Origin: a bacterium
GTDB lineage: Bacteria; Patescibacteriota; Minisyncoccia; JAHIHE01; DAOWLE01
Assembly (NCBI GenBank): GCA_030643545.1
Contig: DAOWLE010000005.1
Coordinates: 1 to 62,430, forward strand
Direction of reading: 5' to 3'
Length of the DNA stretch: 62,430 bases
In this document: piece by piece, positions 1 to 62,430 of the stretch
Position numbering within the stretch: the first letter of the stretch is position 1
Layout of the letters: the number at the start of each line of letters is the position of its first letter
Notes under the pieces: model-generated
Databases searched by the model: none
What the model was told of the DNA's origin: nothing
Seen by the model: only the letters and a program-made list of their open reading frames with translations
Position numbers and translations under genes: made by a program

Positions 1-2
1 AA

Positions 3-374
3 AATATCTTTCTAAATTTTAAGTCATTTGTCCCGGTTATTCTTTGGGCTGGCTTAATATTTTTTTTCTCTCATCAGCCCGGTTTGAATTCCGGACTTCC
101 TAATTTCTGGGATTTTATTTTGCGCAAATTAGCTCATATCTTTGAGTATATTGTTTTAACATTTTTGCTCATTCGTAATTTAGAAGAGTGCAATTTAGAA
201 TTTAAAAAAGCGCTTATTTTGTCTGCTGTTTTAGCAATGTCTTATGCCGTTTTTGATGAATATCACCAAACATTTATCGCAGCGCGGCAAGGAAAAATTT
301 CAGATATTGGAATTGACAGTCTGGGAATAATTATAATTAGCTGGTTAGCTTGGCAACGAAATAGAAATAAATAA
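3..374 (+). CDS. VanZ-like membrane protein (5' end probably off-window)
   Basis: Track ORF 84..374 begins at TTG, but the frame stays open back to nt 3 (..ILWAGLIFFFSHQPG..). Hydrophobic helices plus an FDEYHQ..R....DIGID block typical of VanZ family. Confidence 0.5.
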   Translation, partial: NIFLNFKSFVPVILWAGLIFFFSHQPGLNSGLPNFWDFILRKLAHIFEYIVLTFLLIRNLEECNLEFKKALILSAVLAMSYAVFDEYHQTFIAARQGKISDIGIDSLGIIIISWLAWQRNRNK

Positions 375-386
375 AAAATCAATAAA

Positions 387-1931
387 TCACAATCTCGGAA
401 AAAGTAAGCTTTCTTTTTTAATCTCAATATCTGTTGGCAGTTTTCCCCATTTTTTTATTTCTTCAAAACTTTTTTCTTTTTGAAGTTTTTCTTTTTCAAT
501 TTTTAAAATTCCTAATTGTTCAAAAATTTTATCGGCGGTTTCTGGCATAAACGGCAAAACCATCCAAGCAATCTGGCGGAGAGATTCCAAAAGATTGTAA
601 ATTACTTCAATTTTTTTCTTTTCATCTTTTATTTCCCACGGTTTTTCTTTTTCAATATATTTATCGCAAAAACTAATAAATTTCCAAACAATATTCAAAA
701 CCTCGTTTAATTTAAGTTTTTCAAAATTTTCTTCATAATCATCCCACGATTCTTTAATAATTTTATTCAGCTTTAAGTTCTCGCCCGCATCGCTACGCGA
801 AGCGTTGCGGACGGGTTGATTTTCAACTTTGTTCGCCAAAGTTACAACTCTTGAAACTAAATTCCCAATCCCATTCGCCAAATCAGCGTTGTATTTTTCA
901 ATTAATTTTTCCCACGAAATATCTCCGTCCCTGCCAAAAGAACAAATTGACAATAAAAGATAGCGGGTTCCGTCAACGCCGAATTTTTTAATCATCTCTT
1001 CCGGATAAATTACATTGCCTAATGACTTGCTCATTTTTTTGCCGTCAATAGTAAAAAAACCATGAATGAAAAGTTTTTTCGGCAAAGGCAAATTCAAAGC
1101 CATAAGGATAACTGGCCAAATAGTTGCGTGGACGCGCAAAATATCTTTTGACATTAAATGAATATCGGTTGGCCATCGTTTTGGAATATTTTTCAAATTT
1201 CCGTCCCAACCAAGCCCGGTCAGATAATTTAAAAAAGCGTCCACCCAAACATAAGCAGTATGATTTTTATCAAAAGGGAGCGGAATGCCCCACTTTATTT
1301 TTTTTCTTGAAATCGCCAGATCGCGCAAATTTTCTTTTTTCAAAAAACTTAAAATCTCATTCTTGCGCTCTGCCGGCTCTATTTTAAATTCATCGCTTTC
1401 AATTTTTTTCAATAAGTCCTTTTGAAATTTGGAAAGTTTAAAAAAATAACATTCTTCAGTTAAAAATTCCGGCTCTTTCTGATGATCAGGGCATTTGCCA
1501 TCAACTAAATCGCTTTCAGTTTTAAATTGCTCACAGCCAACACAGTAAAGCCCTTTGTATTCGCCTTTGTAAATATATTTTTTTTCATAAAGCGCCTGTA
1601 AAACTTTCTGAACTGCGGCAATATGTTTTTTGTCGGTTGTCCGAATAAAATTATTATAGGAAATATTCAAGCAATCCCATGTCATTTGAAACTCAGCGGC
1701 GATTTCATCGCAGAATTCTTTCGGACTTTTATTTTCCTTTTCCGCCGCCTGGACAATTTTCGCGCCGTGTTCGTCAGTTCCTGTCAGAAAAAAAACATCC
1801 TTGCCCTGAATGCGATGAAAGCGCGCCAAAACATCAGCGGCAACCGTTGTATAAGCGCTGCCAATATGCGGTTTTGCGTTAGCGTAATAAACCGGCGTGG
1901 TAATATAGAATTTCTTTTGCTTTGATTTCAT
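387..1931 (-). CDS. metG: methionyl-tRNA synthetase
   Basis: 514 aa. Class I signatures PHIGSAYT (HIGH-type) and KMSKSLGN. N-terminus YITTPVYYANAKPHIG is MetRS-like. Confidence 0.95.
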   Translation of the reverse strand: MKSKQKKFYITTPVYYANAKPHIGSAYTTVAADVLARFHRIQGKDVFFLTGTDEHGAKIVQAAEKENKSPKEFCDEIAAEFQMTWDCLNISYNNFIRTTDKKHIAAVQKVLQALYEKKYIYKGEYKGLYCVGCEQFKTESDLVDGKCPDHQKEPEFLTEECYFFKLSKFQKDLLKKIESDEFKIEPAERKNEILSFLKKENLRDLAISRKKIKWGIPLPFDKNHTAYVWVDAFLNYLTGLGWDGNLKNIPKRWPTDIHLMSKDILRVHATIWPVILMALNLPLPKKLFIHGFFTIDGKKMSKSLGNVIYPEEMIKKFGVDGTRYLLLSICSFGRDGDISWEKLIEKYNADLANGIGNLVSRVVTLANKVENQPVRNASRSDAGENLKLNKIIKESWDDYEENFEKLKLNEVLNIVWKFISFCDKYIEKEKPWEIKDEKKKIEVIYNLLESLRQIAWMVLPFMPETADKIFEQLGILKIEKEKLQKEKSFEEIKKWGKLPTDIEIKKESLLFPRL

Positions 1932-2524
1932 ATTTTTACATCAACTACCAAAGAATGCGTATGATTTTGGGGAAAAATTTCTTTTATTTTTTCATCGCCG
2001 TATTCCCTTTTAATAATTTCCCTTAACTCAAATTCATATTCTGATCCGACAAAAGAGGAAATACTTTTATGCTCTTCAATCACAAAAAATTTCTCAACTA
2101 AAATATTAATCGTTTTCCAGCTGTATCCCGCCAGCGGCTGGACATAATGAACATCAAATTTGTCTTCAAAACTTCTGATTTCTGAAATGGAAAGAACCGG
2201 AACTTTATCATCTCTTCTGACTCCATCAGAAATTATTTTTGAATTTTTCGCAACTTCCTCTAATGTTTTTTGATGAATATATTTTATTCCATTATTTGGA
2301 AAACCGTCTTTTACTGTCTGATCGGCGGCCTGCTTTAAAATTTCTTCATCCAATTTTAAAATTTTAAAAGGAAAATTTAATTTTTTGGCGACCTCTTCCG
2401 CTTTTTCCCAATTTGAAAGAAGCCCGAAGCTTGTTGTTATCAGCTCAACATCAAAAAAATCCGACAACATTTTTGCCGTTAAACAAGAATCTTTTCCTCC
2501 GCTAAATAAAACAGACGCTTTCAT
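1928..2524 (-). CDS. PP-loop (adenine nucleotide alpha-hydrolase) family ATPase
   Basis: N-terminal SGGKDS PP-loop. 198 aa. Stop overlaps the metG start by 4 nt (operon). Confidence 0.6.
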   Translation of the reverse strand: MKASVLFSGGKDSCLTAKMLSDFFDVELITTSFGLLSNWEKAEEVAKKLNFPFKILKLDEEILKQAADQTVKDGFPNNGIKYIHQKTLEEVAKNSKIISDGVRRDDKVPVLSISEIRSFEDKFDVHYVQPLAGYSWKTINILVEKFFVIEEHKSISSFVGSEYEFELREIIKREYGDEKIKEIFPQNHTHSLVVDVKI

Positions 2525-2594
2525 ATTTTTATTATACCACTTTGACTTGACAAAATCCAGTTATTGTGCTATTTTAACATATTGTGAAAAAAAT

Positions 2595-3725
2595 ATGAAA
2601 ATCGCAATGATTGGACAAAAAGGAATACCAGCTTCTTATGGCGGCGTGGAACGCCACACAGAAGAATTGGCCGTAAGATTAGCCGAAAAAGGACATCGGG
2701 TTTTTGTTTATGCCCGCAATTATTATGTTCCTAAAGAAATTTCTGAATTTAAAAAGATTAAAATTATCAAAATTTCGACTATTCAGTCAAAAAATTTAGA
2801 CGCTATTTGCCATAGTTTTTTATCTTCTTTGGATGTTTTAAGGCGCGATATTGGCATCATCCATTATCAGGGAATCGGCCCGTCTTCTCTTCTTTTGATT
2901 CCTAAAATTTTAAAGCGAAAAGCGAAAATTGTGGTGACTTTTCACACTCGGGATTATCTTAATCCAAAATGGGGATGGTTTGCCAAATTTTATTTGAAGT
3001 TAAGCGAAAAAATAATGATCCGTTTTGCCGACCAGATTATTGTTGTTTCCGAAAATTTGAAAGATTATTGCCAGACAAAATATCAAAAAAAGGTTTGTTA
3101 TATCCCGAATGGAATTTCCCTGCCTATTGAAAATTCTTCTGAAAAAACAGCTGATAATTTTTCTCTTGAAAAAGATAATTATATTTTAACCGTCAGTCGA
3201 TTGGTTGAGCAAAAAGGAATTCATTTTTTGATTGAGGCGTATAATTCAATTTGCCAGAAAAAAATATTGGAAAAAATTCCGCCATTGGTTATTGTCGGTG
3301 GCGCGGTTTATACTAATAATTATTTTAAAAAATTAAAAAAAACAGCCGGTGATAATCCGAAAATTATTTTTTTGGGTTTTCAACAGGGCAAAGAACTTCA
3401 GGGATTATTTTCCAATTGCCTTTTCTTTGTTAATCCTTCGGTTCTTGAAGGACTATCAATCGCTTTGCTTGAAGCGATGAGTTATGGCAAATGCGTTTTA
3501 GTCAGCGATATTCCGGAAAATTTAGAAGCGGTAAATAATGAAGCAGAAAAATATGGAACGGCTTTTGAAAATAAAAATGCCGCGGATTTGGCAAAAAAAA
3601 TAGAATTTTTATTAAGCAATCCTGAATTGATAAAAGAAAAAGGCAAGCAAGCGCAGGATTATGTTTTGAAAAAATATAACTGGGACGAAATTACTTCAAA
3701 AACAATTGAAGTTTATAAGAATTAA
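2595..3725 (+). CDS. GT4-family (GT-B) glycosyltransferase
   Basis: MKIAMIGQKGIPASYGGVERH start and C-terminal PSVLEGLSIALLEAMSYG block. Start moved from 2385 to in-frame ATG 2595 because the upstream part overlaps the PP-loop gene on the other strand. Confidence 0.8.
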   Translation: MKIAMIGQKGIPASYGGVERHTEELAVRLAEKGHRVFVYARNYYVPKEISEFKKIKIIKISTIQSKNLDAICHSFLSSLDVLRRDIGIIHYQGIGPSSLLLIPKILKRKAKIVVTFHTRDYLNPKWGWFAKFYLKLSEKIMIRFADQIIVVSENLKDYCQTKYQKKVCYIPNGISLPIENSSEKTADNFSLEKDNYILTVSRLVEQKGIHFLIEAYNSICQKKILEKIPPLVIVGGAVYTNNYFKKLKKTAGDNPKIIFLGFQQGKELQGLFSNCLFFVNPSVLEGLSIALLEAMSYGKCVLVSDIPENLEAVNNEAEKYGTAFENKNAADLAKKIEFLLSNPELIKEKGKQAQDYVLKKYNWDEITSKTIEVYKN

Positions 3726-3874
3726 ATAAAATACTTTAAAGTTTTTTAGACAACCTTGTTTATTTAATTAAGTATATGCTCCGAAGCTATGCATAAGATT
3801 TCAATTTAATTCTATAAAGAAAATAGAATTTTAGAAATTTTAAAATTGGAATTAGAAAAGTGAAGGAGTATAAT

Positions 3875-3914
3875 AAAAATAGTTCTATAGACTAGTCTAT
3901 AGAACTATTTTTTT
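3875..3914. terminator. bidirectional hairpin terminator
   Basis: Perfect palindrome ATAGTTCTATAGACT|AGTCTATAGAACTAT flanked by an A-run and a T-run, between convergent genes. Confidence 0.6.
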
Positions 3915-3959
3915 GTTGGAAAATTGGAAGGAAGAAAAATTTGTTTGTCTATTGGTTAT

Positions 3960-4664
3960 TCATGTTCGACGATTTACTAAATTTTCTTGATGTGTTCTTA
4001 TCATTTGTTCAGAATAATTATTCCAATTAAAATCTTCAAAAACATTTTTAATAAGTTCAAATCCAACTAATAATGGATTTAAAGATATCTCCTCTTTTTC
4101 AAAATCTTTTCTTGCAATAATTTTATCAATATGACAAATATATTCACTATTAAAACGAAATATTCTATTGCTAAATAATGCTTCTAATTCTCTACCTTCA
4201 GTTTTATTTATTTCAATTGTTAGCACGCCACCTTTAATGTCTATATTTTCAATTATATTTTTAATGAATAATACTATTTCTGTAAATCTATATATTACAC
4301 TTAAAAAATCTAAATATTTACCAACTTCTATTTTTACTCCATTTATGTTACCAATAGTATCTTCATATAAAGCAAACTTTGCTAAAAACTGACCACTTTG
4401 ATAAAAACGAAAAACCTCATAAAATTTTTCTTGAGCAGTATAAAATTCTATAGCATTACCAATAGAATAAGGTCTTTTAGTTTCATCTGAGTCTTGTATC
4501 GGTATATGAGGAAAATTCCAACCGCGAAGACTAACTTGTGATGTTCTTAATATTTCATTTAAATTTTTTTTAGGAATTAAATTTCCATTATAAATATTAG
4601 GCTCAAAAATAACTTTTATATTACCTATACTATCAATTGTTTTTTTTACTTCTTTTATATCCAT
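3960..4664 (-). CDS. hypothetical protein (partner of AlbA_2-like gene)
   Basis: 234-aa ORF, 9 nt downstream of and co-directional with 4674..5324. No motif recognised. Confidence 0.5.
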   Translation of the reverse strand: MDIKEVKKTIDSIGNIKVIFEPNIYNGNLIPKKNLNEILRTSQVSLRGWNFPHIPIQDSDETKRPYSIGNAIEFYTAQEKFYEVFRFYQSGQFLAKFALYEDTIGNINGVKIEVGKYLDFLSVIYRFTEIVLFIKNIIENIDIKGGVLTIEINKTEGRELEALFSNRIFRFNSEYICHIDKIIARKDFEKEEISLNPLLVGFELIKNVFEDFNWNNYSEQMIRTHQENLVNRRT

Positions 4665-4673
4665 AAAAATATA

Positions 4674-5324
4674 TTAAAAATTTTCTCTTTCTTTTTTAAA
4701 AAATGATTTATTTTTTGTTGATTTTTCTGTGTCATGTTTCCATCCTCTATTATGTAAATTTATTATTTGCTTATCAATAGCTCTTTCTAAAAAATCTTGA
4801 ATATCTATTGGGTTTGTTAATTTAACGGACGATGGCTTGTCTTTAAGTGTCCTAATATAAATTGCACCCTCTTCAAGAATTCTATGATTATCTTCTCCAC
4901 TTTTTTTATAATCTCCATTTTTTCTACAAATCAGTGGATTTAAAATAAATTCTGTTACAGCTATCAATACTATGTTTTTTTCCTCCTTTTTTACTTCATA
5001 TTTTCCAATACCAATTTCGTAGTTAACTGGTGAGCTTGAAAAAGATTCAATTTTTGATTTTAAATCTTCTAATTTTGATTTAAAGATAATGAGATGTTTT
5101 TCTTCTATTCCATTAAAACTAAAAGTTTTATTTGTGTCTTCTTTAATACCAATAACAACATAACCGCCACTTCTTGTGTTTGACATAGCTAAAATCGCAC
5201 GTATTAATCTCTCTCTTGCCCATACATTTTCTACAAAATCAAAACTTGCTTTAAATTCAAGGTTTAAATTTTCAGAATTCCCTTCAAGTATTTGTTTAAT
5301 GGAATTTTTGTTTATTTCTTTCAT
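4674..5324 (-). CDS. AlbA_2 / Schlafen-like (divergent AAA) domain protein
   Basis: NLNLEFKASFD....RERLIRAILAMSNTRSGGYVVIGIKED matches the E-F-K ... A-x-x-N-T-x-GG-x-x-x-G pattern I associate with the AlbA_2 domain. Confidence 0.6.
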   Translation of the reverse strand: MKEINKNSIKQILEGNSENLNLEFKASFDFVENVWARERLIRAILAMSNTRSGGYVVIGIKEDTNKTFSFNGIEEKHLIIFKSKLEDLKSKIESFSSSPVNYEIGIGKYEVKKEEKNIVLIAVTEFILNPLICRKNGDYKKSGEDNHRILEEGAIYIRTLKDKPSSVKLTNPIDIQDFLERAIDKQIINLHNRGWKHDTEKSTKNKSFFKKERENF

Positions 5325-5475
5325 ATTTAATTTATTTTATTATAAATACTCTTTCAACGAGAACGAATTTGTAACCTGTTTCTTTTTATTTTGAAATATC
5401 ATAAATATTATTTGCTTGAGAAACGTTAAAAACTATTTACGAAATAGTTTCTGCAAAAAAAATCATCCTCTTTCA

Positions 5476-6270
5476 TTAAATAATAACCGTCATTTTTTCA
5501 TACAGCATTGGCAAGCAATCCTGTCTCATGCGAAATTTAGTTCCATGATTATGACCTGTGCGAGCATCAAAATCCACGAGTATTTTTCCTTCTTCCAATG
5601 CTTCTAAAAATCCATCAAAGCTAAATTTTTGCAACATCATTACTTTTGTGTAATGATAAAATTCTTTTTTACGCCTAACTTCTACTTCAGCTTGCACATA
5701 AAAAGTATTGAGCAACTTTGTTCCAGCTTTATGTTCCAAATCGTTAAAACCCCAATAAGGTTGTGGACTAAGTTCGCCAAGTCCAATATTCTTTTTTACA
5801 AATTTCAGCCAGTCCTTATGTTTTAAATTAACGCTTTTTGAATCAAATGAAATTAAAATTTTCTTTTCCTTGCGATTAACCACAACTTTAAATCCGCGAT
5901 CACTTCTTGAATTGCCATGGATTGTCTGGCGAAAACTCATTTCTCCTTTTGGGTATTTCTTACCGTCTTCTTGGTGAGCCCAGCCGTATAAAGGAAGTAA
6001 AATTTGTGGAACGAAACGAACTGCACGTGGTGACGGCTCCATATGAAAAAGGGTTGTAAGAGATGTTGAATTTAAACGTTGCGCTTTTAATTCCCATTCG
6101 GCGGCGTTTGGAATTGGCAAATTATTTTCTTCAATACCGAGTAAATCTTCTAATGTATTGCCAATTCCGCCATGATTGCCTTTTCGCGCGTTTGGAATAA
6201 ATCCCATGGCAGAAATTTTTTTAAGTTTAGCTATTAAAGCCGGTTTTGTATAAATAGTTGGTTTTACCAT
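5476..6270 (-). CDS. MvaI/BcnI-like type II restriction endonuclease (copy 1)
   Basis: GGIGNTLEDLLGIEENN..P...EWELK...LTTLFHMEP and C-terminal HNHGTKFRM blocks, as recalled for MvaI/BcnI. Starts 2 nt after the MTase 6273..7019. Confidence 0.7.
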   Translation of the reverse strand: MVKPTIYTKPALIAKLKKISAMGFIPNARKGNHGGIGNTLEDLLGIEENNLPIPNAAEWELKAQRLNSTSLTTLFHMEPSPRAVRFVPQILLPLYGWAHQEDGKKYPKGEMSFRQTIHGNSRSDRGFKVVVNRKEKKILISFDSKSVNLKHKDWLKFVKKNIGLGELSPQPYWGFNDLEHKAGTKLLNTFYVQAEVEVRRKKEFYHYTKVMMLQKFSFDGFLEALEEGKILVDFDARTGHNHGTKFRMRQDCLPMLYEKMTVII

Positions 6271-6272
6271 AT

Positions 6273-7019
6273 TTAAAATAGTTTAATTTGTGCTTGATGA
6301 ATTTTGATTCTTTTTTCTGCTGATTTACAATATTTCGGTGAGATGTCAATTCCAATATAATTCCTTTTAAAATTTATTGCCGAGATTGCCGTTGTCCCAG
6401 AACCCATAAACGGGTCTAAAATAACTTTGGCATTTGTTGCAGAAATAATCCTGTCAATTAAATTTACTGGAAAAGGAGCAGGATGTCCATTTTTCATTTC
6501 CTGCGGTATTTCCCAAATATCGCCATAAGCGTTTGCTTTTTTAGCAAGTTTGAATTTCGGTTTAGCAATAAGGTAGATAACTTCGTAAGTCGGCAAAAAA
6601 TAACCAGCGTTAAAATTTAGTCCGCCAGCGCGTTTCCAAATAATAATTTGCCGGACCGGAAAACTATTAATAATATCTTGGCGATCTTGCAATAAGCCGC
6701 CTTGAACGCGCCATTTATGATTATAAAAAATCGCTCCCTCATCCGGTATCAGTCGCATCATTTCAGTTAAGCAATCTCTTTGCCATTTCACATACTCATT
6801 ATGTGGCATATTGTCGTTGTAATGCGAATAACCTTTTTGTAAAGCAGCGTTTGCCCATTTACCACCTCGTCCGTCTTTCATTCCGTTACCAGTAGAATTT
6901 TTAAGATTATATGGCGGTGATGTAACGACCAAGTCAACCGAGCCGTCCGGTATTTTTTTCATTGCGTCAATTGCGTCCTCACAAATGATTTTGTTTATAA
7001 ATTTAGCGATATCTTTCAT
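6273..7019 (-). CDS. beta-order DNA amino-methyltransferase (probably N4-cytosine)
   Basis: Motif IV VVTSPPYN near the N-terminus and motif I DPFMGSGTT near the C-terminus. 248 aa. Confidence 0.85.
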   Translation of the reverse strand: MKDIAKFINKIICEDAIDAMKKIPDGSVDLVVTSPPYNLKNSTGNGMKDGRGGKWANAALQKGYSHYNDNMPHNEYVKWQRDCLTEMMRLIPDEGAIFYNHKWRVQGGLLQDRQDIINSFPVRQIIIWKRAGGLNFNAGYFLPTYEVIYLIAKPKFKLAKKANAYGDIWEIPQEMKNGHPAPFPVNLIDRIISATNAKVILDPFMGSGTTAISAINFKRNYIGIDISPKYCKSAEKRIKIHQAQIKLF

Positions 7020-7130
7020 AGATTAATTATAGCGTAAATATATATTTTAACAAATAGCTTTCGCAGTTTTGTTATTTAGAACGAGACAAATTCCGCGATT
7101 ATTTCAAATAATAAATTCCATTAATTTTTA

Positions 7131-7150
7131 GAAGCATAATGAAGCATAAT
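7131..7150. repeat. perfect tandem decamer GAAGCATAAT x2 in divergent R-M control region
   Basis: Read directly at 7131-7140 and 7141-7150, within the 293-bp intergenic region between the two divergent MTase genes. Confidence 0.9.
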
Positions 7151-7312
7151 TTCGATCTTTACAATTTTTGTTCCAATCTTTTCTTGAATTCTTAGAGATC
7201 TTGTTATGTGAAAAAGTCATTTTTGGACTTTCTATTTATTTTCTAATATGTTATAATTATTATAGCATGTGGATAAATAGAGTCAAGAGGATTAAATTTA
7301 ATTTTAACTATT

Positions 7313-9178
7313 ATGCTTACAAAAAAACAAAAACAGGTTTTGGATTTTATAAGGATATACGGAAGCAAAAAAAAATATGCTCCCTCTCTTGATGAGATAA
7401 GAAAGCATTTTAAACTTGCCTCTGTTTCTACCGCTCATTATTATGTTAAAAAACTTCAAGAAGTCGGACGCTTAAAAAAAGAATATAATCAACCCCGATC
7501 AATTTCTCTAACCAAGGAAAAAGAAACAGTTGAAGTTCCTATTGTCGGAGCAATTGCCGCCGGACAACCGATAGAAGCAATAGAAGTTTCCGATGAGACC
7601 ATTGCGGTAACCAAAAATGAAATTGGCAAATCCGGCAATCATTATGCTTTGCGCGTTCAGGGGAACAGCATGATTGATGAAGGAATTTTTGACGGCGATA
7701 TTGTTGTAATTAAACAACAGCCGACAGCTGATAATGGACAAACAATAGTAGCTATTATTAATAACAACGAAGCAACATTAAAAAAAATCTATCGCGAAAA
7801 AGACAGATTTAGATTACAGCCCGCCAACCCGTCTCTTTTTCCAATCTATACAAAAGAATTAGAAGTAAGAGGAATTGTCGTAAAAATTATTAGAAATTTT
7901 GAAAGACAAATTGAAAGGGAAAAAGCGTCAGACCGTAAATTACAGAGAAGAATTGATTATTCGTGGGATTTTAACGGCGCCAAAACAAAACCATACACTC
8001 ACGGCCTGCATACTTATCCGGCGATGTTTATTCCTCAAGTAGCGCGAAGATTGCTTTTAACATATAGTCAAAAAGGAGACACTATTTGTGATATTTTCTG
8101 CGGATCAGGAACCGCTTTAATTGAAAGCAAATTATTAAATCGCAATTCTTATGGAATTGATTTGAATCCGTTGGCAATATTTTTAGCAAAAGTTAAGACA
8201 ACGCCGATAAATCCGCAATTACTTTCAAAAGAATATATTAAACTTTTAACGAGAATTAATAAAATTAAAAATGTTGAAACAGAAAAACCTCAATTTAAAA
8301 ATCTTGATTTTTGGTTCAAAGATAAAGTAATCATAGAATTGGCTAAAATTAAAAAAGCGATCAAAGAAATTAAAAATAAAAATATTCAAAATTTCTTTTT
8401 AGTTGCTTTTAGTGAAACTGTTCGAAAATCATCTAATACAAAAAACGGAGAGTTCAAATTAGTAAGAATTAAAAAAGAAAAATTAGAAAAATATAATCCA
8501 AATGTATTAGAAATTTTTAAGCGGAAGGCGGAAGCAAACATAAAAGGAATGGAGGAATTTTACCAAAATGCTGATAAAAAATCTTGGACTAAAATTATAC
8601 TTGGAGATTCTTCAAAAAATAATGGCATTAAAGAAAACTCAATAGATTATATTATTACTTCGCCTCCTTATGGAGACAGCAGGACAACCGTTGCCTACGG
8701 ACAATTTTCCCGCCTTTCCGCGCAATGGATAGATATTTTTGATAATCCGGATAATGCCTCTGGAGTAGATAATAAATTGCTTGGCGGCAAAGCAACAAAA
8801 GATTTAATTCATTCTCTTTCTTCAAATTATCTTTTAGAATCGCTAAAAAAAATTGCCAGAAAAGACGAAAAGAGAGCAAAAGATGTTTTAAGCTTTTACC
8901 TTGGACTTAATAGCTGTTTAGCGCGCGCATATAAGATGCTTAAACCTAAAAAATATTTCTGTGTTGTTATAGGCAATCGCCTTGTAAAACAAGTAAGGAT
9001 ACCGACTGACTTTATCATTGCTGAATTAGCTCAAAAAATAGGATTTACTTGCGAAGATATATTTGTTAGGAATATTCCAGGCAAAAGAATGCCAATTAAA
9101 AATTCACCAACAAATATCGCTGGTGAATCAGAAGAAACAATGACAAAAGAAAGTATAGTAATACTTAGAAAGAATTAA
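7313..9178 (+). CDS. LexA repressor fused in frame to an alpha-order DNA amino-methyltransferase
   Basis: aa 1-196 are a complete LexA (wHTH, Ala83-Gly84 in IAAGQP, Ser119 in QGNSM, Lys157 in ATLKK). aa ~215-621 are an MTase with motif I FCGSGT (262-267) and motif IV TSPPY (449-453). No stop between the two halves. Confidence 0.8.
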   Translation: MLTKKQKQVLDFIRIYGSKKKYAPSLDEIRKHFKLASVSTAHYYVKKLQEVGRLKKEYNQPRSISLTKEKETVEVPIVGAIAAGQPIEAIEVSDETIAVTKNEIGKSGNHYALRVQGNSMIDEGIFDGDIVVIKQQPTADNGQTIVAIINNNEATLKKIYREKDRFRLQPANPSLFPIYTKELEVRGIVVKIIRNFERQIEREKASDRKLQRRIDYSWDFNGAKTKPYTHGLHTYPAMFIPQVARRLLLTYSQKGDTICDIFCGSGTALIESKLLNRNSYGIDLNPLAIFLAKVKTTPINPQLLSKEYIKLLTRINKIKNVETEKPQFKNLDFWFKDKVIIELAKIKKAIKEIKNKNIQNFFLVAFSETVRKSSNTKNGEFKLVRIKKEKLEKYNPNVLEIFKRKAEANIKGMEEFYQNADKKSWTKIILGDSSKNNGIKENSIDYIITSPPYGDSRTTVAYGQFSRLSAQWIDIFDNPDNASGVDNKLLGGKATKDLIHSLSSNYLLESLKKIARKDEKRAKDVLSFYLGLNSCLARAYKMLKPKKYFCVVIGNRLVKQVRIPTDFIIAELAQKIGFTCEDIFVRNIPGKRMPIKNSPTNIAGESEETMTKESIVILRKN

Positions 9179-9876
9179 ATCAATTTTATTCTTTTGGAGA
9201 AACAATTATCAAGCTTTTTAATTTTTACTCGAAAACCAGTGCCGTGGTTTCGGACAGAGCCATTGGGATGATAATACATTCTAAAATCAATAACGATATC
9301 ATCGGCTCTGATTCTCTTTTTAAATAATTCAAAGTCAAAATCTTCTAAAAGATAAGCTTCATTAAAATGGAAATGTTCAATCTCTTTAATTATTTTAGTA
9401 TCTGCTAAAACATAAACAAGCGCTGGCAATTTTTTATTAAACTTATTTTTAACTAACTCCACATCCCAGAATATATTAATCCTCTTGCCTTTCCCCTTTA
9501 CTCTAATTTTATTTTTTTCAACTGATAGTTTTAAATTTTGATTATTGTATTTTTTACAAGAAAGGGTACTATGTAATTCTTTGGATCTTTGATTATCCCT
9601 TCTTGAATATCCAAAATTATCAAGCAACAATCTATCACGATCCCCGCCATTTGGAAGCGGTTCAAGCGTAAATAATGTCATCATTGATTTAGCGTTTTTA
9701 CGATATGATTTTAATTCTGCAACTTCTCCTATATCCGGCAAGGGGATATTATTTTCTTTGATTCCTAATAAGTCCTCCAAAGTTTTGCCGATGCCAGTAT
9801 CGCCACGACGATGAGTTTTAACAAAACCCTGCTTTTTTATTTCTTGAAGTTTCTTTTGAAATGTTTTTAGATTCAT
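9175..9876 (-). CDS. MvaI/BcnI-like type II restriction endonuclease (copy 2)
   Basis: RRGDTGIGKTLEDLLGIKENN.P.P....AELK....MTLFTLEP and C-terminal RNHGTGFRV. 3' end overlaps the fused MTase by 4 nt (convergent). Confidence 0.75.
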   Translation of the reverse strand: MNLKTFQKKLQEIKKQGFVKTHRRGDTGIGKTLEDLLGIKENNIPLPDIGEVAELKSYRKNAKSMMTLFTLEPLPNGGDRDRLLLDNFGYSRRDNQRSKELHSTLSCKKYNNQNLKLSVEKNKIRVKGKGKRINIFWDVELVKNKFNKKLPALVYVLADTKIIKEIEHFHFNEAYLLEDFDFELFKKRIRADDIVIDFRMYYHPNGSVRNHGTGFRVKIKKLDNCFSKRIKLI

Positions 9877-9950
9877 ATTATTTTACAAAATAATCAAGAG
9901 GTTTCTTATAAATATCAGCCAATTCCTTTAATTCAGCAGATTTAACGGGG

Positions 9951-10021
9951 TGGACCTAATGAGAATCGAACTCATATTTCCGCAATGCGAATGCGGTATT
10001 TTACCATTAAATTATAGGCCC
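9951..10021 (-). tRNA. tRNA-Ala (anticodon CGC)
   Basis: Hand-folded cloverleaf. Acceptor GGGCCTA/TAGGTCC with G3:U70, anticodon loop TTCGCAT, T-loop TTCGATT. CCA is not encoded. Confidence 0.85.
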
Positions 10022-10080
10022 TTTTGAAAAACCAAAATTTAAAATTAATGCGATTTATGGTATAATGATATCAGAAAAAG

Positions 10081-10164
10081 GCCGAAATGGCGAAATTGGC
10101 AGACGCGCTAGCTTTAGGAGCTAGTCTCCTTTTGGAGGTGAGGGTTCGAGTCCCTCTTTCGGCA
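10081..10164 (+). tRNA. tRNA-Leu (anticodon TAG)
   Basis: Acceptor GCCGAAA/TTTCGGC, anticodon loop TTTAGGA, long variable arm TCTCC-TTTT-GGAGG, T-arm GAGGG-TTCGAGT-CCCTC. Confidence 0.85.
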
Positions 10165-10260
10165 CTAAATCGTTATTTTAATTATACTCAAAATTCCAAA
10201 AAAAACAAGAGGGATTCGCTCTCGCCACAAAAGCGAAAATGGGTTCCCTACAAAAAAATT

Positions 10261-11943
10261 ATGAAACATATTAAACCTTTGCTTTTAGTCATTCTTGATG
10301 GCTGGGGAATAAGCGCGAAAAAAAAAGGAAACGCGATCGCTCAGGCAAAAACTCCAACAATTGAAAAATTAAATCATTCTTATCCGCATTTTTATTTAAA
10401 AGCTTCGGGAATCGCTGTCGGGCTTCCATGGAAAGAACCGGGTAATTCAGAAGTCGGGCATTTGAATTTGGGCGCCGGAAAAATTATTTACCAAAATTTG
10501 CCAAGAATTGATTTGGCGATTAAAAATAAATCCTTTTTCAAAAACAAAGCTCTGCTCAGCGCGATGGATTTTGCCAAGAAAAATAATTCCTGCCTTCATT
10601 TAATGGGTTTGGTTAGTTCTGGCGGCGTGCACAGTGACATTGAGCATCTTTACGCTCTTTTGAAAATGGCAAAAGAAAATAAAGTTAAAAATTTATTCAT
10701 TCATATTTTTACTGACGGAAGAGATACTTCGCCAAAAGGCGGAATTAATTTTATTAAAGATTTGGAGAAAAAAATAAATAACTTCGGCGTTGGAAAAATT
10801 GCAACTGTCGTCGGCCGTTATTGGGCAATGGACAGAAATAAAAATTGGGACAGGACAGAAAAAACATATCGATGCTTGACTGAAGGAATCGGCAAAAAAT
10901 ATAACGATCCGATTAAAGCGATTGAAGAATCGTACAAAAAAAATATCACTGATGAATTTATTGAACCGATTGTGATTACTGGCAATAATGACAATCCAGT
11001 TGGAAAAATTCAGAATAATGATGCGGTTATATTTTTTAATTTTCGCAATGATCGCGCCCGGCAATTAACCCAAGCGTTTGTCTTGGAAAATTTTAAAGGT
11101 TTTAAGCGAAATAAATTTTTAAAAAATCTATGTTTCACTACAATGACGGAATACAAAAAAAACTTGCCGGTTCAGGTCGCTCTTTCTCCGCAAAAAATAG
11201 ATTGCCCTCTTGCCTGTGTTTTGAGCAAAGAAAATAAAAAACAGCTTCATATCGCTGAAACTGAAAAATACGCCCATGTCACTTATTTTTTCAACGGCGG
11301 ACGCGAAAATCCTTTTGATGGCGAAGATCGCATTCTTATTCCTTCACCGTCTGTTTCAAATTACGAGGAAACACCTGGAATGAGCGCTCACGAAATAACC
11401 GAGAAGTTAATTGAAGAAATTAAAAAAGATAAATATGATTTTATTATCGTTAATTACGCCAACCCAGATATGATCGGACATACTGGAAATTTTAAAGCGG
11501 CCATCCAAGCGGTTGAAATTGTTGACCGATGCCTTGGACGATTAGTTGATACGGTTTTGGAAAATAACGGCGGACTGATTATCACCGCTGACCACGGAAA
11601 CGCGGAAGAAATGATTAATCCGCAGACCGGTGAAATTATGACCGAGCACACGAAAAATCCAGTTCCGATTTGGTATGTAAATAATGAGAATTCTCCAAGA
11701 GTTCAACTCTTGGAGCTCCAAGAGTTGAACTCTCGTAATTCTGAAAAAACTTCTAAAATTCCAATTATTGGAATTTTATCTGATATTGCGCCGACAATTT
11801 TAGAAATAATGAAAATAAAAAAACCAGCTGAAATGACCGGAAAAAGTTTGCTTAAAAATTTCAGAAAAAAAGAAAAAAAAGTTTTGCCGGACTCGGCAAA
11901 AAATAACAAACCCAAATCTATTTTATACCGCAAAATTTTCTAA
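10261..11943 (+). CDS. gpmI: 2,3-bisphosphoglycerate-independent phosphoglycerate mutase
   Basis: LVILDGWG, SEVGHLNLGAG, ADHGNAE blocks. Start moved to ATG 10261 because track ORF 10087 overlaps tRNA-Leu. Confidence 0.9.
   Translation: MKHIKPLLLVILDGWGISAKKKGNAIAQAKTPTIEKLNHSYPHFYLKASGIAVGLPWKEPGNSEVGHLNLGAGKIIYQNLPRIDLAIKNKSFFKNKALLSAMDFAKKNNSCLHLMGLVSSGGVHSDIEHLYALLKMAKENKVKNLFIHIFTDGRDTSPKGGINFIKDLEKKINNFGVGKIATVVGRYWAMDRNKNWDRTEKTYRCLTEGIGKKYNDPIKAIEESYKKNITDEFIEPIVITGNNDNPVGKIQNNDAVIFFNFRNDRARQLTQAFVLENFKGFKRNKFLKNLCFTTMTEYKKNLPVQVALSPQKIDCPLACVLSKENKKQLHIAETEKYAHVTYFFNGGRENPFDGEDRILIPSPSVSNYEETPGMSAHEITEKLIEEIKKDKYDFIIVNYANPDMIGHTGNFKAAIQAVEIVDRCLGRLVDTVLENNGGLIITADHGNAEEMINPQTGEIMTEHTKNPVPIWYVNNENSPRVQLLELQELNSRNSEKTSKIPIIGILSDIAPTILEIMKIKKPAEMTGKSLLKNFRKKEKKVLPDSAKNNKPKSILYRKIF
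11693..11735. repeat. tandem palindromic 23-mer inside gpmI
   Basis: CTCCAAGAGTTCAACTCTTGGAG followed by CTCCAAGAGTTGAACTCTCG. Each unit is self-complementary. Encodes SPRVQLLELQELNSR. Confidence 0.85.
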
Positions 11944-12681
11944 TAATTTTATTTCTTCCCATATCTTTTGATGAATTGTTTCAGGCGGCAATAATCTTTC
12001 ATTTTCAAAACACTCAATCACTTTAAAATCTTTTGGAAATTCTTTCGCCGCCTCCAAATAAGAATTAAGAGCATCCTGTAAATGATTCAAATCTTTTTCA
12101 TGGATGTCTCTTTTTTTATTTCCTAAATACGCTTTTCTTTTTTTCTTTTTTTCTTTATCTGTTATTTTCGGAGATAATTTTCGCGATGATTCCGGGGAAG
12201 TTTTTAAAATAAAAGTTATATCTGGTTTTGGAATTTTAAAAATATCATACTCAAGATTATACAGCCATTTCAAATATTTTTTTCGTTCTCTTTTATTTTT
12301 AATCTTTCCGCCTTGATGTCCGATATTTGAAGCAATATATCTGTCTGAAACAACAATCTTTTTTTCGTTGAGCCATTTTTTTATTTTAAACGAAGCGTCA
12401 TATCTGTCGCAAGCGTAAAAAATTGAAGCTCTGTAAGGACCGATTTTTTCAGGAGTTCCGTATTTTCCATTTAAATATTCTTCCACAGGACCGGCGGATT
12501 TTGTTCCATATTGGGGAAAATCTATCGTCTTTGTATTAAATCCTTCTCTTTTCAAACGATGAATTAAAAGCTTTGTCTGGGTAGCTTTGCCTGAACCGTC
12601 AATTCCTTCAATAACAATAAACCCCGCACATAATTTTTTTATGTGCTGGGTGAATTTTCCTTTGTGTAAATTTTTATACAT
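11923..12681 (-). CDS. tmk: thymidylate kinase
   Basis: P-loop IEGIDGSGKAT; DRY(I/V) block. Confidence 0.9.
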   Translation of the reverse strand: MYKNLHKGKFTQHIKKLCAGFIVIEGIDGSGKATQTKLLIHRLKREGFNTKTIDFPQYGTKSAGPVEEYLNGKYGTPEKIGPYRASIFYACDRYDASFKIKKWLNEKKIVVSDRYIASNIGHQGGKIKNKRERKKYLKWLYNLEYDIFKIPKPDITFILKTSPESSRKLSPKITDKEKKKKRKAYLGNKKRDIHEKDLNHLQDALNSYLEAAKEFPKDFKVIECFENERLLPPETIHQKIWEEIKLLENFAV

Positions 12682-12688
12682 AATAATT

Positions 12689-13909
12689 TTAAAAACAATA
12701 TTTCATTTTCTGAAATTTTCTTCTAAACCGAATAACTTTTTTTTCAACTTCCTTAACATCTTTTCCGTCTATTACAATTTCTTTCATAAACCCGGCGATA
12801 ATTTTCATTTCTTTTTCTTTCATTCCAAATCTGGTCATTTCCTGAACTCCAATCCGCAGGCCTTTTGGATTTTGTGGATCTATTTTATCTTCTGGAATAA
12901 TATTTTTATTTAAAATAATATTTGCGTTTTCTAATTTTGTAGCGATTAAATTTCCGCCGCCGAATTTTTCCACATTAAGCAAAACCTGATGGCTTTTGGT
13001 AAATCCTTTTTCTTTTTCCAAAACATCAAAACCGAATTTATCAAGCTGCTTGGCTAACGCTTGAGCGTTTTTTATAATCTGAGAAACATATTGCTTTCCG
13101 AATTTTTTCATTTCCATTAAGGCAAAATAAAGCGCCGGCAAACGATGCAGATGATGATTGGATAAAACTCCCGGAAAAACTTTTGCTTGAATTTTCTTTT
13201 GCAAATCTTTTTCAATATTTCCCAGAATTATTCCGCCTTGCGGGCCGGGAAAAGTTTTGTGAGTGGAAGAAGTAATAATGTCAACTCCTTCTTTCAAGGG
13301 ATTTTGAAAAAAACCGGCGGTGATTAAGCCAAAAACATGCGCCGCGTCATAAATAATTTTCGTGTTTGTTTTTTGGCAGATTTTTTTCAATTCTTTTATC
13401 GGCTGTGGAAATAAAATCACCGACCCGCCAAGAACAATAAATTTTGGTTTTATTTTCAAAATTTGCTTTTTTGATTTTTCTAAATCAATTGATGAATTTT
13501 TAAATTCAATATGAAAAACTTTTAATCCCAAAATTCCCGCGGCTCCCGGTTCTTCGTGGGAAACATGAGAACCGCCATCAATTCCCAAGGTTAAAATTTT
13601 ATCGCCTTTTTTTGTTAAGGCGGAAAAAACCGCCATATTTGCCAAAGTTCCAGAAATCGGGCGAAGATCAACAAAGTTCGCTTTAAAATGTTTTTTAAAA
13701 ACATCCTCTGTTAAACTTTCTATTTGGTCAATATATTTCAAACCCTGATAATATCTTTTAAAAGGCAGGCCTTCGGCATAGCGGTGCATCAAATCAGAAA
13801 CATAAAGTTTTTCGCAAAAATCAGACATTACATTTTCCGAAGCAATTAAATTTATACAATTTTTCCGCCAGTCATTATGTTTTTTTAACAAAGATAAAAT
13901 TTTTTGCAT
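12689..13909 (-). CDS. glyA: serine hydroxymethyltransferase
   Basis: LIASEN start region and PLP-lysine block SSTHKTFPGPQGG. 406 aa. Confidence 0.95.
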   Translation of the reverse strand: MQKILSLLKKHNDWRKNCINLIASENVMSDFCEKLYVSDLMHRYAEGLPFKRYYQGLKYIDQIESLTEDVFKKHFKANFVDLRPISGTLANMAVFSALTKKGDKILTLGIDGGSHVSHEEPGAAGILGLKVFHIEFKNSSIDLEKSKKQILKIKPKFIVLGGSVILFPQPIKELKKICQKTNTKIIYDAAHVFGLITAGFFQNPLKEGVDIITSSTHKTFPGPQGGIILGNIEKDLQKKIQAKVFPGVLSNHHLHRLPALYFALMEMKKFGKQYVSQIIKNAQALAKQLDKFGFDVLEKEKGFTKSHQVLLNVEKFGGGNLIATKLENANIILNKNIIPEDKIDPQNPKGLRIGVQEMTRFGMKEKEMKIIAGFMKEIVIDGKDVKEVEKKVIRFRRKFQKMKYCF

Positions 13910-13959
13910 AAAGTTTAAAACAATTAAAAATTTTTAATTAAAGTCCTTATTTTTATTTT

Positions 13960-14646
13960 TTAATCTTTTACAAGTTTAAAAACAACAAAGTGCGGATGAT
14001 TAATTTCAGAATTAGGAGTTTTTATATTTTCTTTCGGCGATTTTAATTCTAATAATTTTTCAATTTTCAGATTTGTATTTACAATTGAATTAACATAATC
14101 TTCAAAAATCCTATAATAATTAAATCTTCTATTTCCTTTCCATATTTCAAATTTTTTTCCTCTAACAAAATAATTCATTTTATTGTATTTAACCATTTTT
14201 CTAACAGGATGTGGAACAACAATTAAAACAAACCCTGTTTTTTTTAATATTCGATTGAATTCTTTTAAAACAGAATCAATATCTTTTTTATACATCACAG
14301 AAAGAATTGAAATAATAATATCAAATTGATTATTTTTAAAACTCGTTTTCTCAAAATCCATAACTAAAAATTTAGCATTCAGACCATTACAATTTTCATT
14401 TGATAGCTTAATACAATTCTCACTAATATCTATACCAGTAACTTTTGCCCCTTTTTTAATTGCTGAAATACATTCCTTGCCATCGCCACAACCAATAAAA
14501 AGAACTTTTTTATTTTTAACATCTCCGAGAAGAAAATCAAGCTTTTTTCTTAGACTTTGCATAACTTTATATTCTGTTTGCTTTTCAAAATATTTTCTAA
14601 ATTGAGCATTATATAATTTTTTTGCAAGTTGAGAATCTTTGTTCAT
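13960..14646 (-). CDS. class I SAM-dependent methyltransferase
   Basis: Motif I VLFIGCGDGKE followed by VTGIDIS. Confidence 0.75.
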   Translation of the reverse strand: MNKDSQLAKKLYNAQFRKYFEKQTEYKVMQSLRKKLDFLLGDVKNKKVLFIGCGDGKECISAIKKGAKVTGIDISENCIKLSNENCNGLNAKFLVMDFEKTSFKNNQFDIIISILSVMYKKDIDSVLKEFNRILKKTGFVLIVVPHPVRKMVKYNKMNYFVRGKKFEIWKGNRRFNYYRIFEDYVNSIVNTNLKIEKLLELKSPKENIKTPNSEINHPHFVVFKLVKD

Positions 14647-14703
14647 ATTATTAAAATAATTTTTTATTTTCCGCTAAGATTTAAATTAATTAAAATGAAA
14701 AAT

Positions 14704-15303
14704 TTATAATTTTGACAAATAATCTCGCCAGACAATCGGCGCCCAGCCGTTTGTATTTTTTAAATATTCAATTAATTTCTCCCGCTCAATTAAACTGCCT
14801 TCTATTTTATCTTTTTCTTTTACAAAAATTTCAGGATTGTTTCCTTTAAAATGATAAATCAATCCCAAATGAACCGCCTCAACCGGCCTTGATTCGTCGT
14901 TTAAAATTCCCACTAATTTTTTTTCAATAAGTTTCCCCTGATAATCAATTTCCTCATTCCATTCGCGTATTGTTCCGATTTCCAAAATATCTTCACCCTC
15001 TTTAAGATCAACTGAATTAATATGCCCGCCGATTCCCAATATCCAATCGTTTTTTAATCTTTGCTCTCCGGCTTTTTCCAAATAGCGGTAAAGAAAATAT
15101 TTATTTTCAAAACTGAAAACAATATAGGAAACAATTTGCTGCCAGGACGGATCGTCTTCAACTTCTCCGCGAGGCATAAACTGATAATTATTTCGAACCA
15201 AATCCAAAAGATAGTTTAAATTATTTTTTTTAAGCCCGTGCCAATGCTCATCCTGAAAAATAATATCTTTTTTTACAACTAAAACTTTTTCATTTGGATT
15301 CAT
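14704..15303 (-). CDS. MutT/Nudix-family phosphoesterase-like protein
   Basis: Nudix-box-like GIGGHIN...E....IREWNEEI. 4-nt overlap with the upstream ThyX-like gene. Confidence 0.55.
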   Translation of the reverse strand: MNPNEKVLVVKKDIIFQDEHWHGLKKNNLNYLLDLVRNNYQFMPRGEVEDDPSWQQIVSYIVFSFENKYFLYRYLEKAGEQRLKNDWILGIGGHINSVDLKEGEDILEIGTIREWNEEIDYQGKLIEKKLVGILNDESRPVEAVHLGLIYHFKGNNPEIFVKEKDKIEGSLIEREKLIEYLKNTNGWAPIVWRDYLSKL

Positions 15304-16541
15304 AAATTTTTTATTACAAAAGTTTCATAGGGCTCTTCTAATACTTCAAGCAATTCTTCCAAACTCTCTTTCCAATTTCCTCCTGCTTGAGAAAATGCTT
15401 TGCAGATATTATTTTTTGTCTTAAAAGTTTGCGGCTCTTTGCACTGTCCTTCTCTCCAGCATCTCGGGCCAATTTTTTTTATCAATTCTTTATATTTAGC
15501 TAATTCCCTTGTTATCGGAATTCCTACCGCGTTTCTTATTTCCCACTGAGCAACACCTTCGCTTCTCGCTTTAGACATTTCAATAATTTGAAAACCTTTT
15601 CCATAAATCATTGATTTCGCTCTTTGGCCCAATAAAAGAAAATAAGCAAAATTTGGATCTTGTCTTTTTATAAATTCTATTTGTTTTTTACAAGCCAAAT
15701 CAGCTATCTTTTTATAATCTTTTTTTATCTCTTCCGGAAAAGAAGGAGGAATAACAAATATTCCGCTTTTAGCAATTTCTTCTAATGGTTCTATGTCGCA
15801 AAGAATTTGCCTCTGCCTAACTAATTGGCCATACATAGCCAAACTGCCTTTTACCGCCATATCCATAGAAAGAGAATGATTTTTTTCTCTATAATCGAGA
15901 AAAATTTCATCCTTAATTTTTTCTTTTCCCCAAAATTTCCATTTTGAAGGCAATTCTTCATAAGGCAGATCTAATTTAAATTTTTCATTAATCAGTGTTT
16001 CAATTTTTTCACCGATTTCTTTTAATTCCGGTAACGGAGTATTCTTTAAAGAACTTGCCAATTTTCCTAAATGCCGAGGCGGAGCTGAAAATATCATTCT
16101 TGTTAATGTTCCTTCTGGCAAAATGTATCTTGCGTCTTGCGCTGGCACGCCAGAATTAACAGCTTTTTCGTATATTTCAAACGCCGCTTTTCCTAAATCG
16201 CCGGCTGCTTCATTATATCTATTCGGTTTTATCACTCTGAATGACGCTTCAATGCCGGCGCCAAACACTAAATTATTAGCGTTCACATTTCGCCAAAAAT
16301 AAACCGCGGACAGACGCGACATATCTTCTAAAATTATAGCGCAGGAAAGAAAATCACCAAGAATTAAATGCTCGTTTTTTTTCATAATCATATTAACCAA
16401 TTCTCTGGATTTTTTCTTATCCGCTTTGCATTCTTCGTAGATATCTTTTATGTTTCCGTTTTCAAACGGCGCCTGTGAAATTTTTACTCCCACTGCCGCA
16501 AGAATAGCCGGTTCGTCTTCTATGAAATTAACTTTTACCAT
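15300..16541 (-). CDS. tandem ThyX-fold protein (thymidylate synthase ThyX-like, RHR motif absent)
   Basis: Two ThyX-like halves: ..ILEDMSRLSAVYFWRN.. / ARYILPEG.. and ..GQLVRQRQ.. / ..ARSEGVAQWEIRNA.. 413 aa. No RHR string anywhere in the protein. Confidence 0.5.
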   Translation of the reverse strand: MVKVNFIEDEPAILAAVGVKISQAPFENGNIKDIYEECKADKKKSRELVNMIMKKNEHLILGDFLSCAIILEDMSRLSAVYFWRNVNANNLVFGAGIEASFRVIKPNRYNEAAGDLGKAAFEIYEKAVNSGVPAQDARYILPEGTLTRMIFSAPPRHLGKLASSLKNTPLPELKEIGEKIETLINEKFKLDLPYEELPSKWKFWGKEKIKDEIFLDYREKNHSLSMDMAVKGSLAMYGQLVRQRQILCDIEPLEEIAKSGIFVIPPSFPEEIKKDYKKIADLACKKQIEFIKRQDPNFAYFLLLGQRAKSMIYGKGFQIIEMSKARSEGVAQWEIRNAVGIPITRELAKYKELIKKIGPRCWREGQCKEPQTFKTKNNICKAFSQAGGNWKESLEELLEVLEEPYETFVIKNL

Positions 16542-16697
16542 CTTTATATTTTTTGAATAATTAATAATGCCTGATTTTATGTTACCATATTTTTTAAAAT
16601 AAAAAAAGAGCTTCTATGTTTTAGCATAGAAATTGACTTTTTGGCTTAAAAAAGATAATCTTAATTTAGAGATCATTAGTTTTATATCTAAAATTTT

Positions 16698-18152
16698 ATG
16701 GTTATTCCCCACTCTTTTTTAAAAATATTAGCTTTAATTATTTTAACCGCTGTTTGCGGCGCTGCCATTGTCATTTCTTGGCAATTTTTTTTAATCGCTT
16801 TTTTAGCGCTGATATTTCTGATAATAATTTTATTTTGGCCGGAAAAAGCTTTTTATTTTCTAATTTTTTACATTCCTTTTCAAATCGCCTTAAACCCGAT
16901 TGAAGGAATTGATTTAGCTTCAATCAGAATTTTAATTATTTTATTATTTTTCGCCTGGCTTTTATTTTCTTTGTCTCAAAAAAAAATTTTTATCCCTAAT
17001 ACAACTCAAACTTGGCTTATCTCAATTTTTCTTTTTATAGTTTTTTTGTCGTTTTGCTGGGCGCCGGAACAAGAAAGGGCTTTAAGAAAAACTTTGTTTT
17101 TATTTAACATTATTCCTCTATATTTTATCAGCGCTTCAATGATAAAAAGTAAAATTCAAATAAATAAAATTATTTCTATTTCTATTTTTGCCGCTTTATT
17201 TACCGGAATTATCGGACTGATTCAATTTGGTTCCCAATTTATTATTGGACAGGAAAAAATAGCGAATTTTTGGGCGGAAATAATTTCCCCGATTTTTTAC
17301 GGAAAAAGTTTCGGCGCTCAAATAATTTCTTTGCCAAGCTGGTTTGTCAATATTGGCGGTGAAACATACTTGCGAGCTTTTGGATTTTTTCCAGACCCGC
17401 ATATGTTTTCATTTTATTTAGGATTAATTATTCCATTGGTTTTGTGTTTTTTGATTTTTAACAGAAGAAATAAAAAAAGAATTTTTCTCTTTACAATCTT
17501 AACCATTCTAATCTCATCCGTTTTCCTCTCTTTTTCCCGCGGCGGTTATTTGGGAATGTTTGTTGGATTATTCAGCGTGATAATTTTGTCATGGAAATTT
17601 TTAATTCCAAAAATGAAAATAATTATTTTTTTAATAATTCTTGCCGGGATTGTTTCAGTTTTTATTCCCCAAAATCCAATTGCCAGCAGAATTAATTCAA
17701 TCATAAATTTAGAAGAGGGTTCAAATGTTGGCCGCTTGATTATTTGGCAGCAAGCCGCAGATGTTTTTCAAGAACATCCGATTTCCGGCGTTGGCATCGG
17801 CAATTATTCTTTTTATTTATTTCCCGAGGAAAAATACAGAACTCCGATTTACGCGCACAATACTTATCTGGATATCGCTTCTGAAATGGGAATTTTCGCT
17901 TTGATTGCCTGGATTGGAATTTTTCTTTCGTGCTTCTGGCAATTATTTAAAATAATTAAAAAAACCGCGGATAAAAATCTACGGATTATCTCAATCGGCT
18001 TATTCGGAGGATTAATTTGGTTTTCCGTCCATTGTTTTTTTGAAACCCCGATTTATTCCCCACAAGTTCTGGCAATGCTGATGATTATTTTCGGAATGGT
18101 TGTCGGTGTTAGAAAAAATTATAAAGAAGAGAAATTAGATTTAATAAATTAA
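16698..18152 (+). CDS. O-antigen ligase (Wzy_C)-like polytopic membrane protein
   Basis: More than 10 hydrophobic helices. SRGGYLG and AHNTYLDIASEMGI blocks typical of O-antigen ligase family. Confidence 0.7.
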   Translation: MVIPHSFLKILALIILTAVCGAAIVISWQFFLIAFLALIFLIIILFWPEKAFYFLIFYIPFQIALNPIEGIDLASIRILIILLFFAWLLFSLSQKKIFIPNTTQTWLISIFLFIVFLSFCWAPEQERALRKTLFLFNIIPLYFISASMIKSKIQINKIISISIFAALFTGIIGLIQFGSQFIIGQEKIANFWAEIISPIFYGKSFGAQIISLPSWFVNIGGETYLRAFGFFPDPHMFSFYLGLIIPLVLCFLIFNRRNKKRIFLFTILTILISSVFLSFSRGGYLGMFVGLFSVIILSWKFLIPKMKIIIFLIILAGIVSVFIPQNPIASRINSIINLEEGSNVGRLIIWQQAADVFQEHPISGVGIGNYSFYLFPEEKYRTPIYAHNTYLDIASEMGIFALIAWIGIFLSCFWQLFKIIKKTADKNLRIISIGLFGGLIWFSVHCFFETPIYSPQVLAMLMIIFGMVVGVRKNYKEEKLDLIN

Positions 18153-18243
18153 AAATATACAAGTTGACAATATAATTATAAAATGCCATTATTTTAATGT
18201 AGAACCATAATTTTTCATTTTGATTTTTAAATTTTTAATTTTT

Positions 18244-18963
18244 ATGAGCGGTCATTCAAAATGGAGCAAAGTTAAACATCAGAAAGCGGTTACTGATGTT
18301 CAAAAAGGAAAAATCTTTTCTAAGATGGCAAAAATAATTACTGTAAACGCAAGAGACGGAGGAGATCCAGAAACAAATTCCGGATTGCGAATAGCAATTG
18401 AAAAAGCGCGGTCAGTGAATATGCCCAGAGATAATATTGAGCGGGCGATTAAAAAAGGAACCGGCGAATTAAGCGGAGAAAAAATTGAGGAAATTTTTTA
18501 CGAGGCCTACGGACCGAGCGGAATTGCTTTGATTATTAAAACGATTACCGACAACAAAAACCGGACTATTTCTGAAATTAAAAATATTTTAGGAAAACAT
18601 TCGGGCCGTCTTGGAGAGACCGGAAGCGTTAAATGGATGTTTGAAGAACGCGGTATTTTAGAATTGAAAATTTCCGAAAAAGATAATTTAGATGATTTAG
18701 AAATGGAAATTATTGACGCCGGCGCTGAAGATATTAAAAAACGGGACAGTATTTTAGAAGTTCAGACAAAGCCGACAGAATTAAATAATGTCAAAAATAA
18801 TTTAGAAACAAAAGGAATAAAGGTTGATTCATTCAGTTTGGAATGGGCGCCGAAAAATCCGGTTGAAGTAAAAGACGAAAAAAGCAAAGCGCAAATTGAA
18901 AAACTTTTTGAAGCGTTGGATGAACAAGACGATATTCAGGAAATTTATTCTAATATGTCGTAG
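18244..18963 (+). CDS. YebC/PmpR-family transcriptional regulator
   Basis: MSGHSKWSKVKHQK N-terminus. Start set at ATG 18244. Confidence 0.9.
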   Translation: MSGHSKWSKVKHQKAVTDVQKGKIFSKMAKIITVNARDGGDPETNSGLRIAIEKARSVNMPRDNIERAIKKGTGELSGEKIEEIFYEAYGPSGIALIIKTITDNKNRTISEIKNILGKHSGRLGETGSVKWMFEERGILELKISEKDNLDDLEMEIIDAGAEDIKKRDSILEVQTKPTELNNVKNNLETKGIKVDSFSLEWAPKNPVEVKDEKSKAQIEKLFEALDEQDDIQEIYSNMS

Positions 18964-19008
18964 GCATCCAATGCCTCTGGTAAAATTTATAATTTATAAA
19001 AAAATATT

Positions 19009-20058
19009 ATGTTATTAAACAAAAATCAAAAAATCAAACAAAAAGATGAATTGGAAAATGAAACGGCTGTTTCAGAACTTCGTCGGGATTTAGTTTCCGG
19101 AACTTGGGTAGTTATCGCCACTGGCCGGGCTAAAAGACCTGATGATTTTAAAAAAGAAAAGAGGGAGAAAATCAAAGAAAGTCCGCGAAAATGCCCCTTT
19201 TGTAATTTAGCTTCACCCGAAGAAATCGGTGATACTTTAATTTATAAAAAATCAAATGGCGACTGGAGTTTAAGAGTTATTCCAAATAAATTCCCCGCTT
19301 TTGTCCATTCTGACGATTTGAACGAAAGAGAAGAAGGCCCGTATAATTTAATGGACGGAATCGGTTTTCACGAAGTTATTATTACCCGCGATCATTATCG
19401 CCAGATAGCACAATTTAATATTCAGGAAACAGCTGAAATTATTGACGCTTATCAGGAAAGATATCTTGCTCTGATGAATAAAAAATTTATTAATTATATT
19501 TCTATTTTCCACAATCATGGAAAAGAATCAGGCGCTTCTGTTGTCCATCCGCATTCGCAGTTAATCGCTATGCCAGTGATTGATCCGGACATTGCCAGAA
19601 GTTTGCTCGGTTCGGCGAATTATTATCAGTCAAACCGCCAGTGCGTCCATTGTGAAATGATTGGTTGGGAAATGGAAGAAAAAAAACGAATTATTTTTGA
19701 AAATAAAGATTTTGTTGTTTTTTGCCCGTTTGTTCCGCGATGCGCTTTTGAAACAAGAATTTATCCAAAAAAACATAAGTCCTATTTTGAAAGAATTAAC
19801 AATGAAGAAAAAATGAATCTTGCCGAAGCTTTGCAGATTGCTTTAGCAAAAATTTACAATGGCTTAAATGATCCGTCTTACAACTTTTTTATTCATACAG
19901 CTCCATGCGACGGGCAATCTTACGGCCATTATCACTGGCACTTGGAAATTCTGCCAAAAACTTCAATCTGGGCCGGTTTTGAATTAGGCACTGGAATTGA
20001 AATTTCAACTATCAGGCCAGAAGACGCGGCGGAATATTTAAGAAGCGTAAAAATTTAG
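19009..20058 (+). CDS. galT: galactose-1-phosphate uridylyltransferase-like (HIT superfamily)
   Basis: CPFCN zinc motif and active-site HPHSQL. Confidence 0.8.
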   Translation: MLLNKNQKIKQKDELENETAVSELRRDLVSGTWVVIATGRAKRPDDFKKEKREKIKESPRKCPFCNLASPEEIGDTLIYKKSNGDWSLRVIPNKFPAFVHSDDLNEREEGPYNLMDGIGFHEVIITRDHYRQIAQFNIQETAEIIDAYQERYLALMNKKFINYISIFHNHGKESGASVVHPHSQLIAMPVIDPDIARSLLGSANYYQSNRQCVHCEMIGWEMEEKKRIIFENKDFVVFCPFVPRCAFETRIYPKKHKSYFERINNEEKMNLAEALQIALAKIYNGLNDPSYNFFIHTAPCDGQSYGHYHWHLEILPKTSIWAGFELGTGIEISTIRPEDAAEYLRSVKI

Positions 20059-20067
20059 AAAAATAAA

Positions 20068-20550
20068 ATGGATATTTCAAATTTTCAAAATTTTCCTCCG
20101 GAATTGGCAACTTTTTTAATTGCCGCTTCGCCAATTGTTGAATTAAGAGGAGCTATTCCGTTTGCTTTAACTATCTTTGAACTTTCTCCAACTACTGCTT
20201 ATTTTGTGGCTGTTTTAGGAAATATTTTTTCAATGCTTTTAGCGTTAATTTTATTAGAGCCGCTGTCAAAATTTTTAATGAAACATTTTAAATTTTTTGA
20301 TGTTTTTTTTACAAATCTTTTTGAAAAAACAAGAAAAAAACACAATTATCGTTTTGAAAAATGGGGAGCGTTAGCTTTGATAAGTTTTGTAGCGATTCCT
20401 TTGCCTTTTACCGGCGGCTGGACTGGCGCGGTAGCCGCTTTCGTTTTCGGCGTTCCATTCCGTAGAGCGGCGATTTTAATCAGCTTTGGAATAATGATCG
20501 CCGGACTTTTAGTTACCGGAATAAGTTTGGGAGCGATTAACGCAGTTTGA
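20068..20550 (+). CDS. small membrane protein (small multidrug export / COG2426-like)
   Basis: ASPIVELRGAIPFAL motif. 4 TM segments. Confidence 0.5.
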   Translation: MDISNFQNFPPELATFLIAASPIVELRGAIPFALTIFELSPTTAYFVAVLGNIFSMLLALILLEPLSKFLMKHFKFFDVFFTNLFEKTRKKHNYRFEKWGALALISFVAIPLPFTGGWTGAVAAFVFGVPFRRAAILISFGIMIAGLLVTGISLGAINAV

Positions 20551-20586
20551 AAAAAATAAAACTATAACTCAAAAATAAAAACAATA

Positions 20587-21684
20587 ATGTCAAAATTCAA
20601 AAACAAAAAAATAATTCTCCTGCTTGTTTTTTTTATTGCAATTTCTTTAATCGGCGTCGGCTTTAAACAGGGATGGTGGAAATCCTCGCAGTTTGAAGTT
20701 TTGAGCCAAAACATTTCAACAAAAATAGTCAGCAGTTCAGAAGACAATAAAAAAACAAAAGTTAATGAATTGCCAGCGGAAAATTCTCCAAAAAATCCGA
20801 TTACCAGTTTGGCCTGCCAGCGGGCAAGCCAGCGGCCATTTGCGGTAATGATGGCTTCTGATGAAATCGCCCGTCCACTTTCTGGAATTAGCTCGGCAGA
20901 TTTGGTTTTTGAAATGCCGGTTGTCAGCGGCGGCATTACCCGGCTGATGGCTTTTTATAATTGCGAACTTCCCGGAGAAATCGGCAGCATCAGAAGCGCC
21001 CGCCATGATTTTATTCCTTTAGCCCAAGGTTTTGGCGCGATTTTTGTACACTGGGGCGGTTCTCATTTTGCTTTGGATAAATTGAATAAAAAAATAATTG
21101 ATAATATTGACGCCTTGAGAAATCCTTATTCCGCTTTTTATCGGCAAAAAGGAATTTCCAGCCCTCACAACGGATTCAGTTCGGGCAGCCGGTTGATCAA
21201 CTCTTCTGATAAATTAGGTTATGATTTAAAAAATAATTTTGAAGGATATCCGCATCTTGAAACTCATAACTTAGAACTTGGAACTGAAAAAAAAGTTTTG
21301 AAAATCGGCTATCCTTATCCTTTTAATATTAAATACGAATATAATCCGGAAACAAATTCTTACAAGCGCTGGCGGGGCAATAAGCCGGAAATAGATAAAA
21401 TAAATTCAAAGCAAGTAGAAGTTAAAAATGTAGTAGTGATGAAAGCCCGGTCCCGGCAAATTGAAGGGCAATATAATGATGTGGATATTGAAGGCGGAGG
21501 CGATTTGGAAGTTTATCAATTGGGAAAAATAATTAAAGGAAAATGGAAAAAAGATAAGGCAGATAAAAAAAGTAAACTTTATTTTTTAAACGAGCAAGGT
21601 GAAGAAATAAAATTTGTTCCAGGAAAAATTTGGGTGGAAATTGTTGAACCGTATCAAGTGGTGAAATACGAAAATGAAAATTAA
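20587..21684 (+). CDS. DUF3048-like secreted/lipoprotein
   Basis: N-terminal TM/signal. RPFAVMMASDEIARPLSGISSADLVFEMPVVSGGITRLMAFY resembles the DUF3048 (YerB-like) core. Confidence 0.55.
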   Translation: MSKFKNKKIILLLVFFIAISLIGVGFKQGWWKSSQFEVLSQNISTKIVSSSEDNKKTKVNELPAENSPKNPITSLACQRASQRPFAVMMASDEIARPLSGISSADLVFEMPVVSGGITRLMAFYNCELPGEIGSIRSARHDFIPLAQGFGAIFVHWGGSHFALDKLNKKIIDNIDALRNPYSAFYRQKGISSPHNGFSSGSRLINSSDKLGYDLKNNFEGYPHLETHNLELGTEKKVLKIGYPYPFNIKYEYNPETNSYKRWRGNKPEIDKINSKQVEVKNVVVMKARSRQIEGQYNDVDIEGGGDLEVYQLGKIIKGKWKKDKADKKSKLYFLNEQGEEIKFVPGKIWVEIVEPYQVVKYENEN

Positions 21685-22660
21685 ATTTATGATTATCTTT
21701 TTATATGGCCAAGACAATTTTCGTTCACGGGAAAAACTCAATGAAATTATTGAGCGATTTAAAAAAGATGGTAAAAACGATCTTAGTTTAGAAATATTTG
21801 ACGGAGAAAATCTTGAATTTAATTTTTTTAAAAACGCGCTGACAACGCTTTCTTTTTTTAGTTCTAAAAAATTAATTATTGTTAAAAATTTATTAGCCAA
21901 AGGATCAACAAAACTTTTAGAAGAATTTAGCGAATACAAATCTCAATTAGACAGCAAAGATACAGTTGTTGTTTTTTGGGAAGAAAAAGATCCTGATAAA
22001 CGGACAAAATTATTTAAGTTTTTTAAAAAAACAGGTAAATGCCAGGAATTCAAGCTTCTTGAAAATTACCAAATAACCGATTGGATTAAAAAAGAATTAG
22101 AAAAAACAAATACTGCCAAGACCGGGTCTTGTTTAATTTCCTCGGAAGCGCAAAAAAAAATAGCTGCTTTTGTCGGCAGCAATCTTTGGCAGATGAAAAA
22201 TGAAATTAATAAACTTGCTTCTTATAAACTTGGTAGGATAGAATCCGATGATATTGACACTTTGGTCGCTTCGTCAATAACGAGCAATGTTTTTGATATT
22301 GTTGACGCTTTAGGAAATAAAAATCAAAAAGACGCTTTAAAATTTTTGCATGAACAATTGGAAAAAGGAGAAAACGCAATTTATCTTTTTACAATGATTG
22401 TTTATCAGTTTAGAAATTTGATAAAAGTGAAATCTTGTTTTGGGAGCGCTGCGGAGACCGAGTCTCCGCAAAGTATATCAAAAGAAACTGGACTACATCC
22501 TTATGTTGCGCAAAAAACGATTGCCCAGACAAAAAAATTTTCCTTAACGGAACTTAAGGAAAATTATCAAAAATTGCTTAATTTTGATTTATTAATAAAA
22601 ACTGGAAAAATAGAGCCTGTTGCGGCTTTGGATTTGTTAATTATTCAAATGACAAGCTAA
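21674..22660 (+). CDS. holA: DNA polymerase III delta subunit-like
   Basis: 328 aa. IFLYGQDNF N-terminus and clamp-loader-delta-like layout. Adjacent to rpsT as in many bacteria. Exact start uncertain. Confidence 0.6.
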   Translation: MKIKFMIIFLYGQDNFRSREKLNEIIERFKKDGKNDLSLEIFDGENLEFNFFKNALTTLSFFSSKKLIIVKNLLAKGSTKLLEEFSEYKSQLDSKDTVVVFWEEKDPDKRTKLFKFFKKTGKCQEFKLLENYQITDWIKKELEKTNTAKTGSCLISSEAQKKIAAFVGSNLWQMKNEINKLASYKLGRIESDDIDTLVASSITSNVFDIVDALGNKNQKDALKFLHEQLEKGENAIYLFTMIVYQFRNLIKVKSCFGSAAETESPQSISKETGLHPYVAQKTIAQTKKFSLTELKENYQKLLNFDLLIKTGKIEPVAALDLLIIQMTS

Positions 22661-22664
22661 TTTT

Positions 22665-22934
22665 TTATTTAGAATTCAACCGATTAATTGACTTGGCTAA
22701 TCTTGACTTTTTTCTCGCAGCAGTATTTTTTTTAATTATTCCTTTTTTAGCCGCCTTGTCAATCGCTTTGTATCCTTTGCTTAAATTTTCCTGAGCTTCT
22801 TTTCTCTTGCCGCTTCCAATAAAGGACTTTACTTTTTTAACTTGGCCCTTCATTCTATTTTTAACTCTTAAATTTTCCAGTTTTCTTTTTTTATTTTGTC
22901 TTAAAGCTTTTTTTGCAGATTTAATAATAGGCAT
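22665..22934 (-). CDS. rpsT: 30S ribosomal protein S20
   Basis: MPIIKSAKKALRQNKKR.. 89 aa, basic. Confidence 0.9.
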   Translation of the reverse strand: MPIIKSAKKALRQNKKRKLENLRVKNRMKGQVKKVKSFIGSGKRKEAQENLSKGYKAIDKAAKKGIIKKNTAARKKSRLAKSINRLNSK

Positions 22935-23060
22935 AATTTTAATTTAAAAATTTTAATTCTTCACTTATTTATTCTATCATCATTTGCCAGTTTAGTCAAA
23001 TTAGGGTAAAATATTAGTAAGGAGCAAAATATTTTCACTATATAATTATATAAAAAATTT

Positions 23061-23687
23061 ATGGCTGCTAATTTTAGAAAAAAAATATATCTTAAAATAT
23101 TAATCCTGATTATTGCGATTGCTCTTTTAATTTTTTTCGGCATTAGGCCTATTTTTTCTAAAATCAACCAAACAAGCCAGAAGATTCAGGAAACCAAATT
23201 TATTTTGAGCGAATTTGACCAGCAGAAAAAATATTTAGAAAGTTTGGAAAACGATTCTGAAAAAATTAAAGAAGAAAATATTACTTTATCTCAAGTTCTT
23301 ATTGAGCCGCAGAATATTGTCAGTTTTATTATTGCTTTAGAAAGAATTGCCGATGTTACAGAAAACCAAATGGAAATTAGCGTTGTCGCGCCAAAAAAAG
23401 AAAACGCGTTAAACAATCCCGCCCAGCAATCAGTTTCAAAAGATGAATTCTATAATGTTCCGTTTAATTTAAGTTTAGAAGGAAAATTTAATTCATTGAT
23501 GGATTTTTTGGTCTTGCTGGAAAATATGGAATATTATGTTGATGTCGGCTCAATTAATATTGAAGCAATGACAGAGCAAGTCCAACTTGAAAATAAAGAA
23601 ATGATAGAACAATATTTAGGAACTATTAGAACTAATCTTTTCATAAAAGTTTATACCAATCAGCCGGCGCCGAGAGATTTTTGGTAA
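23061..23687 (+). CDS. membrane-anchored coiled-coil protein (PilO-like layout)
   Basis: N-terminal TM, then a coiled coil, then a C-terminal globular part. No sequence motif recognised. Confidence 0.35.
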   Translation: MAANFRKKIYLKILILIIAIALLIFFGIRPIFSKINQTSQKIQETKFILSEFDQQKKYLESLENDSEKIKEENITLSQVLIEPQNIVSFIIALERIADVTENQMEISVVAPKKENALNNPAQQSVSKDEFYNVPFNLSLEGKFNSLMDFLVLLENMEYYVDVGSINIEAMTEQVQLENKEMIEQYLGTIRTNLFIKVYTNQPAPRDFW

Positions 23688-23738
23688 TTTTTTTGATTAA
23701 AATTCAATATAAAACAAACAACAAAAACAAAAATCAAC

Positions 23739-23775
23739 AAAACAAAATCCCGCCAAATAAGCGGGGTTTTGTTTT
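23739..23775. terminator. bidirectional intrinsic terminator
   Basis: AAAACAAAATCCCGC-caaataa-GCGGGGTTTTGTTTT between convergent 23061..23687 and dnaK. Confidence 0.7.
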
Positions 23776-23788
23776 ATCTGATAAATAT

Positions 23789-25648
23789 TTATTTATTTTC
23801 AGGTTTTTTTGGCTCTTCATATTCTCCTTCAATCGGACCCTTATCATCTTTTTTATCTTCTGGCTTTTTTTGATTTTCAGCTCCAGCTCCGGCGGCTGGA
23901 CCGGCTTGCTGATAAAGTTCAGCGCCGATTTTTTGGATTGCCTGGCTTAATTCGTCAGAAGATTTTTTAATCGCTTCAATATCATCGCCGTCTTTTACTT
24001 TTTTCAAATCAGCGATTTTTTCTTCCACTTCTTTTTTATTTTCTTCCTTAACCTTATCTTTGACATCACGTAAAGTTTTTTCCGTAGAATAAATTAAAGT
24101 ATCAGCCACATTTCTTGCGTCGATCAAATCTTTTTTCTTTCGGTCGTCAGCCGAATGCGCTTCAGCTTCTTTTTTCATTTTTTCTATTTCGTCTTTGTTC
24201 AATCTGGAAGAATCTTTAATAGTAATGTGCTGGCTTTTTCCGGTTGCTTTATCTTTCGCTGTCACAGTCAGAATCCCGTCAGCGTTAATATCAAAAACAA
24301 CTTCAACCTGTGGCATTCCGCGCGGCGCCGGAGGAATTCCGTCTAAAAGAAATCTTCCTAATGTTTTATTGTCGCCAGCCATTTCCCGTTCGCCCTGCAA
24401 AACATGAATTTCTACTGATGTTTGGCTGTCAGCGGCTGTGGAAAAAACTTGCGTTTTGGAAGTCGGCACAGTTGTATTTCGTTCAATCAAAGAAGTCCGC
24501 ACTCCGCCTAAAGTTTCAATCCCCAAAGTCAAGGGAGTAACATCTAAAAGCAAAACATCTTTTACTTCGCCGGTTAAAACGCCGGCCTGAACAGCCGCTC
24601 CCATTGCCACGCATTCCATCGGATCAATTCCTCTTTCTATTTTCTTGCCGATATAATCTTCAACAAATTTTTGGACAATTGGCATTCTTGTCGGACCGCC
24701 GACTAAAATAATTTTAGTAATATCATTTGGAGTTAATTTTGTATCACTTAAAGATTTCTCAAGAGGTTCGCGGCATTTTTCAATAATATCTTTTACTAAT
24801 TCTTCAAGTTTTGCCCGAGTAATTTTCATCGTTAAGTGTTTCGGGCCTGAAGAGTCAGCGGTAATAAACGGAAGATTAATATCGGTTTCAAGAGTTGAGG
24901 AAAGTTCAATCTTCGCTTTTTCCGCCGCTTCATTAAGCCGTTCCATCGCCATTTTATCTTGCGTTAAATCAATTCCAGTATCACTTTTGAATTGTTCAAC
25001 AATATAATTTAAAAGTATCTCGTCCATATCCCGTCCGCCAAGATTGGTGTCTCCGGAAGTTGAAAGAACTTCAAAAACGCCTTCGCCGAATTCCATAATT
25101 GTTACATCAAGAGTTCCGCCGCCAAAATCAAAAACAAGAATTTTTTCTTCTTTGCCGGCTTTGTCAACTCCGTAAGCAAGACAGGCCGCCGTCGGTTCGT
25201 TAATCAATCTAAGAACTTTTAATCCGGCAATTTCCCCGGCGTCTTTTGTGGCTTGCCTTTGGGCATCGTCAAAATACGCAGGCACAGTGATAACCGCTTT
25301 TTCAATCCGTTCGCCCAAATAAGATTCTGCGTCTTTTTTAATTTTCTGCAGAATAAAAGCGGAGATTTGTTCCGGAGTATATTCTTTTTCAGAAATTTTA
25401 TACTTATGGCTTGATCCCATCTTTCTTTTGGCGCCGGCAATTGTTTTTTCCGGATTGCTTACTGCTTGTCGCCGCGCCGGCTCGCCGACTAATAATTCGT
25501 CTTTCGCTCCAAAAGCAACAATAGAAGGAAACGCTTTGCCGCCAACTGTCGTTCCTTCAGCTGAAGGAATAATTGTCGGCTTGCCGCCTTCAACAACCGC
25601 CGCCGCAGAGTTAGATGTTCCCAAGTCAATTCCAATTATCTTTTCCAT
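23789..25648 (-). CDS. dnaK: molecular chaperone DnaK (Hsp70)
   Basis: [17 protein letters not shown], 619 aa. Confidence 0.97.
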
Positions 25649-25686
25649 ATTATTTTTTTCCTTTCTTTTAATTATTTAACTTAATT

Positions 25687-26160
25687 TTAATTTAAACAGG
25701 TAATTTTTACTTTTGCCGTTCTAATTACTTGTTGATTTAAAAGATAACCCTTTTGCACTTCTTCAATAATTTCATTTTCTTTTTTATTTTCCAATTCAAC
25801 TTTTTCAACCGCCTCGTGCAGATTCGGATTAAAAATTTCACCGACTGATTTTATTTCTTCCAACCCTTTTTCATTAAGCAAACTTTCAAGCTGATTTTTT
25901 ATCTGTAATATTCCTTTTGCCCATTCGGAATTTTTTAATTCTTCAGGCAAGTGCTGCCCGGCTGATTTAAAAGCGTCTAAAGTCGGCAAAATTTCTAAGA
26001 TTAAGTTTTGATTTGCCATTTGATCAAGTTCGTTAAAAACTTTCGCCTGTCTTTTTTTATAATTTTCAAAATCCGCTTTTGTCCTTTGCCATCCGCTTAA
26101 ATATTCCTCGGATTGTTTTTTGCATTTTTCCAATTCTTTTTTTGAATCTTTTTTTTCCAT
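25687..26160 (-). CDS. grpE: nucleotide exchange factor GrpE
   Basis: 157 aa, immediately upstream of dnaK. GrpE-like C-terminal beta domain (..VQKGYLLNQQVIRTAKV). Confidence 0.9.
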   Translation of the reverse strand: MEKKDSKKELEKCKKQSEEYLSGWQRTKADFENYKKRQAKVFNELDQMANQNLILEILPTLDAFKSAGQHLPEELKNSEWAKGILQIKNQLESLLNEKGLEEIKSVGEIFNPNLHEAVEKVELENKKENEIIEEVQKGYLLNQQVIRTAKVKITCLN

Positions 26161-26178
26161 TGCTTTATAAATTATAAT

Positions 26179-26253
26179 TGGAGCGGGCGAGCGGAATTGA
26201 ACCGCCGTCTCAGCCTTGGCAAGGCCGTATAATAACCACTATACGACGCCCGC
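26179..26253 (-). tRNA. tRNA-Gly (anticodon GCC)
   Basis: GCGGGCG acceptor, anticodon loop TTGCCAA, T-loop TTCAATT, CCA encoded. Confidence 0.9.
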
Positions 26254-26285
26254 GGTGAAAATTCAAAATGTAAATATCAAAAATT

Positions 26286-26303
26286 AAAATGACAATGTAA
26301 AAT
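26286..26303 (+). repeat. AAAATGACAATGTAAAAT motif (four-helix-bundle cassette end family)
   Basis: Identical 18-mer also at 56203..56220. Inverted partner at 26351..26376. Confidence 0.7.
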
Positions 26304-26350
26304 TAAAAATTAACTAATGTTAAAATAGTTTTAAATTTATTTCATTTTAA

Positions 26351-26376
26351 CATTTTAATTTGTCATTTTGCATTTT
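26351..26376 (-). repeat. inverted copy of the same motif (AAAATGCAAAATGACAAATTAAAATG on minus strand)
   Basis: The reverse complement reads ATG CAA AAT GAC AAA.. like 57781..57801 and like the 4HB gene start. Confidence 0.6.
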
Positions 26377-26379
26377 ATG

Positions 26380-26452
26380 TGCCGGGACTCGGAATCGAAC
26401 CGAGGACACCAGGATTTTCAGTCCTGTGCTCTACCGACTGAGCTATCCCGGC
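26380..26452 (-). tRNA. tRNA-Phe (anticodon GAA)
   Basis: GCCGGGATAGCTCAGTCGGTAGAGCAC.., anticodon loop CTGAAAA, T-loop TTCGATT. Confidence 0.9.
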
Positions 26453-26463
26453 AAAATTAAAAA

Positions 26464-28626
26464 TTATTTAATATATTCTTCAAATTCTTCATCTGAAAGT
26501 TCAATTATATTTTCCCATTTGTATCCGGCAGACTTGAATTCCTCAGCGGATTTAATCCATTCGCCTTTTCCGTTTTTAACAACATAAATTTTTGCTCCTC
26601 TTTCTCTTTTAATTAAAGTCCGATCAGGATATTTTAAGAAAGCGCCCAAAGAATATAAATTTATTTCTTTTTCCAAAACAATAATCACATTCTGCCATTG
26701 GTAACCGCGGGATTCAAAAATTTCTAATGATTTTATTTCTTTTTTTTGATTATCTTCAATTAAATAAACTGTTCCTGAATTTTTTGCCCGCAAAAGCGTT
26801 CCATTCTGATAAAGAACCGGCTCGCCAGTCGGATATAAATTTAATTCTTCTTGGGAAATTTCAATAATTTTTGTCCAGCAATAATTCAAATGATTTAAAA
26901 GCTGTCCTGAAGCAATTTCTCTTTTCTTTCCGCTTTCAATCAGCCAGACAATTGAACCGCCTTTTTTTCTGATTAAATTTCCATCCGGATATAAAAGCGG
27001 ATTGCCAATGGAATAAAAAGAAAGTTCTTGATTTGAAATCTTTAAAATATCGCTCCACTTATATTCCAGTATATCAAATAAATTCGCTGATGTAAACTTT
27101 CGCTTTTGCTCTCCTTCTGTCAGAAATATTGTTGCGGAATTTCCCTGAATTAAAGTTCCAGACGGATAAAGTGACGGTTTTCCTTCTAAAAAACTTTCCA
27201 AATCATTTTCAGGCAGTTTTTTTACCTCGCTCCATTTATATCCAAGTTTTTCAAATAATAAACCGGAGGAAATCCATCGTTTTTTTCCGTTTTCAATAAA
27301 ATAAACTTTTGAATCTGCTCTGACTAAAGAATTATCCGGACCGTACTTAACTAATTTGCCGTTTTGATAAATCGTTAAATCCTTTTCAGAAATTTCTTTG
27401 ATATCAGCCCATTTAAAATTCAAATTATTAAATTGTTCGGCAGATACGGCTAATTTTCTTTTTTTGCCGTTTTCAATCAGCCAGACATCAGGAGAATTTT
27501 TTGATTTGAGCAAAGTTCCGTCAGGATATTTTTTTGTTTGATTTTGATTCTGCGAAGTATTACTTGGACCGAAATATTCTTGCCAAAGATTCCAAAAATT
27601 ATAATTTCCATTATAAATATGAGGTGTATATCGGTAAAGAAAAGCAGTCGCGTAATTTGCCGGGGTAACATCGGTTTTATCGTCCAACGCTTTTGCGGAA
27701 TTTGCTTTATAAGTAACGCCTTTTTGGTGGAGATGTTTATAATTTTCCGAATAGTCAAACCATCGCCGGAATTGCCAGCAAGCGCCGTCAACTTGATTGT
27801 AAAAACCTTTATTAGTTTCTTTCCATGCGCCCCTTTCCAAACATCCATAACCCATTGCCCAATTCAAAGCGTGATCCAATCCCTGTGGAGGATTTGAATC
27901 GTCAATCAAACTTTGCTCTTTTTGCAAAGTTACCAAAACAACTTTTGGATTTATTCTGTATTTTTGGGATAAATTATAAATAACTTCTGTCGCGGACAGT
28001 TCCTGTTCTCCTTGTTTTATTGTTGGAGCGCTTGAAGAAAAATAACACTGCCATTTTTCTTTCGCTTCTTCCTGAAGCTTCAGATTTAATTCTTCGCAGT
28101 AAAGATTATTAATTTTTTTTATCGTTGTCTCGCCAATATAGCCAGTGCCTTTGGTTAATCCCCACGGCGCCAAAACTTCATCAGCGTATTTTTCCTGGAA
28201 TTTTATGGCAGCGGCAATTGTTATCTGATCATAAATTTTTGTTTCTTTAACTTCTGGATAATATTTTTTTAAAAAAGTTTGGAGTTTTTCAACTTGCTGC
28301 ACGTCGTTATTTTCTTTATCCGGACTAACGCGAATTTCCGAGTCCAAATAAGGTTGGCAAGTTTGCTCATTTTCATTTTCATTTTCTTGTTTTGGCAACC
28401 GACAGAGATAATTTTTTAAAACTCCCTGCTTTTTTGTTAGAAAACTTTCAATATCTTTCAAAGCCATTGACTGATAATCCAACATTTCCTGGTCAGATAA
28501 AAGATTATTCGGATTAAATGTCTGAACTGTCTGGCTGTTTGCCTGAATGGAAAAAGAGGAAATAAAAAAAGGCAGGCAGATTATAAAAATAAAATTATTT
28601 TTTTTAATTTTTAATTTTTGAATCAT
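26464..28626 (-). CDS. secreted cell-wall-associated protein with six ~60-aa tandem repeats
   Basis: Signal peptide. PG-binding-like segment (VQQVEKLQTFLKKYYPEV). Six C-terminal repeats of pattern P.G.L......V(W/Y)LIE.GKKR.I.S...F..L.Y.W..I. Confidence 0.6.
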   Translation of the reverse strand: MIQKLKIKKNNFIFIICLPFFISSFSIQANSQTVQTFNPNNLLSDQEMLDYQSMALKDIESFLTKKQGVLKNYLCRLPKQENENENEQTCQPYLDSEIRVSPDKENNDVQQVEKLQTFLKKYYPEVKETKIYDQITIAAAIKFQEKYADEVLAPWGLTKGTGYIGETTIKKINNLYCEELNLKLQEEAKEKWQCYFSSSAPTIKQGEQELSATEVIYNLSQKYRINPKVVLVTLQKEQSLIDDSNPPQGLDHALNWAMGYGCLERGAWKETNKGFYNQVDGACWQFRRWFDYSENYKHLHQKGVTYKANSAKALDDKTDVTPANYATAFLYRYTPHIYNGNYNFWNLWQEYFGPSNTSQNQNQTKKYPDGTLLKSKNSPDVWLIENGKKRKLAVSAEQFNNLNFKWADIKEISEKDLTIYQNGKLVKYGPDNSLVRADSKVYFIENGKKRWISSGLLFEKLGYKWSEVKKLPENDLESFLEGKPSLYPSGTLIQGNSATIFLTEGEQKRKFTSANLFDILEYKWSDILKISNQELSFYSIGNPLLYPDGNLIRKKGGSIVWLIESGKKREIASGQLLNHLNYCWTKIIEISQEELNLYPTGEPVLYQNGTLLRAKNSGTVYLIEDNQKKEIKSLEIFESRGYQWQNVIIVLEKEINLYSLGAFLKYPDRTLIKRERGAKIYVVKNGKGEWIKSAEEFKSAGYKWENIIELSDEEFEEYIK

Positions 28627-28644
28627 TGTTTTAAAAAACTAAAA

Positions 28645-28725
28645 TGTCATTCCTGCACAGACAGGAATCTACGCTTATCGTAACGCTTATTTCAATACTG
28701 GATTCCCGCCTACGCGGGAATGACA
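28645..28725. repeat. 81-bp MITE-like element with TGTCATTCC / GGAATGACA termini
   Basis: Two internal hairpins (ATTCCTG-cacaga-CAGGAAT; TTCCCGC-ctac-GCGGGAA). An inverted-orientation copy lies at 49249..49330. Confidence 0.75.
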
Positions 28726-28751
28726 GAGGAGCAAACGCACAAATTTTATGT

Positions 28752-30209
28752 TTACCCCAAAAACTTTCTCAAGTTTGCCGCTCTTAAAATACACTCTCTC
28801 AAATCTCTTGTTTCGTTTTTCTTTAATAATTTCAAAACATAATCTGTCAGCTCTTTATGTTCCGTATCAATTGTGGAATCCGCTGAAAATTTTTCAACCG
28901 TTACCTTAAGATCTTTTGGTAAAAATTCTGTATCCGGATTGAAATATTTTAATGCGTCTTTTAAATCATCATTAAAATGCGTATAAACTTTTTTAATAAA
29001 TTGCATATCGTCTTCGTTCAGCACGTTCAGCCCCAAAATTTCCGGTGGCAGCCCTATAGAATAAAGCGCGGCGGTAAATGTTATCGCTCTTGGCAAGCTA
29101 ATTTTTTCTACATTCCGTGAATAGCCGAAAAGTCCTATGTGCAGTTTTCTTTTTCTTTTGCTTGGAATATATTCGGCAATTTCGTTGATTATCGGCGCCA
29201 AAACCATTATTTGCTTCCTGTATTCCTGAGAATATTTTTTAATTATTTCCAAACACCTTTCTTCATCTATTTCTTGGGAATATCCGGTTTTTCTTTCCCG
29301 TATTTTTTTTACAGCTTCCCTAACTTCCTCAAGAGGATTGTCATATTTGAACGCGGATTGAATAGTAAATGTATGAGCGCTGGGATATCCTTCGGCGACC
29401 CTTTCCACTGTTTGCGGCCTTAGATTTCCTCTGAAAGGAGACGAACCCACGCCAATGATAGGATAAATTTTAACACCTATATTTTCTGACAATTTCTGCA
29501 ATTTCTGTAAAGCAATTTTGTTTAAAAGAACAGCGCTGATAAAACCGTAATTCATTGCCGGATCTGACCTTGCCAGAAAAACTCGTTGGTAATCCGTATT
29601 TTTATCTTTCAAATATTGCTGCGTTATTTTATCCGCGCTAAGCATATATTCCATATCTTCAAAGAGAGGTATAACATTAATTCTTTCAGGCCTGAATTCC
29701 CCGATCCATTTGGCGATTGTTATGTCTCCTTTTTCAAATGGTTTGTTTTGCTTTCCGGCGACAAAATCGCGATAATATTTATAAACTCTGTCAATGCATT
29801 TGTATGACGCGGTCATCGGCAGCACGACTTCAAATACCGGCGGCGTATCGTCTTGATAAAATAATTTTGCGGCGTCAAACGACCTGGGAATACTTTCCAA
29901 TGTCTCCAATAAAATTTTCGCTTCAGCTTTTTCTATCACCGGATTAGGCACTCTCAAAGTTATAAAAAGGTCTTTGCCTAATTTTTTGTTTCTGAAAAAA
30001 AATTCGTATTTTGTTAATAGTTTTTTGACTACATAATTATCAACTTCCTTGCCTTCGCAATCCCACATCTGCTCATCGCAGCCCAAATGAGAAAATGTAT
30101 AGTATGCTTCCTGTATTTCATCTTCTCCGCCGAGCTCCACATTTTCCGCAAAAAACGGAGAGCTTACATTATCAGGATGCTGAGTGCTCATACATCTTGG
30201 TATTTTCAT
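28752..30209 (-). CDS. archaeal-type phosphoenolpyruvate carboxylase
   Basis: N-terminal IPRCMSTQHPDN and ~485 aa length, as in the PepcA family. Confidence 0.85.
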   Translation of the reverse strand: MKIPRCMSTQHPDNVSSPFFAENVELGGEDEIQEAYYTFSHLGCDEQMWDCEGKEVDNYVVKKLLTKYEFFFRNKKLGKDLFITLRVPNPVIEKAEAKILLETLESIPRSFDAAKLFYQDDTPPVFEVVLPMTASYKCIDRVYKYYRDFVAGKQNKPFEKGDITIAKWIGEFRPERINVIPLFEDMEYMLSADKITQQYLKDKNTDYQRVFLARSDPAMNYGFISAVLLNKIALQKLQKLSENIGVKIYPIIGVGSSPFRGNLRPQTVERVAEGYPSAHTFTIQSAFKYDNPLEEVREAVKKIRERKTGYSQEIDEERCLEIIKKYSQEYRKQIMVLAPIINEIAEYIPSKRKRKLHIGLFGYSRNVEKISLPRAITFTAALYSIGLPPEILGLNVLNEDDMQFIKKVYTHFNDDLKDALKYFNPDTEFLPKDLKVTVEKFSADSTIDTEHKELTDYVLKLLKKNETRDLRECILRAANLRKFLG

Positions 30210-30298
30210 AAAATTAAAATAAGATAAATTTATATTTTAAGTTCGTTCATATTTCTAATTTTTCTATTTCAAAATCTCGTTTTATAATTTTCACCATA

Positions 30299-30649
30299 TT
30301 ACATCTTATTGCTTCCTCTAATATTATCAATAATCTTGGTAATATCTCCGCTTGCTTTCCAAAATGTGACAGAAGTTTCATCAAATGGATTTGCATGTAT
30401 ATGGGATTTAAGCGGCTGAATATCAATAGACTGTCCCTCCTCCAAAATAACTTCTTTTATTATTTTTTCATCTTCAAAAAATTTTATCACACATTTTCCT
30501 TTTAATTGAAACAAGGATTCTAAAACAGGCCTATTATGTTTTGCTAATTCTTGCTGTGGATTAATTTCTAAAGTTCCGACACTTAAATTTTTATCAGAAA
30601 AAGCAATCATAATATTACCTTGCTCTAAATCATATTTTTCGAAATTCAT
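30299..30649 (-). CDS. small cupin-like hypothetical protein
   Basis: 116 aa, beta-rich, H.H-type segment (LKSHIHANP). Weak call. Confidence 0.35.
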   Translation of the reverse strand: MNFEKYDLEQGNIMIAFSDKNLSVGTLEINPQQELAKHNRPVLESLFQLKGKCVIKFFEDEKIIKEVILEEGQSIDIQPLKSHIHANPFDETSVTFWKASGDITKIIDNIRGSNKM

Positions 30650-30700
30650 AATGTTGTAATTATATTTAATTTAAATAATTTATTTCAAAATCTTAAATCT

Positions 30701-31222
30701 TTACCCAAGAAATAATTTTTTGTAATTGAATCTTTTCAAATCATTTTCAATGTTTTCATATTTTTTCCCACAGATCATTCCTCCGGCGAGAAAAACTTCC
30801 TGAGTAACATCTGCAAGGCAAAAATCAGGCATTTTAAAATTATCTTTTTCTTCAATGGTCGCGAATTCAAAATCTATCGCGACAAGACCTTTTAAGAAAT
30901 CTTGAAAAATACCTATCTCCGCTATTCTTCCGTTGTAATCATAATAATATCTTATTTTGCGGACTTTTTTTCCGTCAAGTTTTTGAAAAACGTTAAATTC
31001 ATCTTCAGTTAAAATTATTGTTTGCTCTTCCTGCCGAGAAGCGTCTCCGTCATTAACTGGTTTTTTCTTTGTCGCTTCAAATTTATTTCCGTTTTTTCTG
31101 ATTCTTAATTTTGGATGTTCGCTTGATTTCGGAATGTAAATGTCAATAATTTCCTTAAATTCACAATTTTCCAATCCTTTTGGAAGTTCTTTCGCTAAAT
31201 AAGTTTTTTCTAATTCAATCAT
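30701..31222 (-). CDS. CYTH-domain (triphosphate tunnel metalloenzyme) protein
   Basis: N-terminal ExExK (IELEKTY). 173 aa. Confidence 0.65.
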   Translation of the reverse strand: MIELEKTYLAKELPKGLENCEFKEIIDIYIPKSSEHPKLRIRKNGNKFEATKKKPVNDGDASRQEEQTIILTEDEFNVFQKLDGKKVRKIRYYYDYNGRIAEIGIFQDFLKGLVAIDFEFATIEEKDNFKMPDFCLADVTQEVFLAGGMICGKKYENIENDLKRFNYKKLFLG

Positions 31223-31240
31223 AATATTTGAGATTAAGAT

Positions 31241-31855
31241 TTATTTTTGCAGAAAATTTTTTTCAATAATATATTCCCATCCGGGTTGCCATAATTTCTT
31301 TTTTCTCCAATCCTCATCAATAGCTTGTTTCCAAGTTTTATTTTTTGACAAAACATCTAAAGCCAATTGCGGCGCCTGATGAGCAACAATCGCAATATGT
31401 TTGCTGTCATATTTTTCTTTTAAAAATTCAAGAAAACTATTAATTCTTTTTTCAACGTCTTGATAACTTTCGCCGCTTGGAAATTTAACATCAATATAAT
31501 CAATTAAATTATCTTTAAATTCTTTTGCTGGTTTTCCGGCAAAATCACCGTAATCACATTCTCTTAATCTTTCATCCTGGATTATTTTGTATTTGCCGGC
31601 AAATCCTAATTCAGCAGAATCAACCGCTCTTTTTAAATCAGAACAAAAAACAATATCAAAGTTTTTATCAGAAACAAGTTTGCCTAATTCTTTGGCTTGA
31701 GAAATTCCTAATTCAGATAACTCGCCCGGCAGGCAGCCAGTAGCCAATCCATTTTCATTGTCTGTTGTTGTTCCGTGGACAAAATAAGTAATTTTGATTG
31801 GCATAGAATTTGTTAAAGTTAAAATATTTGAAAATTTTTCATTTTTCACTTTCAA
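31241..31855 (-). CDS. histidine phosphatase (phosphoglycerate mutase-like) family protein
   Basis: ITYFVHGTTTDN (RHG-type motif with V for R), SDLKRA, IVAHQA second His. Confidence 0.65.
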   Translation of the reverse strand: MKVKNEKFSNILTLTNSMPIKITYFVHGTTTDNENGLATGCLPGELSELGISQAKELGKLVSDKNFDIVFCSDLKRAVDSAELGFAGKYKIIQDERLRECDYGDFAGKPAKEFKDNLIDYIDVKFPSGESYQDVEKRINSFLEFLKEKYDSKHIAIVAHQAPQLALDVLSKNKTWKQAIDEDWRKKKLWQPGWEYIIEKNFLQK

Positions 31856-31869
31856 TTTTTCATTTTCGT

Positions 31870-33399
31870 TTATCTCGCATATTCAACTGTCCTTGTTTCC
31901 CGAATGACATGAATTTTAATTTCTCCCGGATATTCTAAATCCTGTTCAACCTTATCGGCGATTTTTTTGGAAAGTTTAATCGCTCCCAAATCGTCAATTT
32001 TTTCCGGTTTAACAAAAATTCTGATTTCCCGTCCGCCCTGAATGGCGTAGCTTTTATTAACCTCGTCAAAAGAATCAGCAATCTTTTCCAATTCCTTGAG
32101 CCGCTTGAGATAATTTTCCAAATTATCTTTTCTTGCGCCAGGCCTTGAAGCGGAAAGCGCGTCTGCCACAGCAATAATAATCGCTTCGTTGGATTCAAAA
32201 GGATATTCTTCGTGATGTGGCCTCATTGTTTTGATCACTTCTTCAGAGATACCAAATTTTTGGAGAATGCTGATTCCAATATCAACATGCCCGCCCTCAA
32301 CTTGATGGCTTACGGATTTTCCAATGTCATGAAGAAGCCCGGCTTTTTTTACCAAAGCAACATCAGCGCCTAATTCCGAAGCCAAAGCGCCGGCCAAGTG
32401 GGCTACTTCTATTGAATGAATTAAAACATTTTGTCCGTAACTTGTTCGGAAAGTGAGCCGCCCGAGAATTTGAATTAATTTTGGAGGAAGTCCGGCAACG
32501 CCGACATCATAACAAGCGGCTTCGCCAGCTTCTTTAATTTTACTGGCTACTTTTTCTTTTGCTTCTTTAATCATATCTTCAATTCTCGCCGGATGAATTC
32601 TTCCATCGCTGATTAATTTTTCCAAAGCCATTTTAGCCACTTGCCGCCTGGCCGGATCAAAACTGGAAACGACAATTGCTTCCGGAGTGTCGTCAATAAT
32701 TATTTCAGCTCCGGTCGCTTTTTCCAAAGTTTTAATATTTCTTCCTTCACGGCCGATAATTCTTCCTTTCAATTCATCCGAAGGAAGACTGACTACCGAA
32801 GTTGTTGATTCAACCGCCTGAGAAGAAGCATACTTTTGCATCGCTAATACCATTAAATCGCACGCCTTTTTGTCCAACTCATCGCTTTCTTCTTCTTCCA
32901 TCCGCTTCATTTTTTGAACTAATTCATTTTTGTATTTTTCTTCAGACATTTTCAAAAGCAAATTTTTCGCCTCTTCATAAGAAAGTTTGGCGATTTTTTG
33001 CAATTTTTCAGATTGTTCTGTTTTGACTTGTTCTACTTCTTCTTTAATGTCTTTAATTTCCTGGGCTTTTTGGAGAAGATTATTTTGAGCACTTTCTAAT
33101 TCTTCGGATTTTTTTTCTAAATTTTCGTCTTTTTTTTCAAGCCGCTCTTCCATTCTGACAAGCTGGCCGTGGCGTTCCTGTTCTTGTTTTTTGCTTTCTT
33201 CCAAGATTTCAACCGATTTGTCTTTTGCCACTAAAAGCATTTCTTTCGCTTTGTCTTTAGCGTCGTTAAGAATCTTAGCCATTTTTGATTCAGCCGTGTC
33301 AATTTGCTTGCTGGCGATTGTCTGGCGAGTGAAATATCCTAAAACCGCTCCGCCAGAAAGAGCAAGCAGGATTAAAAAAAGCATTGTTGTAATTTCCAT
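31870..33399 (-). CDS. rny: ribonuclease Y
   Basis: N-terminal TM, coiled coil, KH (GRIIGREGRNIKTLE), HD (LLHDIGK). Confidence 0.92.
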   Translation of the reverse strand: MEITTMLFLILLALSGGAVLGYFTRQTIASKQIDTAESKMAKILNDAKDKAKEMLLVAKDKSVEILEESKKQEQERHGQLVRMEERLEKKDENLEKKSEELESAQNNLLQKAQEIKDIKEEVEQVKTEQSEKLQKIAKLSYEEAKNLLLKMSEEKYKNELVQKMKRMEEEESDELDKKACDLMVLAMQKYASSQAVESTTSVVSLPSDELKGRIIGREGRNIKTLEKATGAEIIIDDTPEAIVVSSFDPARRQVAKMALEKLISDGRIHPARIEDMIKEAKEKVASKIKEAGEAACYDVGVAGLPPKLIQILGRLTFRTSYGQNVLIHSIEVAHLAGALASELGADVALVKKAGLLHDIGKSVSHQVEGGHVDIGISILQKFGISEEVIKTMRPHHEEYPFESNEAIIIAVADALSASRPGARKDNLENYLKRLKELEKIADSFDEVNKSYAIQGGREIRIFVKPEKIDDLGAIKLSKKIADKVEQDLEYPGEIKIHVIRETRTVEYAR

Positions 33400-33706
33400 T
33401 TTTTACCTCACAAAATAGATCAGTTATATTGGATTTTATTTGATTTGAATTTAACCGCTGAAATAAAATTTTTTTAACAAAAAAGTATTGATTGTTAATT
33501 TTATAATTTTTCCATAACATTAATTTTGCGTTATCTTATAATTACTGCCTGTTTCTGCAAATAAATCTAATAAAACTAATCAAATTAAACTAATAATAAT
33601 TTACCGACTATTTTTAGTTTAACAAATATGTCAAGATTTGTCAAAACATTGCTGATGCCGGTAAAAAGATGAAATGTTTTTAAAAATAAAAAAACCTCGT
33701 CAGAAC

Positions 33707-33735
33707 TTGACAAAGCTTAAAAAAAATAGTATGGT
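33707..33735 (+). promoter_or_regulatory. candidate sigma70 promoter (TTGACA-17-TATGGT)
   Basis: Read directly. Would start a plus-strand RNA at ~33742, just before the structured core. Confidence 0.35.
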
Positions 33736-33737
33736 TG

Positions 33738-33878
33738 GGAGGCACTGATGCCTCCTGTTAATAATATTATATGAGGTCAGCGCCCCCCGGACCGCGATAT
33801 CAGTCTTCCTAGCCCGGGTGAGAGGCATGACCTCTGTATCTTTAGATGTCTTTAAATTAAAGGCACCTAAAGATACAG
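33738..33878. other. GC-rich structured non-coding core (three consecutive strong hairpins), class unknown
   Basis: GGAGGCA/TGCCTCC (33738-33755). GAGGTCA...TGACCTC enclosing CCCGG/CCGGG (33773-33834). CTGTATCTTTAG/CTAAAGATACAG (33834-33878). Confidence 0.4.
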
Positions 33879-34141
33879 AGGGTTCAGAAAACATTTTGAA
33901 TACCGTAGTCTTTGAACAGAAAAAATCTGTTCCTCCTTTTACCGTATAAACGTACTACTGAAATGTGCTGTTTTTGTTTTTCAGTACAAGTAATTTTTTT
34001 ATTTTTATTTTACTTTTTTTGTTTTTGTTTTTGTTAAGTACGATTTACTCAGTAAAAGGAAATTTCCCGCAAATAAATATCATTTGTGAAGAATTTTCTT
34101 CCACTTGAATTTCTTTTTTATATTTTCATCTTAACACTTTT

Positions 34142-34170
34142 AGTATATCACCTATTTTTCTGTTTGTCAA
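34142..34170 (-). promoter_or_regulatory. candidate sigma70 promoter (TTGACA-17-TATACT on minus strand)
   Basis: Read directly. Would drive a long minus-strand leader/ncRNA towards rny. Confidence 0.4.
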
Positions 34171-34221
34171 TACTAAGGTTTGAAATTCCGCTTATTTAAA
34201 AGGGAAAACGGGATTTATTTT

Positions 34222-34259
34222 AAAAAATAGCTCTTAAAATATTTTAAGGGCTGTTTTTT
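34222..34259. terminator. rpsA terminator hairpin (bidirectional form)
   Basis: AGCTCTTAAAAT|ATTTTAAGGGCT flanked by A6 and T6. Confidence 0.6.
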
Positions 34260-34287
34260 ATCCACACTTATTCACAAGTTATCCACT
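34258..34287 (+). promoter_or_regulatory. three tightly spaced DnaA boxes
   Basis: TTATCCACA (9/9), TTATTCACA (8/9), TTATCCACT (8/9), same orientation, 1-2 nt apart. Confidence 0.7.
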
Positions 34288-34288
34288 T

Positions 34289-35374
34289 TTAAGCCAAAGC
34301 AAGCCCTAATCTGTGTTCTTTTGGCTCAAAAGAAAGTATTTTAAATTTATATTCTTTATTTACTTCAAGCGATTCTCCTTTTTCTTCATCTTTTTTGATT
34401 TCAGAAATATGAACTAATCCGTGTACATATTCATCCAATTGGACAAAAGCGCCAAATTGGTTAATTTTAGTTATTTTACCCTCAACTTTTTGCCCGACTT
34501 TATATTTATCGCCTGCTTTTTCCCATGGATCTTTTTGCAAAGCCCTTAAACTTAATGAAATTTTTGATCCAGTGATATCAATAATTTTTACTTTAACTTT
34601 TTCGCCGACTTTAACAACATCATTAGGATTATCAATCAATTTCCAGTCCAATTCAGAAATATGAACTAACCCTTCCAAATCATCGCCAAATCCCACAAAA
34701 GCGCCAAAATCAACAATTCCTTTAATAACGCCTTCAACGACATCGCCGACCTTGAATTTACTAATACATTCTTTTGTTTTATCTTCTTCAACGGCTTTTT
34801 CTGAAAGGATCAGTTTTTCTCCCTTTTTGTCTATGTCAATAATTTTAACTTTAAACATTTGATTAATATAATTTCTAAGAATGCTTAAAATCTTGTCTCT
34901 GTCTCCGTTTTTTACTCGCGGATAATGCTGGCGCGTCAAATGGGAAACCGGCAAAAAACCAAATATGCCGTTTATTTCAACAATTAATCCGCCCCTGTTA
35001 GCGTCTAATATTTTTGTCGTAAGAATATCTCCGTTTTTCATATTATCTTTCAAGTTTTGCCAAACTTTATCATAAGACGCTTCCCGCAAAGAAAGCTCTA
35101 CATAACCGTCTTCATTTTCCTGTTCTAAAACAGTGGCGGTTATCTTATCGCCTATTTTTAAGTTTTGCGCGGTTCCCAGTCCGTCATTAAGTTCGCGAGC
35201 CATTACAATTCCCGCGCCAACCGGACCAATGTCTATTAAAAGATTATTTGTGCCGATTGACAAAACATTGCCTTCAATTTTTTCGCCGACTTTAGGCAGG
35301 CGAAAAAGATCCTTTGATTCATTAAAGGCCTTTTTCATTTGAGGCGATTTTTTATCGTCTGTTTTTATTGCCAT
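34289..35374 (-). CDS. rpsA: 30S ribosomal protein S1 (four S1 domains)
   Basis: Four repeats of the S1/OB pattern G..V.G.V..I..FGAFV. Confidence 0.75.
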   Translation of the reverse strand: MAIKTDDKKSPQMKKAFNESKDLFRLPKVGEKIEGNVLSIGTNNLLIDIGPVGAGIVMARELNDGLGTAQNLKIGDKITATVLEQENEDGYVELSLREASYDKVWQNLKDNMKNGDILTTKILDANRGGLIVEINGIFGFLPVSHLTRQHYPRVKNGDRDKILSILRNYINQMFKVKIIDIDKKGEKLILSEKAVEEDKTKECISKFKVGDVVEGVIKGIVDFGAFVGFGDDLEGLVHISELDWKLIDNPNDVVKVGEKVKVKIIDITGSKISLSLRALQKDPWEKAGDKYKVGQKVEGKITKINQFGAFVQLDEYVHGLVHISEIKKDEEKGESLEVNKEYKFKILSFEPKEHRLGLALA

Positions 35375-35406
35375 TGTTTATAATTTAATTTCATTTTTAC
35401 TTTTTC

Positions 35407-35435
35407 AGTATAAAACAATTTTTAAAATTTAGCAA
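35407..35435 (-). promoter_or_regulatory. candidate rpsA promoter (TTGCTA-17-TATACT)
   Basis: Read directly on the minus strand, ~30 nt upstream of the rpsA ATG. Confidence 0.45.
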
Positions 35436-35500
35436 GCTCATCCTAAAACTTTAAAAAAAGTATGTTAAAAATAAGGCGTAAAATAAAGATATTTTGACTC

Positions 35501-35529
35501 TTGACAAACCTTTTATTTTATGCTACAAT
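35501..35529 (+). promoter_or_regulatory. near-consensus promoter P1 (TTGACA-17-TACAAT with TG extension)
   Basis: cTTGACAaaccttttattttaTGcTACAATg. Confidence 0.6.
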
Positions 35530-35570
35530 GTAAGATAAAATAAAAAGATAAATAAATTTAGGAATTGGAC

Positions 35571-35599
35571 TTGACAAGATTTTCAATCTGTGCTATAGT
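35571..35599 (+). promoter_or_regulatory. near-consensus promoter P2 (TTGACA-17-TATAGT with TG extension)
   Basis: cTTGACAagattttcaatctgTGcTATAGTg. About 55 bp around it duplicate P1, including the first ~20 transcribed nt (GTARRATAAAATAAAA). Confidence 0.6.
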
Positions 35600-35703
35600 G
35601 TAGAATAAAATAAAAGACAAAAACTTCTTTTAAAAAATAATTTAGAAATATAAAGAAGAGAGAGCTTTATATATTTATGTAATTATTGTTTTTATAATTA
35701 ATT

Positions 35704-35772
35704 ATAGGCGGCTCTCTCCCGCCCGCAATAATTCCCAAAAGGGATTTAGGCGGGCAAAGAGCCGCCTATTTT
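35704..35772 (+). terminator. long interrupted hairpin plus T-rich tail (terminator or end of an sRNA)
   Basis: ATAGGCGGCTCT-ctc-CCGCC ... GGCGG-gca-AAGAGCCGCCTAT followed by TTTAATTT. Confidence 0.5.
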
Positions 35773-36013
35773 AATTTAGTACTTTGTCAGAGAGAAATAT
35801 GGAGAGGATACCCCGAAGCAATTTTTTGGAAATGCTACAGGGCAAGGAAAAATTTATCCTGAATTAGTGGAGCCGGTGGAAACAAATGCCGCGGGCAAAA
35901 ATTATAAAAAAGATTTTTGCCGATACTGCCTTAATTTTGAAATAAAATAATTCTTCTTCATTTTTCTCTTTAACAAAAAAAAGAGATAGCACATTTAAAA
36001 ACCCCAATTAGAT

Positions 36014-36275
36014 ATGCACTATCTAAACAGGGTAAAAAAGGGAAAGAGAGAAAAATTGCTTCATTGCTAAATAGAAATATTCTCCTAATGAATTAAGGTT
36101 CTAAAATATTTTGGAATTTTGGTTCATTATGGAGAATGGTTTCTCTGTAATAGTTGCAGATTTGTCTATCAAAACAAGGGTGGTCTTATAAGACCATAGG
36201 AGAATGAAAAAAAATGGTAGACGGAAATGTAGTAAGCCTGGTCGGGGGCGAAACCGGTAGTAGTATTCGCGGGCG
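36014..36275 (+). repeat. cassette 5' leader repeat, copy 1 (extends ~60 nt into ORF A)
   Basis: Aligns with 37641..37885, roughly 85-90% identical by eye with a few indels. Confidence 0.85.
36079..36213 (+). promoter_or_regulatory. candidate translational RNA switch, copy 1
   Basis: AUUCUCCUA (36079-87) can pair with decoy UUCAUUAUGGAGAAU (36123-37) or with SD UAGGAGAAU (36197-205). Hairpin TGGTCTTATAAGACCA (36181-96) abuts the SD. Confidence 0.5.
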
Positions 36276-36660
36276 AATGGATTTTGCTCGCATGGAGGCG
36301 GAGAACTTTAAACTTGATCCGCAAGAAATGGAGCGGGTTGAAAAATTGCGAGAGGAAACATCCGGAGTGTATAGTGTTGTTCGATACCCACTTCAAACAA
36401 AGTGGGGAGTAGTCACAGTTGTCAAAATGGAAGCGTATAATGCTTTCGGAGATTACACCGATTATTGGGTGGAATCCGAAGACAAAAACGCTTTAAGAGA
36501 TATTCTGGAGTGGCAAGCAAAGAAGCAGTTAGTAACAAAACCGCAAGAGATTGAAAAGGCCCGTGAGTATATTCCATTGAATCCAGAAAACGGTATGTGG
36601 TATGTATCGTTTTTATGGAAAGGCGAATTCGAGAAATTTGTTGAGGAGGTGAGCGAATAA
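36214..36660 (+). CDS. hypothetical protein A (cassette 1)
   Basis: 148 aa. AGGAGA 10 nt upstream. N-terminal ~19 aa homologous to ORF C. No motif recognised. Confidence 0.55.
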   Translation: MVDGNVVSLVGGETGSSIRGRMDFARMEAENFKLDPQEMERVEKLREETSGVYSVVRYPLQTKWGVVTVVKMEAYNAFGDYTDYWVESEDKNALRDILEWQAKKQLVTKPQEIEKAREYIPLNPENGMWYVSFLWKGEFEKFVEEVSE

Positions 36661-36661
36661 G

Positions 36662-37423
36662 ATGTCGCTCGTAGAGATGTATAGCTCTTACCCCTCCGAG
36701 ATAAAGAGAAATCTGAACTCATCTCGGAGTTCAGGAAACTATTATTTCCTGATGGGAGAAACGATAGACCGCTGGGGACTAAACAATGCCCCTTATGAGC
36801 CGACATTTTCAGTGCGAAGTAAGAAATACTACCGCATTGAAATTCGGAGACGGCTGTTGCGAGAGTTGTATATCGCCGAAATACAGGGGCTTCCCGTCCC
36901 AGTGCCTCGGACAGGTGACGCTGAAGAATTCATCAGGGAGTTCAAAGATCCGGTGATGCTCGCAGTCGGCAACTGCGCTGTAGGACCGAGCGATCTGCGC
37001 GAAGGACTTCATCGGTTTGATGAGGTTTTCGTTTTCGATGCTACGGAAACGGAAGAGGACTGGAGAACAAGGCACGATGCTATGGAAACAGCGAAAGCTG
37101 CGATGGAGTGGATAGGTTCTGAAGATTCGCAAGGCGGATTGTCGTGGACATACGGAAAATTGCGAGAAGGCTCACTGGCACACCAGAAACTTGAACAAAA
37201 AAGGGACGGAGTTCTCTTTAATCACGAAATCGTGTTCGAGTTTGAGGATGAGTGTCCTCTCGGCGTTCAGTGCGACAATGAAGTACTGTTCTGTAACGCT
37301 TCGGGGAAAAGAATTGAATTCGTGATCTATTCGTATGATCACGATACTGTTCAGCGCCGTCTCACACCAGGTCAAGCAATTTTATTCAGTCATCCTTTCC
37401 CGGATGATGGGGAGGTGGACTGA
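36662..37423 (+). CDS. hypothetical protein B (cassette 1)
   Basis: 253 aa. GAGGAGG RBS inside the end of ORF A, 1-nt gap (coupled). No motif recognised. Confidence 0.55.
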   Translation: MSLVEMYSSYPSEIKRNLNSSRSSGNYYFLMGETIDRWGLNNAPYEPTFSVRSKKYYRIEIRRRLLRELYIAEIQGLPVPVPRTGDAEEFIREFKDPVMLAVGNCAVGPSDLREGLHRFDEVFVFDATETEEDWRTRHDAMETAKAAMEWIGSEDSQGGLSWTYGKLREGSLAHQKLEQKRDGVLFNHEIVFEFEDECPLGVQCDNEVLFCNASGKRIEFVIYSYDHDTVQRRLTPGQAILFSHPFPDDGEVD

Positions 37424-37439
37424 GTAAAGATAGTGGAAT

Positions 37440-37615
37440 AAAAACCCGCAGGAGCAAAAACTTCTCGGGTTGAGGTTTTTTCTTTTCCTTTTGAGAAGAG
37501 AAACCAATAAAAAAGCACATTAAAGATAAAAAAATGAGGAAGGAATAGCATTCGTTTCTTCCTCCTCTATTTTTAAGTCCGCAAATATTTTGTGAATTTA
37601 AAAATGCTCTGAACC
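37440..37615 (+). repeat. cassette 3' trailer repeat, copy 1
   Basis: Aligns with 38287..38455. Three hairpins. A partial third copy lies at ~35960..36000. Confidence 0.8.
37536..37574 (+). terminator. intrinsic terminator of cassette 1
   Basis: GAGGAAGGAA-tagcattcgt-TTCTTCCTCCTC followed by TATTTTT. Confidence 0.65.
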
Positions 37616-37640
37616 GTGAAAGGTTGAGAGTAAAATTAAA

Positions 37641-37885
37641 ATGCACTTTTAAAGGGGAAAGAGAAATAATTGCTTCATTGCTGATTAAAATTATTCTCCT
37701 AATGAATTAAGATTCTAAAATATTTTTTGGAATTTTGGTTCATTATGGAGAATTCCGTAATAGTTGCAAGATTTGTCTATCGAAACAAGGGTGGGTCGCT
37801 TAGATCCATAGGAGAAAAAAAGAAAAATGATAGATGAAAAAACAAACCCGACCGGGGGTAAAACCGGAGAAGTAAGTATTGACAA
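37641..37885 (+). repeat. cassette 5' leader repeat, copy 2 (extends ~60 nt into ORF C)
   Basis: See 36014..36275. Confidence 0.85.
37693..37826 (+). promoter_or_regulatory. candidate translational RNA switch, copy 2
   Basis: AUUCUCCUA (37693-701), decoy (37739-53), SD UAGGAGAA (37809-16). SD-adjacent hairpin TGGGTC-gctta-GATCCA (37792-808) keeps pairing through different bases than copy 1. Confidence 0.5.
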
Positions 37886-38288
37886 GCTACTTAAAGTAGC
37901 TGTTGAAGCAAATAAGGGAGAGAAAGAGAAGTTTGATGCAGGACTTAGCGGAATTAAGACCTGCATGAAAATAATAGCCGCGACGACAAATGACTATTAT
38001 CAAAAGACTGACTTTTACACGGAAAGTAGAATCCATGCAAAAGTTAATGTGAATAGTCTTAAGCAACCATCTTTTGGATATTATCCCAAGGGAATTGTTG
38101 ACGGAGATCTTTCTCTTACAAGTAGAGACGGAAAAGTAATCTTCGTCTTTCAAGAGGGAAGTCGCGGAAATGCAAAAAAGGCATGCTGGGGGATTCCAGT
38201 CGAAAAGCTGGATTGCATCCTTGCTTGCAATTTCCTAAAATTTAAAGAGATGATTATAGAATATCTCCAAATTTTGGGAAATCAGTAA
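37827..38288 (+). CDS. hypothetical protein C (cassette 2)
   Basis: 153 aa. AGGAGA 11 nt upstream. Shares M-[VI]-D...GG-[EK]-TG-..-SI with ORF A and then diverges. Confidence 0.5.
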   Translation: MIDEKTNPTGGKTGEVSIDKLLKVAVEANKGEKEKFDAGLSGIKTCMKIIAATTNDYYQKTDFYTESRIHAKVNVNSLKQPSFGYYPKGIVDGDLSLTSRDGKVIFVFQEGSRGNAKKACWGIPVEKLDCILACNFLKFKEMIIEYLQILGNQ

Positions 38289-38455
38289 AACCCGCAGGGT
38301 TCACCCCTCGATTAAGGTTTTCTTCTTTCCTCTTTGGAAAGAGAAACCAATAATAGCACATTAAATTAAAAAAATGAGGAAGGAAAAAGAGCACTCTCTT
38401 TTCCTTCCTCCTCTATTTTTAAGTTTATAAATTTTATTTTGTTGATTTAAAAATA
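38287..38455 (+). repeat. cassette 3' trailer repeat, copy 2
   Basis: See 37440..37615. Confidence 0.8.
38376..38420 (+). terminator. intrinsic terminator of cassette 2
   Basis: GAGGAAGGAAAAGAG-cac-TCTCTTTTCCTTCCTC followed by CTCTATTTTT. Confidence 0.7.
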
Positions 38456-38493
38456 CCCCGCATTAAATAATGCGAGGTGAAATAAAGAAAGAA

Positions 38494-38619
38494 GCCAGAA
38501 GCGCTTTTAGTCCCGCTCTTTTTAATCTCTCTCTGCTTCCATTAAAGAAAATAAGGTAAATTTATTTTATCAAAATTTTTTAACGGAAATTAAAAGGGCG
38601 GGGCAGAAGCGCTTTTGGC
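38494..38619. repeat. 22-23-nt inverted (and direct) repeat pair around an ~80-nt AT-rich spacer
   Basis: GCCAGAAGCGCTTTTAGTCCCGC ... GCGGGGCAGAAGCGCTTTTGGC. The core AAGCGCTT is itself palindromic. Confidence 0.6.
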
Positions 38620-38625
38620 TTTTTT

Positions 38626-38660
38626 AAAAAAAGGCGAGGATATATATCCTCGCCTTTTTT
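38626..38660. terminator. bidirectional terminator (rpsR operon / cassette array)
   Basis: AAAAAAA-GGCGAGGATA|TATCCTCGCC-TTTTTT. Confidence 0.8.
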
Positions 38661-38682
38661 AAGTTGAAATAATAAAATAGGC

Positions 38683-38895
38683 CTATCTCGAAACAAACGG
38701 CAAAAGAGCCATTCGCCGGGCGCGTTTGATAGCTTGAGAAAGTTTTCGCTGATGTTTTGCGCAAGTGCCTGTTCTCCTCACCGGCAGAATTTTCGCGCGC
38801 GGGCTGATAAATTTCCTCAAAAGCGAAACATTTTTATAATCTATATCTTCAATTTTCTCCTGGCAAAAAAAGCAGGATCTTTTTATTTGTTGCAT
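38683..38895 (-). CDS. rpsR: 30S ribosomal protein S18
   Basis: CFFC..IDYKN..LL.KFIS.RAKI.P.R.TG.CAKHQR. Confidence 0.92.
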
Positions 38896-38912
38896 AATAT
38901 AAAATTAAAAAA

Positions 38913-39425
38913 TTAAAAAGGTATATCTTCTACTTTAATTTCATCTTTATCTTCCGGACTTGCAGAAGGTTCTTCCACTTGGATAATCGGAACCTCTTCT
39001 TTATTTTCTTCCGGTTTGGCTGGATTGTTTGCCGGCTTGTTTGAAAAATTTGAAGGGCCTGAAGGCGCTGGAGCGTATCCGCCGCCGCCTTCACCTCTTG
39101 GCCTTTGTCCCATCTGCATATTTTCCATAATAATTTCAGTTCTGTTTCTGCGGACTCCGTCCTGTCCTTCCCAATTTCTTGTTTCAATTCTTCCGTCAAT
39201 ATAAACTTCCTGGCCTTTAGTCAAATACTGCCCGCAAATTTCTCCAAGTTTTCCCCAAGCGACAATATTATGAAATTCTGTTTTCTCCTGTTTCTCGCCT
39301 TCAGCGTTTTTCCATGTCGTATTGTTTGCAATGCTAAAAGAAGTAACTTGCTTCCCGGAAGTTGTTGTTCTGACTTCCGGATCCCGGGTCAATCTCCCGA
39401 TAAGAATTGCTTTGTTAAGATTCAT
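38913..39425 (-). CDS. ssb: single-stranded DNA-binding protein
   Basis: OB-fold N-terminus LIGRLTRDPE, G/P-rich linker, acidic tail ending DIPF. Confidence 0.92.
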   Translation of the reverse strand: MNLNKAILIGRLTRDPEVRTTTSGKQVTSFSIANNTTWKNAEGEKQEKTEFHNIVAWGKLGEICGQYLTKGQEVYIDGRIETRNWEGQDGVRRNRTEIIMENMQMGQRPRGEGGGGYAPAPSGPSNFSNKPANNPAKPEENKEEVPIIQVEEPSASPEDKDEIKVEDIPF

Positions 39426-39446
39426 AAATTTAATTTTATCTAATTT

Positions 39447-40094
39447 TTAAATATCTAAAATTTTATCTAATTTTTCCTGAATATCTTCTAACTTTATTTT
39501 TTTCTTCTTTTTGGCTTTTGGCTTGTCTTCGCCTTCTGATTTTTCAGATTCGTCTTCCTGCGCATCCTCTGAAACTGGCTCTGAAATTTCTTCCGTTTTT
39601 TCTTCTGTCTTATCTTTTAATTCTTCTTTTTCTATTTCATCTGGAAGCAATATTTCTTTCTTGATTTTTCTTTCCCTTATTTTTTTTGGTTTTCTGGTTT
39701 CTTTCTTAACAATCAAGTATCGTAAAACTATTTCTTCAAGCCGCAATTTGTCTTCTAAAATTTCAATCTTAAGCGGTTCAAGTTCAAAGTCAATTGTCGC
39801 GTAATAAGCGTTCTTAACTTGCCCGATCGGATAAGCTAATTTTTTTCTGGTAAAAAATTGTTCGCTTTTATTTTCTTGCTTCTGAACATTTTGCCTGTCT
39901 TCATCCTGATTTTGCTTTTTGGCATTTTCTTTTCTGTCCCTGCCAAACATCTCAAAATCAGCGACGCTTTTTAATGTTTCGCTTATCTTGCCCTCATTTT
40001 TTTTAATCAGTTCTAATATTTCATTATGAATCGCTTCAAGTTTATTTTTTTCTATATCAGAGCTGATTATATAAGTAAGTTCGTATTTAGCCAT
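39447..40094 (-). CDS. rpsF: 30S ribosomal protein S6 with long charged insertion and C-terminal extension
   Basis: MAKYELTYII start. First gene of the rpsF-ssb-rpsR arrangement. 215 aa. Confidence 0.8.
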   Translation of the reverse strand: MAKYELTYIISSDIEKNKLEAIHNEILELIKKNEGKISETLKSVADFEMFGRDRKENAKKQNQDEDRQNVQKQENKSEQFFTRKKLAYPIGQVKNAYYATIDFELEPLKIEILEDKLRLEEIVLRYLIVKKETRKPKKIRERKIKKEILLPDEIEKEELKDKTEEKTEEISEPVSEDAQEDESEKSEGEDKPKAKKKKKIKLEDIQEKLDKILDI

Positions 40095-40168
40095 AATTAT
40101 AATGCAAATAATACAAATAAATGCTAATGATGCAAATATGTTAATGCTGTTTGTTCTGATTATTTAAA

Positions 40169-40197
40169 AGTATATCAAATCTCTTTTTATCTGTCAA
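40169..40197 (-). promoter_or_regulatory. candidate rpsF operon promoter (TTGACA-17-TATACT)
   Basis: Read directly on the minus strand. Confidence 0.5.
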
Positions 40198-40227
40198 ATA
40201 TAACTTGTATAATTTATTAAATCTTTT

Positions 40228-41763
40228 TTACATCCCGTCTCTTTCTTCTTTTCTCCTGTACTGAATCGCTTCGGCGAGGTGTTGAACCTGGATATTTTCT
40301 TCTTTGGATAAATCAGCGATTGTTCTGGCTAATTTTAAAATCCGGTGATAAGCCCGAGCTGAAAGCAAAAGCTGGTTGACCGCGTTTTTTAAAATTTCCT
40401 GCCCTTTGTTGTCAATCTGGCAAAAATCTTTAATCACTTGAGGGTTCATTTCCGCGTTAGCGGAGATTTTTAATTTCTTAAATCTTTTTTCCTGGATTTT
40501 TCTCGCTTCCTGAACTCGCTTTTGAATATCGTCTGACGATTCCGATACTTTTTCCGAAGAAAGTTTTTCAAATTTAACGCGAGGCACTTCAACACAAAGA
40601 TCAATCCTGTCCAAAAGAGGGCCGGAAATTCTCTTTTGATAATTTATAATCTGCGAGGGGCTGCATCGGCATTCTTTTTCCGGATCAGTTAAAAATCCGC
40701 ACGGGCAGGGATTCATGCTGGCGATCAAACTGAAATTTGCCGGAAAAGTCAAACTTCCCTGCGCCCGGGAAATAGTTACCGCTCCATTTTCCAACGGCTG
40801 GCGAAGGTTTTCTAAAACATGGCGTGGAAATTCAGGAAGCTCGTCAAGGAAAAGAATTCCGCGATGAGACAAGCTCACTTCTCCCGGTCTTGGAAATTGT
40901 CCGCCGCCGATTAAAGCAATCGCGCTTGCCGAATGATGCGGACTCCTGAACGGCCTTTGTTTTATTAAAGGATTTTCCTGAGGCAGGATTCCGGCAACGC
41001 TGTAAATTTTTGTCACTTCCAAAATTTCTTCTTTAGTCATTTTCGGCAGGATTCCGGGAATCGCTTTTGCCAGCATCGTCTTTCCTGATCCCGGCGGACC
41101 GCTCATTAAAACATTGTGCGAGCCAGCCGCGGCAATCTCCAAAGCGCGCTTGGCATTCTCCTGTCCTTTAATATAAGCCATATCATATTCAGGCAAAATA
41201 TTTTCTTTTGAAAAAAAATCTCCTGTTTTTTTCAAAGGAGAAATTAAAGTCGGTCCAAATAAATGCGAAAGAAGCTGATTTAAATTTTCCACCGGAAAAA
41301 TTTCCAGATTATCAACCAAAGCTGCTTCTTGAGCGTTTGCTTTTGGAAGAAAAATTTTCTTAAAGCCCTTTTGTCTGGCAAATATGCTTATCGGAAGAAT
41401 TCCATGCGTTGGCCGTAGCCTGCCGTCAAGCGACAGCTCTCCGACAAAAAGAGAATCATCTATTATTTCAATCGGTTTTTGTCGCGAAGTCGCTAAAATA
41501 GTTCCTAAAGCGATCGGCAAATCATAAATCGGCCCTTCTTTTTTAATGTCAGCCGGCGCTAAATTAATTGTCAGCCGCGAAGTTGGAAAATGAACGCCGC
41601 TGTTTTTTATCGCTGATCTGACTCTTTCTTTCGCTTCCTGAACAGCCGCGTCAGGCAATCCGACAACAACTGTTGACCCCAATCCGGCGGATACATCAAC
41701 TTCTATTTCAACAAGCTGAGCGTCTAATCCGATCACCGCGCATGATTTTGTTTTAGAAAGCAT
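40228..41763 (-). CDS. comM: YifB/ComM-family Mg-chelatase-like AAA ATPase
   Basis: Walker A GPPGSGKT, LFLDELPEF Walker B, 511 aa. Confidence 0.9.
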   Translation of the reverse strand: MLSKTKSCAVIGLDAQLVEIEVDVSAGLGSTVVVGLPDAAVQEAKERVRSAIKNSGVHFPTSRLTINLAPADIKKEGPIYDLPIALGTILATSRQKPIEIIDDSLFVGELSLDGRLRPTHGILPISIFARQKGFKKIFLPKANAQEAALVDNLEIFPVENLNQLLSHLFGPTLISPLKKTGDFFSKENILPEYDMAYIKGQENAKRALEIAAAGSHNVLMSGPPGSGKTMLAKAIPGILPKMTKEEILEVTKIYSVAGILPQENPLIKQRPFRSPHHSASAIALIGGGQFPRPGEVSLSHRGILFLDELPEFPRHVLENLRQPLENGAVTISRAQGSLTFPANFSLIASMNPCPCGFLTDPEKECRCSPSQIINYQKRISGPLLDRIDLCVEVPRVKFEKLSSEKVSESSDDIQKRVQEARKIQEKRFKKLKISANAEMNPQVIKDFCQIDNKGQEILKNAVNQLLLSARAYHRILKLARTIADLSKEENIQVQHLAEAIQYRRKEERDGM

Positions 41764-41771
41764 ATTTCAGA

Positions 41772-41829
41772 TTTACCCTGTTAAATAATTTTTGCTTTGC
41801 AAAAATTGCTTTGCATTTAACAGGGTAAA
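41772..41829. repeat. 15-bp inverted repeat with nested hairpin between recA and comM
   Basis: TTTACCCTGTTAAAT ... ATTTAACAGGGTAAA enclosing AATTTTTGC-ttt-GCAAAAATT. Confidence 0.7.
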
Positions 41830-41853
41830 AAATTAAAAATGAAAATATTTATG

Positions 41854-42879
41854 TTAATTTTCTTCCTGAGACGCTTTTTTTATTTGATCTAAAATTTCTT
41901 TAGCCGCTTTTGGATTTTCTTTAAAATATTTTTTTGAACCCTCAATTCCCTGTCCAAGTTTTTGGTCTTTCCATGTATACCAGGAGCCGGATTTTTTAAC
42001 TATTCCGTAATTTACCGCCGTGTTAATAATGTCGCCAAGGCGGGAAATTCCTTCATTGTACATAATGTCAAATTCCGCGGTTTTAAACGGAGGAGCAACT
42101 TTATTTTTGACTATTTTAACTTTAACTCTATTGCCGATGCTTTCATCTCCTTGTTTTATCTGGGCCGCGCGCCGCATTTCAATTCTTACCGAAGAATAAA
42201 ATTTCAGCGCTTTTCCGCCGGGAGTTGTTTCCGGATTTCCAAAAACCATTCCGATTTTCAAACGCGTTTGGTTAATAAAAATAACCGCCGTGTTGGTCTT
42301 GCTGACAATGCCGGTTAGTTTTCTAAGCGCCTGGGACATTAAGCGCGCCTGAAGCCCCATATGAACATCACCCATCTCACCTTCAATTTCCGCCCGCGGA
42401 GTCAAAGCAGCGACTGAATCAATAATGACCACGCTCACCGCGCCGGAGCGGACTAATGTTTCAACAATTTCCAAGGCCTGTTCTCCGGTATCCGGCTGGG
42501 AAACTAAAAGTTCATTTGTTTTCACTCCGATTTTTTTGGCGTATTCCGGATCCAAAGCGTGTTCAGCATCAACAAAAGCGGCAACTTTTCCTTTTTTTTG
42601 CGTTTCCGCGGCAATATGCAAACTCAAAGTTGTTTTGCCGCTTGCTTCTCCGCCATAAATTTCAATAACTCTTCCGTGAGGAATTCCGCCAATTCCCAAA
42701 GCCAAGTCCAATGAAATTGAGCCGGTCGGGATAACATCAACATCAACTTTTTTTGTTTCGCCTAATCTCATAATCGCTCCTTCACCGAATTTATCTTTAA
42801 TTTCCATTAACGCTTCATCAATTGATTTTTTGCTCCCGTCTGTATCGCGGGCAGAATTTTTTTCTTCTTGTTTTGACAT
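41854..42879 (-). CDS. recA: recombinase RecA
   Basis: Walker [10 protein letters not shown]. 341 aa. Confidence 0.97.
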
Positions 42880-42897
42880 AATTTTTTTCTCCTTTTT

Positions 42898-42922
42898 AAA
42901 ATTAAATGCTTCTTAATTTTAT
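42898..42922. promoter_or_regulatory. palindrome just upstream of recA RBS (candidate operator)
   Basis: TAAAATTAA-N7-TTAATTTTA. The N7 on the recA sense strand is GAAGCAT. Confidence 0.25.
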
Positions 42923-43011
42923 TTTACCATAATTAAAATTTTACGGCAATTTTTATATTTTGTGTTTGTTGGATATGTGCTATATTTAAATTAGAAAAGA
43001 TATAAAAAAAT

Positions 43012-44286
43012 ATGTTTAAAAAAATAATTCTAAAAAACGGTTTGCGGATAATTATGGCGCCGATGAAAGGCACGGAAACAGCCACTGTTTTGGTTTTGAT
43101 TAAAGCCGGCTCGCGATATGAAAAAGAAAAAGAAAACGGTTTGGCGCATTTTATAGAGCATATGTTCACTAAAGGAACAAAAAAGCGGCCAACTGCTTTA
43201 GATGTTACGAAAAAATTAGACGAGATCGGCGCGAATTATAATCAGTTCATTTCCAAAGAATTTACCGGTTATTACGCAAAAGCGGCAAAAGAACATTTGG
43301 AACTGACAATTAATATTATTTCTGATATGCTGATTAATTCAAAATTTTCCGCCAAAGAAATTGAAAAAGAAAAAGGAGTGATTGTTGAGGAAATAAATAT
43401 GTATGAAGATATGCCGATGTATCTGATCGGCGATCTTTTTGAAAAATTATTATATCCGTCAAATTCTCTCGGCAGGACAATTTTGGGAACAAAAGAAAAT
43501 GTGATGAATTTTCAAAGAAAAGATTTTTTAAATTTTTTCAACAGCCATTATTATGGCGTAAATTCTGCAGTAATTATCGCGGGAAATTTTTCCGAAAAGA
43601 AAATTATCAAACTTGCAGAGAAATATTTTTTGGGAATGAAAAAAAATGTCCGCAATGACGATAAAAAAAATTTTCAATCTAAAAAAATCCAAAAGTATCC
43701 GCAAGTTTTATTAAAATATAAAAAGACAGACCAGTCCCATCTTCATTTGGGATTTAGGGGCTATAATATTTTTCATCCGGACAAATATGTTTTGAATATT
43801 TTAGCCGTGATTTTGGGCGGTTATTTCAGCTCAAGAATCGTCCACTCATTGAGAGAAAAACAAGGACTGGCTTACTATGTTGAAACAGAAGCGGAATATT
43901 ATACTGACACCGGATATTTGGTCACCCGAGCTGGAGTTCCGAATGATAAAGTTGAAAAAGCGATTAAAATTATTTTAAAAGAATATAAGAAAATTATTTC
44001 CGGAAAAATTTCTGAAACGGAAATTCAGCGGGCAAAAAAACATATTAAAGGAAAAACAATAATCGCTTTGGAATCTTCCGGCGAAATGGCAAATTGGATC
44101 GGTTCGCAGGAAATTTTGAAAGAAAAAATTTTGACTTTAAAGCAGATTTTTGCTAAAATTGATAGAGTTAAAAGAAAAGACATTCAAAAAACCGCTAAAG
44201 AAATTTTTGTTCCAAAAAAACTTAATTTGGCTTTAATAGGACCGTTTAAGGATAAAAGAAAATTTGAGAAACTACTTAACATTTAA
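43012..44286 (+). CDS. M16-family (insulinase-like) zinc peptidase
   Basis: HFIEHMFTKGT (HxxEH). Confidence 0.85.
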   Translation: MFKKIILKNGLRIIMAPMKGTETATVLVLIKAGSRYEKEKENGLAHFIEHMFTKGTKKRPTALDVTKKLDEIGANYNQFISKEFTGYYAKAAKEHLELTINIISDMLINSKFSAKEIEKEKGVIVEEINMYEDMPMYLIGDLFEKLLYPSNSLGRTILGTKENVMNFQRKDFLNFFNSHYYGVNSAVIIAGNFSEKKIIKLAEKYFLGMKKNVRNDDKKNFQSKKIQKYPQVLLKYKKTDQSHLHLGFRGYNIFHPDKYVLNILAVILGGYFSSRIVHSLREKQGLAYYVETEAEYYTDTGYLVTRAGVPNDKVEKAIKIILKEYKKIISGKISETEIQRAKKHIKGKTIIALESSGEMANWIGSQEILKEKILTLKQIFAKIDRVKRKDIQKTAKEIFVPKKLNLALIGPFKDKRKFEKLLNI

Positions 44287-44297
44287 TAAAAAAAATT

Positions 44298-45353
44298 ATG
44301 AGTCAACATATTGAAATTTCGTCAAGAACAATTTTTTTGACAGTCCTTGTTATTCTGGGACTAATTCTTTTATTTGTCATCAGAGACATTTTACTGCTTT
44401 TAATTTTATCAGCAGTAATCGCCATTGCTTTTGATCCTCTAATCGAATACTTGCAAAAGCGAAAAATTCCCCGCTTAATCGGGGTTTCCTTGATTTATTT
44501 TGCCTCGCTTTTCTTTTTAGCTTTAACCTGCTTTTTGATTATTCCGCCAGTTATTGAACAAGCAAAACAATTGAGTTCAAATTTTCCTCACTACATGGAT
44601 AAATTTTTGGACAGTTTTGAGTTTCTTAAAAATATTCTTTTGGAGCGTAATTTAATCAGCGCTCAGGAAGAATTTTCTGAAAAAATAATCGGTTTTTTTG
44701 AAAAAGGATATTTTGAAAAAGGAGCAGTCGGACTTTTCACTTTCACTTTAAATGTTTTTAACAGTTTTATTTTTATCGGCACTGCTATTGTTGTTTCTTT
44801 TTTTCTGGCTTTGGAAAAAGGGTCAATTAAAAAATTCATCCAGTTTTTTATTCCGGAAAAGCGACATTTTTTCGCAACGAGATTATTGGATAATCTCAAA
44901 ATAAAAATGGGAAGGTGGATTCTTGGACAGCTATTACTTAGTTTTTTAATCGGCATAACTGTTTTTATCGCGCTTTCTATTCTGGGGGTTCCTTATGCTT
45001 TGCTTTTGGGATTGTTAGCCGGACTTTTGGACATTATTCCTTATCTCGGACCAGTAGCGGCAACAATCCCCGCGGTTTTTATTGGTTTCTTGATTTCACC
45101 TTGGATCGGACTAACTGTTCTCTTGCTTTATGCCGCAGTTCAAATTATTGAAAATTTAGCTGTCCGTCCGATATTATTTTCAAAAACAATCGGGCTAAAT
45201 CCAGTATTGGTGATTGTTTCTTTTATCATCGGCGCAAAATTAGCCGGAATCATTGGAATGCTTTTAGCCATTCCAATGGCAATTGTTTTAATGGAATTTG
45301 TTAAATTAAAAAAAAATAATTTTGATAAAACTGAAAAAAAACCCGATTTTTAA
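44298..45353 (+). CDS. AI-2E (PerM/UPF0118) family transporter
   Basis: 351 aa, ~8 TM helices, typical layout. Confidence 0.75.
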   Translation: MSQHIEISSRTIFLTVLVILGLILLFVIRDILLLLILSAVIAIAFDPLIEYLQKRKIPRLIGVSLIYFASLFFLALTCFLIIPPVIEQAKQLSSNFPHYMDKFLDSFEFLKNILLERNLISAQEEFSEKIIGFFEKGYFEKGAVGLFTFTLNVFNSFIFIGTAIVVSFFLALEKGSIKKFIQFFIPEKRHFFATRLLDNLKIKMGRWILGQLLLSFLIGITVFIALSILGVPYALLLGLLAGLLDIIPYLGPVAATIPAVFIGFLISPWIGLTVLLLYAAVQIIENLAVRPILFSKTIGLNPVLVIVSFIIGAKLAGIIGMLLAIPMAIVLMEFVKLKKNNFDKTEKKPDF

Positions 45354-45414
45354 AAGCTATTAGCATGTTTCTTTTCGTTATATTTTAAAAAAATAAAGAT
45401 AAAATTAGAAAACA

Positions 45415-46452
45415 ATGGAATTAAATTTTTATCTTATCTTTGAAATCTTAGTTATAGTGTCCTTTCTGCTTATTTTTTCAAGGGCTGTTTATCAGAAAAA
45501 CAGACAAACTATTTTTGAACTTTTAGCTGCTTTTGCTTTTGGCTTGTTGTTGGAAATCGCTAATATACATTTTTTTCATACTTATTATTATAGCGATCAA
45601 TTTTTATTAAGAATTTTTGATGCGCCTATAGCAGTTGGTCTGGGCTGGGCAGTAATTATTTATAGCGCTATGCTCTTATCAGACCAATATAGAATTTCTT
45701 GGACAATTAAACCTGTCTTTGACGCTTTTACCGCATTAGTTTTGGATTTATCTATGGACGCAGTGGCTATTAGATTGAATTTTTGGCATTGGAAGATTCC
45801 TCTTGACCAAGAATGGTATGGCGTTCCTTTCGAAAATTTATTTGGCTGGATTGCTGTTGTTTTTATTTTTTCCTTTATTATCCGTTTTATCCGGACTCTC
45901 AACCCTAAAAGATTTTTGACTAAAATACTCCAATGCTTTAGTCCTTTAATTGCTTACGGTTTTTTATTTCTTGGATTAAATCTTTTTTTGATATTAGTTA
46001 TTGCTCCTTTCCAAATCAATTATTTAGGCGATTGGTCTCACCTTTCTAATTTGTGTTTTAAACAAGATGTTACTATCATCTATCATCCCCAAGTGCAATT
46101 TTGGAAAATGGTTATTTTAATTATCCTTGTCGTAGAGATGATTAATGTTATGGCTTATAAGGTCTTAAAATCCAAAAATATTATTCAATGGCATTTTGAT
46201 ATTCTTTCCTTTAGTATTTTAACGGCCATGCATTTATTTTTTATGATTAGTCTAATAATAACTAATATTTATCAAACTTTGCCTTTTTTGCTTGTTATGG
46301 CAATTTTTATGTTTTTAATCCATTTGGCTTTGCATTTTGCGCCTTTGTTTTTACAAAAAGAAAAACATATCTATTTTTTTAAAAAAATTTCGCCTCAAAT
46401 CATTAAAACTAAAAAGCAGATAGAAACCATTATCGAATCTAATCTAAAGTAA
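45415..46452 (+). CDS. polytopic membrane protein, carotenoid-biosynthesis (DUF422/CruF)-like
   Basis: Recollection-based resemblance (..DLSMDAVAIRLNFWHW..YGVPFENLFGW..). Sits next to the CrtI-like oxidoreductase. Confidence 0.35.
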   Translation: MELNFYLIFEILVIVSFLLIFSRAVYQKNRQTIFELLAAFAFGLLLEIANIHFFHTYYYSDQFLLRIFDAPIAVGLGWAVIIYSAMLLSDQYRISWTIKPVFDAFTALVLDLSMDAVAIRLNFWHWKIPLDQEWYGVPFENLFGWIAVVFIFSFIIRFIRTLNPKRFLTKILQCFSPLIAYGFLFLGLNLFLILVIAPFQINYLGDWSHLSNLCFKQDVTIIYHPQVQFWKMVILIILVVEMINVMAYKVLKSKNIIQWHFDILSFSILTAMHLFFMISLIITNIYQTLPFLLVMAIFMFLIHLALHFAPLFLQKEKHIYFFKKISPQIIKTKKQIETIIESNLK

Positions 46453-46559
46453 AATATTATTTTAGCAGCAGAAAGAAAATTCCGTGAAAGCGAAAATCTA
46501 TTGCTTCGTTATATCTTTGAAAAATTATCTATAATATCAATATATCCTAATAACACTTT

Positions 46560-47906
46560 ATGACAAAAACAAAATATGACGCAATAATAATCGGTGCTGG
46601 GATTAGCGGACTTTTAATGGCATTGGCTTTGTGCAAAGAGAAAAAGAATGTTTTGATAATTGAAAAAAATAGTCATCTTGGAGGAAATTGCCGCACTTAC
46701 GAAATAGGCGGTTATCATATGGATACTGGCCTTCACGCCATTACTGAATTATCTAATGGCCCCTTGAAAATCTTAATGGACAGATATTTTTCTGTTGTTC
46801 CAAAATTTACGCCGTTTGGATTATATTACGCGCGCTGGCAAAATAAACTGCAAGAAATTCCATTGACACTTACTCAATTGTCTTTTTTTGATATTCTTTC
46901 TAAACGGGACAGAATTCTTTTAGCAGGAGCGATGATAGACACTGTCGCTAATTCTTCCTTGAATAAAAACGCGCTTAAAAAAAGCGTTTATGATTATATA
47001 AAAAATTATAGTTTCTCTGCAAAATCGCTTAAATTTATAGATACGATTTGTTATTTTCTTAGCGGTAAATCAATGGAAGAAACTCCAGTTTGGAGAATTC
47101 TTAGCGGTTCTGATTATGTTGACGAGAACGACAAAAGCGTAAAAATGCATTTTAAAAAAATAATTAAATTTGTCAGACATAGTGGTCATAGTTCACATGG
47201 TTATCCGTTGGGAGGAATTCAGGGTATCACTGCGTCAGTTTTGAATTCCATGCCAAAGAACAGAATAACTTTTAAAACTAATGAAAAAGCAATTGAGCTC
47301 ATTATTAAAAATAATAAAATAAAAGGAGTTCAAACTGATAAAGAAATTTATTCAACTAATACTGTTATTTACTCGGGATTTGTTAAAAATCTTCCTAATT
47401 TAACAAATAAACTTAGTAAAAAATATAAGTCCAAACTTCAAAAAATTAAACAGACGAAAAGCTTTACCCTTTGGTTAGGATTAAAAAGCAAAATGCCAGA
47501 GTTTTCATATTTGGGATCAGAAGTATATTTTGACACGCCGACTCCTTATTGGGCGATTCCTGTTTCAAATTTTGATTCCAATTTGGCTCCCAAAAACAAG
47601 CAGCTTGTCGGATTTACAACTATTTTAAAAGAGGACGATTCAAAAAAACAGCTTTATAAATTAAAACGCGCCATTTTTTCCGCCTTGCCAAATATTGAAA
47701 AAAATATTGAATTTGAGCATATCCAAATTACCATTCCTGAAAAAGCGGCAATTACGGTCGGCGTGAAATTCCCTTCGCCGAAATCCCCAATTCAGGGACT
47801 TTACCTTGTTGGAACTGATACTAATATGAAAAGTATGGGCATCACCAGAGCATCGTATTCGGTTTTGGATGCTTTGGAGTTTATGAAAAGGGATAGAGTG
47901 ATTTGA
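46560..47906 (+). CDS. FAD-dependent oxidoreductase (phytoene desaturase/CrtI-like)
   Basis: N-terminal dinucleotide fold YDAIIIGAGISGL. 448 aa. Confidence 0.65.
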   Translation: MTKTKYDAIIIGAGISGLLMALALCKEKKNVLIIEKNSHLGGNCRTYEIGGYHMDTGLHAITELSNGPLKILMDRYFSVVPKFTPFGLYYARWQNKLQEIPLTLTQLSFFDILSKRDRILLAGAMIDTVANSSLNKNALKKSVYDYIKNYSFSAKSLKFIDTICYFLSGKSMEETPVWRILSGSDYVDENDKSVKMHFKKIIKFVRHSGHSSHGYPLGGIQGITASVLNSMPKNRITFKTNEKAIELIIKNNKIKGVQTDKEIYSTNTVIYSGFVKNLPNLTNKLSKKYKSKLQKIKQTKSFTLWLGLKSKMPEFSYLGSEVYFDTPTPYWAIPVSNFDSNLAPKNKQLVGFTTILKEDDSKKQLYKLKRAIFSALPNIEKNIEFEHIQITIPEKAAITVGVKFPSPKSPIQGLYLVGTDTNMKSMGITRASYSVLDALEFMKRDRVI

Positions 47907-47950
47907 TTTGCTTTTTTTCGTTAATTTATAAAACAATAAAAAATAAATTT

Positions 47951-49180
47951 ATGTTTGAGCCATTTACATCCGCTTTTGAAATTTATCGCCAGATTTGGTG
48001 GATTATTACACCGATATTTCTTTGGTTTGCTTTTAAAATGGTTTGGATGAATTATATCTGGGATAAATACGGCGATGAAATGAATTATATTCTTTTGGAA
48101 ATAAAAGTGCCGCGGCTGATTGAAAAAAGCCCGAAAATAATGGAACAAATTTTCAATTCGCTTTGGAGCGTTGAAGGAATTCACATTGATACTATTTTTG
48201 ATGAATATGTTAAAGGCGCTTTTCCATATTCTTACAGTTTGGAAGTGGTGAGTTTTGAAGGAGAGATCCATTTTTATATTTACGCGTCAGATGATTTAAG
48301 AAGCAATATTGAAGGAGCGATTTACGCTCAATACCCGGACGCGGAAATATTTGAAGTTGAAGATTACATTAACAGAGTTCCAAATAGAATTCCCAACAAA
48401 GAATATGATCTTTGGGGAACAGAAATGATTCTGGGAAAAGATGACGCTTATCCGATCAAAACTTATTCCAAAATGGAAGATCCAATAACAAAAACAATTA
48501 TTGATCCGATTGGTACTCTTGTTGAAAATTATGGAAAACTTAGCGAGGGCGAGCAAATTTGGATGCAAGTGTTAGTTCGTCCGATTAATGACGATTGGAA
48601 AGAAGGCGGAATAAAATTAGCCGCTGATTTAATTGGCAAAAAAGCGAAAAAGAAACCTAAAACAATAATGAAAATGCTTGTTGAAGAATTTAGTAGCATT
48701 GCTTCTCCAGCGCCCTCAGAAGAAAAAAAAGAAGATGATGTGCCGAGCTTGATGCTTTATTTATCTCCGGGAGAAAGAGAAGTTGTTGAAGCGGTGGAAA
48801 AAAATATCAGCCAAAAGGGTTTTGAAACAAGAATTCGCTGGATGTATATTGCTAAGAGTGATATTTTCTTTAAGCCAAAAGGAGTCGGATTGGCAATGAG
48901 CCCGTTCTATCTTTTTAGCACGCTTGACTTAAATACTTTCAAAGTTGATGGACGGACAAAGACAAGTGCTTATTATGTTTTTACTGATTCGCGAAAAGCG
49001 TATAGAAAAATTCGGCTTCTTAATAAATATAAAAATAGGGATTTTTCCGAAAAAGGATATGTTTTGAGCGTTGAAGAATTAGCGACTCTCTATCACTTTC
49101 CATCTATTGAAGTTAAAGCTCCTGGAGTTGCTCATGTTGAAGCGAAAAAAGTTGAACCACCGCCAGAACTGCCGATATAG
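47951..49180 (+). CDS. membrane-anchored hypothetical protein
   Basis: Two N-terminal TM segments, then ILLEIKVPR..KSPKIMEQIFNSLW. ATG 47951 preferred over TTG 47903. Confidence 0.5.
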   Translation: MFEPFTSAFEIYRQIWWIITPIFLWFAFKMVWMNYIWDKYGDEMNYILLEIKVPRLIEKSPKIMEQIFNSLWSVEGIHIDTIFDEYVKGAFPYSYSLEVVSFEGEIHFYIYASDDLRSNIEGAIYAQYPDAEIFEVEDYINRVPNRIPNKEYDLWGTEMILGKDDAYPIKTYSKMEDPITKTIIDPIGTLVENYGKLSEGEQIWMQVLVRPINDDWKEGGIKLAADLIGKKAKKKPKTIMKMLVEEFSSIASPAPSEEKKEDDVPSLMLYLSPGEREVVEAVEKNISQKGFETRIRWMYIAKSDIFFKPKGVGLAMSPFYLFSTLDLNTFKVDGRTKTSAYYVFTDSRKAYRKIRLLNKYKNRDFSEKGYVLSVEELATLYHFPSIEVKAPGVAHVEAKKVEPPPELPI

Positions 49181-49248
49181 TTTTTAATTTCTAATTTTCA
49201 ATTTTTAATTTCTATTGAATTTTTAATGACTCAATTTTCAAACAAATC

Positions 49249-49330
49249 TGTCATTCCCGTGAAAACGGGAATCCACTATTACAATAAACATAAATTATAT
49301 TCGTAGATTCCTGCCTGCGCAGGAATAACA
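49249..49330. repeat. 82-bp MITE-like element, inverted copy of 28645..28725
   Basis: Its reverse complement aligns end to end with the 28.6-kb copy. Hairpin TTCCCG-ttttca-CGGGAA versus TTCCCGC-ctac-GCGGGAA. Confidence 0.75.
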
Positions 49331-49415
49331 TTTAAAAACCGTTTAGCAATTAAAGAATTAGAAATTTAATAAAAATTAGAAATTAGAAATTGAAAATTAT
49401 TTAACATTATTTAAG

Positions 49416-50390
49416 ATGAATAACTCGTTGAAAAAAAATATTAACTCAACTTTTAAATTACTATTAGGGAGTGTTTTAATAATGGGGCTAAGCGCTGCCG
49501 GAACAAATTCTTTTGGCAAAAATCAAGAGAATAAAGAAAATTTATCCATTCCGATTATTATTGAAGAAAACGGGCTTCAATTTAATTTAAAAACAGACAA
49601 AAAAAATATTATGAATGTTTTAACTGATTTAGATATCCATCTCAATCAAAATGATATTTTATTTCCGGCCATAGAAACATCAATCAGCGCCGGAACAAAA
49701 ATCATCATCAAACGAGCATTAGAAATAAGCATTGAAGCTGATGGAGAAATTATAAAAACTTTTACAGCCGTTTTGAATGTTAGAGATGTTTTGAAAGAAA
49801 AAAATATTATTTTAAATGAGAAAGACAAAACGCTTCCCGGTTTGGATGAGTCAATCAGCAATAATTTAGAAATTAAAATTATCAGAGTAAAACAAAACAC
49901 AATTACTGAAACAGTTTTAATTGATCCGCCGATTGAAATCCGCAAAGATAAATCTATGATTCTTGGAAAAACAAAAATCATTGAGCCGGGTAAAAGCGGC
50001 GAAAAGGAACAAACTTTTTCAATTACTTATGAGAACGGCCGGGAAGTTGAAAGAAAACTTGTTTCTGAAAAAATAATTTTTCAGCCGCAGCAAAAAATTA
50101 TTGTTGAAGGAGAAAAAATTTCCATTGGAAATGTTCAAATTGGACAAGCTTCTTGGTATGCTAAAGGATTGTGGAATCCGCAGGCGTTAACCGCAGCAAG
50201 CAATACTTTTCCAAAAAAAACTTACCTTAGAGTGACAAATTTAGAAGACAGCAAACAGGTAATTGTTAAAGTTAATGACACCGGCGCTTTTGGCTTGCCA
50301 AGAGTGATTGACCTTTCAAGCGGCGCTTTTAAAAAACTTGCTCCGCTTTCTGCCGGAATAATTTCAGTAAAAGTTGAAGAAATATTATAA
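49416..50390 (+). CDS. G5-domain / RlpA-like (DPBB) cell-wall protein
   Basis: Signal peptide. G5-like segment (..GKTKIIEPGKSGEKE..ITYENG..). C-terminal GQASWY...VKVNDTG barrel motif. Confidence 0.6.
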   Translation: MNNSLKKNINSTFKLLLGSVLIMGLSAAGTNSFGKNQENKENLSIPIIIEENGLQFNLKTDKKNIMNVLTDLDIHLNQNDILFPAIETSISAGTKIIIKRALEISIEADGEIIKTFTAVLNVRDVLKEKNIILNEKDKTLPGLDESISNNLEIKIIRVKQNTITETVLIDPPIEIRKDKSMILGKTKIIEPGKSGEKEQTFSITYENGREVERKLVSEKIIFQPQQKIIVEGEKISIGNVQIGQASWYAKGLWNPQALTAASNTFPKKTYLRVTNLEDSKQVIVKVNDTGAFGLPRVIDLSSGAFKKLAPLSAGIISVKVEEIL

Positions 50391-50410
50391 GTGGTATAAT
50401 TATTTTTACA

Positions 50411-50448
50411 TTTACGAAGGCGACAATATATATTGTCGCCTTCGTAAA
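50411..50448. repeat. 38-nt perfect palindrome of the GAAGGCGACA...TGTCGCCTTC family
   Basis: TTTACGAAGGCGACAATA-TA-TATTGTCGCCTTCGTAAA, intergenic. Confidence 0.9.
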
Positions 50449-50492
50449 CTTTAATTTATTTTATTTGTTGATAAATATGGCGCGATTATAAA

Positions 50493-51323
50493 ATGAAAAT
50501 ATCCATTATCATTAATCACCATCAAACTTTAGAAGTTCTTCAGCTTTGCTTGAAATCACTTTTAAAAAATTTGCCGGAAAATATTGAAAGTGAAATTATT
50601 GTCACTGACAGCGAAACCCAGGAAGAAACAGAAGAAATAATGCGGGAATTTTTTCCGCAGATTATTTTTATCACTTCTGAAAAAAATATTGGTTTTGGCA
50701 AATCGGTCAATAGAGCGCTGAAAAAAGCGCAGGGTAAATATATTTTAATAATCAACGCTGATATTGTTATTGATAAAAAAGAAACGATTGAAAAAATGAT
50801 TGGCTATTTAAAAAATAATCCGGAAGTCGGAATTATAGGCCCCAAACTTTTAAATATTAATAACACCAGGCAAGTTTCTTGTTTTAGATTTTATACTCCG
50901 GCGGTAATCGCCTGCCGGCGAACTTTCTTGGGAAAAACAAAATGGGGCAAAAAAGTTTTATCTCATTTTTTAATGGATGATGTATTTAAAAAAAATAATC
51001 TTGAAAAAGATAAGCCGATTTTTGTTGACTGGCTGATGGGCTCGGCGCTTTTTGCTAGAAGAGAAGCGATTGAAAAAATCGGTTATTTCGATAAAAGATT
51101 TTTTATGTATCTTGAAGACACGGATTGGTGCCGGCGGTTTTGGAAAGCGGGATATAAAGTCGTTTATTTTCCGCAAGCCAGAATGTACCATTATCATATT
51201 CAGGCAAGCAAAAAAAAAGGCGGAATTTTTGATTTGTTTTTTTCAAAATATACAAGAATCCATCTTTCAAGCGCGATAAAATATTTTTTAAAATGGGGGT
51301 TTAAAAAGAAAAAATTTAATTGA
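50493..51323 (+). CDS. GT2-family glycosyltransferase
   Basis: ISIIINHH.. N-terminus, DAD-type (INADIV), ED..W (LEDTDWC) motifs. Confidence 0.8.
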   Translation: MKISIIINHHQTLEVLQLCLKSLLKNLPENIESEIIVTDSETQEETEEIMREFFPQIIFITSEKNIGFGKSVNRALKKAQGKYILIINADIVIDKKETIEKMIGYLKNNPEVGIIGPKLLNINNTRQVSCFRFYTPAVIACRRTFLGKTKWGKKVLSHFLMDDVFKKNNLEKDKPIFVDWLMGSALFARREAIEKIGYFDKRFFMYLEDTDWCRRFWKAGYKVVYFPQARMYHYHIQASKKKGGIFDLFFSKYTRIHLSSAIKYFLKWGFKKKKFN

Positions 51324-52615
51324 TGATGTATTATGCAATTTTAATTTTAGGTTTGCTTATTTTAGCAATTCTTTCTTATAAAAAAATTAATCTGGCGATA
51401 GGCATAGTTATTTTAACTTTGCCTTTTTATTTAATCCGTTTGGAAATTTTGTCTATTCCGACAACTGTTTTAGAACTGATGATTTATGTTGTTTTTCTGG
51501 TTTGGATAATAAAGAAACTCAAAACTCAAATTTTCAAAATTTTTCAAATACATAAAGGCGACACGACATCGTGTCGCCTTCGTTATTTTTTAAGCTCAAA
51601 TTTTATATTTCCAATTTTTCTAATTCTCTTTGGATGCATTATTTCAATTATTGTTTCGCCGAACAAGCAAGCCGGACTTGGAATTTTAAAAGGTTGGTTT
51701 ATTGATCCGCTTTTATTGTTTTTAATTATTTCTAATGTTATTAAAACAAAAAAACAAATCATAAAAATTTTATCCTTTTTAGCTGTTTCTGGAATTATCG
51801 TCGCTGTTGCCGGACTTTTTTATTATTTTTTTAACGAGCTCACTTATGATGGAAGATTGAAAGCGTTTTTTCTTTCACCGAATCATTTGGCAATGTATTT
51901 GGCTCCAGCTGGAATTATTTGCTTTGGATTATTTCTTAATTTCAAAAAATATTTCTATCTTTTTGGTTTTATAATCTGTTCAATCGTTATTTTTCTGACT
52001 TATTCTTATGGCGCTTGGATAGGATTTGGCGCAGGTATTTTATTTTTAATTTTCTTTTTTCAAAAAAAAATTGTTTGGCGGAAAAAAGTTTTGCTTTTAA
52101 TAATTGCCGTTTTATTTTTGTCAACAGTTTTCTTTTTCCAGTGCAATACAGAGAAATTTCAAAATTTCACTAATTTTTCCCGCTCGTCTTTTGAATCGCG
52201 GATAATAATTTGGAAATCGGCTGCGACAATTTTGAAAGACCATCCATTTTGGGGAATCGGTCCGGGAAATTTCCAAAATTTTTATTTGGATTATCAAAAA
52301 AAATTCCCACCCTATTTAGAGTGGGCTGTTCCCCAGCCGCATAATTTATTTTTGGCTTTTTATCTCCAGTGCGGATTACTCGGCTTAATCGGTTTTTTCT
52401 GGATAATATTTTTATTTTTCAAAACGAGCATTCGTTATCTGCCGGTTGCCGGTTGCCGGTTGCCGGTTGCTGTGCTAACAGCGGTGATGATTTATATTCT
52501 TATTCATGGATTAGTTGACACTCCGTACTGGAAAAATGATCTGGCAATTATTTTTTGGATTGTTGTAGGATTAATGAAAGTAATCCAGAATGCAGAATTA
52601 AAATTTTCAAAATAA
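51320..52615 (+). CDS. O-antigen ligase (Wzy_C)-like polytopic membrane protein (second copy)
   Basis: More than 10 TM helices. PQPHNLFLAFYLQCGLLG block. 4-nt overlap with the GT2 gene. Confidence 0.65.
   Translation: MMMYYAILILGLLILAILSYKKINLAIGIVILTLPFYLIRLEILSIPTTVLELMIYVVFLVWIIKKLKTQIFKIFQIHKGDTTSCRLRYFLSSNFIFPIFLILFGCIISIIVSPNKQAGLGILKGWFIDPLLLFLIISNVIKTKKQIIKILSFLAVSGIIVAVAGLFYYFFNELTYDGRLKAFFLSPNHLAMYLAPAGIICFGLFLNFKKYFYLFGFIICSIVIFLTYSYGAWIGFGAGILFLIFFFQKKIVWRKKVLLLIIAVLFLSTVFFFQCNTEKFQNFTNFSRSSFESRIIIWKSAATILKDHPFWGIGPGNFQNFYLDYQKKFPPYLEWAVPQPHNLFLAFYLQCGLLGLIGFFWIIFLFFKTSIRYLPVAGCRLPVAVLTAVMIYILIHGLVDTPYWKNDLAIIFWIVVGLMKVIQNAELKFSK
51555..51580. repeat. AAGGCGACACGACATCGTGTCGCCTT palindrome inside the coding sequence
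   Basis: Encodes KGDTTSCRL in frame. Same core at 61666..61690. Confidence 0.9.
52441..52468 (+). repeat. (GCCGGTT)x4 heptanucleotide tandem repeat inside the coding sequence
   Basis: Read directly. Encodes LPVAGCRLPVA. Confidence 0.95.
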
Positions 52616-52623
52616 TTTACTGT

Positions 52624-52737
52624 GAATTACGAAATAACTTTATGTCATAGTGAGCTTGTCGAACTATGATAGGTTTATTAGGATGAAATGTCGTCCTTCG
52701 ACAAGCTCAGGATGACATTTTCTCCTTTTCGTAATTC
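52624..52737. repeat. 114-bp nested palindromic element
   Basis: Outer inverted repeat GAATTACGAAA/TTTCGTAATTC. Inner TGTCAT..GAGCTTGTCGAA ... TTCGACAAGCTC..ATGACA. Confidence 0.75.
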
Positions 52738-52748
52738 AAAGAAATTAT

Positions 52749-53150
52749 TTAAAAACCTATAGTCGGAGCAGTGATGAAATCCGGATTGATTGTGTAAAGA
52801 ATAAGCCAGCTTAAAAGCGCCAAACCCAATCCTAAAAGAGCGCTAAAAATCATATCTTTTGCGTCAGCCATTGCCGAGGCGTTTCCGGTTGAAGTCATAT
52901 AACGGAACCCGCCGATGATAATCATTACCATTGCCACGATGCCGACAATGCTCAAGAGAAATTCATAAATAGCAACTACATATTTGCCAAAAGTTGTTGG
53001 CGATTCAAGTCCGCTTGTCGTAGGAATTTCCTGCATCGGAGTCCATTTATAATCCGCGCTCACTGATTGAATATCAAAACTGCAAAACAATCCTATTGTA
53101 ATAATAAGTCCGATAAAAATTATAAGTTGGATTTTTTTATTTTTAAACAT
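52749..53150 (-). CDS. VirB2/TrbC-like pilin-type small membrane protein
   Basis: Signal/TM plus two hydrophobic helices separated by a short polar loop. 133 aa. Last gene of the T4SS-like cluster. Confidence 0.5.
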   Translation of the reverse strand: MFKNKKIQLIIFIGLIITIGLFCSFDIQSVSADYKWTPMQEIPTTSGLESPTTFGKYVVAIYEFLLSIVGIVAMVMIIIGGFRYMTSTGNASAMADAKDMIFSALLGLGLALLSWLILYTINPDFITAPTIGF

Positions 53151-53736
53151 AAAATAATAAATTAGAAAGCGTTTCTGTTTCTGCTCCGCCTAATCCGGGA
53201 ATAATTGTCGCGATAACAGCAATAACTACTGCTATAAGAATTAGAACAACAATAAGAATAATAAAACCAGTAACACCAATTGCGGCAATTAATGCTAATA
53301 TTAACGATATTATTGCCTGAACAATAGCTCTTAAAGCTGCCAATGCCGCCTGCTTTAACACTTTCATTGTCATTTTTTTAGCTGCCTGACCGGCAGCTTT
53401 TTTCGCCGTTGATTTTATTCTTTTAGCAGCCGCTTTTTCAACATAATTAACTTTCTCTTTTAAAATCTTTTTCGGAAACTGTCTACCTTTTTGTGAATAT
53501 TTTTGCTGCTGTTGTTTTTGTTGAGCTTGATTAAATTCATCTATTCGTTTTTGATGTTCTTGCTGCTGTTGTTGAATAGCAGATTCTTGTATTCTTTTCT
53601 CTCTTTCTTTTTCAACGTGCCTTCTTAATGTTTCAGTAAATCTTGAAGGCATTTCTTCTTCGTATTGTTCATATTCATCATTTTCATTATCATAATTAGC
53701 CATATCTCTAAGTTTAAATAAAAAGTTAAAAATCAT
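53143..53736 (-). CDS. Gln-rich coiled-coil protein with C-terminal TM anchor
   Basis: 197 aa. 8-nt overlap with the pilin-like gene. Confidence 0.45.
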   Translation of the reverse strand: MIFNFLFKLRDMANYDNENDEYEQYEEEMPSRFTETLRRHVEKEREKRIQESAIQQQQQEHQKRIDEFNQAQQKQQQQKYSQKGRQFPKKILKEKVNYVEKAAAKRIKSTAKKAAGQAAKKMTMKVLKQAALAALRAIVQAIISLILALIAAIGVTGFIILIVVLILIAVVIAVIATIIPGLGGAETETLSNLLFYV

Positions 53737-53784
53737 TTCATATTTATTGATTTTTGACTTTATGGACTTTACAAACTTTTGACT

Positions 53785-54315
53785 CTATCCTTTGTTTGTT
53801 AAAAAAATCGCTTTATCTACTTTCCAGGTATTATCTTCCTTAATAAATTGTATCAGGCAATTTTGATAGTAATTTTCTTCAGCCAAAGTCCGAATATTTG
53901 TTTTCATTCTTTCAGTTACCACTAAAACCTCGGCATAACCAAGTTCAAAATTAATAATTTTAGAAATAACAATTTCAGTCATTATGCCGTAAGTAGGAGA
54001 AAAAGAAGGCTGATTTTTTCTTGTTTCCAACCAAGCGTTTGTTTCCTCTCTGTATTCTACAGACATAAAATCGCTTAATGATTCAAGATTGCTGTAATTC
54101 CCTTCAGTAAAGGTTCCGTAAATTTGAGTGTAACTTTCAGCCAAGCTCACCAACTGTTCTTCTTCAGACGGCTCTTGAGGTTCAATCGGTTCTGTTATTG
54201 GCGGTTCTTCAGTAATGTTTGCTTCTGGATCTTTTTCCTTGCATCCAAAACCAGTTGTTGACAAAGCAAAGACAGTGAGAATGAGAATAAATAATGTTGT
54301 TGTTTTTGTTTTCAT
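53785..54315 (-). CDS. lipoprotein
   Basis: Signal peptide with lipobox-like TTGFGC. Confidence 0.5.
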   Translation of the reverse strand: MKTKTTTLFILILTVFALSTTGFGCKEKDPEANITEEPPITEPIEPQEPSEEEQLVSLAESYTQIYGTFTEGNYSNLESLSDFMSVEYREETNAWLETRKNQPSFSPTYGIMTEIVISKIINFELGYAEVLVVTERMKTNIRTLAEENYYQNCLIQFIKEDNTWKVDKAIFLTNKG

Positions 54316-54336
54316 AATAAAAATTTAAAATGTAAA

Positions 54337-56172
54337 TTATTTCTGCGCTAATTCTTTTTTCGCTTTTTTAATTTCTAAAAGCTGGGCCGGATCAGTAGTA
54401 ACAATTTGGTCTTCAGAATAAGAAGCGACAATTTTAATCGCCGCGCGCTTAAGTCCGGCAAAAAAGATTCCTTCGCCGACATTGCTTTCCAAAAGAAGAA
54501 ATCTTTCTTCGTTAGTTAGAAAAAAAGTGTCGGAAACAATATCAATCGCGGCTGGCGATTGCTTCATCAAAAGCAACAAAGACGAATTAGTGACAATCGG
54601 TTTCCCATAACGGGAAGAAAAAAAGTCCGTAATGTCCTGAGTGATTGTTGTCAATCCCAAATAATATTTTCGCGCTCTTTTGGCAATTCCAAAAGTAAAA
54701 GCCGCTCCTTCTTCGTGCTGCATCAGCCACCAGGCCTCGTCAAGAATTAAAATTCTTTTTTTCAAACGGCTTCTGACTAAAGTCCAGATATAATTTAAAA
54801 TAACATACATCGCTACCGGCCTAAGCTCTTCTTCCATATCGCGGATGCTGAAAACAACTAAATTTTTGTCAACATCAACATTAGTCGGATTATTTAAAAA
54901 ACCGGAAAAAATTCCTTCGGTATATTTTCTGAGCCGCAGAGATAAATTTTCCGCTCCGTCCATATTATCTAAAATCGTTTGCAGATCCTGCATTGTTGGC
55001 GGAGTAATTTTTTTAAGATTGGATTCCGGCGTGATGTCTTTCAGCGCGTATGTCTCGGTAAGAGCTTTATCTAAAATAGAATCTTCTTCCGGTGTAAGCG
55101 AACCTAACATCACTTTGACCAAGCCGATCAGTCCGGCGATATGGCTTCTTAAAATATCCGCGGCGGTTTCGTCCTCTAGAGGCGTTGGCAGATCAAAAGG
55201 ATTAAGATGATATTTGGAAGTCAGAGAAATTTTTACAAAACTACCGCCAACTGTTTCAGTCAGATGCTTATATTCATTTTCCGGATCAATAATTAAGACA
55301 TCTGTTCCCAACATTAAACTTCTTAAAATTTCCAATTTTACCGCGTAACTTTTTCCGCCGCCTGATTTTCCAAAGATAACCATATTGGCATTTTCCAAAC
55401 TGAATCTGTCAAAGAGAATCAGAGAATTATTATGGCGGTTAATTCCATAAAGAATTCCTTGATTAGAAGTTAGATCTGAAGAAACAAAAGGAAAAGTTGT
55501 TGAAAGCGGCGATGAATTCATATTATTGCCAATCATTAATTCGTCGTTTCCCAAAGGCAAAGTTGAAGCAAATCCCTGTTCCATTTGAAAAAGCGCCGGC
55601 TTAGCGTAGACAAGCCGTGTTTCAAGCATTCCCTCAACTCGTGAAGAAATTTCGTCAAGCTCTTTTAATGACTCGGCAAAAAAAGTTATGTAAAGCCCGA
55701 ATTGGAAAAGCCGCTCGCTGCCTTGCATCAAACGATCACGCAATTCTTCAGCGTCTTGTAAAGCGGTTTCCAAAATCGGATCGCGAACTTTATTTTGTTC
55801 TTCATTAATGGAAATCTGCGACTCAATCTGGGTAACTGTTTTTTTAAGATTTTTTAAAACAACTCGGCTTTCTAAAGGATGAACAAACATTGATATATCA
55901 AAAGCAGTGTCAAAATTTATAATCGGCGAAAGCCAGCTTGTTTGCAGATATCTCGGATAGGTGAAAACAAAAAGCGTTTTGACGAATTTTTCCCCGACTT
56001 GAAGATAATTGGAACTTATTTTCAGCGCCGCCGGAGCGATGATATCTTTAACCGTGGCGATTCCTTTCTGGTAAATTTTTTCCGATTCAGAAACAGCCCC
56101 TCTACTGACAGAAAGTTTGCCTTTCTTTTTATTATCTTTTTTATTGTTTTGTTTCTTTTTAAAAAACATCAT
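54337..56172 (-). CDS. VirB4/TrbE-like T4SS ATPase (C-terminal two thirds)
   Basis: Walker A FGKSGGGKSY, Walker B ILILDEAWW. 611 aa. Confidence 0.85.
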   Translation of the reverse strand: MMFFKKKQNNKKDNKKKGKLSVSRGAVSESEKIYQKGIATVKDIIAPAALKISSNYLQVGEKFVKTLFVFTYPRYLQTSWLSPIINFDTAFDISMFVHPLESRVVLKNLKKTVTQIESQISINEEQNKVRDPILETALQDAEELRDRLMQGSERLFQFGLYITFFAESLKELDEISSRVEGMLETRLVYAKPALFQMEQGFASTLPLGNDELMIGNNMNSSPLSTTFPFVSSDLTSNQGILYGINRHNNSLILFDRFSLENANMVIFGKSGGGKSYAVKLEILRSLMLGTDVLIIDPENEYKHLTETVGGSFVKISLTSKYHLNPFDLPTPLEDETAADILRSHIAGLIGLVKVMLGSLTPEEDSILDKALTETYALKDITPESNLKKITPPTMQDLQTILDNMDGAENLSLRLRKYTEGIFSGFLNNPTNVDVDKNLVVFSIRDMEEELRPVAMYVILNYIWTLVRSRLKKRILILDEAWWLMQHEEGAAFTFGIAKRARKYYLGLTTITQDITDFFSSRYGKPIVTNSSLLLLMKQSPAAIDIVSDTFFLTNEERFLLLESNVGEGIFFAGLKRAAIKIVASYSEDQIVTTDPAQLLEIKKAKKELAQK

Positions 56173-56202
56173 ATTTAATTGAAAATTTAAATATCAAAAA
56201 TC

Positions 56203-56220
56203 AAAATGACAATGTAAAAT
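56203..56220 (+). repeat. AAAATGACAATGTAAAAT, left inverted repeat of the 4HB cassette
   Basis: Identical to 26286..26303. Inverted partner at 56578..56595. Confidence 0.7.
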
Positions 56221-56227
56221 GTTTAAA

Positions 56228-56599
56228 TTATTTTTTGCCTTTTAATGTTAGAATGCTTGAAGCCAAAATATTAGATATTTCAATCAATTCTTCTGATAAC
56301 CATTTTAGTTCACCTTGATTTCCTTTGTTAGTGTCTCTTAATAAGGTTAGCCACACTTTTGATTCGTTAGATGATTTTAATGAATAAGTGAAAAAGTTAA
56401 TAAAATCTTTTTTAGAACTTGCTGAATTAGCTTCAATATAATTTGCTAAAATGCTCGTTCCGCTCCTTAAAAGTTGTTTTCCTAAAACATTACAAACGGA
56501 ATCTTTAGGAAGCTTATCAATAAATTTAATTAATCTTAAAACCCAGTTGTAAAGTCTTTTCTTAAATTCATTTTTGAATTTTGCACTGTCATTTTCCAT
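56228..56599 (-). CDS. four-helix-bundle protein (23S rRNA intervening-sequence protein family)
   Basis: ..GKQLLRSGTSILANYIEANSASSKKDFINFFTYSLKSSNESKVWL.. matches the family signature. 123 aa. Confidence 0.85.
   Translation of the reverse strand: MENDSAKFKNEFKKRLYNWVLRLIKFIDKLPKDSVCNVLGKQLLRSGTSILANYIEANSASSKKDFINFFTYSLKSSNESKVWLTLLRDTNKGNQGELKWLSEELIEISNILASSILTLKGKK
56578..56595 (-). repeat. AAAATGACAGTGCAAAAT, right inverted repeat (covers codons 2-8 of the 4HB gene)
   Basis: 16/18 match to the left repeat in inverted orientation. Confidence 0.65.
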
Positions 56600-56620
56600 T
56601 TTGATTTTTCAATTTTGATT

Positions 56621-57331
56621 TTAACGCGCAATATCCAGCTCTTCTATTTTCGCCAGAATATCTTTGTCAGAAGAAATTCCCGGATTATAAATTTTATAAA
56701 GCGCTTCAACAATTTCCTGATTATCCAAAACAACCATTCTTAGTCCGATTCCGGATAAGCCGCTTAAAATATGATTCACTCTTTGAAGAAGCTGGTTTTT
56801 GTATTTTTTAAAATTTTCTTCGGAAAATTTCATTCCGCCTTTTTTTTGGCTCCTTTGAAGTCCGACACCAGTAATAATTTTATCAATAAAATTTTTCTCT
56901 TTTAATTGAACTGGTGAAAAAGGAACAGTGATATAAAATGTCTTATTAATAATATTTGCCATCTTAACCAAACCCTGGATAAATTCCAAATATTCGCTTG
57001 TCTGAATTCTCAAAAGTTCGTTCGGCTGTTCTTTTTCCTTGTCTTTAATCATTTCTAAATATTGTTTGATATTAATTTCTCGTGAATTTACCAAAATCTG
57101 AATTGGAAAATCCAAAGAATTTAAAAAACTTTGATAATGATAAACAATCGCGTCCTGCTCTTCAGTGGATTTCAAAGCAAAATTAATGCTGGAAACCATA
57201 ATAACTGAACGCATTCCGCCGTTTTTAAGAACAACAACTCCGTCCTTAATTTCAGCAATATCAAGATACTCCTGAGTGCTTGATTGAGGAGGTTTTTTTT
57301 GAATTAATTTTTTTGAATGTAATAATTCCAT
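56621..57331 (-). CDS. VirB4 N-terminal-domain-like protein (possible detached first third of VirB4)
   Basis: YLDIAEIKDGVVVLKNGGMRSVIMVSSINFALKSTEEQDAIV..FLNSLDFPIQIL resembles the start of Gram-positive VirB4 homologues (from memory). No Walker motifs. Confidence 0.45.
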   Translation of the reverse strand: MELLHSKKLIQKKPPQSSTQEYLDIAEIKDGVVVLKNGGMRSVIMVSSINFALKSTEEQDAIVYHYQSFLNSLDFPIQILVNSREINIKQYLEMIKDKEKEQPNELLRIQTSEYLEFIQGLVKMANIINKTFYITVPFSPVQLKEKNFIDKIITGVGLQRSQKKGGMKFSEENFKKYKNQLLQRVNHILSGLSGIGLRMVVLDNQEIVEALYKIYNPGISSDKDILAKIEELDIAR

Positions 57332-57334
57332 ATT

Positions 57335-57754
57335 TCAGTTTTTAGTTTTTATTGCCTGTGTCTCAATTCTCCAAGCCAATTCCCTTAAATGGCTTTTGTT
57401 AAATGTTCTTGTTTCAATTCCGCCGGAAGCGGAAAGTTTCTTGATTCCTCTTTTAATTTTTATTTTATCTCTTTTAAAAACTCTTTTCCAGATGTAAGCG
57501 CGTGAAGCGGTAAAAAATAAAAAAATGGACTGGAGAAAAATTATAAAGGGCCGTCCGTTCGGCTTGTAAAACGCCAAAGCGCCGAAAAATAAAAGTGTCG
57601 GCACAGCAACAGTGACAAAAAGAGACACATCGCAAAAACTCCAAAGAATAAAAAGCAGTCCGCCGGCAATTCCCAGCCACATAAATTGTTTGGCGGTAAA
57701 AGGCCCGACGATTTTGTCTTCAACATCAATAAATTGTGGAACATTATACTGCAT
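57335..57754 (-). CDS. PrgI-family (VirB3-like) membrane protein
   Basis: MQYNVPQFIDVEDKIVGPFTAKQF followed by two TM helices. Confidence 0.7.
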   Translation of the reverse strand: MQYNVPQFIDVEDKIVGPFTAKQFMWLGIAGGLLFILWSFCDVSLFVTVAVPTLLFFGALAFYKPNGRPFIIFLQSIFLFFTASRAYIWKRVFKRDKIKIKRGIKKLSASGGIETRTFNKSHLRELAWRIETQAIKTKN

Positions 57755-57783
57755 AAAAATTCAAAGATTAAAAATCAAAATGC

Positions 57784-57801
57784 AAAATGACAAATCAAAA
57801 T
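57784..57801 (+). repeat. solo copy of the 4HB-cassette end motif (AAAATGACAAATCAAAAT)
   Basis: ATG CAA AAT GAC AAA TCA AAA TTT AAA (MQNDKSKFK) mirrors MENDSAKFK, the start of the 4HB gene. Confidence 0.55.
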
Positions 57802-57812
57802 TTAAAATTTCA

Positions 57813-57857
57813 ACCCCTCCTTATTCCTCCCCTTTATAAGGGGAGGTTAGGTGGGGT
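57813..57857. repeat. GC-rich hairpin element ACCCC-T-CCT..CCTCCCC-TTTATAA-GGGGAGG..AGG-T-GGGGT
   Basis: Read directly. Intergenic. Confidence 0.8.
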
Positions 57858-57868
57858 ATTTTTACATT

Positions 57869-58534
57869 TTACATTTGTAATGTCGTTGGTTTCATTGCAT
57901 CATAAAATCTCAAAAGTTTGTGGATTTTTTCTTTGTCAGATTTTGAAAGCCGGGCAATGTTAGCGTTATGGCTAATGTATTGGGCTTTTTCAATATTGGA
58001 ATGTTTTTCAATTCCAATTGTCCGGTCATAATCCAAAAGCCAATTTTTTATCAAAGGCAGTTGCGGCTCTTCTTCTCTTTTAATAATTATTCTGTCTTTT
58101 CCTAATTTTTCTTCGTTGTTTCGCAGGGCTTTGTAAATTAATTCCCGCAGATCGTCTCTAATCACCTCCGGCAAAACCATCAGCCGCGTTTCTATTCTTT
58201 CTTCAATATCATTATCCGGATCATCCATTGCTTTGGCAAAATTTTCTTCAATAAATTCTGCCACTTCTTCATAACTCAACAAAGGCAGAGCAACCAATTC
58301 TAATCTGACAATTAAATTAAGATATTGGGAATACAATTTTGGTCTTTCATCACGAAGCTGATATTTAAAACGGGGATTATTTTTTTCAATCGCTTCAAAA
58401 ATTTTAACCAATTCAAATGACTCCCAGACATCCCGATGAAACGCAAAATCCTCGACTTGTTTTTTGATTTCCTTAAAAGCCGCTTCACTTTTAATTTGTT
58501 CCGGAGTTAATTGGAATAAATTTATATTGTTCAT
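57869..58534 (-). CDS. hypothetical cytoplasmic protein in T4SS-like cluster
   Basis: 221-aa ORF, co-directional, no motif recognised. Confidence 0.45.
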   Translation of the reverse strand: MNNINLFQLTPEQIKSEAAFKEIKKQVEDFAFHRDVWESFELVKIFEAIEKNNPRFKYQLRDERPKLYSQYLNLIVRLELVALPLLSYEEVAEFIEENFAKAMDDPDNDIEERIETRLMVLPEVIRDDLRELIYKALRNNEEKLGKDRIIIKREEEPQLPLIKNWLLDYDRTIGIEKHSNIEKAQYISHNANIARLSKSDKEKIHKLLRFYDAMKPTTLQM

Positions 58535-58584
58535 AATTATTTTTTACAAAATTATTTTTCTCCGAGAACTGTTCTGGAGAGTTG

Positions 58585-61254
58585 TTAAGCTTTTTTCTCT
58601 TCTTCTATTTCTATTTCCTCTTCTTCTTCTATAGTTCTACGCCCTTTTTTTTCAACATCAGACAATCCTTTATTTACTATTTTAGTTTTTGCTGTTTCTT
58701 TAAAGATTTCGTCAATTCCTTCTTTAAATTCAAATCCAAACATTCCTATTTCTGATTTCAAATCATCAACTTTTGCTTCTTCCCGTTCAAATGCTTCATA
58801 TAATTTTTCTAAATCTTTAGGCTTGCCTCTTAACCCCCACCTTACATGTTCAAGAGTCAAATCTCTAAGGTTCATTATTCCATCATCGCTTAAACGATAT
58901 TGATTTTCCATTTTAGGATTTCCATCTTCATCTCTAACAATATTTCCTCTCTCGTCCTTAACCTCAACTTTTATTACTTTTGTAAATGTTTTCGCGTCTA
59001 CAGTTTTCATTTCCATAGGTGTGTTTCCTTTAAATTTTTTATTTGATTCTTTCATTGCTGCATCTCTATCAACATAATGAAATTTTTCTGTTTTTGCGTC
59101 TTGATCAGATTGTCCATAATAAGAAGAATTGCCTTTTCTTTTTTCTAATTCCGCGACATTGCTGCTTATACGTCCGGCTTTATTTTCGCCCATCCATTTG
59201 CCCAAACTTCTTATAAACGCGTCGTAACCGTCACGCGAATTCTCAAAACCGCGAAGTTCCATTATGTCGCTTGTGTCTCCGCCAGCGGCAAGCAATTCCA
59301 TATTAGCTTCAACTTTTTCATCATCCTGTTCTTCTATAGCTGTATTAACGAAATTGGTTAGAATCTTTGGATTTTTAGTTTTTGTTTTATTTTGTATATC
59401 GGCAACTCGGGATTGTCTGGCTAATTCTTCATGAGTCGGTTTTTTATAACCCATAACATAAGTTCTTTCTATTAAATCCTGCATTCGCCCGGAAGAAATG
59501 CCATAGGCCTCTGCTTCTTCATCAGCCACATGAGCGCTATAACCTCTTTTTATGGCTTCAGGACTAAGCAAACCAAGCGCTTGTTCTTTAATTCTTCCAA
59601 CGCTATATTCTTTTCCGCTTTTAGTTGTCATTTTTTTCTTCGCCGCGCCTTGAACCCATTTATCAAGTCCTTTTCCTCCAGGCACACGCCTTACAACAGA
59701 CCTAACTGTATCTTGCCATGGTAATTTTCCTTTTGCCAAACTGCGGCTCATATATCCGCCGACTGCTCCGCCCAGAAACGCGCCTCCAGCCGCTAATTTT
59801 CCAACTGTCATTCCTTCAACTTTATCCGCTCCCCAAATTCCCAATTGTCTGGCAATCCAAATGCTTGCGTAAAGGAAAACCATAATAACAACATAATACA
59901 AAAGATTGCCAAGAAGCGCAACGAATATTCCCGCTGATGCGCCTCCGCTTTGAGCTATTTTAGTTAATTCTGCTGGCAATTCTATCGGTACATTAATAGC
60001 TAATTCTCCGGCTAAATAAACAAAGAAAATCATAATTGGCCCAACGATAAGATATTTTGATAATTCGCTCCAATATCTGCTGGCATAACTTTTTGTTTGA
60101 GGCAAGATATTAAAAAAGAATCCGATCGGAGAAAGAATAAGTAAAATTGTTAAAGCAACCAAACGGATAATCATAAAAAGCGCCATTGCGGTATAAACTG
60201 CGGCTAAAACAATTAAAAAAACAAGAGCAAACATAATGGCAATTACCCAGCTTAAAGCATTCATCAAATCTTCAATGAATATTGATTTAAGAATTCCCCA
60301 ATCACCGAACGCATCAGTAAAAATCTTAACCATATTTTTTAAACTTTGATGAACCGACGAATTAATAAAATCTCCTCCCATTAAAGCAACAAATTGATAC
60401 ATTAAAATCTGGCTGGCGTCAATGGCTAATTCAACAATTGGCCTGCTGAAATTAACTAAGAACGCGGCAATCAATAATGGAAGCAATAAACTTTGGGCTT
60501 TGTATGTTTGAATTCTCAAAATAGTCGCCAAAGAGATTACCAAAAGAATTAAAATAAAAAACATATTGCAGATATCTCTGATAATTGTCCAGCCACGAGC
60601 AACCATATTTGAATCAAACATATTTTGATAAAGAGTCGGAGTTAAAGTAGCATCAAAAAAACTAGCTGATAAACCAATAATAATTCCGACTAAATGAAGC
60701 AATACCCAGCAAATTATGTAAATAATGGCTAAAACAAAATTGGCTAATTTTTCAAAAAACATTGCAATTGTTTTGCCAATAAAATCAAATCCGCTTAAAG
60801 TCCCTTCTTTAGCTATTCCTCCAAGAAATTCAGTTGCGTTTGCCGGTCTAATACAATATGGATTTTCTTGCGGTCCATCATTTCTGCAAACCATTGAAGA
60901 TCTACAAGTATCTTGCGGGGTGGGAGTAGTAAGCGCTGAAAAATTAACAGTAATCACGCCAATAGCTTTTAGATACCATGGATTATCATCAGACAAAGGA
61001 GAGCAAAAATTAGTAATCGCGCTTTGACAAAATTCTTCATTTCCAAAACATTGGCCTATTGGAGCATTAAGCGGAGGTTCTACTGCCCTCACTGCACCAT
61101 CCCCTCCAAAAATCCCTCCAAAAATCATTACCATTAAAAAAACTCCCAAAAGAACTTTGCGGCTTGGGAATTTAAAAATTCCAAAACCGCTGAATTTTTT
61201 TGAGAGTATTTTTGCGTAGTATTTTTTTATTTTTTGTTTTAGTTTTATAAACAT
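58585..61254 (-). CDS. VirB6/TrbL-like polytopic membrane protein with Cys-rich exodomain and long charged C-terminal tail
   Basis: 889 aa. N-terminal TM, 8 Cys in aa ~70-125, many TM helices in aa ~150-520. First gene of the cluster. Confidence 0.55.
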   Translation of the reverse strand: MFIKLKQKIKKYYAKILSKKFSGFGIFKFPSRKVLLGVFLMVMIFGGIFGGDGAVRAVEPPLNAPIGQCFGNEEFCQSAITNFCSPLSDDNPWYLKAIGVITVNFSALTTPTPQDTCRSSMVCRNDGPQENPYCIRPANATEFLGGIAKEGTLSGFDFIGKTIAMFFEKLANFVLAIIYIICWVLLHLVGIIIGLSASFFDATLTPTLYQNMFDSNMVARGWTIIRDICNMFFILILLVISLATILRIQTYKAQSLLLPLLIAAFLVNFSRPIVELAIDASQILMYQFVALMGGDFINSSVHQSLKNMVKIFTDAFGDWGILKSIFIEDLMNALSWVIAIMFALVFLIVLAAVYTAMALFMIIRLVALTILLILSPIGFFFNILPQTKSYASRYWSELSKYLIVGPIMIFFVYLAGELAINVPIELPAELTKIAQSGGASAGIFVALLGNLLYYVVIMVFLYASIWIARQLGIWGADKVEGMTVGKLAAGGAFLGGAVGGYMSRSLAKGKLPWQDTVRSVVRRVPGGKGLDKWVQGAAKKKMTTKSGKEYSVGRIKEQALGLLSPEAIKRGYSAHVADEEAEAYGISSGRMQDLIERTYVMGYKKPTHEELARQSRVADIQNKTKTKNPKILTNFVNTAIEEQDDEKVEANMELLAAGGDTSDIMELRGFENSRDGYDAFIRSLGKWMGENKAGRISSNVAELEKRKGNSSYYGQSDQDAKTEKFHYVDRDAAMKESNKKFKGNTPMEMKTVDAKTFTKVIKVEVKDERGNIVRDEDGNPKMENQYRLSDDGIMNLRDLTLEHVRWGLRGKPKDLEKLYEAFEREEAKVDDLKSEIGMFGFEFKEGIDEIFKETAKTKIVNKGLSDVEKKGRRTIEEEEEIEIEEEKKA

Positions 61255-61314
61255 TGAAGCTTTGATTTACTTTTCCACAACTAATTGTATTATAGCATAA
61301 TTCCCAAAAGAAAA

Positions 61315-62430
61315 CTACAACACAATTTCCTTCGGCCAATCTGAAACAGTAATATGTTTTTCAACAAAAGGAATTTGCTCCCAAATTTCTTCAGTAATAA
61401 AAGGAATAAACGGATGAAGAAGTTTTAAATAAGTTTTTAAGCAATAATATAAAGTTTGTTGCGCGGCGATTTTTGATTTTTCATTATTATTTCCCAATCT
61501 ATCCTTTGCCGTTTCAATATATTCATCACAAAAATTATGCCAAAAAGATTCATAAAGTTTTTCCAAAGCACGATGAAATTTAAAATTTTCAATATCGCTT
61601 GTTGTTTCTTTAATCAAATTATTTAAATGCTTAAGGATTTTTAGATCGTCTTTATTTTTCGTTTGAAGGCGACACGACATCGTGTCGCCTGCGTTTTTTT
61701 TGTCATTTTTCAAATTCATTAAAACAAACTTTGAAGCGTTCCAAATTTTATTGTTAAAATTCCGAAAATTCTTGCAGCGTTCGTCCATAATATTTTTTGA
61801 AACCCAGATATCCCGGGCGGCGATTGAGTAAGAAACTAAAGTCGCGCGCAAGCTGTCAGTTCCCCATTTTTCAATCATTTCCATTGGCTCAAAGCCGTTT
61901 CCCAATGATTTGGAAAATTTTCTTCCTTTGAGATCGCGCATTGTTCCGTGAAAAAACATATTTTTAAATGGAATCTCGCCGGTGAATTTTTTAGCCGACA
62001 TAATCATCCTGGCAATCCAAAGATATTTTATTTCCGGAGCGGAAATTTCAAAATCAGCCGGAAAATATTTTTTAAATTCTTCTGTCTGTTCTGGCCAGCC
62101 CAAAGTGGAAATCGGCCAAAGCCAGGAAGAAAACCAAGTATCAAGAACCTGCTCGTCTTGTTTTAAATCTTGCGAACCGCAAACCGGACATTTTTCTGGT
62201 TTTGTTCTTGAAACAACAATTCCTTTTTTTTCTTTATTAAAATTTTCTTTATCATCGTTTTCCAAACAATTCTGACAATAATAAACAGGCATCCTATGTC
62301 CCCACCAAAGCGATCTGGAAATGCACCAGTTGTGGATATTTTCTAACCAGTCAGTCAAAATTTCTCCGTATCTTGAAGGATAAAAATTGATTTCTTGATT
62401 TTTAATCGCTTTAATCGCCTCTTCAGCCAA
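61315..62430 (-). CDS. valS: valyl-tRNA synthetase (C-terminal part; N-terminus beyond the window end)
   Basis: DTWFSSWLWPISTLGWP, KMSKS-type KFSKSLGN, Cys cluster CQNC..CPVCG. Confidence 0.92.
   Translation of the reverse strand: MAEEAIKAIKNQEINFYPSRYGEILTDWLENIHNWCISRSLWWGHRMPVYYCQNCLENDDKENFNKEKKGIVVSRTKPEKCPVCGSQDLKQDEQVLDTWFSSWLWPISTLGWPEQTEEFKKYFPADFEISAPEIKYLWIARMIMSAKKFTGEIPFKNMFFHGTMRDLKGRKFSKSLGNGFEPMEMIEKWGTDSLRATLVSYSIAARDIWVSKNIMDERCKNFRNFNNKIWNASKFVLMNLKNDKKNAGDTMSCRLQTKNKDDLKILKHLNNLIKETTSDIENFKFHRALEKLYESFWHNFCDEYIETAKDRLGNNNEKSKIAAQQTLYYCLKTYLKLLHPFIPFITEEIWEQIPFVEKHITVSDWPKEIVL
61666..61690. repeat. AAGGCGACACGACATCGTGTCGCCT palindrome inside valS
   Basis: Sense strand encodes AGDTMSCRL in frame. 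Same 24-nt core as 51556..51579. Confidence 0.9.

Follow-up and report, generated by a model that had tools for sequence, protein, structure and literature searches.

In flexible genomic islands of the replacement type, strains differ in gene content at one syntenic position between conserved flanks. In hok-type type I toxin mRNAs, translation is inhibited by fold-back of the transcript. In T4-type phages, intergenic sequences composed of a terminator plus a promoter recur around small orphan genes, an arrangement known as PeSL cassettes (Arbiol et al. 2010, PMC2839356; Comeau et al. 2014, PMC4122927). When close relatives are compared, the ends of indels and replacements fall in these sequences; the exchange occurs by homologous recombination without a dedicated recombinase, and most of the variable genes have no known function (PMC2839356, PMC4122927). 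The internal proteins of T-even phages are diverse proteins that share a short N-terminal capsid targeting sequence and are encoded at a polymorphic locus; those of T4 counter host defence (PMC3012670).

The DNA analysed here, referred to as the window, is a stretch of 62,430 nucleotides (contig DAOWLE010000005.1). Its rpsA-rpsR gap contains two plus-strand cassettes with unrelated bodies, ORFs A and B in the first and ORF C in the second. The locus is flanked on the same scaffold by S1 (rpsA) on one side and by SSB and S6 on the other, according to Pfam, and the 70-aa ORF at 38683-38895 has its counterpart on the syntenic contig L049 in a gene called Ribosomal_S18. The Pfam-annotated neighbours between -4.6 kb and +10 kb are RNase Y, S1, SSB, S6, ComM-like, RecA, an M16 peptidase, an AI-2E transporter and carotenoid genes. 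Synteny of these housekeeping surroundings is kept in a 66.6-kb contig of a relative, and the replicon carrying the slot resembles a cellular chromosome. The anatomy of the cassettes, with its conserved and variable parts, the different cargo in the same slot, the reuse of the leader and the strand-specific, covarying RNA structure are observed directly. The interval is probably a hypervariable accessory-gene slot, in which self-contained, translationally gated cassettes are exchanged by recombination via their conserved flanks.

ORF A (148 aa; 36214..36660, plus strand) is an orphan body with no homologue among 5.8 billion proteins. ORF B (253 aa; 36662..37423, plus strand) is coupled to it, with 1 nt between the stop codon of ORF A and the ATG of ORF B. 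The 253-aa start is backed by homologues that align from residue 1, whereas the gene callers chose a 223-aa start. ORF B is 44% identical to the protein P0002 in the search and 46% identical in the full-length alignment, and its family is small, comprising 26 representatives of ~250-290 aa on phage-like and viral contigs. Eight of 18 family members match phrog_6092, which has no known function; judged by these matches, ORF B is a phage-type protein of the phrog_6092 family. ORF C (153 aa; 37827..38288, plus strand) has an orthologue, C', in L007/L008, to which it is 82% identical at the amino acid level (dN/dS 0.16, dS 0.56), and by this estimate ORF C is under purifying selection. The cargo is considered real because of the dN/dS value of ORF C and the identity of ORF B to P0002 over its full length. 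No domain had been recognised in the three ORFs in the preliminary description, and none of them matches Pfam, NCBIfam or PADLOC; the AlphaFold models of the cargo (pLDDT 34 and 50) are unusable. The raised GC content reported for ORF B is confirmed: it is 48.6% in ORF B and 43.8% in ORF A, compared with 33.8% in the window, and GC3 is 0.50 in ORF B versus 0.29-0.39 in housekeeping genes.

Downstream of the same conserved upstream flank, different genomes carry different cargo. The slot of the window contains A+B and C. L007/L008 has C' alone, L049 has D (162 aa, unlike A or C past ~25 N-terminal residues), and L056 has E (138 aa, unrelated, with a leader and trailer of type 2); in L054 the leader is truncated by the contig end. 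The preliminary description had interpreted swappable bodies between conserved junctions as the architecture of a hypervariable locus and had proposed a comparison of the interval in relatives; the finding of A+B+C, C', D and E in one slot, with different cargo in L007, L049 and L056, supports that interpretation. At one syntenic position, the segment that is replaced runs exactly from the shared first codons to the shared stop codon. Orphan-gene indels and replacements ending in repeated junctions, as in PeSL cassettes, are thus present when the window is compared with L007, L049 and L056.

The junction was also sought beyond the window, as had been suggested. L007, L049 and L054 carry the leader, L056 has one of a second type, and the leader also heads two other unrelated ORFs on the unlinked metagenome contigs L043 (43% GC) and L044. 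One of the non-syntenic leaders adjoins a ParE/RelE toxin module, and tandem arrays occur in two genomes, those of the window and L043. The leader was not found in 185,579 GTDB species genomes, IMG/VR, INPHARED or PLSDB; therefore, the system may be confined to a narrow lineage.

Two other origins of the arrangement may be considered, both of which the preliminary description had named as potential refutations. The first is that one gene unit was recently duplicated in tandem on the spot and the coding parts then diverged, which would leave adjacent units with the same ends, as seen here. However, leader 1, leader 2 and the leaders of L007 and L049 are roughly equidistant (83-90%), the distance between the two window leaders being equal to that to the leaders of other genomes, and therefore the two copies are not a recent duplication. 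Moreover, the bodies have no detectable similarity, ORF B belongs to a separate phage-type family, and other bodies occur in the same frame in relatives, all of which makes such a duplication very unlikely. The second is a chimeric assembly across the repeat, which might be suspected from L054 ending within the leader and from the Logan contigs of the window's own sample covering the locus in pieces only. The junctions are nevertheless reproduced by two other same-sample assemblies, ENA scaffold L001/L003, in which the arrangement is identical, and Logan contigs L002/L004. L002 spans rpsA, leader 1 and ORF A and ends within ORF B, and L004 spans the 3' end of ORF B, trailer 1, leader 2, ORF C and trailer 2, stopping at the end of trailer 2. 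Since single-cassette alleles of other samples also confirm both outer junctions, a chimera is hardly conceivable.

Leader 1 (type 1; 36037..36213, plus strand), delimited from folds and pair counts, scores 198 bits with covariance model R1. It consists of a 5' purine tract (36037-36049), a 27-bp hairpin (36079-36137), an anti-start strand (36162-36170), a small hairpin (36180-36197) and the Shine-Dalgarno sequence (SD) AGGAG (36198-36202). Leader 2 (type 1; 37651..37826, plus strand; 184.6 bits) likewise has the long hairpin (37693-37753), a small hairpin whose stem sequence differs, and an SD. The similarity of the two leaders, noticed earlier by eye, is borne out, the cores (36037-36290 and 37651-37905) being identical at 205/240 positions (85%) and the long hairpin segments at 59/60. 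A 25-mer from the long hairpin occurs exactly twice in the window and not at all in 100 shuffles, and the covariance model finds no leader in the window apart from these two, which lie side by side. Among otherwise diverged copies, including that on the 43% GC contig, 53-60 of 60-62 positions of the 60-nt hairpin sequence are kept. No Rfam 15 family matches the leader at gathering score, and only spurious miRNA-type hairpins appear when E up to 10 is allowed.

In six leaders 96.9% of the cells are paired, compared with 42-54% in slid controls. Among these copies the small hairpin (helix 3) shows compensatory changes in four of its seven pairs, and helix 2 shows one-sided changes compatible with pairing. 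The long hairpin never varies and thus contributes no covariation; the structural evidence rests on six to seven known leader copies, three of them closely related. With RNA energy parameters, the long hairpin is worth -25 to -36 kcal/mol on the plus strand, where it has 4-6 G.U pairs, versus -14 to -20 kcal/mol on the minus strand. Read on the coding strand, every mismatch in it is a G.U pair, a pattern that suggests an RNA. The fold of the leader has a z-score of -5.7. For each of the five type-1 copies, the minimum-free-energy fold predicts a paired start region, with codons 1-4 of ORF A (36216-36224) pairing with leader 1. RNAalifold predicts an alternative pairing between an anti-SD and the SD, and in the type-2 leader the SD is predicted to be buried in a hairpin. 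As modelled, the leader is a structured RNA with a strand-specific 27-bp hairpin, a covarying small hairpin and occlusion of codons 1-4. It shows two features of a cis-regulatory leader RNA, namely a conserved structured 5' UTR with covariation, in a small and partly kin sample, and an expression platform with occlusion of the SD or start, in predicted folds only. No regulator or ligand has been tied to it.

Such a structured 5' UTR, reaching over the SD and start with its 3' part, is built like a typical cis-regulator, and it heads unrelated genes at unlinked places. It may be argued, therefore, that the leader is merely a lineage-specific riboregulator of a regulon of unrelated genes, and that the relatives differ by ordinary gene turnover. 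This is improbable, because conservation extends beyond the leader to the 3' trailer, to the stop codon and to the complementarity between the 5' and 3' ends, because the bodies are replaced precisely between shared first codons and stop in a single slot, and because 62 kb hold just two leader copies, which are adjacent. An exchangeable cassette, of which the leader is one part, remains the preferred reading.

The first ~19 codons are common to A and C in the same frame, and the first ~25 are homologous in A and D. Past the N-terminus BLASTP similarity between A and C is absent, in agreement with the preliminary description of a common start followed by divergence. The pattern GG.TG..SI is restricted to A, C and C', and M-V/I-D-E/G is common to most copies and coincides with an RNA helix. 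When eight N-termini are aligned, only one column is invariant, and except among the closest copies there is only weak similarity past ~5 residues. In codons 1-20 of C and C', dN is 0.07 and dS 0.42, values that hint at constraint at the peptide level. Much of the shared N-terminus, codons 2-4 at least, can be put down to pairing with the leader and does not require a conserved peptide.

Trailer 1 with its junction (37424..37650, plus strand) is closest to the trailer of L049 (91%). It contains a hairpin (37443-37471), a pyrimidine/purine hairpin (37474-37505) and an intrinsic terminator with a T-run (37536-37564), and the conserved junction hairpin GCTCTGAACC..GGTTGAGAG at 37607-37633 is also present in L044 and L056. 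Trailer 2 (38286..38455, plus strand), orthologous to the L007 trailer (88-90%), has a pyrimidine/purine hairpin and a terminator with a T-run (38368-38418), and its first three bases are the stop codon TAA of ORF C. The recognition of two trailers around different cargo was correct: over 37424-37615 and 38289-38455 these ~170-nt elements with three hairpins are identical at 133/155 positions (86%) and share a 21-mer that is never found in shuffles. In both, the predicted terminator is a G+C-rich hairpin of 11-17 bp followed by a T-run. A scan of the plus strand of 37565-37690 found no promoter site with at least 9/12 matches; the window has TTGAGA-17-TTTTAA and L043 has TTGTCA-16-TAAAAT, both weak or unclear candidates picked out by eye. 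Strong promoters are located solely upstream of the cassettes, at 35501 and 35571.

Every cassette is bracketed by the purine tract at its 5' end and a complementary pyrimidine tract right after the stop codon. In the type-2 cassettes of L056 and L043 these form perfect 13-nt inverted repeats, AAAGGGAAAGAGA / TCTCTTTCCCTTT, and in the type-1 cassettes they are imperfect. The complementarity amounts to -15 to -25 kcal/mol in five cassettes, compared with -8 to -11 kcal/mol in shuffles. Terminal inverted repeats, as expected of a MITE/TIR element, are thus present. They are compatible with a site-specific or transposon-like mobility, in which a recombinase or transposase encoded elsewhere acts on the inverted repeats or the hairpin in the manner of integrons/CALINs or MITEs; so are the sequence conservation of the 60-nt hairpin across diverged copies, the non-syntenic leaders, including the one near the toxin module, and the two tandem arrays. 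However, a regular-expression scan of both strands of 35776-38700 found no GTTRRRY or RYYYAAC..GTTRRRY core site, and no integrase or transposase is present among the Pfam-annotated neighbours, a search limited to -4.6 kb to +10 kb; the preliminary description had likewise seen neither integrase nor attC. The G.U mismatches on the coding strand indicate RNA, no target-site duplication is visible on reading the flanks, and in-frame joints with shared start and stop codons fit homologous exchange better than cut-and-paste. Such mobility is therefore possible but unlikely, and homologous exchange of the cassettes is favoured.

The upstream promoters (35501..35599, plus strand) are two tandem near-consensus sigma-70-like sites within a 46-nt direct repeat, TG-extended and with 11/12 matches each (TTGACA-17-TACAAT at 35501-35529 and TTGACA-17-TATAGT at 35571-35599); in alignments of the relatives the promoter is single. 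They are followed by a conserved ~170-nt unit (35600..35778, plus strand) that ends in a terminator-like hairpin with a T-run (35695-35778). This unit is 94% identical to that of L007, its outer stem is kept in five genomes while the inner part is variable, and no Rfam family matches it. It is interpreted as an attenuator ahead of the slot or, alternatively, as a small RNA. In L054 the leader directly adjoins the flank, so that the upstream promoter may drive transcription through the terminator-like hairpin.

The remaining 5' flank of the slot (35779..36036, plus strand) is non-coding and conserved, and contains a hairpin (35894-35921) and a trailer-like motif, namely a pyrimidine/purine hairpin (35965-35991) plus AGCACATTTAAA. 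It had previously been taken for a degenerate third trailer behind a 22-codon remnant ORF, suggesting at least three cassettes. The shared motif with AGCACATTTAAA does exist, but 35781-35975 is 96% identical in L007 and the entire upstream flank reaches 89-94% identity across four relatives, and therefore it is not a decaying remnant. The supposed third trailer belongs to the strongly conserved non-coding flank, which removes the ground for a third cassette, and the small ORFs of the flank, including that of 22 codons, are broken by indels in relatives. In three of the four relatives rpsA has 91-92% nucleotide identity, with a pS of 0.26-0.32. Since ~600 nt of non-coding upstream DNA are more conserved than the synonymous sites of rpsA, further unknown functional elements are expected there.

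A cassette consists of a structured leader RNA, a start codon with a short shared N-terminus, a variable ORF body, sometimes an operon, and a trailer that begins with the stop codon and has three hairpins, the last a predicted intrinsic terminator. On the proposed mechanism, homologous recombination within conserved flanks, presumably several hundred nt upstream plus the leader on one side and the trailer and rpsR on the other, would account for the gain, loss and replacement of bodies, much like the modular shuffling that promoters and terminators mediate in T4-type phages; circular or transformed DNA is possibly involved. This recombination is inferred and not demonstrated, and gain cannot be distinguished from loss. 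The leader would hold translation of the cargo off by default, with codons 1-4 paired in type 1 and the SD paired in type 2, and the anti-SD (UUCUCCU) could switch from the hairpin base to the SD and back. An opening signal is inferred, which might be temperature, a factor acting in trans or cleavage of the invariant hairpin of the RNase III type, and the 5'/3' complementarity may close the mRNA into a panhandle. In the absence of transcript data, expression of the cassettes is predicted only. The cargo, whose function is unknown, may be related to conflict, either between phage and host or with another cell, as suggested by the phage-type ORF B and by the fast turnover of the other, orphan bodies.

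A more far-reaching proposal, which we regard as speculative and rather doubtful, is a plug-in expression site: a hitherto undescribed RNA module, made up of leader, first codons, stop and trailer and bracketed by inverted repeats, would move with arbitrary cargo between phages and the cells of this lineage. All cargo would be subject to one switch, consisting of a specific protein or nuclease that reads the invariant 27-bp hairpin, start occlusion and 5'/3' closure, with the N-terminus directing the proteins to a common fate, as an integrase-free new class of cassette. The common fate could be export, packaging or proteolytic activation.

The slot is a compact and clearly delimited case of orphan-gene shuffling in an uncultured lineage. 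Since exchange takes place inside the leader, the opening codons and the stop codon, every body arriving there would be expressed and regulated alike. As a candidate RNA motif without an Rfam family the leader is well supported; its expression platform is testable, and its unusually invariant hairpin calls for a specific partner. If the cargo consists of genes for phage defence, anti-defence or host interaction, the leader provides a cheap handle for searching metagenomes.

Compared with known systems, the slot resembles PeSL cassettes in its recurring composite junctions, in the indel ends within them and in the mostly unknown function of its genes, and its junction contains a predicted terminator stem-loop. 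In contrast, its junction is far longer (~400 nt) and holds a translational leader, the start and first codons, and the stop codon, no junction promoter has been demonstrated, and there is no mini-circle evidence yet. PeSL cassettes sit in hyperplastic regions of phage genomes, whereas the rpsA-rpsR slot has a cellular housekeeping context. The T-even internal proteins are similar in being diverse proteins with only a short common N-terminus at a polymorphic locus, but the slot lacks a phage head, protease or packaging context, its codons 2-4 are accounted for by RNA pairing, and past ~5 residues only the closest copies show more than weak similarity.

Integrons and CALINs share with the slot tandem unrelated, mostly unannotatable ORFs between recurring structured elements, content that varies among close relatives and, in one case, nearby toxin-antitoxin genes. 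The slot differs in having no integrase (among the neighbours), no attC core site and no R/L box layout, and every one of its cassettes brings a separate set of leader, start, stop and terminator. The bottom-strand ssDNA hairpin with extrahelical bases expected of an integron is not found, the slot hairpin being favoured on the sense strand as RNA when RNA parameters are used. Like hok mRNAs, the cassettes combine predicted pairing of the 5' and 3' mRNA ends with occlusion of the translation start, suggesting an mRNA that is inert until processed. Their cargo is, however, of 70-250 aa rather than small hydrophobic peptides; there is no sequence relationship, and an antisense RNA has not been identified. 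Finally, as in flexible islands, alternative unrelated gene sets occupy one position among core genes, with flanks that allow homologous replacement. The units of the slot, in contrast, measure only 0.5-1.5 kb, their conserved ends reach into coding sequence, and their cargo travels with a specific structured RNA that is also found outside the slot.

The 3.3 kb separating rpsA (34289-35374, minus strand) from rpsR (38683-38895, minus strand) carries features on the plus strand only; by Pfam matches, the neighbours on the same scaffold are RNase Y, S1, SSB, S6, a ComM-like ATPase and RecA. Two leaders (36037-36290 and 37651-37905, plus strand, 205/240 positions identical) and two trailers (37424-37615 and 38289-38455, plus strand, 133/155 identical) enclose the cargo: ORF A (148 aa) together with ORF B (253 aa), which is coupled to it, in cassette 1, and ORF C (153 aa) in cassette 2. 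A 25-mer from the leader and a 21-mer from the trailer are each present exactly twice, and shuffled sequence contains neither. The likeness of A to C is limited to the first ~19 codons, in identical frame. All junctions were recovered in two further assemblies of the same sample (the BioSample is mentioned in a South China Sea cold-seep data set, PMC9357000), which speaks against a chimeric assembly. The preliminary description of two tandem units with common ends around unrelated ORFs is therefore confirmed: unrelated bodies sit in frame between a common start region and a common stop and terminator.

Comparison of the rpsA-rpsR interval in close relatives, which had been suggested as a check, reveals a single slot in the chromosome, with different cargo between strongly conserved flanks. 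The only homologue of C (C', 82% at the amino acid level) lies on two contigs from another study, L007 and L008. L007 is the orthologous locus: promoter and non-coding flank are the same, and a single leader, C' and a single trailer lead up to rpsR, without the A/B cassette. Further relatives were reached through the 90% clusters of RecA, RNase Y and ComM, and yielded three more alleles. The first, on a 66.6-kb syntenic contig (L049), has one cassette, whose product D (162 aa) resembles A over only ~25 N-terminal residues and C not at all. The second (L056, GCA_030590545.1) keeps the flank, and has a second type of leader and trailer (type 2) around E (138 aa). In the third (L054), the contig end falls within the leader hairpin. 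Contigs L050-L052 and L055 stop short of the slot, and identical RpsR and S1 sequences were retrieved from the same sample only. A more distant relative, L053, has no leader upstream of rpsA; an IS/transposase-like remnant is found there (1-1420), and DDE transposase fragments lie further along the contig (12622-13388).

Whether cassettes were gained or lost cannot be told. The two leaders in the window and those of other genomes are about equidistant, and therefore the second cassette is not a recent duplicate. Trailer 1 is nearest to the trailer of L049 (91%), and trailer 2 to that of L007 (88%).

In these close genomes rpsA is 91-92% identical (pS 0.26-0.32), and the 600-700 nt of non-coding flank upstream of the slot are 89-94% identical, which is above silent-site conservation. 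Within this flank, 35779-35975 is 96% identical in L007 and nearly invariant across the five-genome alignment, surpassing the synonymous sites of rpsA; a hairpin at 35894-35921 has a constant stem and a variable loop. The small ORFs of the flank are disrupted by indels in the relatives. Therefore, what had been read as a remnant ORF followed by a degenerate third trailer, i.e., a decaying cassette, is instead a conserved non-coding element.

Other elements surround the slot. At 35501-35778, two tandem near-consensus promoters (one in the relatives) precede a conserved unit of ~170 nt with a terminator-like hairpin at its end; the outer stem of this hairpin is conserved while the inner part is replaced in each genome. 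Further upstream, the invariant hairpin AUAUAAAG-AAGAGAGAG-CUUUAUAU could form an antiterminator by pairing with the terminator's 5' arm. The unit, for which Rfam gave no match, is either a small RNA or an attenuator. In the gap from trailer 2 to rpsR (38480-38660), AGAAGCGCTTTTAGTCCCGCTC ... GGGCGGGGCAGAAGCGCTTTTGG form a long, imperfect inverted repeat that is shared by L049 and L056, and the perfect 17+17-nt palindrome at 38627-38660 is probably a bidirectional terminator. On the other side of rpsA, the 890-nt gene-poor interval from RNase Y to rpsA (33400-34288) contains a promoter-like TTGACA...TATGGT, a G+C-rich segment (33735-33930) and a 51-nt near-perfect palindrome (33831-33881), and matches no Rfam family. 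Its equivalent in L054 holds a HEPN/nucleotidyltransferase pair and small ORFs, which makes this interval a second variable spot.

The same leader occurs with other cargo at unlinked places. A hairpin 25-mer retrieved two JGI metagenome contigs, L043 and L044. In L043 the leader is followed by ORFs of 113 aa and 67 aa (cassette at 634-1157, minus strand) and a third with a weak DHH match (Pfam E 1e-4, below cut-off). The G+C content of L043 is 43%, against 34% in the window, and its hairpin is still identical to the window copies at 56-59 of 60-62 positions. Upstream of this type-1 cassette is an ORF of 69-75 aa with type-2 leader and trailer as in L056; therefore, tandem arrays exist in at least two genomes. 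In L044 the leader heads a different ORF again, and a ParE/RelE-type toxin gene adjoins on the opposite strand.

GTDB species genomes, IMG/VR, INPHARED and PLSDB yielded no leader copy. Exact words gave nothing, or only chance matches of 17-30 nt, in IMG/VR (three scans) and GTDB species genomes (two 18-mer scans were checked by blastn and the 17-mer matches by covariance model), and blastn with leader and trailer found no match in INPHARED or PLSDB. A covariance model of the type-1 leader detected no additional leader in the window or in the phage- or plasmid-like contig L005; hits at L043 1624-1761 (26 bits) and window 50340-50465 (23 bits) were rejected as generic hairpins. Only six to seven copies are known.

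All five type-1 copies share one predicted fold, consisting of a long hairpin of 27 bp (36079-36137, plus strand), a short hairpin immediately 5' of the Shine-Dalgarno (SD) sequence (36180-36197, plus strand), and a start helix in which UUGUCUAUC (36162-36170, plus strand) pairs with the start-codon G and codons 2-4 (36216-36224). Over six copies, 96.9% of cells pair, versus 42-54% with slid partners. The short hairpin has compensatory changes in four of its seven pairs, and the start helix has one-sided changes only, all keeping pairing. The long hairpin does not vary. Because of its 4-6 G.U pairs, the sense-strand form is far more stable (-25 to -36 kcal/mol) than that of the opposite strand (-14 to -20 kcal/mol), and this points to a role as RNA rather than as a DNA site. 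The alternative that the cassettes are of the integron type fails because attC core sites are absent from the cassette region, and no integrase gene is among the annotated neighbours of the slot, in agreement with the preliminary description. A covarying, strand-specific RNA structure spans the translation start, within the limits of predicted folds and six copies. Rfam contains no family matching the leader at gathering thresholds, and only chance hairpin matches at E up to 10.

In an alternative RNAalifold pairing, UAUUCUCCU at the hairpin base pairs with the SD, giving the type-1 leader a putative anti-SD/anti-anti-SD arrangement. Leaders of type 2 consist of one long hairpin, with the SD as its 3' arm. 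Each trailer is predicted to form three hairpins, of which the third is an intrinsic terminator. The conserved trailer opens with the stop codon in C, C' and D: its first triplet is TAA (TAA-AA(A)CCCGCAGG). Every cassette has a purine tract, AAAGGGAAAGAGA, at its start and a pyrimidine tract shortly past the stop, which in both type-2 cassettes form perfect 13-nt inverted repeats. For the 5'/3' duplexes the predicted energies are -15 to -25 kcal/mol, versus -8 to -11 for shuffles.

Given this predicted pairing of codons 2-4 with the leader, the conserved protein start 'MVDE' largely reflects one strand of an RNA helix, the 3' one; in L044 the same GGUAGA is shifted by two codons (by eye). Whether the N-terminus also has a role at the peptide level is open: eight aligned N-termini have one invariant column, although dN is well below dS when C and C' are compared over codons 1-20. 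In the L043 cassette, the first two ORFs open with a similar G/A-rich stretch by eye (PVVGAGSGTKEASP and EAVAGAADDRETKEAFP), but BLASTP gives no support for a repeated N-terminal tag in the second. Such a repeat, if real, would argue for importance of the tag at the protein level.

As first reported, A, B and C have no recognisable domain. Searches of A-E and the L043/L044 cargo against Pfam, PHROGs, PADLOC and NCBIfam gave nothing beyond the weak DHH match and phrog_6092 (function unknown), which is matched by 8 of 18 aligned members of the B family (26 representative clusters). Purifying selection acts on C (dN/dS 0.16). B and a homologue, P0002, share 46% identity over the full length of B. 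In public gene calls B begins at an internal Met (223 aa, P0001); the alignments with homologues begin at residue 1 of the 253-aa form (36662-37423), the ATG of which lies 1 nt past the stop codon of A. GC3 is 0.43 in A and 0.50 in B, against 0.29-0.39 in housekeeping genes, and is not raised in C, D or E. The B family had no match in a PDB sequence profile search, nor B in INPHARED by tblastn. AlphaFold2 models of B and C from two-row alignments were unusable (pLDDT 34 and 50), making a fold search meaningless. Relatives of B occur on a viral contig (L045) and on L005, which has the closest homologue. L005 (1-12166) also encodes an HNH protein, ParB-like genes, PAPS-reductase/DUF3440, a NUMOD3 protein and a type IV CRISPR-Cas set (Csf1, Csf3, RAMP). 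A 48-aa ORF upstream of the homologue was considered as a relative of A, and BLASTP finds no alignment.

It may be inferred that cargo is exchanged by homologous recombination in the flanks, a mechanism not shown here. The leader would act as a translational gate, off by default, in the absence of expression data; the 5'/3' complementarity would close the mRNA; and the cargo may be conflict-related. The nearest described mechanism is the PeSL-mediated modular shuffling of T4-type phages (PMC2839356, PMC4122927), and the nearest described logic, a diverse set of proteins that have no more than a short N-terminal stretch in common, is that of the T-even internal proteins (PMC3012670). The slot cassettes belong to neither. 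In contrast to both, a promoter has not been shown in the junction, the slot is in a cellular locus, and the junction is much longer and contains a translational leader and coding ends.

Follow-up and report, generated by a model that had tools for sequence, protein, structure and literature searches.

A structured 5' leader conserved in front of unrelated genes in a patescibacterial chromosome and its possible role in translation initiation

The island and its two cassettes

The window, by which is meant the whole stretch of 62,430 nucleotides analysed here, contains a plus-strand island of 3.3 kb (approximately 35.4-38.7 kb) that is flanked by a minus-strand gene encoding an S1-domain protein (34289-35374) and, on the other side, by the minus-strand rpsR-ssb-rpsF genes; the context of the island, between the S1 and S18 genes, is that of a bacterial chromosome. 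The island comprises two cassettes, ORF1 plus ORF2 (36214-37423) and ORF3 (37827-38288), each of which has a similar leader ahead of it and, behind it, a similar 3' module containing a terminator-like hairpin. The matching 5' modules of the two cassettes extend over 36036-36265 and 37651-37874, respectively. The features of the island are:

36073-36228, plus strand: leader module of cassette 1 (version W1; blastn homology with L027 and L030; 165.8 bits with CM R1)
36214-36660 and 36662-37423, plus strand: cargo of cassette 1, ORF1 (148 aa, orphan) and ORF2 (253 aa)
37470-37605, plus strand: 3' module of the cassette, containing a terminator-like hairpin (37536-64) and a U-run, repeated at 38312-38454 (terminator scan, blastn homology)
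37687-37841, plus strand: leader module of cassette 2 (version W2; 154.6 bits with CM R1)
37827-38288, plus strand: cargo of cassette 2, ORF3 (153 aa)

The GC content of the island ORFs is 0.38-0.49, against 0.336 in the rest of the window. All three are preceded by a strong Shine-Dalgarno (SD) sequence; an SD-like motif was found before only 7 of the 56 long ORFs of the window when the first ATG was taken as the start, and before at most 16 with a permissive choice of start. No homologue of ORF1 was found in either protein database, including one of 1.84 billion representatives, no Pfam or PHROG family was found for the first proteins downstream of the leaders, and exact-protein look-ups of ORF1, ORF3, and the S1 and S18 proteins returned the same sample only, or nothing. 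The AlphaFold models of ORF2 (pLDDT 34) and ORF3 (pLDDT 50) were too poor for a structure search. ORF3 has a homologue, 82% identical, on two short Logan contigs (L004 and L005) that are syntenic with the window yet carry one cassette where the window has two. ORF3 and P0003 differ at 14, 12 and 42 first, second and third codon positions, and, judged from this pattern of differences, ORF3 is a real gene. A homologue of ORF2 (44%) is encoded by a mobile-element-like contig (L006) with HNH and type IV CRISPR-like genes, where a CM search of the loci found no such leader.

Five versions of the leader

Exact-pattern scanning, once per collection, was the route to homologues of the leader beyond those reached through protein matches. 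A scan of JGI metagenomes with the exact 19-mer TTGGAATTTTGGTTCATTA gave 29 matches, two of which (L027 and L030) are true leaders; the other 27 have nothing in common with the leader beyond the 19-mer, which encodes WNFGSL, and most of them look like cytochrome b genes. The comparison thus covers five distinct versions from four metagenome sources: W1 and W2 from the window, L004/L005, L027, and L030. Because W1 and W2 are approximately 90% identical and are recent duplicates, these two alone say little, and the three extra versions carry the weight of the comparison. The flanks and the downstream proteins of the five versions are unrelated, and the module alone is common to them. By blastn, the cassette 1 leader is homologous to L027 and L030 from 36069-36075 to 36221-36227, and homology among the distant versions is confined to approximately 155 nt, which begin 4-10 nt before the long hairpin P1 (described below) and extend about 8-14 nt past the start of the coding sequence.

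Searches elsewhere were negative: blastn of the leader against phage records gave chance matches only; pattern scans of viral contigs (IMG/VR) gave no true copy, six matches of one scan being without the hairpin; and a scan of GTDB genome contigs gave four matches (Acholeplasmataceae, Chitinophagaceae, Flavobacteriales) that have only the pattern in common and include no true copy. A CM search of the window and the loci for degenerate copies found none above approximately 30 bits except the reverse strand of P1, and no P1 outside the module in the 62-kb window. Whole-leader folding z-scores are -8.1 (W1) and -6.2 (W2). In Rfam 15, only four tRNAs pass the gathering thresholds in the whole window, and even at E<=10 the leader gives nothing besides sub-threshold hairpins resembling miRNA precursors and a lactis-plasmid RNA hit of 25.3 bits (threshold 70); the earlier note's failure to match the leader to any known riboswitch class is borne out by this search, which covers the TPP, SAM, preQ1, guanidine, ZTP, fluoride and c-di-GMP families.

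The long hairpin at the 5' end

The elements of the leader, with positions in cassette 1 first where both are given, are:

36073-36078, plus strand: 5' purine tract AGAAAU, able to pair with 36139-36145 and so lengthen P1 (P1ext; from MFE structures)
36079-36137 (cassette 2: 37693-37753), plus strand: long hairpin P1, 27 bp with 5 G.U pairs and a bulged U36130 (from folding and pair counts)
36079-87 and 37693-701, plus strand: anti-SD AUUCUCCUA, invariant at 9/9 columns in the five versions
36123-37 and 37739-53, plus strand: decoy element UUCAUUAUGGAGAAU
36131-36137, plus strand: decoy GGAGAAU, an SD look-alike on the 3' side of the P1 base, with the anti-decoy as alternative partner
36140-36149, plus strand: CU-rich anti-decoy UUUCUCUGUA, which pairs with 36128-36135 and is also complementary to the SD (RNAalifold on alignment A3)
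36147-36157, plus strand: conserved, mostly unpaired block GUAAUAGUUGC, 9/11 columns invariant in alignment A5
36161-71 (cassette 2: 37772-82), plus strand: 5' strand of helix P3
36181-96, plus strand: hairpin P4, UGGUCUU/AAGACCA, directly adjoining the SD
37792-808, plus strand: P4 of cassette 2, UGGGUC/GAUCCA
36197-205, plus strand: SD region of cassette 1, UAGGAGAAU
37809-16, plus strand: SD region of cassette 2, UAGGAGAA
36214-36225, plus strand: start codon (36214-16) and 3' strand of P3 (36215-25), which pairs with 36161-71
37827-29 and 37828-38, plus strand: AUG of cassette 2 and the 3' strand of its P3

The strings and positions that the earlier note assigned to the elements of both leaders agree with the sequence throughout. 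Its description of a 14-bp helix enclosing a further hairpin holds as regards the pairing but not as regards the division into separate elements: G.U and A-U pairs join UUAAGG to UUUUGG, making P1 one continuous hairpin of 27-28 bp. The proposed plus-strand specificity of the G.U pairing, of which P1 has 4-5 pairs, is upheld by folding energies of -24.7 to -33.7 kcal/mol on the plus strand, approximately twice the stability on the minus strand (-13.2 to -18.2 kcal/mol).

Pairs of P1, P3 and P4 were counted on a MAFFT alignment (A3), and segment conservation on a structure-aware alignment of the versions (A5). Among the five versions, 21 of the 27 pairs of P1 are invariant and 95.6% of cells are paired. 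The inner 20 bp (36086-36105/36110-36129) are almost invariant, at 17/18 columns on the 5' side and 20/20 on the 3' side (A5 columns 16-33 and 42-61). The decoy is invariant at 4/8 columns, being GGAAAAU in L004 and GGAGAUA in L027, and the bulge is U, C, or, in L030, absent. Between W2 and L004, the inner stem of P1 has no change while ORF3 differs at 42/154 third codon positions; hence P1 is selected on sequence as well as structure. A purely structural role does not explain this invariance, because P4 covaries and P1 does not. The contrast suggests that P1 has a sequence-specific partner or is subject to overlapping constraints.

The 5' boundary of the module coincides with a basal extension of P1 that differs from version to version: AGAAAU/GUUUCU in W1, AAUAUU/AAUAUU in L004, GAAAA/UUUUC in L030, AGAAAUAU with AUAUUUCU in L027, and none in W2. 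That the extension has been rebuilt differently in W1, L027, L004 and L030 argues that the anti-SD side of the hairpin is transcribed and part of the RNA. As an intrinsic terminator or attenuator P1 can be dismissed: it did not appear in the terminator scan, and it is followed by GGUUUCUCUG or UCCGUAAU.

The Shine-Dalgarno region and the start codon

P4, which abuts the SD, is conserved as a structure: only 5 of its 20 columns are invariant (A5; 6/9 for the SD), and the five versions have five different stems, in which 4 of the 7 pairs show compensatory double changes. Six double-change cells were observed against a mean of 2.0 in shuffled alignments, with 0/500 shuffles reaching as high, and what had been read as compensatory change between the two window copies is thus confirmed by pairs that change on both sides in the wider set. 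P3 is a G.U-rich helix of 11 bp that covers the U and G of the AUG and is formed in four of the five versions. Six of its pairs vary on one side only with pairing kept; all of its substitutions in the four versions preserve pairing, which is broken only in L030. The 3' end of P3 coincides with the end of module homology, at codon 4.

In the predicted ensemble of W1, the SD is unpaired with a probability of at least 0.94 and the G of the AUG is paired with a probability of at least 0.98. What the favoured fold masks is the start codon rather than the SD, through P3, a helix which the earlier note did not notice. The unpaired blocks 36147-57 and 36172-80 are conserved among the five sequences, which are too few to define an aptamer. 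Another hairpin, P2 (UCUGUAA/UUGCAGA), was discarded as a conserved element, only a core of 3-4 bp surviving in W2, L027 and L030.

Two mutually exclusive folds

The proposal that the anti-SD can pair with either the decoy or the SD is correct for all five versions, with 43/45 cells paired in the anti-SD:SD helix and 32/35 in the anti-SD:decoy helix. The anti-SD:SD duplex has a predicted energy of -11.2 to -12.8 kcal/mol, lower than that of 98.3-99.6% of dinucleotide shuffles of the upstream leader; among the 16 window genes with an SD-like motif, the longest upstream complement to the SD region is 9 and 8 nt for the cassette genes and at most 7 nt for the others. A fourth element enters through the CU-rich anti-decoy: a decoy:anti-decoy hairpin is possible in all five versions (-3.9 to -8.4 kcal/mol), with its pairings rearranged around indels, and is more stable than every shuffle in W1, W2 and L030 and than all but one of 300 in L027. 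Pairing of the anti-decoy with the SD appears in the MFE structure of L030.

These pairings amount to two mutually exclusive folds. Fold A consists of full-length P1 (with its extension), P3 and P4, leaving the SD single-stranded and the AUG paired; fold B consists of the anti-SD:SD helix, the inner part of P1, the decoy:anti-decoy hairpin and P4, leaving the SD paired and the AUG free, with zero-nt junctions from the anti-SD:SD helix to both inner P1 and P4. RNAalifold gives fold B as the consensus for the MAFFT alignment (-43.7 kcal/mol) and fold A for the R1-fitted alignment (-46.0 kcal/mol), which leans to fold A by construction. The energy of fold B exceeds that of fold A by 1.2-10.1 kcal/mol over the whole range of computations: 3.0-7.9 kcal/mol in one computation and, for the module alone, 2.7-10.1 kcal/mol with default settings and 1.2-8.1 kcal/mol with coaxial stacking, under which the folds are near-degenerate in three versions (1.2-2.9 kcal/mol). 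Predicted occupancy of fold B at 37 C is 1.5-3.6% in W2 and L004 and approximately zero in W1, L027 and L030. At 4-45 C a single fold is predominant in the predicted ensemble, with no useful temperature response below 45 C. During transcription P1 would form first, which counts against fold B. Because fold B lies 1.2-10.1 kcal/mol above fold A and is occupied to at most 3.6%, a switch would need an effector.

No covariation was found in the anti-SD:SD or anti-SD:decoy helices among the five versions; as the anti-SD is invariant, neither helix can covary. The covariation on which the earlier note had set store in additional homologues is accordingly present in P4 and absent from both anti-SD helices. 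Its three-element switch survives insofar as the alternative pairing and an SD-sequestering fold are available, and is diminished insofar as fold A is favoured and the anti-SD helices show no covariation. Purine-rich and pyrimidine-rich tracts pair promiscuously, and several of the helices could be incidental.

The transcription start and the upstream reading frame

The participation of the anti-SD in any of these folds depends on its being transcribed. A possible promoter that overlaps it (TTGCTT-16-TATTCT) had been noted as a caveat, under which the 5' arm of P1 would be promoter DNA, the mRNA would start within P1, and the transcript would be without the anti-SD. TATTCT is invariant and keeps the TAnnnT positions, TTGCTT or TTGTTT is found 16 nt upstream of it in W1, W2 and L004, and cassette 2 follows a terminator-like hairpin and so needs a nearby promoter; TAAGRT inside P1, with a weak -35 element, occurs in all five versions and could be read in the same way. 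The caveat is nevertheless weakened, in that the candidate, while present in the window copies, has no TTGCTT -35 in L027 and L030, homology between the distant versions begins only 4-10 nt before TATTCT, and the match to consensus is 7/12, far below the 11/12 of the clear promoters in this genome. If the 5' arm were not transcribed, moreover, the plus-strand-specific G.U complementarity of the two arms, kept in five versions, would be unexplained; basal extensions of P1 also reach upstream of the anti-SD. Another weak candidate, a -10-like xAAAAT/TATAAT that follows a conserved block of purines lying upstream of P1, has a good -35 only in L027, and promoter scans of the five versions found no convincing conserved promoter inside the shared region. 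A start within P1 is on balance improbable. Far less credible still is attenuation by a leader peptide, in which translation of the short upstream ORF (uORF) that opens within the decoy would remodel the leader. The uORF runs through the 5' strand of P3 in W1 and W2, and in W2 ends just past the main AUG. As had been proposed, a 1-nt indel puts the uORFs of the two window copies in different frames, and conservation is at the level of RNA, not peptide: L004 has ACG in place of the uORF AUG, L030 has lost the AUG together with the bulge, frames and lengths differ, and in L027 and L030 the reading frame ends short of P3. The uORF also lacks an SD, and its start is buried in a 28-bp helix. A uORF mechanism was rejected, since neither the AUG nor the frame nor the stops are conserved.

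A leader that may control translation initiation

The module is conserved as a unit before unrelated genes, and P1 and P4 are RNA structures under selection. The best explanation, held at a little short of an even chance, is that the module is a self-contained, portable 5' leader of approximately 155 nt that controls translation initiation, and possibly mRNA stability, of whichever gene lies behind it. The transcript would start upstream of 36073, and P1 with its basal extension would lock away two CU-rich tracts, the anti-SD (36079-87) and the anti-decoy (36140-46), by pairing them with the decoy, an SD look-alike, and with the 5' purine tract. In this default fold the SD would be single-stranded beside P4, and the G.U-rich P3 would cover the start codon and throttle initiation. 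A second fold, a few kcal/mol higher, would close the SD through the anti-SD:SD and decoy:anti-decoy pairings, and, having no linker nucleotides to inner P1 and P4, could stack coaxially on them. Passing from one fold to the other would require a trans factor, most plausibly one that recognises the invariant inner hairpin. This scheme would be the switch of the earlier note widened to four or five elements. The switching step taken alone is its least certain part and is put forward tentatively, as a possibility to be doubted somewhat more than believed. The explanation draws on five sequences, two of them recent duplicates, and P3 is not kept in L030.

The main rival to a switch is a static leader, in which P1 would be a stabilising or RNase III-processing hairpin located at the 5' end or close to it, P4 and P3 would set a fixed level of translation, and the complementarity of anti-SD and SD would be a by-product, the P1 base being by chance CUCC/GGAG, with a 3' side that is an ancient copy of the SD region or resembles it. 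The dominance of one fold at 4-45 C and the lack of covariation in the anti-SD:SD helix agree with this, as do the near-identity of the decoy and SD regions (UAUGGAGAAUG versus AUAGGAGAAUG) and the nature of P1, 27-33 bp of near-perfect double-stranded RNA, which is within the size range of RNase III substrates; after cleavage, the decoy:anti-decoy hairpin, judging from its energies, would cap the new 5' end. A hairpin with only a structural role should covary as P4 does, however, whereas P1 is invariant in sequence; P4 adjoins the complement of the SD exactly, with zero linker at three junctions, as befits a designed second fold; and the near-degeneracy of the two folds in three versions also speaks against a static leader, which is considered unlikely, if not markedly so. 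It is very improbable that P1 acts instead at the level of DNA, as an attC-like recombination hairpin of single-stranded DNA or a small mobile palindrome that mediates cassette exchange, with the RNA folds incidental. Such a role would suit the cassette architecture of conserved 5' and 3' modules around unrelated genes, and P1 has the form of an imperfect palindrome with a single extrahelical base, whose G.T pairs single-stranded DNA hairpins also tolerate; but the RYYYAAC and GTTRRRY core sites are absent at the helix base, the extrahelical base is absent in L030, P1 is found nowhere without the remainder of the module and has no scattered copies in the 62-kb window, and the module is bound up with the SD and the start codon through P3 and P4. 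An integron attC site in particular was rejected: the P1 base is AUUCUCC/GGAGAAU, there are no R''/R' core sites, and the single bulge is not conserved.

Comparison with known systems

The leader belongs with structured mRNA leaders that control an SD. Translational riboswitch platforms, such as that of the E. coli thiM TPP riboswitch, sequester the SD by a logic of anti-SD and anti-anti-SD. The present leader resembles them in that a CU-rich anti-SD has the SD and a competing upstream sequence as alternative partners, in exclusive folds a few kcal/mol apart, and in that the helix containing the SD would close a multi-helix junction. It is unlike them in matching no aptamer family, in that its competitor is itself an SD look-alike, and in having a second CU tract as a fourth element; the downstream genes are unrelated orphans, with no coherent pathway among proteins that are mutually unrelated.

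In the translational attenuation of ermC and cat, four alternately pairing segments control access to the SD, and a conserved, translated leader peptide is needed. The leader is comparable in length (approximately 140-160 nt) and in having alternating complementary segments (1:2, 2:3, 1:4 or 3:4) that decide whether the SD is free, the pairings found in silico being anti-SD:decoy, decoy:anti-decoy, anti-SD:SD and anti-decoy:SD. It differs from these in that segment 1 can pair directly with segment 4 and in that no conserved translatable leader ORF is found among the five versions. RNA thermometers (ROSE, fourU) use weak, G.U-rich helices, as P3 is over the start codon; unlike theirs, the SD of the leader lies outside the helix. 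A thermometer was rejected, as the SD is unpaired at every temperature and the G of the AUG remains paired with a probability of at least 0.87 up to 45 C in W1, W2, L004 and L027, and is unpaired in L030.

The fold-back inhibition of IS10/Tn10 transposase mRNA depends on an upstream sequence that is complementary to the ribosome-binding site and whose presence in the RNA is determined by where transcription starts. Both traits have a counterpart in the leader, the second in the promoter caveat of the earlier note; the leader is distinguished by having no transposase and by an upstream complement that is neutralised by the decoy in a long hairpin. As to mobility, the closest parallel is with the PeSLs of T4-type phages, small composite terminator/promoter motifs that act as mobile regulatory cassettes, flank unrelated, mostly orphan genes in a hypervariable region, and provide homology for modular shuffling (PMC2839356, PMC4122927). 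Like PeSLs, the conserved 5' leaders and 3' terminator modules of the island flank unrelated cargo; unlike them, the leader is a structured 5' UTR of approximately 155 nt that reaches into coding sequence, lies in an island of a bacterial chromosome, and has no demonstrated promoter.

Significance

A new RNA motif is well defined by the five sequences on which this comparison is based; the mechanism is attractive, and is a prediction. The structured cis-regulatory leader is new, and a switch is plausible. That it represents a new class of effector-driven translational riboregulator is rather unlikely on present evidence: this would be a switch of four or five segments (5' purine tract, anti-SD, SD-mimic decoy, anti-decoy, and SD) with an invariant, G.U-rich hairpin of 20 bp recognised by a protein, an RNA or the ribosome, travelling with orphan cassettes into a mostly SD-less host. 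Should the leader be static, it would be one more structured 5' UTR, of modest interest. Should it act as a gate on translation, it would be a control module that is compact, transferable and independent of the gene behind it, a natural example of the modular regulation of newly acquired orphan genes, and possibly a part for engineering. The invariant hairpin predicts a specific binding partner. In this host, where at most about one quarter of the genes carry an SD-like motif, a leader that is strongly SD-dependent and gated by structure stands out as an exception, and it could report on how the host expresses foreign cassettes or keeps them silent.

Non-coding units of the island and its neighbourhood

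Upstream of leader 1, the ~155-nt folded RNA leader of cassette 1 (ORF1 and ORF2), the plus-strand island contains a tandem pair of near-consensus sigma-70 promoters:

35501-29, TTGACA-17-TACAAT, with TG
35571-99, TTGACA-17-TATAGT, with TG

Downstream of them come an AT-rich stretch and a highly stable hairpin with a U-run (35700-35770). The arrangement resembles a ~170-nt small-RNA unit (fold z = -7.0) and, promoters included, spans 35501-35780. In L004, a short syntenic Logan contig with one cassette, the promoter and the first 148 nt are 93% identical, and the terminal hairpin has a shorter, different stem. The 250-nt non-coding stretch between this unit and leader 1 (35784-36035; L004 284-540) is ~80% conserved between the window and L004. 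It includes a 22-codon ORF (start 35800) that is probably non-coding, because it is truncated in L004.

Further modules and hairpins lie between and behind the cassettes and elsewhere in the window:

37470-37605 and 38312-38454, conserved 3' cassette module, copies 79% identical
37605-37650, and about 560-520 on the minus strand of L030, small conserved hairpin CUCUGAACC...GGUUGAGAG
38627-38660, perfect 34-nt palindrome between cassette 2 (ORF3) and rpsR
50403-50452, 51541-51590 and 61652-61701, other members of the palindrome family

The 3' cassette module, which includes a terminator-like hairpin (GAGGAAGGAA...UUCCUUCCUC) and U-run, is also found in L004. The small conserved hairpin is located upstream of leader 2, which precedes cassette 2, and of the leader in L030, a JGI metagenome contig, but not of leader 1, a distribution suggesting that the intergenic modules are mosaic. 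The 34-nt palindrome is one of a small group of G+C-rich hairpins of the form AAGGCGA...TCGCCTT, which probably serve as bidirectional terminators.

Translation signals of host genes

Across all long ORFs of the window, Shine-Dalgarno-like motifs are missing from most host genes; with the first ATG as start, they occur in seven of 56, three of these being the island ORFs. A TAnAwT hexamer ending 3-14 nt 5' of the ATG, present in 17 of the 56, hints at leaderless or very-short-leader mRNAs, weakly so because the background is AT-rich.

Cargo genes and their neighbours on other contigs

Among leader-bearing JGI metagenome contigs with unrelated cargo, cassette gene 3 of L027 (minus strand, 3-632) weakly matches the DHH phosphoesterase N-terminal domain (E = 1.3e-4, below the Pfam cut-off), and the L030 leader adjoins, on the opposite strand, a ParE-like toxin gene (E = 0.003, again below cut-off) that a small ORF precedes (L030 662-1131). 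The sole distant homologue of ORF2 (44% identity) is in L006 (region 1242-8889), a contig without the leader, where it is preceded by a 48-aa ORF and its neighbours include type IV CRISPR-like genes (Csf1/Csf3/RAMP), PAPS-reductase/ParB-N genes and one for an HNH protein; this gene neighbourhood suggests mobile elements as the source of the cargo.
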